This document shows, piece by piece, positions 1 through 64,000 of a stretch of 64,000 bases of DNA. A model generated the notes under the pieces. That model was not told the origin of the DNA, did no database searches, and was given only the letters and a program-made list of their open reading frames with translations. Numbering within the stretch: position 1 is the stretch's first letter; every line of letters starts with the position of its first letter. This DNA comes from Monocercomonoides exilis PA203 (Eukaryota; Protista; Preaxostyla). A program made the position numbers and the translations under genes. Location: NCBI GenBank assembly GCA_001643675.2, contig LSRY02000054.1:372001-436000 (forward strand), read 5' to 3'.

Positions 1-603
1 TTTTCTGTTTGAGTAATAAGTTGCTTGTTTGAGAGGATGATTCTGCTTCATAAATTTGACGATTGATGAATTTGTCAAAAGTGGACATTGATGATTAATT
101 ATTCGATCACATCCTTTTCTTCCGGAAACTCCACAATTAACTCCTTCTTTGCTGTTTGGACACAAATAATAAATATGTCCATCTTTTTTCAACGTTCCAT
201 CATTTTTCACAGGTGTGTAAGCTATCCAAACTGAATTTTTTTGAATTTCAAAGTGAACTTTTCCTATGTCTTCTCCAGTGTTATTAGGGTGCCTGTAAAC
301 TTGATAATAATTAAAACAAATGAAATGATATAATTTTTGATCAAAACTTGAAAATATCAAACATTTTCCAAAAATAGTTGATTTTGAACATTCCAACTCA
401 ACAAATGAACAATCACTTTTTTTTAGCTCTTCTATTTTTTTGCTTAATGCAGCACTCTTTTGTAAAAAAAAAAATGAAATAAAAAAGTTTCTGCCAAATT
501 TTGTCTAATGTTAAATTCAAACGATTTCTTTAGATTTTGCACTGTTTTGTAATTCCAAAGGCAAGCTCCTTAAAAAATCCTCATATGTTGTCAATTGATT
601 CAT
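1..603 (-). CDS. 5' part of a hypothetical Cys/His-containing protein, possibly a DNA transposase with a BED-like zinc finger; runs off the window
   Basis: ATG at 603 (MNQLTTYEDFLRSLPLELQNSAKSKEI), a probable GT..AG intron, then a stop-free frame from ~480 to 1 containing YYLCPNSKEGVNCGVSGRKGCDRIINHQC. Absent from the ORF track. The transposase call rests on the upstream repeat array. Confidence 0.45.
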
Positions 604-631
604 GATATCAATGAAATAATCAATATTTCCG

Positions 632-716
632 TTCGACCGACTGATCTGTTCGACCGACTGATCTATTCGACCGACTGATCTATTCGACCGACTGATCTAT
701 TCGACCGACTGATCTT
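632..716. repeat. 5 x 17-bp tandem repeat TTCGACCGACTGATCTR
   Basis: Units start at 632, 649, 666, 683 and 700; ~30 bp upstream of the minus-strand ATG at 603. Confidence 0.95.
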
Positions 717-1169
717 TGTCGAAAAAATGAATTTTTGAAACAAGGGAAAAATACAAAATCTTATGTTAAAAAAAGGACAATAAGTTATTTTTCATGGACT
801 AATGATAATTTTTTAATTTCGAAACCATGAAAAATCAATTTCTTAATAGCAAAATGTTAAAAATTATTCATTTCCATCAAAAACAGATAATTGTTGATTT
901 GTTTGTTTTTCTATTAATAAATCAAAATATTGAGATACCATGATAAGAAAAAACGAATAAATGAAATGAAAGTGAAATTAATATAAATAGAAATATTTTG
1001 CATTGTCGGTCGACTTGTCGAACACTTTGGAAAATGTCGGTCTGTCGCAAAGGCTTACTCAAAACAGGTTTTTCAATAAAAATATTAAAAATCGTTTTAA
1101 GATCACCACAGTTCTTGAATTATCTTTTCTTTCCCAATTCTAATCACCAACGTGATTTATTTTCGTTAA

Positions 1170-1208
<39 letters not shown>

Positions 1209-1256
1209 TTTTCATAAATATATTCACAATCTTTCATAGCCATTATTTCTGTTACA

Positions 1257-1850
1257 ATGATCCAATTTTTTTTGATTGTGAATAAATTTGGTGAAACACG
1301 ACTTTCACAGTATTATGAATCAATTCCTTTGAATGAAAGAATTGCTCTTGAAGGAGAAGTTGTGCGAAAGTGCGTTTCTCGGCCCGATGGTGCAGTTTGT
1401 TATTCTTTTTTGTGCTGGCATTTTAAGTTTATTGCTGTCTTTTTTTAGGTTCCATTTTTTAATTTTGAAAAATATACAGTCTTTCATAAGCGATATGCAT
1501 CGTTGTACGTAATTGTTGGAACTACTGATGAAGAAGTGTGATTTTAATTGTTTTTTTTGTGTGTTAGAAAAAATTTGCACATAGAATGAACTAGAAATCA
1601 TTGAATTCATTCATTTATTTGTTGAAACATTGGATGAGTATTTTGAAAATGTCTGCGAGTTCGATGTATGAATTAATTTTTTTTTAAAGATTTGAAAGCA
1701 GAATAATGAAATATTTTTTTACAGGTCATGATGAATCTTGATCGAGTCCATTTTATTGTTAACGAAATGATTGCAAATGGGCACATAATTGGTACTGAAA
1801 AGACTGAAATTTTGGAACCAATTGAGTATCTTGACAAACTTTGTCCTTAA
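1257..1850 (+). CDS. AP4S1: AP-4 adaptor complex sigma subunit, 4 exons
   Basis: Spliced translation MIQFFLIVNKFGETRLSQYY...KRYASLYVIVG...NELEIIEFIHLFVETLDEYFENVCEFDVMMNLDRVHFIVNEMIANGHIIGTEKTEILEPIEYLDKLCP*. GT-AG introns at 1395-1448, ~1536-1584 and ~1666-1724. Clat_adaptor_s motifs, most like sigma-4. Confidence 0.9.
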
Positions 1851-2988
1851 AAGTGAAGTGTAAATACCAAATTATTCTTGTTGTAAATTGAAGATTTCTG
1901 GCCTCTGTTTTTATACACTGTTTTGGTTTAAATCGATAATTTATACATGTAAATGTTTTTGTCTCCTCGTTTGAGGAAGGTTTTTATTTTATTTACATAA
2001 CTTCTGTCTATTAACAGGTGTAGTTGATGCAATTTATTTTTTAAATGCTTTGTTTTTAAAGTGAGTATTTTATTATTTTCGATCCATTACTATGTTTATG
2101 AGAAATTTTCATTTTCTTTTGAATTTTTTATAAAAAGATTTTTACACAAAGTTTCATTTGTCTGTTGTAACTTATAAAATATATAAGCCGATTAATTCAC
2201 ACTCGTTTAATTGACTTTTTATATTCTTTGTTTGACATTTGACGGATTGATCTGTTTTTATTTTGTTATTTGTCTCTTTCTTTTAACAATCAAGGATGAA
2301 AAAAATAAGCTATCGAATGATTAGCTCTTTTTATTTACTTTTTTATTCGACTTTTCAGAATGGACACTCTTTGAGGCATGAATAAATCTCAATAATCTAT
2401 CTGCATTGAAAATAAAAATATTTTCTTTCAATATTCACTTTGATTGAATTTTCTGAATGAGCTTTCTTGACATAATTATTAGGTATCCCTTACACGCAAA
2501 TTATTCTATCCATGTGGTCACACACAAAATTTGAATAAAGCAATTTTCATTCAAACGACAAATATTTGTTGTTCAACAAATTTTTGTGATTTCCTTTTCA
2601 AATCAACAGAAACTTCGAGTTTTTTAAAAAATCGTATTTTTCGATAAACAAATAAAATGAGAAAAAGAATGAAATACAAGTTGCAAATAGTGCGAACAAT
2701 TGAACTAATAAAATCAACGTGTTGTACAATGATATAAAAATTTGTAAAATTCCAGAGAAAAACATTCGCAGGAAACCAACTTTCAATGATCATAATATTA
2801 AACTCAAAAATACATTGCTCTATTTTATGAAAAAAAAAATTACTGTATAGAAAATTCAGTATAAATTAAAAAAGCATAAAGGAAACATTTCTAGCCATTT
2901 TTGTTGGTTACGAGCTTGCATAAAACCGTAGCAAGCTCCTCAAAAAAAAAAAAAAAGTCAGAAAAAAAAGCACCATTAAAACATTTCC

Positions 2989-4463
2989 TCAAACATTCAC
3001 AAAATAATCAGAAATATTTAATGACAATTCACAATCGTATTCCTTGTTAATATAATCATAAGTTTCATGAAAGCTAGCAATTGTATCTTCAAATCCTTCT
3101 TCTTCTAGCTTTTCGCGCATCTTCATTTTGGTAGCCTTGGTTTTCGCTTTGACAGATTCGCCTTCATTCTTTCCATTAAATCCGTCTGAAATATTCAAAA
3201 AGAAATACAAGAAATCTCTCACCATTTCATCTTTCGGAGTTGATTTCTTCATTTCTTCTGAAAACAGATCAACGACTCCTTCCTTCAGCAAGTCATCAAC
3301 TTCCGTGGCTTTGTTCGTCGTTGTACATCTTAATGTTTCAATGCATTGGTCGCTTATTCTTCTGTGATTATCTCTTGATGCTCGAAATACCTTAACAATG
3401 CTACCAATTAGCACAGAAAATTCTTCATTCCATAATTTGAACCAGAAAAAGTAATTATCAATTGAATAGAGCCATCCCTTGATAACAAGCACTTCTTTGA
3501 CTTCTCTTCCTCTTTTCTCTTCTTTTCTCTTCCAATCCACATTTCTTGTCAGTTCTTCCAGCTCTCTTGAGGCCTCTCTCGCAAAATGCAGTTCATCTTC
3601 AATAACTATTTCCAAACTTCCATTGGTATAAAACCTATTCATCAAAAACTCCCAAGCATATTGATACGCCAGATGAGTAAGGTTGCGATGCTTTTGGTGA
3701 AATTGGATAATATCTTTGATTTCATCCAAGAAAAGTTCTTGCTCCATTTTCTAACAAAAAAGAAAGAAAGAAATACAATGACGTTGGGGATATAAAAGAA
3801 ATACACATACATCATATCCAAAGCAACGCAAAGCCATAAAAGCCATTTCCACTTCTTTTTGGTTCTCCTTGTCTTTCTCTTTGCGCAAAGCAACTTTCAG
3901 AAGATAAGGTACACATATCGATATAAAATTTATAAAAGTTCCATTGTTAAGGAACAGATGGCACTCACAAAGATCAACCCATAGCTTTTCATTTCTTTCT
4001 CTCTTTATCATAACTTCGTCAGAAATCACCTTTTTAAATACTTTGCTCAGTGAAGATTTTTTAAAGCTATCAACCCACGTATATTTCATAATTTTCCAAT
4101 ACCCAATGTTCTTCAACAAATAAAGAACATTTTTCATCGAAAGTTTCATTTCTACATACATATTGAATATTTTATCGAACATTTCTTTTGTGAAAACTGT
4201 TTTTAATTCTTCTTCATTCATTTCTTCCATCGCTTCGTTCAGTTCTTCAATTCTGTCCTTCAGCTCAATTTCTGCGCAATAACCAAGTTTATCAAACAAT
4301 TCTTCCAAATGAATTTAAAACAAAACGATGAGAACCTTTCAAATAACGGAAAAAGGAACAAACCTGAAAAGCGTTCAGTCGTTGGAATCTTTTTATGCTC
4401 ATCCACTTGCTTATCATCAATGCACGAACTCATTTTGCTTATCATGCACAGTGAATGATACAT
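2989..4463 (-). CDS. Member of a lineage-expanded alpha-helical hypothetical protein family, 3 exons
   Basis: ATG 4463 MYHSLCM...TERFS, intron, ELFDKLGYC...CFGYD, intron, KMEQELFLDEIK...DYFVNV*. Two GT-AG introns join ORFs 4260-4511, 3751-4308 and 2989-3747 in frame. Confidence 0.8.
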
Positions 4464-5341
4464 TCGAATTGTTTCTTTGCTAACAAAAAAATCGATAAAT
4501 ACAAACATCATTGTTTATCTTTCAATACGGAAATTTTACAACAAAAAAGGAAATGCCTTGCTTTATTGAAAAAAGGTTTTGGAAAAGGTCCAACGAAATT
4601 GCAAGGCTACGTTGAATGAGGCCAGAAATGATAATCTTTTAATTCTGTTTGATCAAACCAATAATTATGCATGATGATGAAATTAAACTTTTTCATTTCA
4701 AGCAATTGACTTTTGGACTAGGAATTGAATTTTTTCTAAGAAGGAAATGAAATTTAAACCTTTGAGAAAAAGAAAATCGATGAATATATCAATTCTTGAA
4801 GAGAAATAAATAATCACTTTTGCCTTCTTCAATACTTACGGAAAGCAAGGGCAACGAATGTTTGCATACTCAACGAATGCAATCTGTTATTGAATTACAT
4901 TTTTTATTTTCATTTCCAACGAATCGTGGAACTGTTGAAATTGAATGAATTCGAAAATCAAGAAGAGTGGACAAAACAAAAGCATTGAACGATTTTCGCA
5001 AAAGGAAACAAATATGAAACAATCGACCTTGGAGAAGAAACAAGGCAAATGCTTCAATTGCAAGAGAGGAAAAAAGAATCAGGAAATGAACATTGTAAGA
5101 ATAATTTGATAAAAAAGCAAAAGCAACAAAGCTCATCAAAAGATCTTTTGAATGTGAAACAGCTGATAAAGTTTATCCTCCTTATTACACTCTAAATTAT
5201 TGAAAACATTTTACAGAAAAAAAACATTTCCGAATGAAAAATAGGGATTGGAAGAGGAAACAAAAAGGCAACTATGTCTCTGAAAATTAATGACACTTCC
5301 AAGAACTCAACATTCCTTCTTCCTTTCTTTTTTCGGTGTAT

Positions 5342-5500
5342 TCATTCTTCGCCATCCTCTTTCTCCTCGTTTTCCTTTTCCTCTTCCTCTTTTTCTTCCT
5401 CTTTTTCTTTCTCCTCTTCTTCTTCGTCTTCGTCTTCGTCTTCTTCTTCTTCACTTTCTTCTTCTTCACTTTCTTCTTCTTCACCTCCTTCTTCTATATT
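5342..5500. repeat. (CTT)n-rich low-complexity tract, acidic E/D run on the minus strand
   Basis: CTT/CGT trinucleotide runs; source of several spurious ORFs. Confidence 0.75.
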
Positions 5501-6483
5501 AGTCCTTGTATTTATTTTGAAAGTTGTTTGATGAAAGCATTCAAATGCAACTTTCAGTTAGAAGTGGCGCACTTATGAAAAAGTTTCCGAGATGAATGTG
5601 GCGAACTGGGCAAGAGGGATTTTGGAGAAAGAAAATAAATTGCGTTTGAGTTGGGTGATATTGAGAAGAAAGGGAAAGGAAGGGGAAGGGGCAATGGATG
5701 GAGAGCCAAGGAAAAGTATTTGTGAGAAAGGAAAATGAACATGAGAAGGAAAAAGGAAGGAAGAAAAGAGAAGAGAAGGAGAAAGTTTTGAAACAAGATG
5801 CACTACAGAGTGGTTTGAAGGAGTGAAGGGAGGGGAAATGGGGGATTCCCGTTTGAATGAAGGAAAAATCTGTTAGAGGTTTGCATTTTTTATGGGAGAT
5901 GGAAGTAAATGAGGCTGAACAACAAAGAGATTGGATGTTGGATTTGTCAGCTGTCTCGATCAGAAAGGTTATTCGCTTACGCTGAAGACTATTTGGGAAG
6001 AGGGTTTATTCAAAGTTTTTCGAGTCACAGATATCATATGAGACACTTTTTGCAATCAGAATAAGTTCTTGTGGAACAAGACTTTGTGCATTGGTTAAGA
6101 ATCAAAGAAAGTGTTTTGACAGCGATTGGAAATGTGCGCATCGAATCAGGAAAAAGTGAATGGTCTTGAATATGTTTGTATTCGTTTTAATTTTCCAGTA
6201 ATTTGTTTCTTTTGCAGTTCAGATATTTGTTGAATGAATTATAACCAAACAATATATTTTCGAATCCAAATTTTGATTGTTCCATTAAGAAAAATTCAAA
6301 AAAGCATATTGAAAGAGTTAAAAATGGATATTATTAAAAAATGAAGTCTTAATCAAAGAAAATTCATTATTCATGCTAATTTCATGAAATTAAAATTTGG
6401 AAATGTTAAAATCAGTATTTTTTGTGAAATATGATCAAAAGACATAATAGTTAATATAATTTGTGAATTTATGTTTATTAACA

Positions 6484-9400
6484 ATGAGCAGGCGTTTGCT
6501 TTTATTGATCTGTCTGCTCATCGCCAAAACATTTGAAGTGCAAGATATATTTCCACTTACCGCATTGAAAAATCAAGATTCTTGCACTGAAACACATCAA
6601 CACAATAATCGTGCTTATTCAAATAAAGGCACTCCAGAAAATAAATACTTACATTCAAAGAACGCTATTGTGACTGGAATTATGCAAAGCATATTTTCTG
6701 AAGCGAAAGGACTTCGACGGCTTGCAACAACTGCAATTTTTTCTTTTTTTGAATTCTTCAATTCTTCAGTTGGACTGAAAAATGTGGCACTTGAACATCC
6801 TTCTTCACCTTTGATGCTTGTTGCAGATAAATCAAGTGTGATGCTGGATTTGTGCATTTCCCACCAAGAATCTGAATCTCCTTTTCATTTGCAAAGTGGG
6901 TCAATCTGCATGGCGAATTTGAGTTTGACCCCCCAAATGAATGTCAACCCTTCCAGTCTTGTTTTTTCATCTGATGATTCAAATATTGCCATTTTGAGAA
7001 ATTCCATCGTTACAGATCTGGCTGTTTCATCCTCAGATTATTTCCTATTGTCTGGAAACAGTAAAAGTGAAGAGATTTCTAACTGTGCCTTCAGGAACAT
7101 GTCTGTGAAATATACCACAAATGGTGATAATTTTGTGGACCATTCATGCTTGTTGAGTTCAATGGAGAATTGCCTCATTTATTCGTGTGTGAATGCCTTT
7201 GAAGGAGGGATCTCAAGTGGATCGCTTTCTTCAGAGAAATTTGTCTGTAAAAACACAACTACTCTTTTTGGGAAAAGGGGAAAGAATGCTCTTCAGAAAA
7301 AAGAACAAATGGACACAACAGAAAGCCAATCCTTTTCATTGTGTGAATGGGAAGATTGCACAGCACCACAAGGAGGTGCTCTCTATGTTCATGACAATGA
7401 AAATGCACTTTTGACAATTGAAAATTCTTCTTTCGCAAGATGTTATGCTTCATTGACAAGAGGCGGAGGGATATATGCTTTGAAAGTCGCTGAATGCATT
7501 GTTCAGCACACAACATTTGATCAATGCTCAGCTGCAGCAACCTCAGATTATGGTGGTGGAGGAATTACAGCAGAGAGCATATACGTTCAGTTAATGGTTG
7601 AAGATTGCTCTTTTCACAGCTGTTTCTCCGGAAACGACGGAGGTGCAATTGAACTCAGTTGGTCGAAAACAGAAAAACAGAAAAAATGTATCATAAATTC
7701 CAATTTTGATAACTGTAGATGCAATGTATCATCTAGTGGAATAGGAGGTGCGATCGAACATTGGGATCCAACTGATAAAGTTATAATTTCAAATTGTCTA
7801 TTCCGCAATTGCTATTCAATGTGTGGAGGAGGCGCAATTGGCTTATTAGTTAATAGTATCAATAACGGAACATTGCTTTGTTATTGCTTTTTCCACAATA
7901 ATACATGCCAAAAAGGAGGACATGACATTGTTCTTATAGATTCAACATCAAACAACATTGATTCCACATGCTTTTCAACAAGGCAAACAGAAAACAGAGT
8001 TAGCACTCATTACTATTCTGTTATTGATAAAAGCGAATGGCTTCGAAATGATTTCGGAAAAGTCAGATTTGTCTCATCAGTGCAAACAGAACCCAATGCC
8101 ATTGATACATATTCATGCGGACTGCATAAAAACCTTCCGTGTTGCACCATCAGGCACTGCCTCACTCAGCTGATTCCAGAATTTGTAACTGATATAGAGA
8201 TACTCACAGGCACAATCACAGAGACAAAAAGTGTGGACTGCAACATCAATTCTTTCACAATATATGGACAAAGCGATTTGAGCTCAACAGTTCAAATTGA
8301 ATTAGAGGCAGCTGGATTGTCTCTTTTTTCAGTCTCAACAGGAACGTTGGCTGCCAGAGACTTTGTTCTTGTGTGTGACTGTGCATATGAAAATAATCGT
8401 GGTTCAAGACTGTTTGAGATTACTGGAACAGGAGAGATGCATATTAGCAGATTGAACATATCAACAGGAAGTGGGCAAACTTCAGAAACAGCTTTTTCAA
8501 CAGAACTGATAAATGTTCAGAATGGGGTGTTTCAGATGGAACATGTGAACTGGGCAAAGACAATCTCCACAACTTCATTGTTTTCACTTTCTTCAACAAA
8601 TGAAATTTCATTGACTCTCTCAGAATGCACCTTTGATGGGATTGAAAGAACAACAAGCGGAGCAGCAGTGATATCGTTTTCGAATGACAAAGCTAACATG
8701 AATCTGGATTCTTGTTCATTTTCAGGATGTGGAAGCACAAATTCAGAAAATGGAGGATCGATGATGCTGTGTGTTGGGAATGAGAATGAGGTGAAAGTGA
8801 AAGGCGGATCTTTTGATGGATGCTTTTGCTCAGAAACAGATGGATTTGGGGGAGGAATTCTTCTTCAATTATTGACTGATAATCCAGATTTCCTGATATC
8901 CTCTTCTTTTGGAATAAACACAGCCAAGTGGGGGAATAATATCTTCGTCATTTCACCAGATTTGGAAGCAATTGCCAATCCTCAAAAGATTTCGTGTGTT
9001 TCAGCTTCTTTAGATACTTTTGACAAAGTGAGAGGATATGACAATGGAAACACAAGTGTGGCCATTCCTCTGTGTATCTATCTCCTTCCCGATCCAACAG
9101 AAATATATGTGAGTAATACTGAGGCATCCGATCACTCACATTGTGGAATTGCTCAATTCCCTTGTTTGACAATAAAGCACTCACTCGCAAGGCAAACAGG
9201 AGAAAAGAAAATTATTGTAAGTGGAATGATTTTGGTGAGCGAAGAAATGACATTTGCAGAGAGTGGGTGTGTTATCGAAGGAAGCGACGAGAATAGCGGG
9301 TGGTCTGTGAATGCCGATGGCGATATATCAAATAACCCGATGCTATGTGCACATGGAGATGCAGCATTGTCAAATCTTATCTTTTCTCTCCCTCCTTCTC

Positions 9401-12400
9401 TGTCGACTTGCTTCAGTTTCCTTTCATCGGACAGATTTTTACGGATTGTCTCATGCTCTCTTTCGCTTCAAGATCCATCGGCTGATCTTAATCTGCTGTT
9501 CTTATTTGTTGAATCAGGAACCTTAACAATCGATACATTCTCTGCTTTTCCATTTAATATAAATGGAAGACCGTTTATTTCGTTATCAGGAAGCAGCACA
9601 GAAGCCAAATTGAAAAATGTTTATTTGATTGAGATTGAAACAAGTTGTACATCAGGATTATTTGAAGTGGTTGAAAAGGCTTCAATTCAAATGAGTGATT
9701 GTGAAATTTCTTCGATTGCTCCATCAGAAGGAATAACATCCACTCGTTTGATCTCTTCCACAAGCGCCAAGAAAATAAAAATTATTCGAACTGATATTTC
9801 AAACTTTGCAGTCAAAGACCAAAATGGAGGAGCAATCGAGTGCACTGTTGAAAGTGGTTGCTCTTTTGTCTTTGAAGAAGGAAGCATGAGCTCGTGCAAA
9901 AGTGAGGGAGGGAGTGGAGGAGGGTTGTGGGTTCAGATGAAAAGTGGATCATCTCTCAGCATTGGCAATGTGACAGAATCCCTTTCAAACAATGATAATG
10001 GAAATGAAGAAGAGAAAAAAGTGTGCTTTTCTCATTGTTCAGCAACTGCAAATGTTGATGGGAGGAAAGGATTGGGAGGAGGGATATATTTGTATTTGGA
10101 TGCTGGAGCATCTGATTTTATATTGAAGAGCGTGAGATTTGATGGATGTTCAGGAAGGAAAGGGAAAGACTTGTTTTTGGATGCAAATGATCTGAGGGCT
10201 GTGACAAACACAGCAACAATCTGCTTCAATGTTGATGTGAATGACCTTCACAAGTTGAACGGGTTTGAGCGCTCAACGGCAAATGAAGAATTCGTGATAC
10301 CACTTGTTGCGTATTTTTGGAGCAACTTCACATCCCCTTGCCATGTTGGAGGGCAGAAGGCACATGATTTCAGTGGGTGTGGATTTGAGCAGGTTCCGTG
10401 TTGCACAATTACTCAGGCAGCAGATTTGAGGTTTTCTGGAAAAAACAAGTCGATAAAACTGCATTCTCCATTTTCATTTGTGGAAGAACTGAAGATAGAT
10501 TCAAATGAATGGAGCGTGACTGGAGAAGGAAATTCCTCAAATTATGAGATTGAAGCAGAAATTTCTGGTTCACAAAGTGGAGTATTCAAGACACACTGAC
10601 CAACAACCTTTGATGAGGTTGTGCTTTCTGTTGCAGAAAGAATAGGATCTTATGAAAGCATATTCCATTGCATTTCCAGTCAATTGACAATTCAGAGCTG
10701 TGGAATTGTTGCCTCGGAAAACGAATTGCGAGTTTCCTTTGTGAAAGTGGAAGGGGGCGAGGTTGTGATAAGCAATGCGTTTGGGAATGCAATCGGATGG
10801 CAGGTGAGTGCGATTATTGTTGATGGGGGAAGTGGAGGTTTCTCTTCAGTTGAAATCAGTGAAAGCAACTTTTCCGGAAACAGCGAGCAAAATGGATGTT
10901 TGATTGAATGCAGAAGCATAATGAGTTTGAACATCACTAAATGTGAAATGAAGACAATAGAAAGAACAATTGGAAATGGAGGATGCATAAACGTTGACAA
11001 CAGCAATGATGAAAATACGAACACACAAATAAATATTGAAGAATGTTATTTTGAGGAATGCTCTGTACTGGCTGATAGAAGCAGAGGAGGGGCTATCAAT
11101 GCTCAGCTGAAAGGAAATACGCATTTGGATATTATTTCTGGCACATTCACAGGATGCACAGCGCCAACTGGAGAAGAAGGGAAAACTGGGTTTGGTGGAG
11201 GGATGACACTGAAGCTGATTGATGAGTATTCTTCATTTGTGATCTCATCCCCTGTTTTTGATTCTGATAAGCCAAATACTGCAAGATATGGAAATGATCT
11301 TTTTGTTGAGTCATTCAACTTGACAAAGAGCATCACAAATGACTCACTTCCATTTGTATCTGAGCATTTAAATGATATTTCATTGAATTCCATGAGAGGG
11401 TTTGATGGGAATGACACAACGAATGCTATTCCATTTATCTATTTCTGGCGAACATTTGGCTCAGAGATAGTTGTTAGTGATGATGGAAAAGATGTTTGCA
11501 CTTGTGGATTCTCAGATTATCCTTGTTTGTCAATTGATTATTCATTAACAAAACTGCCAGAAGGAAATGAAAGGAATATAAACATCATTGGAAAAGGAAT
11601 TATTCAAAAATGTATTGATCTCAGCGGAGTTTCTATTAAATCAGATGATGAAGAAATGTGCTCTTTGGAATGTCACTCTTCTCTTGAAGGAGCAGAAGGA
11701 GCTGCAATGAAGATTCAGGGCATTTCCAAATTCGAACTGATTCGCTTTGTTATTCCATCTTCATTTACAAGTGGAGTCAATTATTTGATGCATGTTGACT
11801 CAAGCGATGGATCATTGACTGTGAAGGACTGTTCATTCACAAAAAATGAAGAAAGTGGAGAAGAAATAATTAATTTTGGGCTGATCAAAGCAGATGGAGG
11901 AACTGTTCAATTGGAGTTTGTGTCAATGCAATCACTCAGCTTTTCAAAAGATGTTATTTCTGTTTTGTCAACAACAACATTGAATGTGAAAAACCTGACG
12001 ATGAAGAATGTTGAGCTGGAAGGAGCAAGCGGATTGAGGATTTCAAAGAGTTCAAAAAGAAAGAATAATGAAGAGGAACAAGATGTTCTTATTGAGTGGA
12101 GCATTTTCGAAGAAGTCACCCAGAACACAACAGATGATATACCAATCATTCGAAATATCAATGATAATCCATTGAAAATTGTGATTCGAAACACAACGAT
12201 GAAGAAGTGTGGAGGGTTGAAGTGTGGAAAAGGAGGAGGGATGTTTTGTGTGTTGAATGAGGGAGGAAGCTTTGATTGCTCATTTTGCACAATTTCTGAG
12301 TGCTTCTGCTCCACCACAGGAAGAGGTGGGTGGCTGTTTCTGGAGTGCACCTCGACAGCCGAGCAGCCTCTGAATTTTGTGCTGTTGAATATCACATTCA

Positions 12401-15216
12401 GAGACAACTCTGCATTGAGAGGAAGAGATGTGTATGTTCGATGCCACTCAATTGAAACACAAATAGTTGATGAGCAATTCCTTTTGGATTTCAGATTGCC
12501 ATTTGTGAAGGATCTGGCGATATGGGGATGCACAACCGACTCGTTTGTGGGGGAAGAAGATCTTCTGCTGAGGGTTGTGAAATACCAGAGCGAGACGATA
12601 TTTGTGTCTTCTGTTGCAGACAATCACACAGACAGCAAGCAATGTGGAGAGTTCAGTATGCCTTGTCAATCGCTGAATATTGGAATTCAACACATTATTC
12701 CATCTCTGTACTCTCAGCTGTTGATATCAGAAGAGACAATAATCAATGGAGAATGTGAAGCGAAGGATGTGATTATCCGCTCACTTCAATCTCCCTCAAC
12801 TGCTTTGTTTCATTTGAACTCAACAATTACAGGTGATTCTGGGAATCTAATCACAACCACAGAGAATATTCGAATTGAAAGATTGAAATTCAATTTTGGG
12901 AAATCGTTTTCATATTCAGGCAATTCAATTATTCATGAAACAAGCGGACAACTTTCTCTTTCATCTGTTGATTTTTCTTCTGTTGGGGAATCAGAAAACG
13001 TTGAATCTGTTGTTCTCAATTCAACGTTGTTGAGCATCGAAAATGGAATTCTTCATGTTGATAACTGCTCGATAACAAAGCTTTCATTCAAGAAATCTTC
13101 GTTTCTATTAAATGGAGATGAGATAAATATAACGAATGTTAAACTGGAACAAATCGAATCAACAACAGATATATTTGTGATTGGAAAATGTGGAAGTGTT
13201 GTATTCAATGGAATTGATGCTTATGGGGTGAAGTTGTCTGGAGGTTGTATAACTTCTATTAAAGAAAAAACTTCGGGAGCAATTTCTCTTGTTGATTCAT
13301 CATTCAACAACTGTTCGAGAAATTCAGAAGGAGCTTCAGTTTTCTCTGCTTCTTCATCATCCGCTCAAATAGTTCTTTCCAACTGTTCTTGTTCCAACTG
13401 TTTCTCTTTGTCTGATAAAGGAAGCATCATGGAATTTGACAACATGAAAGATGCTCATATGAATATGTGTGAGCTTGAAGGAATTCTGACAAAAGAAAGT
13501 AAAAGAGAAAGAAATAATGAATCCAGAGAAATATGTGAATGGAATGGATCGCTTGTCCACGTGGAAAACTCCAATCTTGACTCAAAAGAAATAAAGATAG
13601 AGAATTCGTCAAAGGGAGGAATATCAATGAGAAGAGGAAATGTGAATATTGAGATGGGAATGTTTGCAAACAACAATCCTTTCATTGAAAAATATCCATC
13701 ACTCCGAAGAAACATCATTTGCTCAGATTCTGCTTCATTGGCCATTTCCAGCTTGAAAGGTGGAGATGGATTGAAAGATAATTCTTCTCTTTGGATTCTG
13801 AATGATGGATGCACGCTTGGAGGGATAGCAGGAGAAAGATCATCTCCTTTTTTCATTCCCAAACTGGAAGATGTTTTTGTGAATGAAAATGGAAGCAACA
13901 TTTATATCAAATTCAAGGGATCTCTTTTTGTTCCATGTGACTTGTCATTCAGATTGATATTCAAAACAGGGGATGTGGAGTTGGTTGAGACATATCATTT
14001 TGACGAAGACAGTTTTGTATCAGAAACTGAGGTGGTTGGGGAAATTTTATCAGAAAATATTTCGAAGATTGCAGATGAAACGGAGGTATCAGTGATGATT
14101 CTGTTTGGTGGATCCAACAAACCATCATCAACAAATTCATTCATACTGAAGAACAAAAGTGAATCCGAACCAAAAAGAGATGAAATAATATCAAAAGGAG
14201 AGGAAAAAATTGAATGGAGCTTATTTGCCTTTATTGGGTGCATTATTGTTCTGGTGATTTTTGTTGCTTTGTTTGTTGCGGTTCTTGTGCTTCTGCGAAA
14301 GAAACTGAGGGAAGCCGAAAAGAAAGTTGAGAAAGAGAGATTAGAAAATGAGCAGATAATGGAAAAGATGGAGAGAAGAAGAAGGGAAAACAATGGAGGG
14401 AACTTTGAGATGAGTGAAATGCCATCAACATTGCTGGAAGGGATGACAAGCCAAATTCCGCTTCTCATTGACAACGATGAAGATCTTCCAGAGCCTCCTA
14501 CAATGAGCAATAAAGAAATTCTGAATGAAAATGATCTTCCAGATTTGGAATCTCCATTGCCATTTTCTGGGGAAGCTTCTACTTCTGGAACTTCACAATC
14601 GAGTTCATTCAATGTGATATCAGCAAAGAAGCCATTTCGAGAGAAAGAGAAAAAGAACATCAAAACATTACACTCAGTGATTCATTCAGTTCAGGGTAAT
14701 TTCACATTGGGAACAAGAGCGATGGATGTTGTTGATGGAAAAGAAGTGGTTTTTGTTGTTGCAGAGCTGTTTGAGCATTTGATTTTCGTTGGAGACGAAA
14801 GAGTGGAAATGATGGAGAGGCAGCTGTGCCCATATTCAATCTTCGTTGAGGAAGGAAATGAAGAAATATACGTGTTGACAGAGGAATTGGAGGATGAGAA
14901 GCAGAAGGAAGAAATGAAGCGATGGAAGGCACCTGAAACTGGAGTTGGAGACGAGGAAATAGAAAAAGCAGTTGTTTTCACACTTGGACTGATTCTTCAT
15001 GAAATGACAACAGGGGAAGTGCCTTTTAGCGAGTGCATTGCTGAAGAAGCGCAAGATATGATAAGGGATGGAGTGCGACCCCTGACAGAAGGAATCGAAG
15101 GAGAAGATCTGATTAAGCTGATAGAGAAGATGTGGGCAGATAAGCCAAACGAAAGACCCACATTGGTGGAAGTGATTGGCTTGCTGAAAGATCCGGAGGA
15201 AGAATCCGAATGCTAA
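6484..15216 (+). CDS. Receptor A: ~2,900-codon type-I membrane protein (signal peptide, Cys-rich GGA[I/L]-repeat probable beta-helix ectodomain, TM, degenerate kinase C-lobe) with one in-frame TGA at 10597-10599
   Basis: ORFs 6463-10599 and 10621-15216 share a frame. ATG 6484 MSRRLLLLICLLIAK. Repeats GGALYV/GGGIY/GGAIE/GGAIN and CG...PC.TI. TM WSLFAFIGCIIVLVIFVALFVAVLVLL (~14215-14295). Tail RWKAPE...VFTLGLILHEMTTGEVPF...RP without GxGxxG, HRD or DFG. Confidence 0.85.
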
Positions 15217-16108
15217 TTTGCTTGGCTTTCTTGTTTCTTAGTTATATTCTTGTGGAATGGGAGAGCATATCAAAAATGTTCGATAATATAAATGTTGCAA
15301 GCTCCGTATGAATTGTGTTGAATCTTGCCCAACTGAACTTTCTGATCGCAAAGGTTATTAATTCTTAAACTTCTTCAAATTTGTGTTTCTGTGTAATTTA
15401 TTTCACAATTGTTTCATGTATCAATCTTTTTGTTTTGAATCTTCTACATCTCTTGAACAGACTCACTAAATGTATTTTATTTGATTGTTATAATCTTTTT
15501 CTGAATATCATATTTTTTTTGTGTGTATGTTCATTAGGTTGGAATTTTGCATCTTAACTCGTTTTTCTTTTTGTGAATCTATTGCATAAATGAATATTCG
15601 ATGCATTCACTCGAATTCTTAAAGAGTTTTTCTAAATGTAATCAATTTGTTGTTACTTCTTTTTGACAAAGAGAAAACAAATAACGTTGAATCGTAAGTT
15701 AATCAAATTTTGTAAAAAAAGTTTTTCGAATTTATTATACTGAACCTATAAAAATATGTAGGAGTCACATATTAGGAAGACAAGATTTTAGACGATTCTT
15801 TTTGAAATCAGGCTTTCGTTTGAGTTTTATGTGATATTTTTTTCTCAACTGGATATTTGAAAAAATGAACTGCACATTAAATACGTTCTATTTTTGAAGT
15901 TGCTATTAATGAAACAAAAATATTCGATAATCCCAAAGAGAAAAAAGATTAGAGTTTTTATTATACCTTCTCCTTTTTTTTCACTCTGACCTATTTTTTA
16001 TTACAAAATTTTATGTACCACTTTTTGAAATAACAACTTGATTTTGAGAATAAAAGGAATCTATATTGAATTTTTAAAATGTGTTTTGAAATGAAGCCTA
16101 TTTCTCAT

Positions 16109-16155
16109 GGGGTAGGGGGGGGGGGGGGGGGGGGGGGGGGGCGGGGATGTGGGGG
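16109..16155 (+). repeat. G-tract (27-G run plus G4-5 runs), G-quadruplex capable
   Basis: GGGGTA(G)27CGGGGATGTGGGGG in an AT-rich background. Confidence 0.85.
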
Positions 16156-16318
16156 TTTAAAACCTTCCATCAAGCTTCCACGAGAAATTGGTTGGTTTCA
16201 AGGGGTGTTAAGCCACTTTGTTCATACAAAATTATTTTTTTTTAATTTTTGAATGAAATTCATATTGTTTAAGAAAAATGAAAATTAGATCAAAACCTTA
16301 AAATAAATAATGAAAATA

Positions 16319-17800
16319 CGTGTTAGAGAAAAAAGAAAAAAACGGCAGAAAAAATTAGAGCATGCCATGCTATCCTTTCATTATAGAAATAATATGAAAT
16401 TCTAGAATGAATGGAACACATTGTGTGTTATGTTGTCGTCAAGATCACAGACGCCATCAATTCTAAGCAATTCAGTTGCAGCAGCATTAGAAACGCAGTT
16501 CGGGCGTTGCGAACTAAAAGGGAAGTTGGAAAACCAGGGAGACCGCAGGTTCTCAACAGAGAGAAGCAAGAAACAGTTCTTGATGTGATTAAAATTGTCA
16601 TTATTTGTGGGAGCAGTTTAACAATGAAGAAAACAAGAGAATTGGTTTGAACAAGTTTTTTATTGTTGCAATGAAATTTATTCTTTAGAGGGAAAATGTT
16701 TTTAACGATACAAAAGAAGAAAACGAGTCACATATCAAGGTCTTAAATACTGCGGCTTCCGATTTTTTGAAGCGGCATCCTGAGTTGAGGAAGAGCAAAC
16801 CAAAAAGTTTTGACATAAATCGGCAGGCTATGTCATGTGAAAGTGTAATGAAGCCCTGGTATCAAATGGTGACAGGTTTTCACGAAAAAAATCATTACAC
16901 ACCTTCATTAATATTTAACGTTGATGAATCATCATTGCGAGTTCCATCTGCTGCCAGTATTGAAGTTATCCATCAATCCAACAAATGCGCTTTGTATTGC
17001 AAAGAAGCACAAAGAATGAACAATGCAACACTTGTTGCTGCAGTGGCTGCAGAAGATTATTCATTGCCTTGCATCATTCTCTGGCCAAGTGAAAAACAAC
17101 AGGACGAACTGAAGCCTCTTCTCTCTCCAACTCTGGACATCTGGCCTAACAAAAGTGGCTGGATGGACAAGCAAAACTTCAAGAAATTTGTAGAAACAGT
17201 TCTTCTCCCTTCCATAGTTGAAAGCGCATGTCACTGGAAACAGATAAATGTCTTCTTTTCATCGGCTCTCATCCTTCACGCTGAGATCCTTCAATTTGGA
17301 AAACTTTCTCAGAAAATAACATAGACGTCGTAACAATCACACCATACAGAATTCATTTATCTCAGTCACTCGATAGATGAGAATTTGCAACTCTCAAAAC
17401 TTCTCTTTCTTTATCATTTGATGTTCCATCATCCACGTCATTGTCTGCTTCGAGAAGGACGCTTGCAGATGAACTTCATCAATCAGTTCACACCGCTTTC
17501 ACTTTTTTTGTAATCAATAACTATTAAAGAATTCGGATTCTTTCAAAATACGTTCGGTCCAGTTCTTCGCAAACCACTGGAATCATCAAAATATCATCTT
17601 CCTTCTTATCAAAACAGTTTCGATTATTTTGAAAATTTGATCACAAAAAAAGATCATCTCTATGATTTGAATGAAAAAATGAAGAGAAAGAAAATGGAAA
17701 AAAATGAAATGGTTGAATTCAACTAAAAAATCAAATGAAAACGCTCTGATGAAATTTTTGAAGACACAAACGAAGGGGAAACGAAGGACTTCAAAGAAAA
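16319..17800 (+). mobile_element. Decayed pogo/Tc5-like (DDE_1) DNA transposase
   Basis: HTH-like GRPQVL segment, FLKRHPEL, IFNVDESS, TLVAAVAA, NKSGWMD, then frameshifted SHPSR and SQSLDR*EFATLK, a degenerate match to the QPLDxxxFxxLK motif. Several stops and frameshifts. Confidence 0.8.
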
Positions 17801-18770
17801 CTTGGAAAAAGAAAGATTATTCGTAAAATTGATTAGTCTTTTTTTCTTTTTTTCTTTTTTTGAATGAGCATCATTTCATCTTGGTTTTTAAATAACAAAT
17901 GAAGAACATTGAATTATCATCCTCTCACGTGAACAACAATTTAAATGATGTATTAAATCAAAACAATTTGAAAAGCTTAAACTTTTCAATTTGAAATGTT
18001 TAATCTGAGCATTTTCAGTTTGAAAAAAAAAAAAGTTTTCAAAAAATAAAAAGATCATTCCAAAAAAGTTCAGGTTTTTTCACTCAGTGCAAATCGAAAA
18101 TAGAAATATAAAGAAATTTGTTGCATTTTCTATGTCAAAGCCTTCACATTATCCCATTAGTTATCAATTGTGGATTTGGTGAATGAGTGTTACCATTTAA
18201 TAAAGAGACTTTTGTCCTTAATATCATTATTTGTATAAAAAGCTAATTATTTGAACATCCAAAGAAGTTATAACAAAATTTTAAAGAATAGCTTTCTGGC
18301 ATGGAATATGTGACAGTGTTCATGTGGTCATTTTGCTTTCATTGTTCAGTTCAACTTTATAAATAAACTTTGAAAGAAAATAATATCCCATTCCTCAACA
18401 TTCTGAAATAATAATCATTCTCCTGTTCTTCTTGATAAAAAGTTTTTAATTTTTGTTAAAAAGTCAATTATAATAGATAATTTGCAGAATAATTGTTTTA
18501 TTAAACTTTCTTTTAAGCCAAAATATATTTAAAAATAATGTATTAAAAAGATAAAATGTGCATGTATTTGAAATGTGAGAAATAAATAATTCACATTGGA
18601 TGAAATAAAGTTACATAAAATGTGTGAAACAGTTGTAATCAAAACGCTAAGCAATCAAATTTCCAATCAACCTATAAATAAATAAAACTTATTTATCAAC
18701 AAAAAAACGTATCTAAAACGTATCGAAAAGCTAAAGAAAGCAAAATCAAATTCAATTTCGTAATGCTCCT

Positions 18771-20463
18771 TCATCCATTCGCCACCAGCTCGCAGATGCC
18801 AACTGACAAAGCCACAATGCCGTACACAACCGATGCTCCAATAAACACACCATGAGACCACCATCCGCTGTATGGCGTGCCCCATTCAGTTCCGCACTTT
18901 CGTTTGCTTTCAAACTGTAGCAGTGCAGGAATAAATACAACCAGAAAGACAGCGGAAAGGCCGCAGAATTCAATGACCACGTCCAGTGACGGGAAAAACA
19001 GCGCCAGTAGAAACGGAGGCAACGTCACCAGATACCGCAGAAGCAGCGGGCCAGCTCTGCCATAGGACTTCTTGAAGTGATCAGGAAACGAAGAGAAGAA
19101 AGAAAAGCCCACAGATCCAGCAATTAATGGAAACACAGACAGAATGTTCGCCATTGGAAACAGCATCACCGTCAGCTTTATCGCGATTGCAAATGCAGCT
19201 GGGATCTTCAGTCCATCTTTTCCTGCTTGTGAGGCTGCATCCACATCTGTTTGTCCATCCATTTGAAACCCTTTCTGCCCGAAATCTGCCCAGTTGAGAA
19301 TCACAAACTCCCTCGTGGAAGGCCCCAGCGTCACAGCTAGCAGTACGCCAAGCCCCAAGTACAAAGTACCCGAAACTACTAGTGCCACAACTGTCAGACA
19401 ACCAGCACTGTGCCTTTCCTTTCCCATCAGAGGCACAATACTGGGAAGGTTGTATGCACAGTTGAACGCAAAGCACACAGCAGAAAACAAAGTTGGAAAT
19501 CCAGACCAGTTGAAACCAAACATTTTCATCTCGCTGTGATACGATTCCATCTTTTCAATGCTTTCCTGAAGTGAATTCGTCCATTTGTTCCCGTTAACAA
19601 CAAGAGAGACAATGCAAGATAAAGCAATCAATAGAAACGCAACAACGCGATAGCCCATGAAAAATGACTGCACATGCGACATCCAGTTCATATTGAACGA
19701 CTCAAAACCAATCATCAGCGCGCATAGTAAAGCTACAAAAAATGAATATACTGTTCTACAAGAAAAGGATGGATTATCTTCAATGATACATTCTCCTTCC
19801 CATTTCAGAATATACTGCATAGTTATGCTTGCACCAATTGAGGAAAACATTGACACATATGCCCATAGCGATCCCAAAGCATACAGTAGCATAACAATGT
19901 GACAAAATGCAGCTCCAATCTTTCCACAAAATATTCCCATTGATTCGCTGAATTCGATCTGTAACGATGTTATTTTGTTCATAAAGACCTTGTGTTTAAG
20001 TTGTTTTGACTTCGCATATTTAAATCCACGTGATCGTGAAACAGTTTCAAGTGTCTAAAGATGTTGTAAGTCAACTTAAAAAAACACAGAAACTCATTTA
20101 TTGCAAACCCACACAGCCCCAAGCATCCCGAACCCCGTAGCAAGTACCGTTGCGATAATAGATAATGGCAAACCGCTTTTGTAGTATGCATGAGGAATTG
20201 CTTAAATTCACGTGAAAGCATTCTTTCTTTGTGAACAAAAACAAAAAAGATCAGAGAAATTCACACCAAAAAATCCTGTACCAATGATTACGTTCAGAAT
20301 CATTCCAAAAGAACGACATTTCCCCATCCCTTTCATGGAGCATACCGATCCAACAAAAATATAACCACAAAATATTTAATATCAATAATTAAAATTTTCA
20401 ATTCAGACCTTTAGCATCACCTTCTGTTGCGCTATCTGGAGCTTCATCAAGCATGCTCGTCAT
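18771..20463 (-). CDS. Amino-acid transporter family protein (Aa_trans, TMEM104-like), several 5' introns
   Basis: ATG 20463 MTSMLDEAPD; exons with MILNVIIGTGFFG, IPHAYYKSGL and TLETVSRSRG lead in frame into the 403-aa multi-TM ORF (FAFNCAYNLPSI; VVFIPALLQ). Confidence 0.85.
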
Positions 20464-21811
20464 ATTTATAATGCAAATGCAAAAGTAACAAACAAATTTC
20501 GCACGAAGAGCAACGGCAAAGTCTTCTTTCAAAATTTGATGACCCTTAATATTATATGCACTGATAAGAAAAATATTTTGAAAAAAAATTGATGTTGACA
20601 ACTTTATCATTATTCAAATGACAAAAATCATGTTTCTAAACATTTCATGATTTCCATATCTTCATTCGCTCCCTCCTCATCCACATTTCTCCTCATTGAA
20701 GAATGTAATTTCAGCTTCTTTGAAGCATTTGTTTTTTGAGATTTGGGATAAAATTTTTGCTTTATGAATTATGTTCCACGAAAAGATAACAAAATATTTT
20801 CTCAACTATTTAATTTTTCAAGTTTTTTATGCATTGTTTTAAAAGAATTTTAATGATATAATTGAAGAAAAAGTTTCTAACAAATCTTTGTTTTTTTCAT
20901 CAATGCAAGTATTTTACACCATATCAACAAAAAATTTTGTAAGTTCAGAAAAACAAAAGAAGAAGTAATAAACAAACAAAAAAGAGGAGCAATCAAATCA
21001 TAAATTATGCACATTATGTTGTGGTGGGATGAAGAAATTAAATTTTAATGAAATTAGAATGAGCTGAAAATGACGAAATGAGCAATATAAAACGAAAGAA
21101 ACAATAACGACAGAAAATATAAATTATACATTTCTTAATGATCAATTTCTATCTACAAATGAAATAATGCGAATAAACTATTTTCAATGGAGTATCAAAA
21201 TGAAATAAAAAATAAATGAATCATCTAAATACACAAAAATTATTTGAATTTTTACAAAAACCACCAGAAATGGTCGCTTTTCATAGAAATTCCAAAAAAA
21301 AATTTCCAATAAAGGATAAAAAAAAGATAATGCCGAAAAAAGATAAGTATATTTGCTTCCAGATATATTTCCAGTGAAATTCAATCAGAAACAAAGCATT
21401 TTGAGATAAAAAGATGAAGTACAACAACACATCGAAATCATTGGGGAAAAAAAAAAAATAAAAGAAACCCATAATTTCTGGCAAAGATTATATTTAAACA
21501 AAAATATTCTTAAAAAAAAATGCACATACATCAGAAAATACAAAATCAAATAAGAATAAACAATCTATTCTACAACTAAATATGTTCTTTCAATCAGAAA
21601 TATTTTGATTTAAACTATAAACATGTAAAATATATTTCTAAAAAGATAACAAAATAAATAAACAAAAATGGTATTTCAAAGATAACAGGAAATATACAAT
21701 TGAACATAAAATTCAAAAAAATTATTCAGCTATTTGAAAAAAAAAAAAAAAACCGCAAAATTCCTAAAAAGATATCTGCCATCTCAAATATAAAGGAAAA
21801 AAATAATGCAA

Positions 21812-21812
<1 letters not shown>

Positions 21813-21883
<71 letters not shown>

Positions 21884-21909
21884 AGAAAAAGAAAAAGAAA
21901 AAGAAAAAA
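21813..21909. repeat. Poly(A) run (~56 nt) followed by A-rich AAAAG/AAAAAG repeats
   Basis: Read directly from the sequence. Confidence 0.9.
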
Positions 21910-22195
21910 TATTAAAAGAAAAATAGAATTAACTAAAAAAACCTAAGCAAAAATATAAATTTTGAAAAATTATCTTTGTAAAAACAAGAATTATTAACGA
22001 AATTGTTCAAAACAATTGAAAGACTTTTACAACATAATTTATTTATTTTTTCAAAATAAAACAAAACCAGAAAAAATACATACACATTTTTAATCAAGAA
22101 ATAAATCATTGAAAAAAATAAAATTTACAATAAAGGAAAAAGAATAAGAATGAAACAACATCCCTTTGAAAATTCCATCAAAAATATACAATTTG

Positions 22196-22656
<461 letters not shown>

Positions 22657-22890
22657 AAATAAAATAAAAAAAAAAAAAAAAAGAAAAATAAAAACATAAA
22701 AAAAAACATAATAAAATAAAATAAAGTAAAAATAAATTAAACTTAATACAAATATTAACACAATATTCAATTTGTTATAATTCAAAAGGAATTCAACTAA
22801 ATTTATAAGAAAGTTTTTCAATAGCAACATTAATGCAACAATCAACAAATGAATAATGTAAGAATTGTTCTATCAATTGTAATTTATTCT

Positions 22891-24722
22891 TCATATTTCA
22901 AACTTCTTCTTCCTTTTTTTCTTCATTTTCTTCAAATTCTTTTTCTTCTTTCTTCTTTCTTCTTTACGTTTCTTCATCATCATCATCTTCTTCTTCAATA
23001 ACCTTTTCTTCTTCTTTCCCTTCTTTTCCTTCTTCTTCTTCTTCATCTTTTTCTTCTTCTTCTTCTTCCATTTTCTCCTCTTCTTCCTTCGCATCTTCTT
23101 CAATTTCTTCATCAATTTCTTCAATCACACACGAATCATCAACAGAATTTGCATATGAACTTGTACAAGCCAATGAATTTGTGCTGATGTTTGTGTTATT
23201 ATTCGTATTTGGATCAATATCTTCACAAACACTTGATGAAATTTCTGTGTTAATGTTATTTATTGCTCTTTCTGTTTGATTGATAATTCTTTCTTTTGCT
23301 CTTTCTCTTGCTCTTTCTCTTTCTCTTGCTCTTTCTCTTTCTTTTTCTCTTTCTTTGTTCATTTTCATTTTCTTTTTCATTTTCTCTTTCTCTTTCTCTT
23401 TCTCTTTCTTCAGCATCAATTTTCATTTCTTCTTCTTTTTCATCATATTCTTCTTCTCCTCCTCCTCCAATGGAAGATTCTAGATTTGTTAAAAGCAGTT
23501 TCTTTCCCATTGCCTTTTCCTCTTCTTCTTCCTCTTCTTCCTCTTTCCTTCATCTTCTCCTCCTCTTCCACCGATATCACACTCGCCCTGCTTATCTTTG
23601 CATGAATATAAAGCAACCACTTCCATTTTGCTTCTTCTTCTTTTTCTTCATTTTTCGCTTCTTCCTCTTTTGTCTTTTTTGCTTCTTCTTTCTTTTCTTT
23701 CTCTTCTTCCTTTTCTTCCTCTTCCTCTTCCTCTTCTTTTGTTCTGCCCTGCCTCAAAAGCCCCAAATTGGGCTTTTTGGGCACTGGAACACACAGCGGC
23801 GTCTGCCAATTGCACTGTGTATTCAACACACTTTCTGTGTGATGGAGAACAGGCTGAATAGACTGAGAAGGCAAAAGTGGATGAAGAGGCTGAATAGAAT
23901 TAAAAGGAGAAGAAAGTCGAGGGTAGTCTGGTAGGCGTGCCTTGTCCAGAAGCGGTAGATGCTTCCAGCGGACTGTCCGCTTTGGAATGGAAAGTGCTTC
24001 TGATGTGCTCTTCAAAAAATAAAGAGCATGAAGAATTGTGTTTGGTTTGCTTTCTGCGGCTTCGTCTGCTCCATTCATCATCCTAGCTTCTTTTCTGCTT
24101 TCATCATTGTTTTCTTCTTCACAAAAAATGTTATTCTTGCAAATATGACAAGTCCATGAAACGTGGTTATTGCTTGAAACTCTCTGAATTGAAGGACGAA
24201 CACTCATTGTTTTGTTAAAAAGCTGGCTTCAAAGTTAATTCGGGCAAATATTTTTCAAATAAATACAATTGTTGTTCAAATGAGTGCCTCATTTTTATGC
24301 GCCTTGTGCAGGAAACATATTTTATTGCTACTGTTGCAGACCAATTATATTTTCCCATGAGATAAGCCGCTGCTACAAATAACGCACGAGATCGTCCATA
24401 TACAGAATGAATCAGTATGCATTCACCGACATCTAATCCATGGTCAACAAATTGCACCAAGCTATAAATGTTAAAATGGTCTTTATCGAAGAAAAATGAA
24501 TTATCTTCATCTTTCAAGAAAAATGTTAAATAACTTATGCCAAAGTTACTGTACGCATTAATGATTTCTGTACCAGCACAATTTACGATATGTGTAATTC
24601 TGTTTGTGCTTAAAACTTGAGAAAATTTTGCGATAAGCTAAAACAGCAAGTTTGCATCGAATCACACCTCCATTGAAAATGCAGTTTCAGCAGGGCCCAT
24701 GTAAATGCTCCCTTTCAATCTG
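22891..24722 (-). CDS. Dual-specificity phosphatase-family protein with Cys-to-Ser active site and a long acidic low-complexity tail; start unresolved, several apparent frameshifts
   Basis: LKGSIYMGPAETA...ITHIVNCAG...ECILIHSVYGRSRALFVAAAYLMGKYNWS...FEQQL matches the DSPc domain. Continues across 1-nt indels through ORFs 23443-24207 and 22964-23419. Confidence 0.75.
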
Positions 24723-25190
24723 CTGACAGGTAAAATACGATAAAGAAATCGATAATTATCATTTTCTATAATATCTCTCTTTTTCACAACTTTACAAATC
24801 GGTAAATGCAAGTAAAATTGTTCGATTACTTAAATCAATATGAGATAAAGGTCAAACACTTTTTTATAAAAGAAATATAACTTTCTCTGAATATTGATCA
24901 TTAACCCATTGCATTTTCATTATTCAAAAAACATCGCTTATTATGATATTTCCTGTAATCCAATAACAAATGAGACATCATAAAAATAGATTCTTCATAT
25001 ACAAAGGTGACAAAAAGTGGTGAATGGGAACAAAACGCACTACTCAAAAAATTACTCAAAGAGAGTTTTATTTCAAAAAAAAGTGACACTTAATGGATAT
25101 AAAGCAATCTATAAAATTGAAATATTCATTTTCGACTCAAAATTCAAGTGATTAATAATTGCATTTTTCATCAAAAAATCAATGATCATA

Positions 25191-25568
25191 CAGATATCGC
25201 ATGAAATACCGGACAAGATCGATTTCACAATAACTGTAAGAGAAATAATTCTTACAATTTTCCTCAAAATATATCTCTTCAAGACAGACTCATTTGATAT
25301 ATAAAACACACAAAATAGCCTCATTTATTCTCAGAAAAAGTTATTTTTGAAATTTCGGAGAAACTCAAAATCATATTTCTCCTGGATTTTAATCATTAAT
25401 TTTCTCTGAGCACAAATGAAGCTATTTTAAAAGTCTCGTTTATCAGTTGAGTTTGTATTCATGAGACATATTTTGAGGAAAATTGACAAAATTATTCCTC
25501 TTGCAGTTATTGTGAAATCGATCTTGTCCGGTATTTTGTGCGATGTCCGGTATTTTATGCGATATTTG
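25191..25568. mobile_element. Palindromic MITE (378 bp) of Tc1/mariner type, flanked by TA
   Basis: TA|CAGATATCGCATGAAATACCGGACAAGATCGATTTCAC... and ...GTGAAATCGATCTTGTCCGGTATTTT...GCGATATTTG|TA. Arms are complementary almost to the centre. Confidence 0.85.
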
Positions 25569-25979
25569 TACACTTATAATATTATTTCTCAAATTTTTTT
25601 TATTTGGAATAAGAGAGGCTATCGGTTTCAATTCTTTCACAATGAGTGAATTAGGGTATTATATAAATTAAAATATGAACCTAAATCACTGATTTAAGTT
25701 TTATTTATTAAAGAGATAAAAAAACAGGAGTTTTGTTGATGTAAAATTTCAAAAATGGGTCACAAATTCAATTATTCGACTAAAATTAAATTTACCAGGA
25801 AAAATATCCCACATGGACTTATTATTTATTTTGATAACGAACATTTACGTTTTTAGAAGCATTTTGTGCAGTACGTTTTGTTCCCACAAATCGATTTGAT
25901 TATATAAATGAGTTTGAATTAATATTTTTTGTCTTCATGTTTGTTTCTTTTCCATTTCTTTTCTCATATGAGATCTTGT

Positions 25980-28430
25980 TCAGATTAATTATTCAATCAT
26001 TTCCTAATTAATAACAGTCATTGAAGCATTGTTTTCTTCATCGCCGACTGGTTCTTCCATTTTATCTGGGTATGCTAATTCTGTTTGTTGTTTTTGAATT
26101 TGAGCTCCTTCTTCATATTTTTTCCTTCATTGGTGTATGTTCTTCAGATTGTGAACTGATATTTGTTTCGGAATCGGATTCATGATAAGAAACTGAATCA
26201 AACTCTGACTTGGACCCCCTTTCCTCATATTAAAAAAACAGTTGAATGGCATCTTGCTATCACGTGGTCCAGCTAACTTGACACATCTGTTTGGACGTAA
26301 TGCTTTGTGATGGTGTTGCTTCAAGGAGAGAGTCTGGCAAACTTGGCAATTTGTGCAAATTGAATTTCCTCCATTGCAAGCTCCTTGACAGATGAACACT
26401 TCCGTGAGAACGGCACGAAACACTTTGGAATCCCAGCCCTCAGTTTCACTTCAGCTGCATAATTACGAATCCTTCTTACAGAAGAGGTCAGATGAGTTTT
26501 CTCATCGATGAATACTGAAGTTGCATTTGGAAAAGATTCTTTGATTCTGTTCCAAAGTTCCTTTACGGAAGCTGCTGGGCACACAAGCGGCTGTTCTTTT
26601 AGAAACGGGATGATAATATCTGTCCGTTCTGTTGATGTTTTTAATGATGAATCGAGTTTTATTGAATCATCTCCAATTGCAGAATTTAGAAGGTTTATCC
26701 TTTCCAACCCCGTAAAACGACTAGCGAAGATCAACATTCATGTATATATATAGCCTTTTTTGTAAATTAATGAAAGCCAAGATTTCTGTTCCCTCCTTAT
26801 AATATTATTTTCTGCAGTTGTGGTTTCCAGATCTCTTGTTTGTCTTTTTTCTTCCTGTTTCCTGATCTTCGGAATCATTTTAATAACCTTTGCATGAGTG
26901 TTGATTCTCCCAGGACTTAATTGTTCAGTAATTCTGAGATAAGCGATAATGCATCACATGTTTGTTTTGAGAGTTGAAGCCTTCGTCACTTTGTCTTTCA
27001 GTCAAACGAAAATGGTAGCACATTTTTCAACCAACTCGCTCCATGCTTCTGGTGGTTATCTGTTCATATTATCTTCCATATTTCGCTGGAACGCGCATAA
27101 CAATATGAATATCCTTACCTTGTGTTTTCTGCAACGCTATATTTGCATTCATCGATAACTCTTTCGGAATATCCCTTTGAAACAAGCATTTTCCGAAACA
27201 ATTTTTCTCCTTGCGATTCAAAGGATTGATGAGAACTATTTTTATTCTACCTTGAGGAAGACTTGCTTCCATCCATTTCAACTGTCATCCATCTTTCAGC
27301 ACCTGATTCTGCTCTTTCCATCCCCAATCGCAGAGTTTCGATTATTTCATAAGTGGTTCCCATATTTTCCCTCTCCAATCTGGAATCTGAAGAAGAACAT
27401 GTGCTTTTTCTTCAATCGATTTCACAAGCGTTGGGACAATTAGAGGGATAGGCGTGTGGGCTAAAATATCGTCTCTTTGCCATGATTGTTGGAGTCCGTC
27501 TTCGTTTCGTGGGTTTCCTGTCCAACACTATTGATCCGTCTTTGCATTCGACTTTGTTACGAGTGCATCCATTGATATTTTGAGATAAAGGTTTTCTGTG
27601 ATCTCGCTTTTCTTTTTTAATTTTAAGGAGTAACCTCCACTTCTTTCTAGCCTGGAGAGAGCATCTGCTCTGACATTCTTCTTCTCTGTCAAGTGTTGGA
27701 GTTCTATCTGAATGTGATTGTTCTGAATAAATGTCCATATTTTCATCAGCAACTTCTTGAAATATGCACTTCATTCCATCGATTGACATTGAAAACTGCT
27801 GTTGTATTGTCTGATTTGATTAGCAAGCTGAAGACTTTGTTCACATGAAGAAGGTGTCTGAAATTGTTGAGTGCTCGATTGATTGCATATAATTCCCTGA
27901 AATTCGAGCTCTGGCATCTCAATTTCCCTGGAAGCGATTGATGGAAATCGTGTTTCTTGTTGTTCATTTGAAGAATCGCTCCCATAGCTCTCTGATGTAT
28001 CTGTTGTTAAGGTTGCTTGTGGCAGGAATAATGGGCAAAGCTTTCTCGGTTTGTTCCCCTTCAATCGCGATATCCATTTTAGAATACGCGGAAGGGTTAA
28101 TTGGTTGATCCTCATGCTTCCTTTCCATCCCACATTTCTGACCATTCTGTTCAGTAGCATGCACATCGATGGAAGAAGGAGTGAAGCTTCCTTGAAAACG
28201 AAGTTAGCTGAACTTAGCTTGCAGATGAACAATGCGAAATCTCTCACTCTTGTTTGCTTGCATTTCAGTGCTCAGCGCCTCCATCTGCTGCACTCAACGA
28301 AGAGTTCTTTTTTTCTGTCTTTCTCCAAAGTTACAGTGAAGTTGGAAGTGTCACATGAATATCAAAAAAATGAAAAATTATTTGATGTTTTCATGTGGCT
28401 CTTTTCCAGATTAACAATAAGTCCCAGTTT
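25980..28430 (-). mobile_element. 5'-truncated, decayed DIRS-type retrotransposon (end of RT, RNase H, methyltransferase-like domain, tyrosine recombinase)
   Basis: LTTDTS, SSNFRELYAI, IKSDNTTAV, NVRADALSR (RNase H); DALVTKSNAK...AHTPIPLI...IPDWRGKIWEP (DIRS MT-like); VCPAASV...RAGIPK...IAKFAR...KHY (YR). Many frameshifts. Confidence 0.85.
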
Positions 28431-30812
28431 CTGAAATAAACTTATAACTGCTTTTGCGATTCTCTTCAGTTTTTGCTTGTCTTGATGGAGCAAGACAATA
28501 TCGTAAAAATGAGCGAAAGCTTTTTTTTTTCATCTTTTCCGAATGAAAAGAACAACAACAGAAAGAAAGATTCAGATAAAAATTTCTACAAAAACGCAAT
28601 TGTTTGTTTAAGAAATCATATTTCTTCAAACGAGAATATGGTTTGAATGCCTTTTTCGAATGTTTGATCATGAACACGAAATCGTGAAAATTCCAATTTA
28701 ATATCTCTGCCTTTTTTTCTCAGCAAACATTGACTTTCAATTCAATTAATATGAATATTGCATTTCAGCCATTCATTTATTGAATTTTTCATGGAATTTT
28801 AAAATTATCAACACATCGAAAAAAATTTTGATTACAAAAATAATCACACATGTTTCTATTTCTGACCCTGTCAATAATTGCACAAATTTGTGACTCTGAT
28901 TCATCAAGAAAAACGAACGTGATCTGAGCTGTTATGTTATTAATTCAATTGGTGAGTTGATAAAAAGTTTGCGATTCAAGTTAATTTGAATTCAAAAGCA
29001 CATATGTATCAATTGAGAAGAGCCAGATCAAATATTTATCATATGAGTTTTTGTTTACAGTTTCCCTTTTTTTGAAATTCATTCAACCAAATATTTTCTC
29101 ATTCATCGAATCTTTTGTATTATCTTTGATTTACGCTTCTTGCATCACTTTTTTTCGAAAGTTCAAGTTGTCAAAACATTTTTTGATATGTTTCCTTGAG
29201 AAAAAGATTGAAATTTTGGAGAGATCTCATTTTCATTCATTTTTTTTTTTCCAAAAAGAATATTTGTTTTCAATACGATCAACTGAAAATTAATTTTTTT
29301 GATGGGTCAATAATTTGAAATCTCATTTGTAATGAATAAAAATTTCTGTTCTTCACAAAACAATTACAGGAGAAAAGAAGTCAGAGTTCAGAACAACTGT
29401 TGAAAGAAAAGGTTTCTTGTCACCTATCTCAAAGCTCAATCAAACGACATGTCAAAGAAGATCGTCCATCTCAATTTTTTTGTTTCATTCAATTGGAATT
29501 TTCTTTGTCACAGTTGGAGTAATTAATGTTTTTTTTCAAAACAATCAAAGAATTCAAATCGAGATTCTTATTGCTTTGATAAAATCCAAATTCATTTTTG
29601 TTTTCATTCAAAAGAGGTTGTTGATCAAGTTGATATTTGAAGGAAACTGATTCTCTGAATCATTTTTAATTTCTTTTGCTTTTGACAATTTATAAAAATG
29701 AAAAAAAACTGTTTTATAATCTTGATTGATTTCTTTTTATCTTTTCAATCGAATTTGAAAGCTCCAAAATACAACAGGTGAATGAATATATTATGCGAAA
29801 TGAAAGGACGAATGAATGAAAACGCAATCACTGGAGAAGAGTCATGATGAACTGGAAGAAAAAAAGAAGACCATTTTCTTTCAAAACGAATCAAAATTGT
29901 TAGAGATGAAGAGTTTTGCAATGCTCCTGTGTTCGTCTTCTCATCTTAAAGATGGAAGATGAACGAAAAGCAGAACAGAGAAAAATAGAATGGGAGTTAC
30001 AAAAAAGAAAGAATGAAAGAAAGAAAGAAAGAATAAAATATTTGATTTGCAGAGATGAAGAAGAAAAGCTCCACAAAATTCTTCATTCTCCCTTCCCCAG
30101 CGAAAATGGTGATGCAAAACTATATAATCCAAAGAATTCAAACAACACAAACAGCTTCAATATCAACAACTTAAAAGTGAAATCGCACAATCACTGAAGC
30201 AAACAAAAAAATGCAAGTGGTTGAAGAATTATTTAAAAAAACAAGCAAATACAAATGCAAATACATAAATACATAAATGAAGAACAACATCATTCCCAAC
30301 AAAAAAAAAAAAAATAAAGGGAAAAACAAAACGAAAAAAGAGTCTTTTTTGAAAAAAGTTCATTTTATATATTCCAGAAAACAGAAAATATTTCAAAGAG
30401 AGTAATAAAAAAATTAATCAGAAGAAAAAAATCTTGTGTTTCTGATGAATTCAAACACTGCAATTGTTTCAATATTTATGCAAACATGTGCAAGGGAAAA
30501 TTATTAGCAAATGAACGAAACACACTATTCTTCTCTCAATAAAAAGTATATCAAAAATTTGATAAACAAAACAAAAAGGTGTTGTTGAATAGCAAATATA
30601 TTAACAAAAACAAAGTGGCACCTTTTGCAAATATCTCTGCCCTCCGCTTTTTTGCTTGGATAAATCCAACGAAACAAAGAATAACAAATCCATTTCTGTT
30701 ATTACTCATCTCTAATTCATTCTTTATTCATAAAAACATATCTTCATCTTTCTTTCTATTTTTCTTTTTTCCGAAACTCATCAATGCTTGCCCTTCTCTC
30801 CATTCTGTATCA

Positions 30813-33800
30813 TCAACTGCTTTCTCTTGTTTGTGTTTCGCTTTCAGATCCAGAATGCAGCTTCACAATAACCCCGCTTCGCTCAACGTATTCTGACTCA
30901 CAAACATCCGAACCATCGCAGTATGCAATTGCATCTGACACCGTCGCCATCGTGTATCCAGACGGCAACCACCCAACCAGATACCGCTTCACCTGCACAA
31001 GCGATGCTCTCCTTTCTGGATCTCCATCCAACCCATTTTTCACCGCCTCACACATCTCTGATTCCCATATGCTCTCCAGCCCTGGTCTCTCCCCATTCAC
31101 TATCTTCTGCCCTGCCACTTCTGCCTCATACTCTCCAAATGGGATTTGAAGGGTCAAGCACTCCCACAACATCATCCCAATCGAAAACACCACTGTCTTC
31201 TTCGTTGCTCCCATCTTCTTATTGATCAACAGTTCTGGTGCCTTCCATCTCAAGCACTCTTTTTTGAAGCTATCTTCATCCTCAAACGCTGATGAGGGCA
31301 GAGAGTCATCATCATCATCGCTGGCAGATGTTACAACAGTTGATGATGAAATGGATGAGGAATCTGAATCATCATCTGACAATAAGTCCGAATGCATCAC
31401 AATGCAGATCACCATGTGTTCGGAGAACAATACAATGTGGGGACTGAGATTGGCAAGTGACTGAAGAGGATTGTCCATTTCATCAAATGAATGAAGGGCG
31501 AGATTAGCTACCCAGAACAGGATCTGGGCAGCTGTTTGTTCTCTTTCCTTCAATGAACCAATTGGCATCTCTTTTGTCTTATTCCTTCCATGAAGCAGCA
31601 TGAACAGTGAATCCCTCAGATCCACGATCAGCTTTTCATGTGGCGAAGAGCATGCCATTGCATCCACAAGATTCGACATGGATGAGGTGGTTGGGCACAG
31701 ACTCTCTGATCGAACAAATGTTGAATCTGAATCAGTTGTTGAAGTTGATGAGATGGATGGTGAGGGAGTTCGCTTTCTTGTCTCTTCTTCCTTCTCATCC
31801 ACTTTCTCCAGCATCCATTCTGGGATCTTGTCTGAATCTTTTCCTAATATGTATTCAGTGGAGCCACTCTCAGATAGAAGATGCTCAGACGACTCCGAAT
31901 GTCCCAAACTTTTCTCATACACCTTCTTCTTTATCCTCTCTTCATTCTTCTTCTCTGCCTCTTTCTCTGCTCTCCTCCATCGCTCCTCTGGTGACATCTC
32001 CATCGTCACCATCTCAAATGCCTTCGGATCCTTTCTGATGTTGTCATTCACAATCTCTCTCAGATCCTTCGCTTCATTCTTTACCTTTCTCCATCTGACT
32101 GCAAGAATAACAGAAACAATCAGAACAATCAACAATATCACAACAAGGATGATAACAATAAGCAACCAATAAGATTTCCCTTCTTTTCCTCCTTCAACAA
32201 TCTTTTCATCTCCTTTGAACTTTGATTCTGTTTTGTTTTTCACAATCTGTGGGCTTGTTGCTGCCAATTGCTTTCCAAACAATATCATCACTGACACCTC
32301 TGTTTCATCTGCAATCGTTGAAATGTTTTCTGATGGAATTGTTCCAATAACTTCCGTTTCTGATATGAAACTGTCTTCGTCAAATGGATATGTCTCAACC
32401 AACTCGACATCCCCTGTTTTGAATATCAATCTGAATGACAAGTCACATGGCACAAAAAGAGATCCCTTGAATTTCACAACAACATTGCATCCATTTTCAT
32501 TCACAGAAACTTCTTCCAGTCTGGGAATGAAGAAAGGAGATGATCTTTCTGCGGCTATCCCTCTCAAATCACATCCATCATTCAAAATCCAAAGAGAAGA
32601 ATTATCTTTCAATCCATCCCCTCCCTTCAAGCTGGTGATGGTTAATGAAGCAGAATCTGAGCAAATGATATTTCGACGAAGAGAGGGATATTTTTCTATG
32701 AAAGGATTGTTGTTCATAAATTCACCTTTCTCAATCGTCACATTGCCAGCAGACAAAGATAATCCACCCGATGAAGAATCCTCAATCTTAATTTCTTTTG
32801 CCTGAAGATTGGAATTTTCCACGTGGACAAGCGATCCACTCCATTCACATATTTCTCTGAAATCTTTATTTCTTTCTCTTTCACTTTCTTCTGTAAGAAT
32901 TCCTTCAAGCTCACACATACGCATCGAAACGTCAGTCATATTGTCAAGTTCCATGATGCTTCCTTTATCAGACAAAGAGAAACAGTTTGAACAAGAACAG
33001 TTTGAAAGAACTATTTGAGCGGATGATGAAGATGCTGAGAAAACTGACGCTCCTTCTGAATTTTTAGAGCAGTTATTGAATGATGAATCAACAAGAGCAA
33101 TTGCTCCCGAAGTTTTTTCGTTCATAGAAATGATGCAACCTTCAGACAACTTCACCCCATTAGCAGATATTCCATTCAGCACAACACTTCCACATTTTCC
33201 AACCTCAAATATATCTGTTATTGAATCAATATTTTCCAGTTTCACATTCGAAATATTTATCTCACCTCCATTTAGCAGAAATGAGGGTCTCTTGAATGAA
33301 ATGAACGAAACTGAATAGTTGTCAACATGAAGAATTCCATTTTCGATGTTCAACAATGTTGAATTGAGAACAACAGATTCCATTCTTTCTGATATCAAAA
33401 TCGAAGAAAAGTCAACAGATGAAAGAGAAAGTTGTCCGCTTGTTTCGTGTATAATTGAATTGCCTGAATATGAAAATGACTGTCCAATGTTGAATTTCAA
33501 TCCTTCAATCCTAACTTTCTCTGATGAAGTGATAATACTCCCTTTGTTGGTTATTGTTGAGTTCAAAAATACCAAAGCAGCTGAGGGAGATTGAAGTGAG
33601 CGGATAATCACATCCTTCGCTTCGCATTCTCCGACAATAACCGTCTCCTTTGAGATCAACAGCTGTGAGTACAGAGATGGAATAATGTGTTGAATTCCAA
33701 TATTCAGCGATTGACAAGGCATACTGAACTCTCCACATTGCTTGCTGTCTGTGTGATTGTCTGCAACAGAAGACACAAATATCGTCTCGCTCTGGTATTT

Positions 33801-36800
33801 CACAACCCTCAGCAGAAGATCTTCTTCCTCCACAAACGAATCTGTTGTGCAGCCCCATATAGCCAATTCCTTCACAAATGGTGCTCTGAAATCCAAAAGG
33901 AATTGCTCTTCAACAACTTGTGTCTCGATTGAGTGGCATCGGATATACACATCTCTCCCTCTGAACGCAGCGTTGTCTTTGAACGTGATGTTGGATAACA
34001 CAAAATTCAGCGGCTGTTCAGCTGTCGAGGTGCACTCCAGAAACAGCCACCCACCTCTTCCTGTGGTGGAGCAGAAGCACTCAGAAATCGTGCAAAACGA
34101 GCAATCAAACTTTCCTCCCTCATTCAACACACAAAACATCCCTCCTCCTTTTTCACACCTCGTTCCTCCGCACTTCTTCATCGTTGTGTTTCGAATCACA
34201 ATTTTCAATGGATTATCATTTTCATTTCGAATGATTGGTATATCATTGGTTGTGTTCTGACTCACTTCTTCAAATAAACTCCACTCAATAAGAACATCTT
34301 GTTCCTCTTCATTGTTCTTTCTTTTTGAACTCTTTGAAATCCTCAATCCGCTTGCTCCTTCCAGCTCAACATTTTTCATTGTCAGGTTTTTCACATTCAA
34401 TATCGTTGCTGACAAAACAGAAATAACATCTTTTGAAAAGCTGAGCGATTGCATTGTCACAAACTCCAATTGAACAGTTCCTCCATCTGCTTTGATCAGC
34501 CCGTACTCAATTATTTCCTCTTCTCCATTATTTTCTTCATTTTTTGTGAATGAGCAATCTTTCAGAGTCAACAATCCATCACTTGATCCAACATACATCA
34601 AATAATTGACTCCACTTCTGAAGGATGATGGAATCACAAACCGAATCAGTTCGAAATTGGTAATTCCAGAAATCTTCATTGCTGCTCCTTCTGCTCCTTC
34701 AAGTGATGAGAGACATTCCAATGAGCACATGCTGCTCTCATCAGATTTCATTGTTATTCCACTCACATCAACGTATTTCTGAAGAATCGCTTTTTCAATG
34801 ATGTTAATATTCTTTTCATTTCCCTCTGGCAATCGATCCAATGAATAATCAATTGACAAACAAGGATAATCCGAGAATCCGCAAGCTCCAATATCTTTTC
34901 CTTCACCCCCAACAAATAACTCTGAGCCAAGTGAGAGCCAAAAATACACCAGTGGAATTGCATTCGTTGTGTCATTTCCGTCAAAGCCTCTCATTGAATT
35001 CAATGAAATATCTGCCAGATGCCCAGAAACAAATGGAAGTGAGTCATTTGTGATGCTCTTCATCAAGTCTGGCGATTCAACAAACAGGTCATTTCCAAAT
35101 GTCGCAGCATTAGGTTTTTCAGAATTGAAAACAGGAGATGAGATCGCAAATGAAGAATCATCATCAATCAGCTTCAGTGCCATTCCTCCACCAAACCCAA
35201 TCTTTTCTTCTTCAGCTGGTGCAGTGCATCCTGTGAATGTGCATGAAATAACATTCATTTGAATGTTCCCTTTCAACTGAGCGTCAATGGCCCCTCCTCT
35301 GCTTCCATCAGCCATCACAGAGCATTCCTCAAAATCACATTCTTCAATATTTATTTCTCCATTTGTATTTTCATCTTTGCTGTTGTCAATGTTGATGCAG
35401 CCTCCGCTTCCACCTTCTCTTTCTATTTTTGTGTAATAGCTTTTTGTCATGTTCAACCAGGGAGTGCTCGTTAACTCTGTATTTGTTCCACTTCCAGACA
35501 ATGAGATTAACGAATTTCCACTCAAATCAATTGATGAAGCTGAGAATTTGTCGATTATCAGGATTCCAGACTCAATAGATAAGAATAGAAATGTCAATTC
35601 TGATGATGGATTTTGAAGAGAAACAGAACAGTGAGACAGAGTCAACGAAGAAGACAAACAAGAAATAAAAGTGGAGTGTGACGAAAGAGAAGATGGAAGA
35701 GAGAAGATGAGCTTTGACAAGACTGTTTCAATATTTGTGGTTATCATCGCAGCATCAGATTCAATTTCAATATCGGAGACGATCCATCCACTTTGACCAT
35801 CGTTTCCTTTGATTTCATGCTTCTGTCCAGCAAAGGCCATTTCATCGCTCATCGCAATCATTTCGCTCACAACAACTTTCTTTTCTCCTGTTTGCCTTGT
35901 GAGGGAGTGCTTTATTGTCAAACAAGGGAATTGAGCAATTCCACAATGTGAGTGATCGGATGCCTCACTATTACTCACATATATTTCTTCTGGTGTGGGG
36001 AGGAGATATATGCACAGAGGAATAGAGACACTTGTGTTTCCGTTGTCGTATCCCCTCACCTTGTCAGCAGTATTTGATGATGCCGTAACGCATGTGATTT
36101 TTTCTGATTTTGCTGTTTCTTCCAAATCTGGTGAAATGACGAAGATATTATTCCCCCACTTGGCTGTGTTTGTTCCGAATTCGGAGGATATCTGGAAATT
36201 GGGGTTTGCATTCAATAGCTGGAGAAGGATTCCTCCCCCAAATCCATCTGTTTCTGAGCAAAAGCATCCATCAAAAGATCCGCCTTTCACTTTCACCTCA
36301 TTCTCATTCCCAACGCACAGCATCATCGATCCTCCATTTTCTGAATTTGTGCTTCCGCATCCTAAAAATGAACAAGAATCCAGATTAATGTTTGCCTTAC
36401 CATTGAAAAACGACATTACAGCTGCTCCGCTGGTTGTTCTCTCAATCCCATCAAAATCACATTCAGAAAGTGTCAATGAAATCTCATTTGTCGAAGAAAG
36501 TGAAAACAATGAAGTTGTGGAGATTGTCTTTGCCCAGTTCACATTTTCCATTTGAAAAATCCCATTCTGAACATTTATCAATTCCGTTGAAAAAGCTGTT
36601 ACTGAAGCTTGCCCACTTTCTGTTGATATGTTCAATCTGCTTATATGCATCTCTCCTGTTCCAGTAATCTCAAATAACCTTGAACCACGATTATTTTCAT
36701 GTGCCGAGTCATGCACAAGAACAAAGTCCCCGACAGATAATGTTCCTGTTGAGACTGAAAAAAGAGACAATTCAGCTGCCTCTAATTCAATTTGAACTGT

Positions 36801-38598
36801 TGAGCTCAAATCGCTTTGTCCATATATTGTGAAAGAATTGATGTTGCAGCCCACATATTTTGTTTCGATAATTGTTCCTGTGAGTATCTCTATATCAGTA
36901 ACAAATTCTGGAATCAGCTGTGTGAAGCAGCGGCTGATGGTGCAGCATGGATGGCTTTCATCCCGTCCGCATGCATATGTGTCAATGGCATTGGGTTCTG
37001 TTTGCACCGAGGAGACAAATCTGACTTTTCCGAAATCATTTCGAAGCCATTCGCTTTTATCAATAACAGAATAGTAATGAGTGCTAACTCTGTTTTCTGT
37101 TTGCCTTGTTGAAAAGCATGTGGAATCAATGTTGTTTGATGTTGAATCTATAAGAACAATATCATGCCCACCTTTTTTGCATGTATTGTTGTGAAAGAAA
37201 CAATAATAAAACAAAATTCCATAATTGTTTGTATTTATATATTGGTAAACAGCGCCTGCTCCACACATTGAATAGCAATTGCAGAATTGGCAGTTTGAAA
37301 TAACAACTATTTCTGCAGGATTCCAATGTTCGATCGCACCTCCTGCACCATTTGAAGAGTCATTGCATCGACAGTAATCAAAATGCGAATTAATAATACA
37401 TTTTTTCTGTTTTTCTGTTTTCGACCAACTGAGTTCAATTGCACCTCCGTCGTTTCCGGAGAAACAGCTGTGAAAAGAGCAATCATCAACAATTGGCTGA
37501 ATATTTATATTTTCTATCGTTATTGCACCACCACCATAATCTGGGGTTGCTGCTGCCGAACACTGGACGAATGTTGTGTGCAGCACAATGCAGACAGCGA
37601 TATTCAAAGCAAATATCCCTCCGCCCCTTGTCAAGGAAGCGTTGCATCTTGCGAAAGAAGAATTTTCAATTGTCAAAATTGCATTTTCATTGTCATGAAC
37701 ATAAAGAGCACCTCCTTGTGGTGCTGTGCAATCTTCCCATTCACACAATGAAAAGGATTGGCTTTCTGTTGTGTCCATTTGTTCTTTTTTCTGAAGAGCA
37801 TTCTTTCCCCTTTTCCCAAAAAGAGTAGTTGTGTTTTTACAGACAAATTTCTCTGAAGAAAGCGATCCACTTGAGATCCCTCCTTCAAAGGCATTCACAC
37901 ACGAATAAATGAGGCAATTCTCCATTGAACTCAACAAGCATGAATGGTCCACAAAATTATCACCATTTGTGGTATATTTCACAGACATGTTCCTGAAGGC
38001 ACAGTTAGAAATCTCTTCACTTTCACTGTTTCCAGACAATAGGAAATAGTCTGAGGATGAAACAGCCAGATTTGAAATGATTGAATTTCTCAAAGAGGCA
38101 ATATTTGAATCATCAGATGAAAAAACAAGACTGGAAGGGTTGACATTCATTTGGGGGGTCAAACTCAAATTCGCCATGCAGATTGACCCACTTTGCAAAA
38201 GAAAAGGAGATTCCGATTTTTGGTGGGAAATGCACAAATCCAGCATCACACTTGATTTATCTGCCATAAGCATCAAAGGTGAAGAAGAATGTTCAAATGC
38301 CATATTTTTCAGTACAACTGTAGAATTGAAGAATCCCAAAAATGTGTTTTTCACTGTAGATATTCCTGACTGCAATGTTTTCTTTCCTGAAAATGAACTC
38401 TGCCGGAACAAATAATCATTGTCCACTTTCGATTGAAATTGTGCATCATTTGAGTTTCCTTCACCATTATAAACACAAATAATGAAAAATACAAAAATAC
38501 AAAAGAATACCTTTGTTCTCCAATGTGGCTGTTCCAGAAAGATCTCGTGCTTCAAATGCCTTTCCAAGAATCAAACATGCAAAAAGGAGCAAATGCAT
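30813..38598 (-). CDS. Receptor B: ~2,580-aa paralogue of receptor A with a different TM and pseudokinase tail; 2 exons
   Basis: Exon 1 38598-38511 gives signal peptide MHLLLFACLILGKAFEARD; GT-AG intron 38510-38459; exon 2 is in frame with the 2584-aa ORF. TM YWLLIVIILVVILLIVLIVSVILAV; tail LRWKAPE...VFSIGMMLWECLTLQIPF...GERP. Confidence 0.9.
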
Positions 38599-41248
38599 TC
38601 TCGAATGGAATGACAATCAATTTTGATTTGAAAATTTTTATTTTTTTCCGGATGATCAAATAGAAATTAATTATGGTTTTTGACACAATTAAAGAAAAAA
38701 GGATTTCTTTCAACAATCGTTTTGAGAGCAGGTGAAATACATGTGAGTAACTTCCAAAGCGATGTCATTTCTTCAATTTTTGCAAGCCATGAATCAGTGT
38801 CTTCTGTTTCAGGTTAAAATTTTTCAAATAAAAAAACAAAAAATAAAAAGGATGAAGTTTGAAAAAAATATGAACAATAATTGAAAAAGAAGGGACAAAT
38901 CGGGTGATGGAATATGTTCAAATTAATATATCACAAATAAAATAAGAACCAATCTTGCATCACTTGTGAATCAACAAAAAAATATTAATATTTCTGAAAA
39001 TATTTGGTTTTTCAGAAAACGTTGAATTCTTCATGTTTGTGGCATTGGTTATGTTGAACATAAAAAAAGAAACTCATCAAACAGAAATATCTGTCCAATA
39101 AAGGAACAAAAAGTTGAAGCTTCTATTTCAAAACACATACCCTCAATAATTACTCTTTGAAAAGGTGCTATTTCGAATTGTCAAATGTCTCCTCTCCCAA
39201 CACAATTAAATGGAGATTCCTTCTTCGCCAATTGTTCCAATCTTCGCTGAAAACATAAGGTGACAATCTTTCTTTATCGTTCTGTTTTTGCTGTTTCAAG
39301 TGTTCATCCACCTTCTCTTTCTTCTTCCTCTTCTCTCTTCTTCTCATCTTCTCTTCATTTGACCTTTCTCCCTTGACAGATTTCTATTCTTTCCCTCAAT
39401 CCTATTCCACAGTTTCTCTTCCTTCTCTCTCTCTTTCTCTCTTCCCTTCTCTTTTTTCCTTATCATTCTTCCCAAGCATCATAAATAAATTCATCTTTTC
39501 TCTCCAACTGTAATCTTTTTTCTGTCCAAACCTCAAACACCAAATCTCCTCTTCTTCAAATAAATCTTGTGGGGAGTGATTCATCATCATCCCCTCCCTC
39601 AAACTTTCTCTTCCTTTTCTCTCTTCTCCATTCTTCCTTTCGCACTCTCTCCTGTTTCGCCTTGTCAAATCGCTTCTCCAGCTTCTTCACCCAAAACATC
39701 CAAATGCATTCCTCTCCTTTATTCTTCCTCCCCTTTCTTACTCCTTCTCAATTTTTCTTTTTCATCCATTTTGGGAAGCATCCGATGTTTGACATTCAAA
39801 AATACCCATCTGTTTATTTTCTGCGAGATGAAACTTTTTAGAGACAGCTTGTGCTGATTGAAAGGAGATGTTTCATGAAACCTTCTCTGCATATATTCTT
39901 GAGGGGAAAAAAAATAAAAATTAACAATTAAAAATAAAAAAATTTTTTTTATTTTGTTATTATAATTCAAAAAATACATTTTCCAAAAAAAAATAAAGAA
40001 AAATAAAATAAATCAAAAAGTTTTCTATTTCTTTCATTCTGAAAATTTTTCATCATTCAAAAAAATCAATTTTTTCTGCAAACAAACACTTGCACATTTT
40101 GACCTTCTTCATTTGCTAAGCACTCCCATTGCGAAATATCAACAATCTCATTTGCCTCTTCTCTCTTCTCAATCTCTTGTTCCTCGCTTTCCGTTCTGCA
40201 TTAGCCCTGCTTCAATCTCTTTCCTTCTTCCTCCCATCAACCCCATCCTTTCATTCTCTTCTCCATCTTCCTCTTTTTCCTGTCTATCGTTGCTCACTTT
40301 CAATTCCTCCACGTTGTCATTTCAACTCATGAAAAGCCTTCCAATGCATAATCATTCAACATCAGTGCCTTATCATATGAATTGCATGCCTTTGAATAAA
40401 ATCTGGTATGTCTTCAAAATGCCCCTTGTTGAAATTCCTAAAAAGGGAAAGATATTGTGAAAGCGAATGGCACAGAACAAATGAATAAATAATTCAAACC
40501 TCTCAACAAATGCAAAGTTATTGATGTCCAACTACTGTACCAAACTTAATTTTTCAATGAAAAGCAGCCAATACATGTTTGGCAAATTCAAAAAGATTAC
40601 AATGAAAATGGTAGCATATTCAACAAAGAATGAAGGCTTTGAGAGAATTGAATGTTATTTTTGTGAAACTGTCGAAATTGCTGTAATCCTTTTGGTTTCA
40701 CCTAGCAAGGCAAATAAATACATAAACAATCAAAAGCATGTTGCACAAAAAATAGTGGAGCCTTCAAGCGCATCCTTGTCAGCTATCTGATAAATGCTGT
40801 GTTTTGTGCATGAAATCGATATCTCCTCCATTGTTTGCAACAATTTGGGTCTGGCAAATAAAAGAGGGATTGTCATTGAACTATGTGTTGGATGTTCTGT
40901 CATTCTTCGAATATTGTTTGTTCGCGTTGTTGAGCTGCGTTGGCTGAATTTTGATTTGGCGATTTTCCTTCCTTTGAAAAAACACCCTCACTTCCAATCT
41001 TTTTTCTTCTGCACATCCATCACAAATAAAGAGTTAAATAATTAATACCCTTTCTTTTTCAATGCTACTCCAAAAATAAGGTTTTATTTGGAATTTACAG
41101 TCATCAAATCATCTATTATGGTTGAATGAAAGAAAAAGTGACATTTGACAATATATTTATTCAATATTATAAACATAGTATTGAACATATATGAGTGACT
41201 ATTTCTCTTCCATCATTTGGCTTATAATGTCCTTGTTTTATTTTTTAA

Positions 41249-44200
41249 TAGATACAATGCAGATTGAATCAAATTATTCAAATTGAAAAAATAATTTAAA
41301 ATAGTGGGGGTTATTTAAAATAACCCCTGTTTATTTGAATTGACTTGCTTATTTTTAAAATCTTCATCCTATTTTGAATTGAATGTTCAAAACATGAAAA
41401 TAGATAACATTAAATGATTTGCATAAAAGATTAATGTGAAATACTGAAGTTTTTTTGATTTTCTTTTAGAAAAAATTTTGATCTTTCAATAATCAACTTC
41501 GAAAAAATAGAATATTTCGATAATTCGTTTAAAATGCTTTTCCAACTTATGTTATTGAAAACGTGAGTTACATAATGCAAGTATATATTGTTTAAACAAT
41601 TAAAAATTCATTTTTCCCAATATACAAATCATAAAAGCTTTTTCAAATTTTTAGTTTATTTCTTCGCAATTGAAAGTTGTTTCTTATAATTGTTTCAACA
41701 TTAGCAACTTCAATGTGATGCCTATCTATTCCCTTTGGATTACTCTGCTTTTCCCGTTTCAAACAACAGCTATTTTCAAACAATATTGTTTTTCATTTTT
41801 CACCTTGCTGAAAAACAATGTTTAAAATCATTAACAAGAAATATATAAAACACTGAATATTTATAGGTATATATGGTTTTTTTTTCAAGATTTCGTTTTT
41901 TATGAAGAACATTTTATATTATTTCAAATTTTTCTTTTTCGATATTTATCTTCTAATTTTGCAAATTACACAATTTTTTTGCAGTTCCAAATGCTATCAA
42001 CATTTTGCCTTTGGATATACCACATTTATAACACACTCTATCCTCAAGATTTCTCACAAACGAAATTTCTATTTCAATTGTGGCAAACATTTATTCTCTC
42101 GTGTCAGCATCAACAGCTTTCGCTTCCAGCACGTTCAAAACACCATCAACTGTTATATTGTCTTTTTTGTCAACAGCTCCGACACTTCTCTCTCTGCCTT
42201 CAATGCTTCTTTTCTCCACCAAACACGCTCTTCATCAAATGCTCCTGTTGAACACATTGGAAATGAAACTAATAAAAAGAAACCTGGAAGACTGATTTCG
42301 TTTGACGTGAACAGCCATCGATTCGAGTGGTGAGAATGGAATGATCCAAATGGTGGAAGCGATTGAGGTGGAGCACATAAAGTCAACTGCGAAAATGCAA
42401 ATCTCACAGTCATATCGTGTTCTTTTCACAATAGTTCATCCAATGGTGAAGGAGAAGCGTCATACAGCTTGCATTTATTTCATGGTAACAACGAAATCCA
42501 ATCACACAAATTGTTCAGCTGCTGGTGGAGGAGCGAATTGCCTTGGAGGAATGCAGACAAATTCTATTCGGCTGCTAATAGAAAACAGAGTTGAAAGTTG
42601 TTCAATAACAAGTTGGGGTGGAACTGGTTGGGAAATAGTGCTTGACAACATGCCATCAGATGCAAAATTTTTGTTCACCAAATGCAAGTGTATTGCAAAT
42701 ACTGGCGGTGATGCGGCAGGAGCAATCACATCTAATTATCCTCCAGCAGTAACTTCTCTTTAATATTTACCACAAAAGTACCAGTTCATTAATAACAAAT
42801 TGATAAATTCATCATCTTCATGGGGAGGAGCCGGGCTATGTTACATAAACACCTTCACTTGGATGAGCGGGTTCAAATTCATCACATTCTGCTTTTTCGA
42901 TGGCAACACTGCCACTAATGGCAGAGGAAATGATGTGTTCTTTTACGGAAGTGATATCACCAAATCTCCTTTCCAGCAATGCTGTTCAACAACCCAAGCT
43001 AAAAGAGTGTGGAATGCAGGAACTGCTGATAACACTGTGTACAACAGTTGGCTTCCAATCATCAACCAGAACAAAATCGTGTCAAATAATGGGACAAACA
43101 CAGATCTCTGCGGAATCACACAACTCAGTCCATGTGAAACAATAGAATATGCTCTTGTTCGCATGGCATATCCCCAAGACGCCTCACTCACCCTCCTCTC
43201 CTCAACATTTGTTCCAACTCAAACACTCACTTTCAGTGTGGCTGACACTAAAATCACTGGAAATGGCACAACTGCCACCACCATCGCCTCCAGTGGCATT
43301 CCCCAACCACAAAACTCATATTCGCAGTCATCGCAGTCATCATCATCATATTCATCATATTCATCAATATCAACATCTTCTTCACCAGATCCATCTTCCA
43401 CTTTTTCCCTCTTCCAACAGACTCAGGGCTCCCTCACGGTCTCTGCCCTCGCCCTCACCCACAACTCCTCAAACCAAATAACTCCCATCCTCTTCCACCT
43501 CTCCCAAAGCTCCCCTTCCCTCAACCTCAACACAACCACCATCACCGGAACAACCTCCATAACAATAAAAACTCCCCTCTTCTTCCTCACTGCTGGCTCC
43601 CTCGCCCTCAACCACACAGCAATCACCAGTCTCGCCCTCAGCAGCCAAAGCATCTTCCACCTCACCTCCCTCACCGCTCCCCTCACCCTCAACTCCTCCA
43701 TCACCCACATCACTTCCACTGCAATCCCCGCCAGCTGTGTCCTCTCCTCTGCCACCTCCCCTGCCCTCTCCCTCTCCCTCGCCAACTGCACCATGACCAA
43801 CATCAACTCAGAACAGTTCAGCCAACAGACTGCCACAGATGGCGGATGCATCTCATTCGCCTCATCTACATCTGCCAGCACATTTTCTGTGAATGACACC
43901 AAATTCACTGTATGTAATATGAGCGATGAAGAAAAGTGTGTATTTGAAATATATGAGTTGATAAATAAAAAGAAAGAGAACGTGGGATGCTTCTAAAAAC
44001 AGGTGCAAAGGTGAAAAGAAGAAAATGTACTTCTTTTTAAAGAAGTTGGCATTGGAGATTTTATGGGGATGTGGTATGAAAATGAAGAGATAAATGATAA
44101 CGAAAATAAAAAAGATGCGTGAAGTAATAAGAAAGAGAGAGGCTTAATTTAAGAAAAAGAGAAAGATCATTTGGAAATTATGAGATTACGGCAAAAGAGA

Positions 44201-44785
44201 AAATGAGTGAAAAAATGAGGAAATAAGGAAAATGAAAAGGAAATAGACCTACGATTCTGCAACTGCAACATCTAAGTGCAATGTTTATTGTGATTATGGA
44301 TTCTGTATTATGAAACACGCTCACGAAACAAATTTATTCTTCAGAATTTTCAGAATATTGTTGTTTTCTTTTTATTTTTTATGCAAAAATGATAAAAATT
44401 ATCTTCAAAGTGAATCATTCTTCACTAAAAATTCAAAACAAATAACATTTTCACTTTATTAACAAATAATATATTTAATTTTTGTTTTATTTATGCTCAT
44501 TTTCACGCTTCCGTAGAATAATCAAAATTTCATTTATGAAATTGTCAAAAAGGTTTGATTTTTCTTTTGTTTCCACTTTGTTTTCAAAAGTGTTTTTTGT
44601 TTGTTTTATTTTCCTTTCCCACAATTATTATTAATTTGAATGATCTTTTCTAATTTGAATTAGGATGGTGATTTTTAAATTTTGTGCTTTTATTTGAATT
44701 GAGTGGTATTAATTCAAATTAATAGAGGTTTATTTAAAAAACCTCAATTAATTCAAATTTCCCAACTTAATCTGCATTGTATCTA
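41249..44785. mobile_element. Putative non-autonomous TIR element (~3.5 kb) enclosing a surface-protein gene fragment
   Basis: Perfect 17-bp inverted termini TAGATACAATGCAGATT (41249-41265 and 44769-44785) followed by ~130 bp of imperfect inverted similarity. The terminal TA may be the target duplication. No transposase inside. Confidence 0.6.
41990..43996 (+). pseudogene. Decayed, 3'-truncated member of the GGA-repeat surface protein family (N-terminal part only)
   Basis: FEW*EW..GG, NLTVISCSF, WGGAGL, FCFFDGNTATNGRGNDVF, DLCG..PCETIEYAL mirror the receptor A/B N-terminus. Stops and frameshifts in 42000-42800; C-rich Ser/Thr/Leu segment 43160-43860; no TM. Confidence 0.75.
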
Positions 44786-45669
44786 ATGGATAATTAAAAT
44801 TTTTAACAATAGATAGATATTTTCAAAAAATAATAAACTTAAGGTTTGAATGTTTTCTGTAAAACAATTATTTTTCATTTTTGCTTATCATGAAATGCAG
44901 ATTCTGACCTGTGCGACAAGTGGAAAATTTTGTCAGTGACTGACACAGGTGAGCGTCGTAATAATTTTTTCTTGATCAAAACCTTTTTTATAATAATCTT
45001 ATTTTTATGTATTTTTTCAAAAAAATATTCACTATTGGTGTTCATTATATTGGAATAACTTTCATAAGAGTGACAACACTTTTTTGAATGATAATTGAAT
45101 TTTTATAATATTATTTTAAAAATGTTGTGAATTGAGTGAATTATGGTTTACTGACAAGATCAGCGAAACTTGGAATTCCTTAAGCCACTGAAAGTCACTT
45201 TCTGGAAAAGTCTGTCACTTGGTTTATAAATTATGGATCCAAATAGCATAACGAATCTCCCTCAGGAGCTAAAGCTGTATGTTTCTAGTTATGCAATCGT
45301 GTGTTTCATATCGCTTTTGTTTTTGTGTTTTGTCATTTAAAGCTTTTTTAACTGTATTTAGCAAGCATCATTCATCAAAAAGTTGGAAGATTTGTCAAAC
45401 AAAAATTGTTAATTTGTTTTATCGGAATTGATCAAAGCACCAGACAAAGGAAACAGAACGTTGTTTTCGTTGAAAAGAATGAATTAATAAATAATTCTAT
45501 TTTTTAATTTTTTCTGTTTACAGGCATCCAAGAGATATATCAAAAATGATTACGAATATATTATTGAATTTTCTTTAAATAAAAAAAATGTCAATTAAAA
45601 CTATCAATTTCAATAAAAGACAACTTTATCTTTTATATTTTTTGATATATAGTGTGTTTCATTTGTCAT

Positions 45670-46620
45670 TCCACCCATTTTATTATCGGGAACAATAATT
45701 TCTGACTCTCCAGAGCACTTTCAGAAAAAAATAAATAATAGAAAATTATAAGTATAAAATTAAATACTGTTCCTGAAAATATTTTTTATTTTTTCAATTT
45801 TAGTGAAAAGATCTGGTATTCTTTGTTTTATTATTGAGATCAAAGATTTGCTAATATTTCAACAAGCTTTTTGTTTTGAATGTTCTGAGTTATATCATTG
45901 TTGAAAAACTTCATTTGTTTTTTTTTTGTTTTCGGTTAATTTTTGATATTGAACACTTCGTTTTTCAATTATTTTTATAATTTCGTGATTTTTTGTTAAA
46001 ATATGAAAAAGCGGTATCGTTTGTGATAATCATGGTTTTTCACGTTGAAGAATAAATGTCATACTGATTGAAAGGTGCATCACGAGAATTTTGAAATGAA
46101 AGAATGCAATTTGAAGCAAATGAAACAAAAAAACACAAATACAAGTTTTTTTGATAATAATCACAATCGTTGATATTTTTTAAAGTATTTTTTTCATATT
46201 ATTTTCTTTGTTTGTCGACAATTTTTATATTTTTGCTTTCAAATTCAACAAAAAATCTTATTCACTTTATTGCAAACTTCAATTTGTTGATATATTGCGA
46301 AACGCAAAAAATAATTAAAAAACGAAGTGTTCAATATCAAAAATTAACAAATAACAAAAATAACATGAAGTTTAACAACAATAGCAATACTCAGAACATT
46401 CAAAACAAAAAGCTTGTGCAAATATGAGCATATCTTTGATCTCAATAATAAAACAAAGAACACCAGATCTTTTCACTAAAATTGAAAAAATAAAAAATAT
46501 TTTCAGAATAAATAATATAAATATTTTGAAGGTTTCCTGCCATTCATTTTTTTCAAAAAGTGCTCTGGCGATACAGAAATTTTAGGTAACGTTAATAGAA
46601 ATAAAAAAAAAAAGTGGGCG
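45670..46620. mobile_element. Foldback/MITE-like element with ~310-bp inverted arms and a ~300-bp spacer
   Basis: 45774-45852 (TGAAAATATTTTTTATTTTTTCAATTTTAGTGAAAAGATCTGG...) is the near-exact reverse complement of 46428-46505; similarity spans ~45670-45990 against ~46292-46620. Confidence 0.8.
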
Positions 46621-46647
46621 GGGGGGGGGGGGGGGGGGGGGGGAGGG
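46614..46647 (+). repeat. G-tract (24-G run)
   Basis: GTGGGC(G)24AGGG at the right end of the foldback element. Confidence 0.85.
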
Positions 46648-46749
46648 TAAGATTAATGATTCACACTTTAAGAATTCTTTTGTTAAATGGTTGAAGTTTA
46701 TTTCTGAGTGTTTTTTCTTCAAAACTTTGAACAAGGATCACTTATTTTG

Positions 46750-48080
46750 CATTTGAAGCACAAATGTGCCGATGCAGTCTGTGAATGGTTTTCTTTAACG
46801 ACATCCTGAATTGATATTAGTGGAAGCCATTGATCAAAAATTGGTGAATTTAGCAATTGAGCATTGATGACAATTTTTCATCAGAAATATGTCGAGTGTT
46901 CTCAATGTCTTCATCATCTTCCTCTTCTTTCCTAACATTTGAAATCAATATTTTCTTTGAAGAAGTCACTGATGGTGAAAAGGGGTGTGTTGAAAGTGAT
47001 GAAATAATGCCAGCTTTCGATAACGCTCTTTGCTTGTTTTTTCAACACTGTTCATCTCGACAGCATCAGCCTCCAGCAAAAGTTCAGCAAAAAATAAATA
47101 ATAATCCTCTGACAACATTGAACAAATGAAGCGAATGAACCTTTGATAGAATCATCTTTCAAATAAGAGAAGGAATTGATGGGACACTTTATGAATTTCA
47201 AAGAAACTTGTGTGCTTTTTTTCAATCAACATATTTCCATGATCCCTCAAACTCCTCTGTTTCTGATCTCACAAAAGGCAGTTCTTCAACTATCATTTTC
47301 TTCAAACTTCTTTCTTGGTATTTTTTTGTCACAACAAAAACCATAAAGCAGACTTATTCACCAATCTTGAAGGATTGCAATGTTCAGGAGGAAACTAGAG
47401 GATTTCTTTAGTTTAATCCAAATACAATCCTTTCTTGGTTTTATTATTTGATATTAATGAAATCTTATCAAAAAGAAGTGCAATTTAAATATCAAACATA
47501 TTATTATCAAATGGGACCAAAAAGTCAGCAAAACAATTTCACCCTTTTTTGTGCTTCATAGGTTTCATCTTTTTAAAAAAGGCAACTTTCGGAAAAACAG
47601 ACACTCAAATGGAAAACAATTCAGTAAAATATATTTATTTTCAAAAATTGATAGTAGCTGCAAATTTCAACTAGCAGCTTTTCATTCTTCCCTTCTTTCT
47701 TTAACTCTCAGTTGATAACAATGCATTGAATTCGATTGCTTGAAAAAGAATTATGGTGACATCTTCCCAGTTTATCTTTCAGCACTTTGCAATATTCCAT
47801 CTGGCTCAGAAAAAGAAGAGAATTTCAAAAGGAAATTTTCATTCATGAAATCATTTCATTGATTCCATTGAGTATTTCAACAATGAAAACTGAAAACTGT
47901 TCTTCGGCATTCATTTTATCAAAGAATATTTTCATTTCTATGTCATATATTTTTGTTCATTTTCAGAACCTTTTTCATGCATTGCAAGCAACATTGAAAA
48001 TAAAAGTTACAAGGTGAAATAACAGAGGAAAGATCTCATTTTTATTAAAAAAATTTTATCACTGCATTTCGTTTATGAAA
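46750..48080 (-). pseudogene. Heavily decayed paralogue of the 2989-4463 family
   Basis: Minus-strand fragments KEGKNEKLLVEICSYY and KVAF..KDETYEAQKRV match RERNEKLWVDLCECH and KVALRKEKDKENQKEV. Many stops. Confidence 0.7.
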
Positions 48081-48450
48081 TTTGTTTTGAAGTCATTTTT
48101 TCCTTATTTGTTTGCTCTTAAAAAAGAAAGAAAATCTTATTGAGATTATGTATGTCGTAATTGATAGTTTATTTGGAAAATCAATTTCAAGTTATGTGTA
48201 TGTCATTTTATAACAACTTTTTTCATTTTTAATAATGATCGGAAGACCAATTTTTTTATTGAATTCAAAGATATGTTGAATATTTTTTAAAAACAAAATG
48301 ACAACGATTATCCATTCTTTTGTTGTATTTTTCTTTTTCATTTGCAGTTGAAAGAAAACAACAACAAATGAAAAACAATTTAAGTTATTGTTATGATTTA
48401 TTTTTTCAAATGTTTCACCAAAAATATTTATATTTCGAAAAAAAATTCAT

Positions 48451-48610
48451 TTTCGAAAATTAATAATTCGAATTCGGAATTAATAATTCGAAATATTAAA
48501 TTAATTATTCTAATTTGGAAATAAATAATTCAATTTCGTAATTTATTAATTCGATTTCGAAAAAGAATAATTCAATTTCGAAAATGAATTATTCAATTTC
48601 GATATTCATT
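48451..48610. repeat. ~8 degenerate copies of a 20-21-bp unit (ATTTCGAAAATTAATAATTCA-like)
   Basis: Periodic TTTCG...TAATTC motif. Confidence 0.7.
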
Positions 48611-48995
48611 TATAACAAAAATTCTTTAATTTATCTCGAGAATGTATTTCAAAAAATATCAAGTTATTTTTTTTAATCAATCCAATTTTTTTACTCATAG
48701 AAAACTGTTGTTTTTTATTTCAACAATCAATAAATCAATTTTTTTTTTAGTTTTTTTTTCATTTTCGAAAATCATTACTCAAATAATAATTATTTAATAA
48801 TAATTCATTTTATTGAATAACCAATATAATATAAATATCATCATTCACGTTTTATTGATTTGGAATAGAGAAAATCAACTAACGCAAGGAGCAGGTTTGC
48901 TCCTCAACAATGAGTGTTATTATTTATTATGTGTGGTTTTAGATCAAACTTTGCCTGCAATTTAACTTCTTTGCATACCATTGTCATCAATTTAA

Positions 48996-50222
48996 ATGAC
49001 GCAAGATACTGTTAGAGTACCAAATAGTGACGGTGAAGACAGAAGTAATGATTTGATGCACAGGCTTTCAAGGGAAGAAGACATGATTGAAGAAATTACA
49101 AGAAGCCAAACACTAACAATGCTGTCCGGACCTACGGGAATGTTACCAATGAGAAAGGTGAAGAGGGAACGACTGAAGAGAAGAAGCAGATCGAGATCGA
49201 GCGAGCCGGAGTCGGACGCAGAATTTTGTGATCTGATCGCAAGAAGGAAACAAGGAAAGCGTGAGAGATTACGTCGTACATTTAGTCGAGTGATGATACG
49301 GGAAGATGAAAAAGATAGCGAATGGGATTCTGAAGAGCTGGGAGCGCTGCAAGAGAAAGAAGGAACAGAAGACTTCACAAGAATTTTTCCCAGGGAGTGG
49401 TTGACACCCCGGAGGCAAGCGAGCGAGTTGAGGAAATTCATCGAGTTCTGTAAGGCGGGATCCTTACGAATGAATGAGGACATATTGAATACGTTTATTC
49501 CGGAGAGAGAGAAGGAATTTTTCACGGGACACACAGACACAAGCTGGAACGCGCTAGCCGTGACGGGGGTCACAGCTGAAGGAAGGAAGGATTCTCCGGA
49601 AGCTGTTCGAGCCATCGAATTGCTCCAGCCTGCCCTGGAATCGGGCTTTGAAGCAGCGAAAGCGATCGCAGCCCTCTCGGTGAAGGATCTTGAGAAGGCG
49701 CACCTCATGGAAGAGGAGAAAGAACGATTGAGAGGACTATTTTGCTCCTATGCGCTTATTGTCGACTGCATCAGCAGAATTAACCTACTAAAGGTTATAC
49801 CCCAATCGGGTTGGGAAAGCGCGAAAGGCTATTAAGAAGGAGGAATGTCCAAGGATGTATTAGAGAATTTGAAGAAGCTGGTAGAAAGCACCAGCATTTT
49901 TCAATCTGAGGGAGATGCAACAGGATGTTGTGCATCTCCCGAATCCACAACAGGTTTCGGGACCATAACAGATAGAGGGGGACTTCCGAGAAGATACAGT
50001 TCGGGAAGGAGCACCCAAGGATGTGTATACAGACAGCTCCAGAGAAGAGGATGCGGCAGGAGCTTCACAAACTTCAAAGGAAAGAAGAGAACACCCCAGT
50101 TCCAAGCACAGTGTGTCCCCACCATCGTTGGGAGGCCAGCCCCAATTCCTGGTCCATTACCACCGGCTCCCCCAAGGACCCAAGGAGTGACAGCTATGGA
50201 ATCAACAATTGAAGCCGACTAA
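48996..50222 (+). pseudogene. DIRS ORF1 (gag-like) with one premature TAA at 49833-49835
   Basis: ORFs 48996-49835 and 49845-50222 share a frame; positional assignment upstream of RT. Confidence 0.65.
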
Positions 50223-50303
50223 TGGTCGCGAGAGTAGAGAGAAAAGAGAGTCTCGCTTTGCCGCAAGACCGAGAGAAGAGATAGAGAATCAAATTACAGC
50301 GAA

Positions 50304-52682
50304 ATGAATATACATCGAGAAACCGTAGCTCCGGGCGAGAAGCGATCAGAGCCGGATATGCAGAAACAGCATGTCAATATCAGAGATGCACTGAGCCCGT
50401 TAGATCAAAGGAAGGAGAGAGAACGAGAAATCACACGGGATTGTGTGATGGAGATATCGAGAGAAGATGCGCAACACGATACAACGAAAGAAGACTCCGC
50501 ATATCCCCGAGTGAGGAGACAGATGAGCGAGAGGAGGAACGAGAAGAGAGTCTTGAGAGCTTTTGGGACGGTTATCGATTCCCCAATTGGGAATGCTCTG
50601 GAGAAGAACTTGTGGAGAGCGATTGCAGACACCCACGCGACAGAAGAGGACACAGAGATTCAGCATAAACACATGATGTCAGAATTGAGGAGGAGTGAAA
50701 CGATTGAACCATTGATGGAACCACTTCCTGGGAGACTGGTGAACAGGCTGAGCGAGTGGTAGAAGATTGGGGGAGACAAACTAGTGAGCCGTGGTGTAAG
50801 AGCTCGATGGAAGAGTCTCCAGTCTCCAAGCTCACTCGAGGAGAGAAAACACAGGCAAGAGTTTCGGGTGACGATAGAAATGACGAGGAATTATTTATCC
50901 CTCTTGAAGGAGGAATTAAAGGACGGAGTGGTGAAGCCCATACTGGAGTAGGAGGTGAAGTGGTTCAACCCGACATTCATGGTGATAAAGAAGAACGGAA
51001 AGTGGAGAAAGATACTAGATTGCAGGGCGCTAAACGAGGAAGTGCAGGGAAAGCATTTCAAAACGGATACACAGGAGACAGTGGTTGAACTCCTGAAGGA
51101 GAATGATTGGATGGCCACTCTCGACATATCGAGTGCTTATCAACATGTCAAAGTGGACGAGCACTTTTGTCCCTATCTGTACTTCAGCTTTCAAAGTCAA
51201 TGCTAAGCTTCCATGGGGATGCCATTTGGAGCAAAGGACGCGCACAGAGTATTCACGAAGATAATAAAAAGGGCAGTGTCATGTTTCAGAGAAAAGTGGA
51301 AAGTGAAGCTCGTAATATATCTGGACGACAGTCTCCTCATGCACCCAGACAGGGGAGCGTTGAGATCGATCTCACAGGAGATAGCCCAGTTCCTGAGGAA
51401 TCTGCGCTGGATTCTGAAGGAAGAGAAACTGAAGTTGGAACCCGCAAGGAGCGTGGAGTTTCTGCGATGGTTGTGGAACTCAGAGAAGATGGAAGTGATT
51501 CTCCAAGAGAGGAAGAGAGTGCTGCTCCTGGGGGATGTGCGTAAATAAATAGCACATGCAAAGAAATGGAAGAGACAAAAGACGAGGGATTTAGCAGCAC
51601 TCCTCGGGAGGCTGAATTTTGTGAGGAAACAACACCCACCAGCGAGCTTGTGGATGAAGCGCATGCAATATGTGCTGAGGCAGGCGATAGCCCGCAGAGG
51701 CTGGAATGGAACGGTGATCGTTAACCCAATGATGTTGGGAGAATTAACACACTGGAGAAAGATACTACAAGTAAACAGAACAAGGAGTCTGAAGAGAAGG
51801 AACAGACCAGCAGAACTAACAACGGACACGTCAGAGCTGGGATGTGGTGCAGTATTAACAATACCGAGGGAGAACAAAGAGGAGAAGATATATGTCCACG
51901 GGAGTTGGACCCTCCAGGAGAGCGCGTTAGCGATAAACGAGAAGGAGTCCAGAGCAGTGTTGAGGACACTAGAGAGAAAGGGAGCATGGCTGCAACAACA
52001 GAAGATGGACCATATTCGTCTGAAGACAGACAATATGTCCACGAGATGGACAATTCAGAAGAAGAAGAGAGCGCCATCGCTCATTCCAACACTGAGAGCA
52101 TTAGGGAAGAAACTGAACAGACTGGACATTACGATACAAACGGAACATCTCCCGGGAGAATAGAATACAGAAGCAGATGCACTCAGTTGGATGGCGAAAA
52201 AGCTGGATTATGCACTGAGGGAGGAGGAAGTTGCAGAGATATAGTGAACAATCGCACCGAGAATACCAGATACAATTTTAGAACAGATTGCGCCTGTGCC
52301 CTGCGGAAGTACTTGGAGACAATCCTCCGTGAGAAGGAGGAGAGAGAGAGAAACACAAGAAGACGACATAGTGCTAGTCCATCCGTTCCTGAGAAACATC
52401 GGACGGGTGGTGAAAGAGAAAATGAAAGGATTTCAGAGAGAAGTGACGATTATGATTCTGATAGCCTGGCGGGTACCGACCTGGACCCCGCTGCTGCAGC
52501 CTGGGCTTTCGATAAAGACCCTGGGGACCTTTCAGGAGTGCATGATACCGGGAGCGAAGATGAGAAGGCAAGGCTGGAAACTACCCCCAGGAGAGGTAAT
52601 AAGCGTCAGACAGGAGAAGGGAATATCCAAGGAAGGGACCTCTTCCGAACATAGGGAGAACACGTCGGAGCAAGAGATATAG
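50304..52682 (+). pseudogene. DIRS reverse transcriptase / RNase H / degenerate methyltransferase-like ORF, interrupted by stops only
   Basis: KWRKILDCRALN, TLDISSAY, MPFG, IYLDD, FLRW; LTTDTS, INEKE, KTDN, EADALS; VLVHPF...WTPLL. All fragments lie in one frame. Confidence 0.9.
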
Positions 52683-52699
52683 CAGCAGCAATACTTAGA

Positions 52700-54022
52700 A
52701 ATCAAAAGAGCGAAAGAGATACGTGGAGAGCACTGAGAAAATTTAAGCAATTCATGGATAGAGAGAGCATGGATGACACTGACCCCCTCGCAAACAAAGA
52801 TGCAAAGTGGATTATGGCGGAGTTCATCGAAACACTCTCGAATACAAACCTCTCAAGCGGAGTGATAAATCAGACAGAATGGAAAGTACTGGATTTTATT
52901 AACATATTCAGAGAGATTAAAATTGATGGGAAGGATATAGAAATATTTCTAAACACTTTTGTGAGAGATAAGCCGAGAAAGGGCAAACGATACAAATCAA
53001 TGTGGGACTTGACGATCATCACGAAATAGGCTGAGATCACCTACGACGCAAAAGATATACGAACACTCCAGAGGAGAGCCCTCATCCTGACTATGATCTT
53101 TGGAGCTATAAGGCCAGCAGAGCTGGAGAGAATGAGAAGTGATACAACTTTATTTAAAGATAATTTTGTCCAGACACAAGTACAAACAAAAACATCAGGG
53201 GGAGAGACGGTTAAGGTTATCATAAATAAACATCCAAACCTACGTATAGATGCTGTTGAAGCGCTCCAACGTTGGTTAGAGTTTACAAAGATAACGTTCA
53301 AAGATGAACATGTGTGGTTTGATATAGAAGGGAGTTAACCTGCAAACTTGCAGAGGATTAAAGAAGAATTAGTGGCTGTCTTGAGAGAGAACGGAATACC
53401 CGACACATTTACCGAGTACTCAATGAGACACGCAGTGATTGCACACTTTGCTAGACAACAGGATGCAGATTGGAAAGCAATCAATGCCTACGCGAGATGG
53501 GCATCAGGTTCAAGAGAAGAATAGGAATATCATACGGTTTGACCGGTACAAGACACAAATTGGATGCTGGAAACAATCGGTGGATCAGTACCCCAGAGGG
53601 GAGAAGATTACAAGCCAGAAAAGAGTGGAGATTCGAAGGAGGGGACGCTGGAGATGGCAGATGCAGATATGAAAGATCGCACCGAGGAATCACCAAAATC
53701 TGTTCTTGAAGAAGGGAGGAAACCTACGAGAAAGCGATCGAAACGAAGAAAGATACTGCTGAGTGAAGAAGGAAAGAAAAGTGAAACGGCTCAGTCACGA
53801 AGCTCTTCACCCAGACAACCGAGTCGTCAGAGGACACTCTCCATAATCCCCAGTAACATCAGTGAGCTGACTAAAGAGAAGGACATAACTCCACTGAAGA
53901 AGAGAGGCAAAGACCTGAAGAGGAGTAGGAGAAGAAGCATTGGACAGATAGTGAATGACACGGAAGAGGCAAGGGACAGACAGATGTCTCCTCAAAGGTA
54001 TCTCAAGAGGGAGCGGGTGTAG
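52700..54022 (+). pseudogene. DIRS tyrosine recombinase ORF, interrupted by stops
   Basis: YKSMWDL, GAIRPAEL (catalytic Arg), QTKTS, YSMRHA, YARW in one frame. Confidence 0.85.
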
Positions 54023-54839
54023 GGCAGGAGTGCTGCACCATCACCCGCACGCTCTCAACTCATCCGCCGCACTGGATCGTGCAAGGAAGGGGGTTTTTGA
54101 TCACGCGTGCTGAGATAGTAGGGATTTCGAGACTCATTATTGAGGAGCAAACCTTCTCCTTGTGTTTGTTGATTCGCTCCATTGCGAATTGATAGAACGC
54201 AGTGAGACAGATTTGCTCTTAGATAATACGAATGCAGATGGATAGACGATAGGCGGCTGGGTGCGAGAATGGAAAACAGACTGGTATGAAGATGACGAGA
54301 AAAAGGGCGAGATAGCAGAGGAGAGAAGTAAGGAGAAACCGCCATGAAAGATTTGTCTCACCTTTAACCTGTATTGAGAAACAGGGTTTGAAGAAAAAGT
54401 TTTTAACTTGAGCTTACTCCAATATTTCACGTGAATAAATTGCAAAGAGAAGAGTCAGACTGATCCACACAGCGTGTGGTGAGTGGATTTGCTCTGCTGG
54501 ATCAGCAGAAGAGCAGGAGGCAGAGCTCATCACATGCAGTTTTCTTTTCCACGCCTCGCGGAAGCGAGAGTGGTTTTTTTTCTGCTCCGTTTTTAGCTTT
54601 TGCCTCACCTGATCCCTGCATGGACTGCAGGAGACAGCTCCGAGGGGCGATGTCCCCTGTCCTCTGGTCTTCGTGACCAAGGCAAAAAGGCGAAGAAAAT
54701 GGTGAAGTGAGGCGGACAATGCATTATTTTATTATTATTTAATTTTTAATGTTATTGTTTTATACTTTTGTCTCGCTCTTTTTCCACGTCATTTTTGTTA
54801 GGGCAAAGTTCTCACTTAAACCACCCATTATTCAGAAAT

Positions 54840-55130
54840 AATAAAACTGATTATCTTGGAGTGAACCTGTCTCTCTACGTTCTATCAAGAAATTTCATTT
54901 CTGCAATCATTCAATTGATTCTGTCAAGCATTTCTGTGGTGAAAACTTTAAACACTTCATATGCATCCATCTCTTCAACATTTTTATTAATTTCCCAAAT
55001 CATACGTTTTGTTCATTTTCATAACCTTTTTCAAGCGTTGCAATCAACTCTGAAAAAAGGAATTAAAGAAAATAATCAGGTGAATGTTTCATTTCTTTCA
55101 ATTGAATCATTTGCAGCTCTCCATTCAATT
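54840..55130 (-). pseudogene. 5' fragment of another 2989-4463 family paralogue
   Basis: FSELIATLEKGYENEQ..EINKNVEEMDAYEVFKVFTTEMLDRIN matches FSELFDKL..ELNEAMEEMNEEELKTVFTKEMFDKIF; DNA resembles 47830-48060. Confidence 0.7.
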
Positions 55131-55762
55131 TAACTTCTGAAGAAGTCATTTTTTCCAAAAAAGTTTGCTCTGAAAAGAAAACAATTAATCTTTTTTGAAA
55201 TATTGTGCCACTTTTCCTGATAGTTGATTTGGAATAAAGGATTTTGTGTGATTTGGACACTGTTAAATAAATTATAATTCCATTTTTTTGTTTTGACTGT
55301 AAATTAATTTTTTGAATGAATTCAAAGAATTATTGTTAGTTTTTTTTCAAAATTGTCTGGAAAAGGAATCAACATTATTTATTCGAATTATTCAAAGAGA
55401 AGTTTCTGTTAATGAAAAACAACAACAAATGAATAACAAATTTTGATAGAGATGCTTCTATTTTTTGGAATGTTATTTATTTGTTTTCTTAAAAGTTGCA
55501 GTGTATTTTTCACATTCTGAAAAAATACAAAAAATACGCGTCTATATATATCAATAAAAAGATTTTGGTGATATTTTGTGTTCATAGTATTATTAACCGT
55601 GTGATATGTTTTGAATAAAGTGAGAATATCAATGATAAAAACAGTTAAACAAATTGAAAAAGTGATAAAAATAAAGCATGACAAAAATATTCGAATGAAT
55701 ATACACATGGAGTGACAAGAATAATTGCTGTTCCAAAAGATAAATGAAAGATCCATTTTTAA

Positions 55763-58183
55763 TTAATCATTCATTTCTTGTTCCTTTCCGTTATTCTCTT
55801 CATTTCTTGATCTTTTTTTCCTCACAACAACAACAACAATCACAATCACCACAACTGCAACCACAACAACAATCGGCACAACAATGGCAACAACGATCCC
55901 TGCCATCCTCTTTTTGTTTTGTTCTTTCAGTTTCTCTTGTCTCACTTTCACATACTTCTCATACACATCTTCAGGCTCTGATTCTGCATCGTTTGCTCCC
56001 TCGATCCACCCAGCTGTTGATTCATCATAATCATTCGCAAACGCAAAGGCATCTTCTTGTTTGCAGAACTTGTCGAAGTCTGGGGCAATGATGAACAGAG
56101 AAGTTGTTTTTGAGCCAGCTGTGTTTGAGCTGTCAATCTCCAGGTTGTGTTCTGAAGGGAGTTTGAGATTCGATGTGGCCTTGGGCATGTCAATGAATAT
56201 TGCTCCTGATTTCCCTTCTGGTGCTGAACATGACTTGAATGAACATTTGCTTCCCCTTCCAATGGCCACTCTTGATTCTTTTGAACTGAGGGTGATATCC
56301 AACCCTGCAGATGCTCCTTTCTCCGATTTCACTTCATTAATGTTCAATCCTTCGATTGAAACCTTCGAAGATGAATTGATCCCATCATTGATGCTGATTG
56401 CTGCTCCATTTTGGACATTCACTTTGCTAATGTCCATTCCCTTCAACGACACCTCTCTAGCTCCAGAAAATGAAAATGGTGATGATGAGAATGACACAAA
56501 TGAGGTCTCATCTGTGCATTTCACTGTGTCCATTTCCACACTTCCAGATGTCACACTCACAAGACTGCTTTCCAAGGGGCTGTTTCCATCAGCATTTGCC
56601 ATCATTCCTTCTTGTGATTGTGATCCAATTCTGGCAAATCGACATGTTGATATTTTCAGTGATATTGAATCATATCCAGCACCGATCAATGTGTCCCAAT
56701 TCTTTGTTGTTGAAGAGATTTGGAATGCCAGATACTTGAATTCCACAGTTTTCTGGCAAGAAAAGAGAATTGATGGAACAAAAACATCACAATCAATTGC
56801 CACTTCCGTATTTCCCTCTCCATTGTCATTCACTCCTTCAATTGTTATTCCACTAGCGATGTCGAAACTAATGTCTTCTGCTTTGACTGGATCAGTTGTT
56901 TTGATAATGTCAATGAAACACTTTTCCCTCTTTTCCAAATAGTCGTATGCGTCGTAGATGCTATTGATTGCTGAATTAACATCGACTCCATTTCCCTTCC
57001 CTCCTTTCTTCACAAATGCCCTTGTCATGTTGTCTTGTTTCGGAGGAGGCGGCGGATCAAAAAATGAACTGACGAAATCACATTCTTTTTGTGTGTTGTT
57101 GTCGTAACCAACAATATTCCACAAATTCCCTCTTCTTGTGTAATCAGCTGCAAAACTGTCCCTCATAGCATCTGCTATTTCTTTGAACAAAGTACTTCTT
57201 TCCATATAAATATATAATCCAGTATTTCTCTTCATTCCATTATATTCAGATGAGCAATCCTTAAATACAAGATTCTTTCCATTCGTTGGCCATTTCAGTT
57301 GAGATGCTGATGCAATATAAGGAATATACAAATAAATTCCACAAGATTCACCGCCAGTGCATGAGATGAAAGATGTCACACCTCCATCTCCAACTGTGAA
57401 TGAATTTTCACTGTTATTGTTATAAACATCTAATGTTCCTAACATTTCTGTTTGACATTCAGTGAATGTGCAGTTATTCAGAAAAACATCCACTTTTTTT
57501 TCATGATATTCCCATACAGATATAATTGATCTATTTCCTGATATTTTTTTCAAAGAAATATTTGTTAATAAAACTGTATTTGAATTACAAGCATAAAAAA
57601 CAACGTCAAAAAATTTGATGTCATTTTTATCATCAACGCATTCAACACTGTCCATATATAGATTCCCACCATCCATATTCAGCAGTTTATAATTCAAAGT
57701 TCCTCCATCATATGGCGGACGAACAAATTGACAGTTTTTTATAGTGAGATTTCCATTATATGCTTTTATCAATGCAGGTGAATATAAAACACCTAATGAC
57801 ATCGGAAAATCGAATGCCAAGGACTTGAATTCCACATAATCTTCACACGTGAATAAATTTCCTTTTGGATTCACATCACAATTAATTGTAACCATTTCAT
57901 TTTTGGTTCCATCGCTATTGACTCCTTCAATGGTGATTCCTTGGTTTTTGTTGAAAGTTATAGCTTCTGCTGTTTGTGCACTTTCATCAAGGACAATAAA
58001 GATCTTGCAAGCATTATCATCTCCAAGCAGATCATATGCGCTTTGAAATGATTTCTTTTCCTGACCGATCTCTGTTCCAGTGTTGGTGTCATCTCCTGTT
58101 TGCTTCACATAAACTGTGTAAGGTTTTCCTTCATTCAATTCTTGTGAAATTGCAAATGTGAATGTCAGAAAAACAAAAATCAT
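55763..58183 (-). CDS. 806-aa type-I surface protein with a duplicated ectodomain unit, poly-Pro linker, Val-rich TM and short tail
   Basis: Signal MIFVFLTFTFAISQ; GITIEGVN..G...I.CDV...LF.C...VEFK.LAF occurs twice; DPPPPPK; TM GIVVAIVVPIVVVVAVVVIVIVVVVV followed by RKKR. Confidence 0.85.
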   Translation of the reverse strand: MIFVFLTFTFAISQELNEGKPYTVYVKQTGDDTNTGTEIGQEKKSFQSAYDLLGDDNACKIFIVLDESAQTAEAITFNKNQGITIEGVNSDGTKNEMVTINCDVNPKGNLFTCEDYVEFKSLAFDFPMSLGVLYSPALIKAYNGNLTIKNCQFVRPPYDGGTLNYKLLNMDGGNLYMDSVECVDDKNDIKFFDVVFYACNSNTVLLTNISLKKISGNRSIISVWEYHEKKVDVFLNNCTFTECQTEMLGTLDVYNNNSENSFTVGDGGVTSFISCTGGESCGIYLYIPYIASASQLKWPTNGKNLVFKDCSSEYNGMKRNTGLYIYMERSTLFKEIADAMRDSFAADYTRRGNLWNIVGYDNNTQKECDFVSSFFDPPPPPKQDNMTRAFVKKGGKGNGVDVNSAINSIYDAYDYLEKREKCFIDIIKTTDPVKAEDISFDIASGITIEGVNDNGEGNTEVAIDCDVFVPSILFSCQKTVEFKYLAFQISSTTKNWDTLIGAGYDSISLKISTCRFARIGSQSQEGMMANADGNSPLESSLVSVTSGSVEMDTVKCTDETSFVSFSSSPFSFSGAREVSLKGMDISKVNVQNGAAISINDGINSSSKVSIEGLNINEVKSEKGASAGLDITLSSKESRVAIGRGSKCSFKSCSAPEGKSGAIFIDMPKATSNLKLPSEHNLEIDSSNTAGSKTTSLFIIAPDFDKFCKQEDAFAFANDYDESTAGWIEGANDAESEPEDVYEKYVKVRQEKLKEQNKKRMAGIVVAIVVPIVVVVAVVVIVIVVVVVRKKRSRNEENNGKEQEMND

Positions 58184-59763
58184 GAGTTTTGATGTTTCTT
58201 GATCAATATCTCAACAGATCAAAACATCCTTTATTCAAACACAAACCGATTCATTCAATGGTTTGCACGTCATTCAAGATCATTCGAAAAGTGAATTTTT
58301 ATCATTGGATAATACATTAATCGTATTACATGCACCTTTTTAAATATCAATTGATTTATGAATTGAAAAAAAAGTTAACGCCCAAAATATATTTTGGAAG
58401 CCCATTTATCAAATGAAAGTTGAAAAGATTCGATGAAGTTTGCGACAGAAAATGTTTCATCGATGAAAAACGAAAAAAGAAAAATCAGGAAAAAATGTGA
58501 TATCTTAGGTTTTTCTGTTATGAACATGAAAAAATTGATTTTTTATCAGTGCAGAATCTTTTGGAATAATTCTTTGACTCAAGTATTATTTCTTTCACAT
58601 TGAATGTGGATAACAGAAAAAATGAAGTTTTGAAACATTATCAATTGTGTATTGATTCACCACCTCGTTTGAAAATGACAAATTTTTTTCTTGTTCTTTC
58701 CACCGGAATTAACAATACAAATATTTTTATCTCTTTTTTAAATTAATCAATATCATTGACTTGACTCGTCGATTACACAACCTTATGAACCATTTCATTG
58801 TGATATATTTTTAAAAAATCTGTGTTGATGTGTTTTTGTTTTTGAAAGAGTTTCGATTTTCTGTATACTCCTAATTTTGTTCTTTCTAATCTATCTCATC
58901 TGGAGCCAAGCTCAGTTCATTGTTTTGTGTTCGGAGGTGGTGAAACAAAAAAACGGAAGGCAATTGCGACATTTGCAATGGGCATTTTTTGAAATTAACA
59001 TTTAAAATAAACCCTTCTCATTATTTTCAGTTGGCAGTTTCATGATATCAGCAAGGATGTCAGTGAAAATCAGGAAGCATTTACAGATTAATGTGCCAGA
59101 AAATGCAAAGTTGCATGTGATGTGTTCATTTCTGAAAAATGAAATGCTGCAAGTCCAGTAATAGCACATATGATGAACACCTTCATAGCTTTTGATGAAT
59201 ATTTTCATGGTTTTGAGGATTATTTTATTCAGAAAATCCTATTTAATATTTCAAAAATGTTGCTACACAATTTAATGAACTTTTTTATCACCTCAATGTT
59301 GAATTATTCCATTTGAAAATTCTTTAGACAAAGAAAAACATACGAAGTTAGACATTTAGAAGAAATATCGAATGGAAAATAAAAAAATATAAAAACATTT
59401 TCGCCAAACGAGAGATTGGTCGATGAAATAGTTATTATTTGAATGATTTTTGATGAAATAAGGAATGAAACATATTTGTTGCAAGATTTTTGAATTGTTT
59501 GACATTTTGTTATAATACACAATTTAATAAAAAAGAAAGTCCATTCCAATTCTTATTTGATTATTTTGAAAATTGATAACCATAAATTATTATTTCAGTT
59601 TTTTATGACAAGAAGAGAAAGCTCTTCCAAGGGTGCTGTAAATGCATGTTTAGGTGTTGAATCGTTTTATTTGCAATATTTTATATTTTGGAATCGTTTT
59701 ATTCAGGCAGCCTTCCCGATGATATTTTGAGGATGTTTGAGTTTTTATTTTCAAAATATTTTG

Positions 59764-61625
59764 ATGAAACGAGATTTGCCCTTTTTGCGTATGATTGTTG
59801 CAAATAGAATCTTTGGAAAATGCAACTATTCAACGATTCGTTCGTTGTCTCAGGTGAATCGCCGATTCAATCTGCTCTCAAAAACGGAAGAGTTCGTCTT
59901 TTTTGTTTTTTCATATTTTTCAAAGAAAGAATCAACATTTGACGCTTTGCATTACCTTTTCCCACTGGTTGTACAGATGTGCGAAAATCAAGTGTCAAGT
60001 GATAATTCCCTTCATGCACAAGATTTGCCTTCTGCCAGTTTGTGCGTTTCGAGACATTTCCATATTTCAGCCAAATTCGGAAGAAGACTGGAAAGAGAGC
60101 TACAAATACGGGGTGAGCACAAAGGGATGGAAGGAGACATTGCAGTTTGTATTCTGAAGCATTTGAACATTTTTTATTCTTTGACTGGTTGTTTGTCTTT
60201 AATTTATGTGTTTTGTGTGAATATTCTCTGTTGCATTTAGAATATACAAAGAGCTGGCACACATACGAGATTTTCCACGGATCTCTGAGGAGAATAGGAA
60301 AAGATTGATGAAAAAGGCGCAAAAAATTACAATTTACTCAATTTTGCGATTACTGTCAGAGATTTTGTTGGTGCTTGGGTTGCTCAGTTTCTTGAGGAAC
60401 AGTGAAATTGCTTATAGAGAAAGAATGAATGGAGAAGCAACCAATAAGTCATTTGCAGACACTTTGACATTTTCAATGCTTCTGGTTGGATCGTTTTGTT
60501 TGGCTGATTATATCATTTCGCACTTGAAAAAGCACGAGTATTCAAACAAATGGTGGTATATTGCCAACGGAATTATTCTTTTGACTGTGATGTATTTCGA
60601 CTATTTTTGGAAGCACATTCCGATATTTCTGTTCATATGGCCATATTTTGTATTCACTGTTTTGATGTATGTCTTGCTGTTTGAAAACGAATTCAAACAG
60701 ACAGCTTCATTTTCAAAATACCTGTATTTGCTGTTGGATATCGTTTCAGCTGGTCTTATGCTGATGTTTTTTGTGATTGCTTCGCTGAAAGCAGACGGTT
60801 TGACCTAACTGATGAATTTGAAATTTTTATTTCTCTTTCTTTTTTTTTCTCACAAAATGCATTGCTTGATGTTAAACAGCACACATTTATCAAGTTTTAG
60901 TGAGTTTGACATCACACGAATGGAACGACATATTTATGCTGCCAATTTTGAGTGTTTCGATCATCTGTGCCCGTTTCTTTATTGCGATATATTCTGATTG
61001 CGTTCTTGGCAAAAAAATGGATAATTTTGATCCTTCGCTGATTGTTATTTCAATGGCACTTGGTGCAGTGACTGTGCTTCCGTTTCTGATTCTTGTCCCG
61101 CTGAAGCTGGATGGTTCAATCAAGCTGCATTTTGGCTTTTGTATTGCTTCTTTGATTGTTCCTTTTGCAGTTTTAGAATATTTTACGATTCAGAATGTTT
61201 GTCAAGACTTGCGTCATGGGTTGGATTGCGAGTGGGAGAAAGAAGAGATTGAAAGTGGGTATTGTTTTGGGATTAAGAAGTTTAAGTGGCTGAGAATGAA
61301 ACTTGGACTGTGCAAGCTTTCAAAGGGGGAGGCGGTTGTTGGTTTTAAAGAGCCCTCCAAAACGGAAAATTGGATGCAAATTGGAAATGCAGGTTACGCC
61401 AATAGAGAACGATCAGAATTTCGGCTGACTGATTTTGAAACTAAAAAAGCAATGCGAATAAGAAGGTATTACTATGCAAAGCTTGAAGGCTGCAGCACCA
61501 GGGGATCTGATTGTTTTGCGAAACATCCGGAATCTCTTTTAGTCAGGCTCTTCAATAAGATGAACACTTTCGATTTCAAGTGTTCGCTTGTTTTGGTTAT
61601 TGTTTATGTTTATTTGTTTCTGTAA
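59764..61625 (+). CDS. Multi-pass membrane protein with an N-terminal F-box-like motif, intron-containing; 3' end uncertain
   Basis: LPFLRMIVANRIFGKCNYSTIRSLSQVNRRFNLLS resembles the F-box consensus; hydrophobic ORFs 60305-60808 and 60900-61625 are separated by intron-like T-rich GT..AG gaps. Confidence 0.55.
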
Positions 61626-62124
61626 AATTGCCTTGTTTAAATATATAGAGTTTTTTCTTTCCTTTTGTTATTTCATAGAGACAAAGAGTTTTTCTTTTCT
61701 TTTGAGGCTAATTTTATTTTCAGTTTTCAATATTTTTTTTTTTGTTTTTTTTTTCAATTCAGCTTATTTGCCTTTTTGTTTTCAAATTTTGCTTTTTTTG
61801 AGTAATGTAACTCCGAAAAACTCGTTAATAATGGAATTAAAGAAAGAAAAATTGAATTATTGTGAATTTTTTCAATTCCATTTTAATCAAATGGTTTATT
61901 CTTCATAAATACAAGATTATTTTTTTTTTTCATTGAAGTGTGAAATTGAACTCGATTCGTAAATATCATCATGAAATGTTTATTTCCAAAAATGTTTGAA
62001 AAAACTGTTTTATATATCTTATTCAAAATGAAATAAAAAGCAAAAAAAAATATTGTACAAAAAATTGATCAAAAATTTTGGTTTAAGTTTTTGTTAATTC
62101 TGGTTTAATTGAAATATTTTTGAT

Positions 62125-64000
62125 ATGTCAGATATGGAAGAAAAAAAGACTATTGTTGTGCACAAAGGAAACTTTCATGCGGATGATGCCTTGTGTTGTG
62201 CAATGCTTCAATTACTTCCTGAGTTTGCTTTTGCTTTTTTATTTTTCAATGATTTGATTTGATATTTCAATTTCATGCATTAATCAAATAACTTTTCATT
62301 AATTCACTTTTTTGCCCCTGATATTTTCAATTGGGCATTTATATTTTTCTTCCTTTATCTTTGAAATTTTAATCATCTCGCACAATGCAGATATCATGAA
62401 GCAGAAATTATCAGAACGTATGAATTGTGTTTCTCTCTTGTTCATATGCATTTAAATGAGTTATTGAAAAATCTGGAATATTGACTTTTGTTTTTAAAAA
62501 AAAATATAATTTTTTTGAGAACTGATCCAGCGATTATAGAAAAGAGCACAATTGTGTGCGATGTCGGAGGCATATATGATGCTTCTATTTTAAGATTTGA
62601 TCACCATCAAAAGGGATATATGGAAATATTTGGAGGAAAAAGCGCTGGAATCAAGATGGCAGCATCTGGATTAATATACCGCCATTTTGGAAAGCGATTA
62701 CTCACGACTATATATCCAAATTTAGCAGAAGATGAATTTTCATTGGTATTTTAAGCTTTTAAGTTCTCTTTTAAAAAACAAATTGAAATACTTATATTTA
62801 TTTTTTTCTATATTAAAACAACCTAATCATATTTTTTTATTTCTGTTTTACTGCTGTTTAGAACATTGCTTATAATAAGTTATATTCACGTCTGATAAAA
62901 GAAGTGGACGCTGAAGATAATGGTTTGTATTGACTATGTGTTTTGAAGTGTTTCGTGAATAAGAAATCTCGAGGAATTTTAAGTATTTTTTGAGATTATC
63001 TCGTAAAATTTTTTTCAGATATTATTAAAATTTCAACTTTTTTTATTCTTTTTTATCAAAATTGCATCTTATGCATTTATGTTTCTGTTGATACTAATTT
63101 ATTATTATTATTTTATTATTATTTTATTTTTATTTTGACTTTTAATTTAAATTTTAATTTTTTACTCATTTCCCCATTCATTTTGAGGTATTGATCCATG
63201 GAGTGGTGTGGAAGGCTTCAAGCCGCTGTACTCGACCCACACGAATCTCGGTGCGCGTGTGGGCATGCTGAATGTGTGGTGGTGCGAAGACTACAGCCAG
63301 GAGAAAGAGAACACGCGGTTTATGGAGGCAGTGGAGATATGCCGCACGGAGCTGCTCAGCCAGATGAAGTGGGTGGTGGAGGTATGAGTATCCATACATA
63401 TATATATGAATATGTGAGGAGGAAGAGGAAAAGAAGAAGGAGAAAGGGGAAAGGGGAGGGAGAAGAGGGGGAAGAGAGGGAAATAGAAAGAAATGTGAGA
63501 GAAAGTTTATTGAAAATTAAAAAAAGATGTGTTATGAGAATGGTTATTGTGCTTTTGAGTTTGTTCTCGTTTTGTTATTCTTCTGTTTTTTATAGAAATC
63601 ATTTTTTTTTTATCATTAATTCCATTGCTATTATTATAATTCGTGAATTTAAAATCCATAAAGAACTTTTTGCCTGCACGTAAAATTGTACAAGAAGCTT
63701 ATGCAAAACGTGAGGGGCCAATTATGATCATTGAAGGGAAGTGTGGTCCTTGGAAGGAGGTTTGAAAGCAATAAAAGATAGAAAAAATATATTGGTTGCG
63801 AGTAAATAGAGAAAAGAAAGCAAATTATTAAGTTATATGAAGAGTGAGAAAGAAAGAGAAAGAAAGAAAGAGATATTTTCTCTAACATTTCTGAACTGGA
63901 TTGGATTTCTATTTTTTCTTTTTCTATCTCTTATTTATTTATTTATTTGTATGCTTCATTCAATTCTTCAAAATCACTTTGATTTTAAAAAATAATAATA
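62125..64000 (+). CDS. MYG1: MYG1 family exonuclease, multi-exon, continues beyond the window
   Basis: HKGNFHADDAL, EIIRT, IVCDVGGIYD...RFDHHQKG, ASGLIYRHFG, EVDAEDNG, LGARVGMLN, FLPARKIV, PWKE in successive exons. Confidence 0.92.

Follow-up and report, generated by a model that had tools for sequence, protein, structure and literature searches.

Among the var genes of Plasmodium falciparum, a large family encoding giant surface proteins, mitotic ectopic recombination makes short in-frame exchanges between paralogues and yields chimeric genes, and in large palindromes, for example those of the human Y chromosome, gene conversion runs from arm to arm. Gene conversion is described as well in Entamoeba, for its Gal/GalNAc lectin genes (PMC3125142). 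For Monocercomonoides, our search of the literature on gene conversion returned nothing relevant. M. exilis encodes the homologous-recombination pathway and lacks NHEJ (PMC6759080), and its largest gene family, the ‘protein tyrosine kinase / TKL’ receptors (PMC6759080, PMC8767320), has until now figured only under the name ‘tyrosine kinases’ or among unclassified repeats that get in the way of repeat masking (PMC8767320, PMC6759080). Here we consider two members of this family, genes A and B (Table 1), which lie in a window of 64,000 nucleotides of M. exilis DNA, the whole stretch analysed. Their ectodomains form a mosaic that very probably reflects passive, ectopic short-tract gene conversion between linked paralogues, that is, ordinary recombination and not a dedicated variation machine.

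Both genes encode beta-helix modules, five in A and four in B, followed by a TM helix and a kinase-like tail; in A a signal peptide precedes the modules. Gene A carries one in-frame TGA (10597-10599), at a position across which paralogous proteins read continuously. Gene B is a 100% match to P0001, an uncharacterized Monocercomonoides exilis protein, and its homologues in M. exilis number more than 118, with E values down to 0; the family consists of giant type-I membrane proteins, each with a signal peptide, an ectodomain of 4-5 right-handed parallel beta-helix modules, and a truncated kinase-like tail behind a single TM helix. PF07714 covers only profile positions 158-258 of 258 (158-255 in A) and neither an HRD nor a DFG motif was seen in the tail sequences of A and B; with no complete catalytic domain recognizable, both tails are probably pseudokinases. 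Pfam gave no family at E<=0.01 for the N-terminal 1,378 residues, and chlamydial polymorphic membrane protein (Pmp) repeats were rejected, since the Pfam Pmp model had no match and the GGAI-like motif is a mere resemblance. The AF2 model (pLDDT 84, pTM 0.87) shows regular three-strand coils. Foldseek against the PDB produced only weak matches; the exhaustive structural search with VIA, in which 5w6f matched with Z 24.1 (rmsd 3.4 A over 320 residues) and NosD and AlgE4 with Z 23-24, with a tailspike also among the matches and all of the top ones beta-helices, settles the predicted fold as a right-handed parallel beta-helix. The two genes lie tail to tail with about 16 kb between them, and their similarity is confined to 6745-14108, with none outside. 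At the 5' ends and tails, A resembles the paralogue L045 and B resembles L042-L044, that is, different lineages of the family, and the extra module of A has its source in a five-module subfamily (best match 84%).

Table 1. Receptor genes of the window and the blocks distinguished in the comparison of A with B (positions in the window).
Feature	Position	Strand	Counterpart in B	Details
Receptor gene A	6484..15216	+		same-frame ORFs 6463-10599 and 10621-15216
Receptor gene B (MONOS_10983)	30813..38567	-		single 2,584-codon ORF
Identical tract	6888..6990	+	38199-38097	103 nt
Tract I	7064..7442	+	38023-37705 (for 7064-7382)	319 nt identical (7064-7382), then 2 differences (7383, 7408) and 34 identical nt; dS 0.013; next-best paralogue 88%; unitig depth ~2x
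Diverged block II	7443..7602	+		35 differences/159 nt; 78% to B; dS 0.67, dN/dS 0.25, sd 17
Tract III	7603..7691	+	37484-37396	89 nt identical; 98.9% identical to L003 (contig C64)
Diverged block IV	7692..7926	+		53 differences/234 nt; 77% to B; dS 0.89, dN/dS 0.19, sd 24
Tract V	7927..8075	+	37160-37012	149 nt identical
Identical tract	8238..8314	+	36849-36773	77 nt
Identical tract	8773..8858	+	36314-36229	86 nt
Extra module of A	9594..10955	+		1.36 kb; not in B nor in 12 other close paralogues
Identical tract, membrane-proximal module	12552..12713	+	33828-33667	162 nt

Positions 7067-8076 of A (+) were compared with 38020-37010 of B (-) by pairwise alignment and exact-string checks. Identity across the whole 1 kb is 90.9%, made up of blocks that are 99.5-100% identical and alternate with blocks at about 77%, which confirms to the base the alternation reported in the initial annotation. 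Its reading of the peptides was also correct: the coil that carries the shared D-GGAI motif is the same in A and B, unlike the GG coils on either side of it. Significant mosaic structure extends beyond that kilobase, to the four further identical tracts of Table 1, and ectodomain identity outside the tracts is 75-93%. The value of dS, whose uniformity along the alignment had been named in advance as one argument against exchange, is not uniform but 0-0.03 in the identical and 0.67-0.89 in the diverged blocks, and synonymous changes, whose presence in the latter had been noted, are abundant there and all but missing from the identical blocks. Recombination was examined by permutation, AU and all-pairs tests. 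The identical runs of 319, 162, 149, 103, 89, 86 and 77 nt are beyond chance (p<1e-4) under a null of 85.9% identity over 5,985 aligned columns and 5,000 shuffles, in which the longest run averaged about 48 nt and never exceeded 111; with only family-polymorphic sites counted, the longest observed run spanned 162 sites, whereas no run under the null exceeded 51 (p<1e-4). Trees of the identical blocks unite A and B (support 100/99), whereas those of the diverged blocks pair A with L004 (99/97) and B with L003 (99/95) and reject A+B (p-AU 0.02).

The exchange is not peculiar to A and B. Among 14 full-length paralogues, 51 of the 91 pairs hold one or more tracts that exceed the longest run produced in 300 shuffles. 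Identical runs of at least 60 nt occur in 82% of same-contig pairs versus 5% of different-contig pairs, and mean identical sharing is 317 nt versus 5 nt (permutation p 2e-4). Sharing decays with distance: at a spacing of 8.6 kb it amounts to 2,750 nt, for A/B, at 30 kb, to 886 nt, and over longer distances it is smaller still. The C70 and C80 pairs were compared across 4 kb only. Part of this linkage effect is ancestry rather than conversion, since local duplication too makes linked genes more alike. L043 and L044 are 100% identical. The pattern recurs in other linked genes: L012 and L019 are 100% identical from the upstream DNA to about 7400 (1.8 kb including non-coding sequence) and less than 80% identical at 7450-7950; L021, L036 and L038 form a three-way mosaic. 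Cytoplasmic tails and non-coding upstream DNA contain tracts as well, as do further modules of the ectodomain, and the earlier proposal that it is the membrane-distal domain that is diversified by swaps of repeat units is not supported.

We propose that the ectodomains of A and B have repeatedly swapped short stretches of about 80-320 nt, presumably by ectopic, non-allelic homologous recombination in the form of gene conversion in the course of double-strand-break repair. The recombination pathway encoded by M. exilis and its lack of NHEJ fit this reading. The blocks at 100% would then be the latest transfers, windows at 90-97% older ones, and the blocks at 77% old sequence that escaped conversion. 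That segmental conversion or ectopic recombination between family members is the source of the mosaic, as first suggested from the sequence of this locus, is supported by the non-uniform dS, the block-wise switch of the trees, the third-locus match for B and the short-read junctions. The recently moved DNA is in the identical blocks and not in the diverged ones, and therefore the immediate effect is homogenising as much as diversifying. We further suppose that the process is passive and proximity-dependent, that it affects the whole family, and that chimeric receptors are its by-product; the repair mechanism, the direction of individual events and any benefit of the chimeras are inferred. The data come from one clonal strain, in which no event was caught in progress and whose contigs hide rare variants. 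One aspect calls for an additional assumption. Several linked pairs have a common tract border at about 7300-7480, where 15 of the 23 unique tract ends pile up in 15% of the background (7300-7479), and the sequence at 7450-7950 stays particular to each gene. Neither the common border nor the gene-specific segment follows directly from a purely passive model, which needs to assume that heteroduplex extension halts at a drop in identity. Tracts tend to stop where local divergence climbs, at about 7300-7480, a zone that borders, on its 5' side, the least-homogenised stretch of the distal beta-helix.

Alternatively, the receptor family might be a var-like engine of diversity in a non-pathogenic, amitochondriate commensal, a reading we hold to be unlikely. 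Since M. exilis has no NHEJ, every break in any of the hundreds of receptor genes would have to be repaired from a paralogue; the common inverted pairs and the conserved flanks around the gene-unique segment at about 7450-7950 would generate chimeric binding surfaces, and selection would keep neighbours different there while the rest is homogenised. At 7443-7926 dN/dS is 0.13-0.35 in 12 pairs and not above that of the flanks, and positive or diversifying selection on the variable stretch was rejected on these values.

The history might also be reversed, with A and B being recent duplicates whose ectodomains were once identical and into which the 77% blocks were pasted later from third paralogues, but this appears rather improbable to us. 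In the whole-genome search the diverged block of B has relatives at 92% and at 88-89%; blocks II-IV of B match the third locus L003, on another contig, at 92% and locally at 99% (90.6% to L003 for block II; 89-90% to L003, L005 and L006 for block IV), as such a history would lead one to expect, and the identity of L012 and L019 through 1.8 kb that includes non-coding upstream DNA likewise resembles a young duplication. For A, the same search found no close donor, the best matches being at 85% (II) and 81% (IV), and for the diverged blocks of L012 and L019 no near-identical one either, with best matches of 81% and 73%. The expectation of third-locus donors was thus borne out for B and not for A. 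With dS at 0.7-0.9, pasted blocks would demand very old or lost donors. In addition, A and B are dissimilar outside 6745-14108, the lineage of 5' end and tail is not the same in the two genes, and within the ectodomain, identity outside the tracts is only 75-93%.

A programmed diversification of the VSG, vlsE, msp2 or VLR type, in which cassettes of repeat units from an archive vary a membrane-distal binding surface, seems very improbable. The mosaic does sit in the distal beta-helix, and tract III is exactly one 30-residue coil (residues 381-410). Moreover, the 7450-7950 segment does move, being common to B and L003 and to L036 and L038 while their flanks differ, and tract ends cluster at its 5' border. 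Against this, no silent cassette archive was found, all 40 relatives inspected being gene bodies with flanks of their own; the one receptor-like fragment nearby (42800-43996) is too distant to be a silent donor, with 25-29% amino-acid identity. A, L012 and L019 have diverged blocks for which whole-genome searches gave no near-identical donor. When tract ends from 30 pairs were set against the GG and F..C motifs, enrichment was absent family-wide both at the GG motif (p 0.20) and at the F..C turn (p 0.38), and swapping coil by coil was rejected, the coil match of tract III standing alone; of the ‘repeat-by-repeat’ description with edges at GG coils, only the match of 7603-7691 to one coil remains. 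Tails and upstream DNA carry tracts too, exchange is tied to linkage, dN/dS is low as given above, and the runs of 2016 and 2022 yield the same junction unitigs, although contigs drop rare variants and low-frequency switching may escape them. For want of an archive and of a close donor for A, and in view of the proximity dependence, the dN/dS values and the unchanged junctions, we do not retain the likeness to VSG, vlsE and VLR diversification drawn in the initial annotation.

Reads bear on the reality of the blocks themselves. Unitigs of 31-mers were taken from DNA of 2016 (older than the nanopore assembly), DNA of 2022 and two RNA runs (RNA from another study). The four junctions of A are bridged by DNA and RNA unitigs with zero mismatches (X3: 7377-7602 and 7881-7970, the latter a 2016 DNA unitig across the tract V junction; X6: 7460-7649 and 7654-7910; X5: 7603-7803). 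At tract III the DNA unitigs end at 7602 and resume at 7692, and both edges are crossed by RNA unitigs. Depth is 93-100 for the A-only unitigs (7413-7602, 7692-7803, 7807-7910) and 201-218 for those of shared blocks, about twice as much; the junction unitigs are the same in the 2016 and 2022 DNA, and block variants are all below 10%, in contigs that drop rare variants. Base 8375 of A conflicts with every unitig aligned there. That Canu correction or ten rounds of Pilon copied sequence between paralogues and thereby made false identical blocks, as the poorer polishing of multi-copy regions reported with the assembly (PMC8767320) and the conflict at base 8375 might suggest, is an explanation to which we give hardly any credence and which is largely refuted for A, since the junctions recur without mismatch in DNA that predates nanopore sequencing, in later DNA and in RNA from another study, unitigs break exactly at block edges, the shared blocks have doubled depth, and many other pairs show the same type of mosaic; on the side of A, the initial annotation's concern about collapse or polishing is answered in this way.

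Short-tract conversion between linked paralogues, if it is indeed the process at work, reveals no new mechanism. What is new for the family is that its members are beta-helix receptors, that their evolution is reticulate, and that linked copies trade tracts of 80-320 nt. Single gene trees of the receptor family are consequently unreliable, this M. exilis assembly needs polishing that is aware of paralogues, and recombination can change receptor repertoires. The system also offers a clean and quantifiable case of ectopic conversion that depends on distance, in an organism whose break repair relies on homologous recombination.

Lastly, we compare the locus with the systems it most resembles. Trypanosoma brucei mosaic VSG (PMC11383311), Borrelia vlsE and lamprey VLR share with it the segmental copying that leads to mosaic surface proteins. 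They rely on an expression site or on a germline gene that is incomplete, together with silent donor cassettes, and their transfer is directed, frequent and one-way; no such feature was found here. In lamprey VLR the incomplete germline gene is completed from flanking repeat cassettes with unit-by-unit joints, whereas A and B are complete ORFs and tract ends are not enriched at repeat motifs. The Entamoeba lectin genes are similar in being surface-protein paralogues of a gut protist with conversion tracts, and differ in forming a small family, compared with more than 100-300 genes in M. exilis, many of them in inverted pairs and with a measurable decay over distance. The var genes are alike in that conserved blocks flank variable ones and exchange is favoured between nearby genes; the differences are that we see here no evidence of mutually exclusive expression, subtelomeric clustering or immune selection, that M. 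exilis is a commensal, that the ectodomain is a beta-helix and not DBL/CIDR, and that dN/dS is well under 1. Large palindromes resemble the M. exilis inverted pairs, 9-32 kb apart, in holding identical stretches by intrachromosomal conversion, as in L043/L044 (fully identical), L012/L019 (mostly identical) and A/B (patchy). Because their ends differ, A and B are not arms of a single duplication, and homogenisation between them has stayed partial, with contributions from third genes in between.

The alternation of identical and diverged blocks that the initial annotation described between two giant receptor genes, gene A (forward strand) and gene B (MONOS_10983, reverse strand), was matched exactly by pairwise alignment of window 7067-8076 (+) against 38020-37010 (-) and by exact-string searches, in which each identical block has a single opposite-strand occurrence; the accompanying peptide statements on the coils were also correct. 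A and B align collinearly across 6745-9593 (38342-35491 in B, 86.8% identity) and across 10956-14108 (35427-32275, 85.8%), with 85.9% identity across 5,985 aligned columns, and their 5' ends, TM segments and cytoplasmic tails are unrelated. The identical runs of 319, 162, 149, 103, 89, 86 and 77 nt compare with a longest run of ~48 nt under the null (maximum 111), and when only family-polymorphic sites are counted an A/B run of 162 sites exceeds the null maximum, which is 51 (p<1e-4). Because significant tracts lie outside the reported kilobase, the mosaic is larger than the 1 kb first noticed.

Segments of gene A that are identical to or diverged from gene B
Feature	Position	Strand	Comparison with B
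Identical block	7064-7382	+	319 nt A = B
Two mismatches	7383, 7408	+	then 34 identical bases to 7442
Diverged block II	7443-7602	+	35 differences/159 nt
Identical block III	7603-7691	+	89 nt A = B
Diverged block IV	7692-7926	+	53 differences/234 nt
Identical block V	7927-8075	+	149 nt A = B
Further identical tract	6888-6990	+	run-length test
Further identical tract	8238-8314	+	run-length test
Further identical tract	8773-8858	+	run-length test
Further identical tract	12552-12713	+	run-length test

Between A and B, dS is 0-0.03 in the identical blocks versus 0.67-0.89 in the diverged blocks, where dN/dS is 0.19-0.25. With forty paralogues aligned across the reported kilobase, A and B are 99.5-100% identical in the former, the next gene reaching 88-90%, and 77% identical in the latter, which is the family background; there, B's nearest relatives are the paralogous locus L003 of contig C64, at 90-92% and locally 99%, and the pair L005/L006. 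Maximum-likelihood trees join A and B in the identical blocks (support 100/99). In the diverged blocks they join A with L004 (99/97), B with L003 (99/95) and B with L003, L005 and L006 (100/99), and the A+B grouping is rejected (delta lnL 45, p-AU 0.02). The dS contrast, the conflicting trees and the run-length excess together support segmental gene conversion between family members, as had been proposed. Both the repair mechanism and the direction of single events are matters that we infer. Since B's flanks group with L003, and block III, the same in A and B, is 98.9% identical to L003, transfer of this block from B to A is suggested; tract I (7064-7442) is similar to locus L045, like A's 5' end and tail, which suggests transfer from A to B, so that the exchange would look bidirectional. 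A also carries an extra 1.36-kb module (9594-10955), a fifth beta-helix module absent from B and 12 close paralogues, whose nearest relatives (77-84%) belong to a five-module subfamily on other contigs. A is thus a chimera of subfamilies: its N-terminal part is B-like, its middle module comes from the five-module type, and both its 5' end and its tail resemble L045/MONOS_4902.

The nanopore assembly of Monocercomonoides exilis PA203 was made with Canu, Nanopolish and ten Pilon rounds, and its authors warn of poor polishing in multi-copy regions (PMC8767320), so an assembly or polishing artefact needed considering. Logan unitigs, which are contigs from one strain and cover A's side of the junctions, were placed on 6700-8500; they come from a pair of DNA runs on one sample, dated 2016 and 2022, and from two RNA runs of another study. 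The DNA unitigs stop exactly at 7602 and resume at 7692, the edges of the 89-nt block III common to A and B and nearly to a third gene, and their depth is 93-100 in A-only sequence versus 201-218 in shared blocks, that is, two copies. Unitigs span without mismatch the junctions of A at 7442/7443 (X3, 7377-7602), 7602/7603 (X6, 7460-7649), 7691/7692 (X5, 7603-7803, and X6, 7654-7910) and 7926/7927 (X3, 7881-7970). Because these unitigs are mismatch-free and the 2016 run is older than the nanopore assembly, we reject the artefact for A. RNA unitigs cover A-only sequence, which suggests that A is transcribed, though RNA libraries can contain DNA. At 8375 the assembly has G and every placed unitig (one DNA run, two RNA runs) has A, with no match among 13 other full-length paralogues close enough to explain them; the G is probably an error that polishing left behind in this multi-copy region. 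The extra module holds a single in-frame TGA (10597-10599) where paralogous proteins, e.g. P0017 and P0023, are uninterrupted, so either A became a pseudogene very recently or a wrong base persists here in the assembly.

In 51 of the 91 pairs among 14 full-length paralogues (about 10 kb), one or more tracts exceed the longest run produced in 300 shuffles; these tracts lie in all modules and the tails, and A/B has the most (seven). Among 40 paralogues compared over 4 kb, identical runs of at least 60 nt occur in 82% of 38 same-contig pairs versus 5% of 742 other pairs (mean amount 317 versus 5 nt; permutation p 2e-4). The amount of identical sequence declines with distance, being 2,750 nt at 8.6 kb, 1,526 at 12.9 kb, 886 at 30 kb (A/B) and 460 at 32 kb; the pattern is family-wide and tied to proximity. 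The inverted pair L005/L006, 8.6 kb apart, is essentially identical over 4 kb; L012/L019, head-to-head and 12.9 kb apart, match at 100% from the non-coding DNA upstream as far as about 7400 (A coordinates, as below), fall below 80% at 7450-7950 and are patchy thereafter. On contig C80, L021, L036 and L038 (at 660761, 478935 and 628954) form a three-way mosaic, L021 and L038 having a common 5' part, L036 and L038 a common 7450-7950, and L021 and L036 a common stretch at ~8000-8500. Because homologous recombination is encoded in M. exilis and NHEJ is missing (PMC6759080), repair from a nearby paralogue would be the expected fate of a double-strand break in a receptor gene. Inverted pairing seems a common arrangement in the family: of the 16 matches that score best against A's extra module, ten form five inverted pairs, 10-15 kb apart (contigs C20, C32, C50, C10 and C51), with equal scores inside each pair. 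Another head-to-head inverted pair, L043/L044 (G000:C52:135500-145499 and 150500-160499), shows 100% identity in the aligned columns of two 10-kb stretches, which makes it either a palindrome whose arms are kept identical or the product of very recent duplication.

The suggestion that exchange proceeds repeat by repeat is not supported. GG motifs occur once per ~30 residues of the ectodomain, and block III coincides with a single coil of 30 residues (381-410). Over 30 pairs there are 23 unique tract ends, which lie no closer to GG (p 0.20) than random differing sites do, and no closer to the F..C turn (p 0.38). Fifteen of the 23 fall within 7300-7479, a zone with 15% of the background (binomial 6e-8, the ends not being independent). 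On one side of this zone the sequence is well conserved (family mean identity 80-86%), and on the other lies the least homogenised stretch (62-73%); most simply read, heteroduplex extension halts at such a drop in identity.

The distal domain of B matches >118 M. exilis proteins; the sole match from any other species is a weak one, to Streblomastix. In the literature the family goes under protein tyrosine kinases/TKL; with 332 genes it is the largest in the genome, and it shows overlap with 'unclassified repeats' (PMC6759080, PMC8767320). Pfam recognises only a kinase C-lobe (profile positions 158-258), so the cytoplasmic tails are probably pseudokinases, and the ectodomain has no Pfam match. 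AlphaFold models residues 90-600 of A as stacked three-strand coils (pLDDT 84, pTM 0.87), and in an exhaustive structural search the top rows for this model are all right-handed parallel beta-helices, including phage tailspike (Z 24.1, rmsd 3.4 A, 320 residues), NosD and AlgE4 (Z 23-24) and bacterial adhesins. Outside the receptor genes lie an inverted repeat (45678-45976 versus 46600-46307; ~300 nt, 82%, arms ~330 nt apart) and a direct repeat (47834-48414 versus 54890-55474; ~600 nt, 66%, 7 kb apart), which may be transposon ends or remnants.

Several linked pairs have one tract border in common and retain sequence particular to each gene at 7450-7950; there is thus a modest probability that selection keeps this part of the distal beta-helix diverse. 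Diversifying selection on 7443-7926 is not supported, since dN/dS there, at 0.13-0.35 in twelve pairs, does not differ from that of the flanks. Nor is a cassette archive: the whole 82-Mb assembly holds no near-identical donors for the diverged blocks of A (best 85/81%), L012 (81%) or L019 (73%). A receptor-like 398-aa ORF beside B (42800-43996; best match P0113), with 25-29% protein identity to the family ectodomain, has diverged too far to have served either A or B as a donor. We consider A/B a clear case of ordinary ectopic gene conversion within a very large family of protist receptors, and one previously unpublished, as we found no paper on it. The initial annotation had seen in it a candidate diversification system akin to trypanosome VSG, Borrelia vlsE and lamprey VLR; with no such donors, this low dN/dS, and junctions of A unchanged between the 2016 and 2022 DNA runs, we do not retain that view, and the likeness to those systems is limited to segmental copying that produces mosaics.
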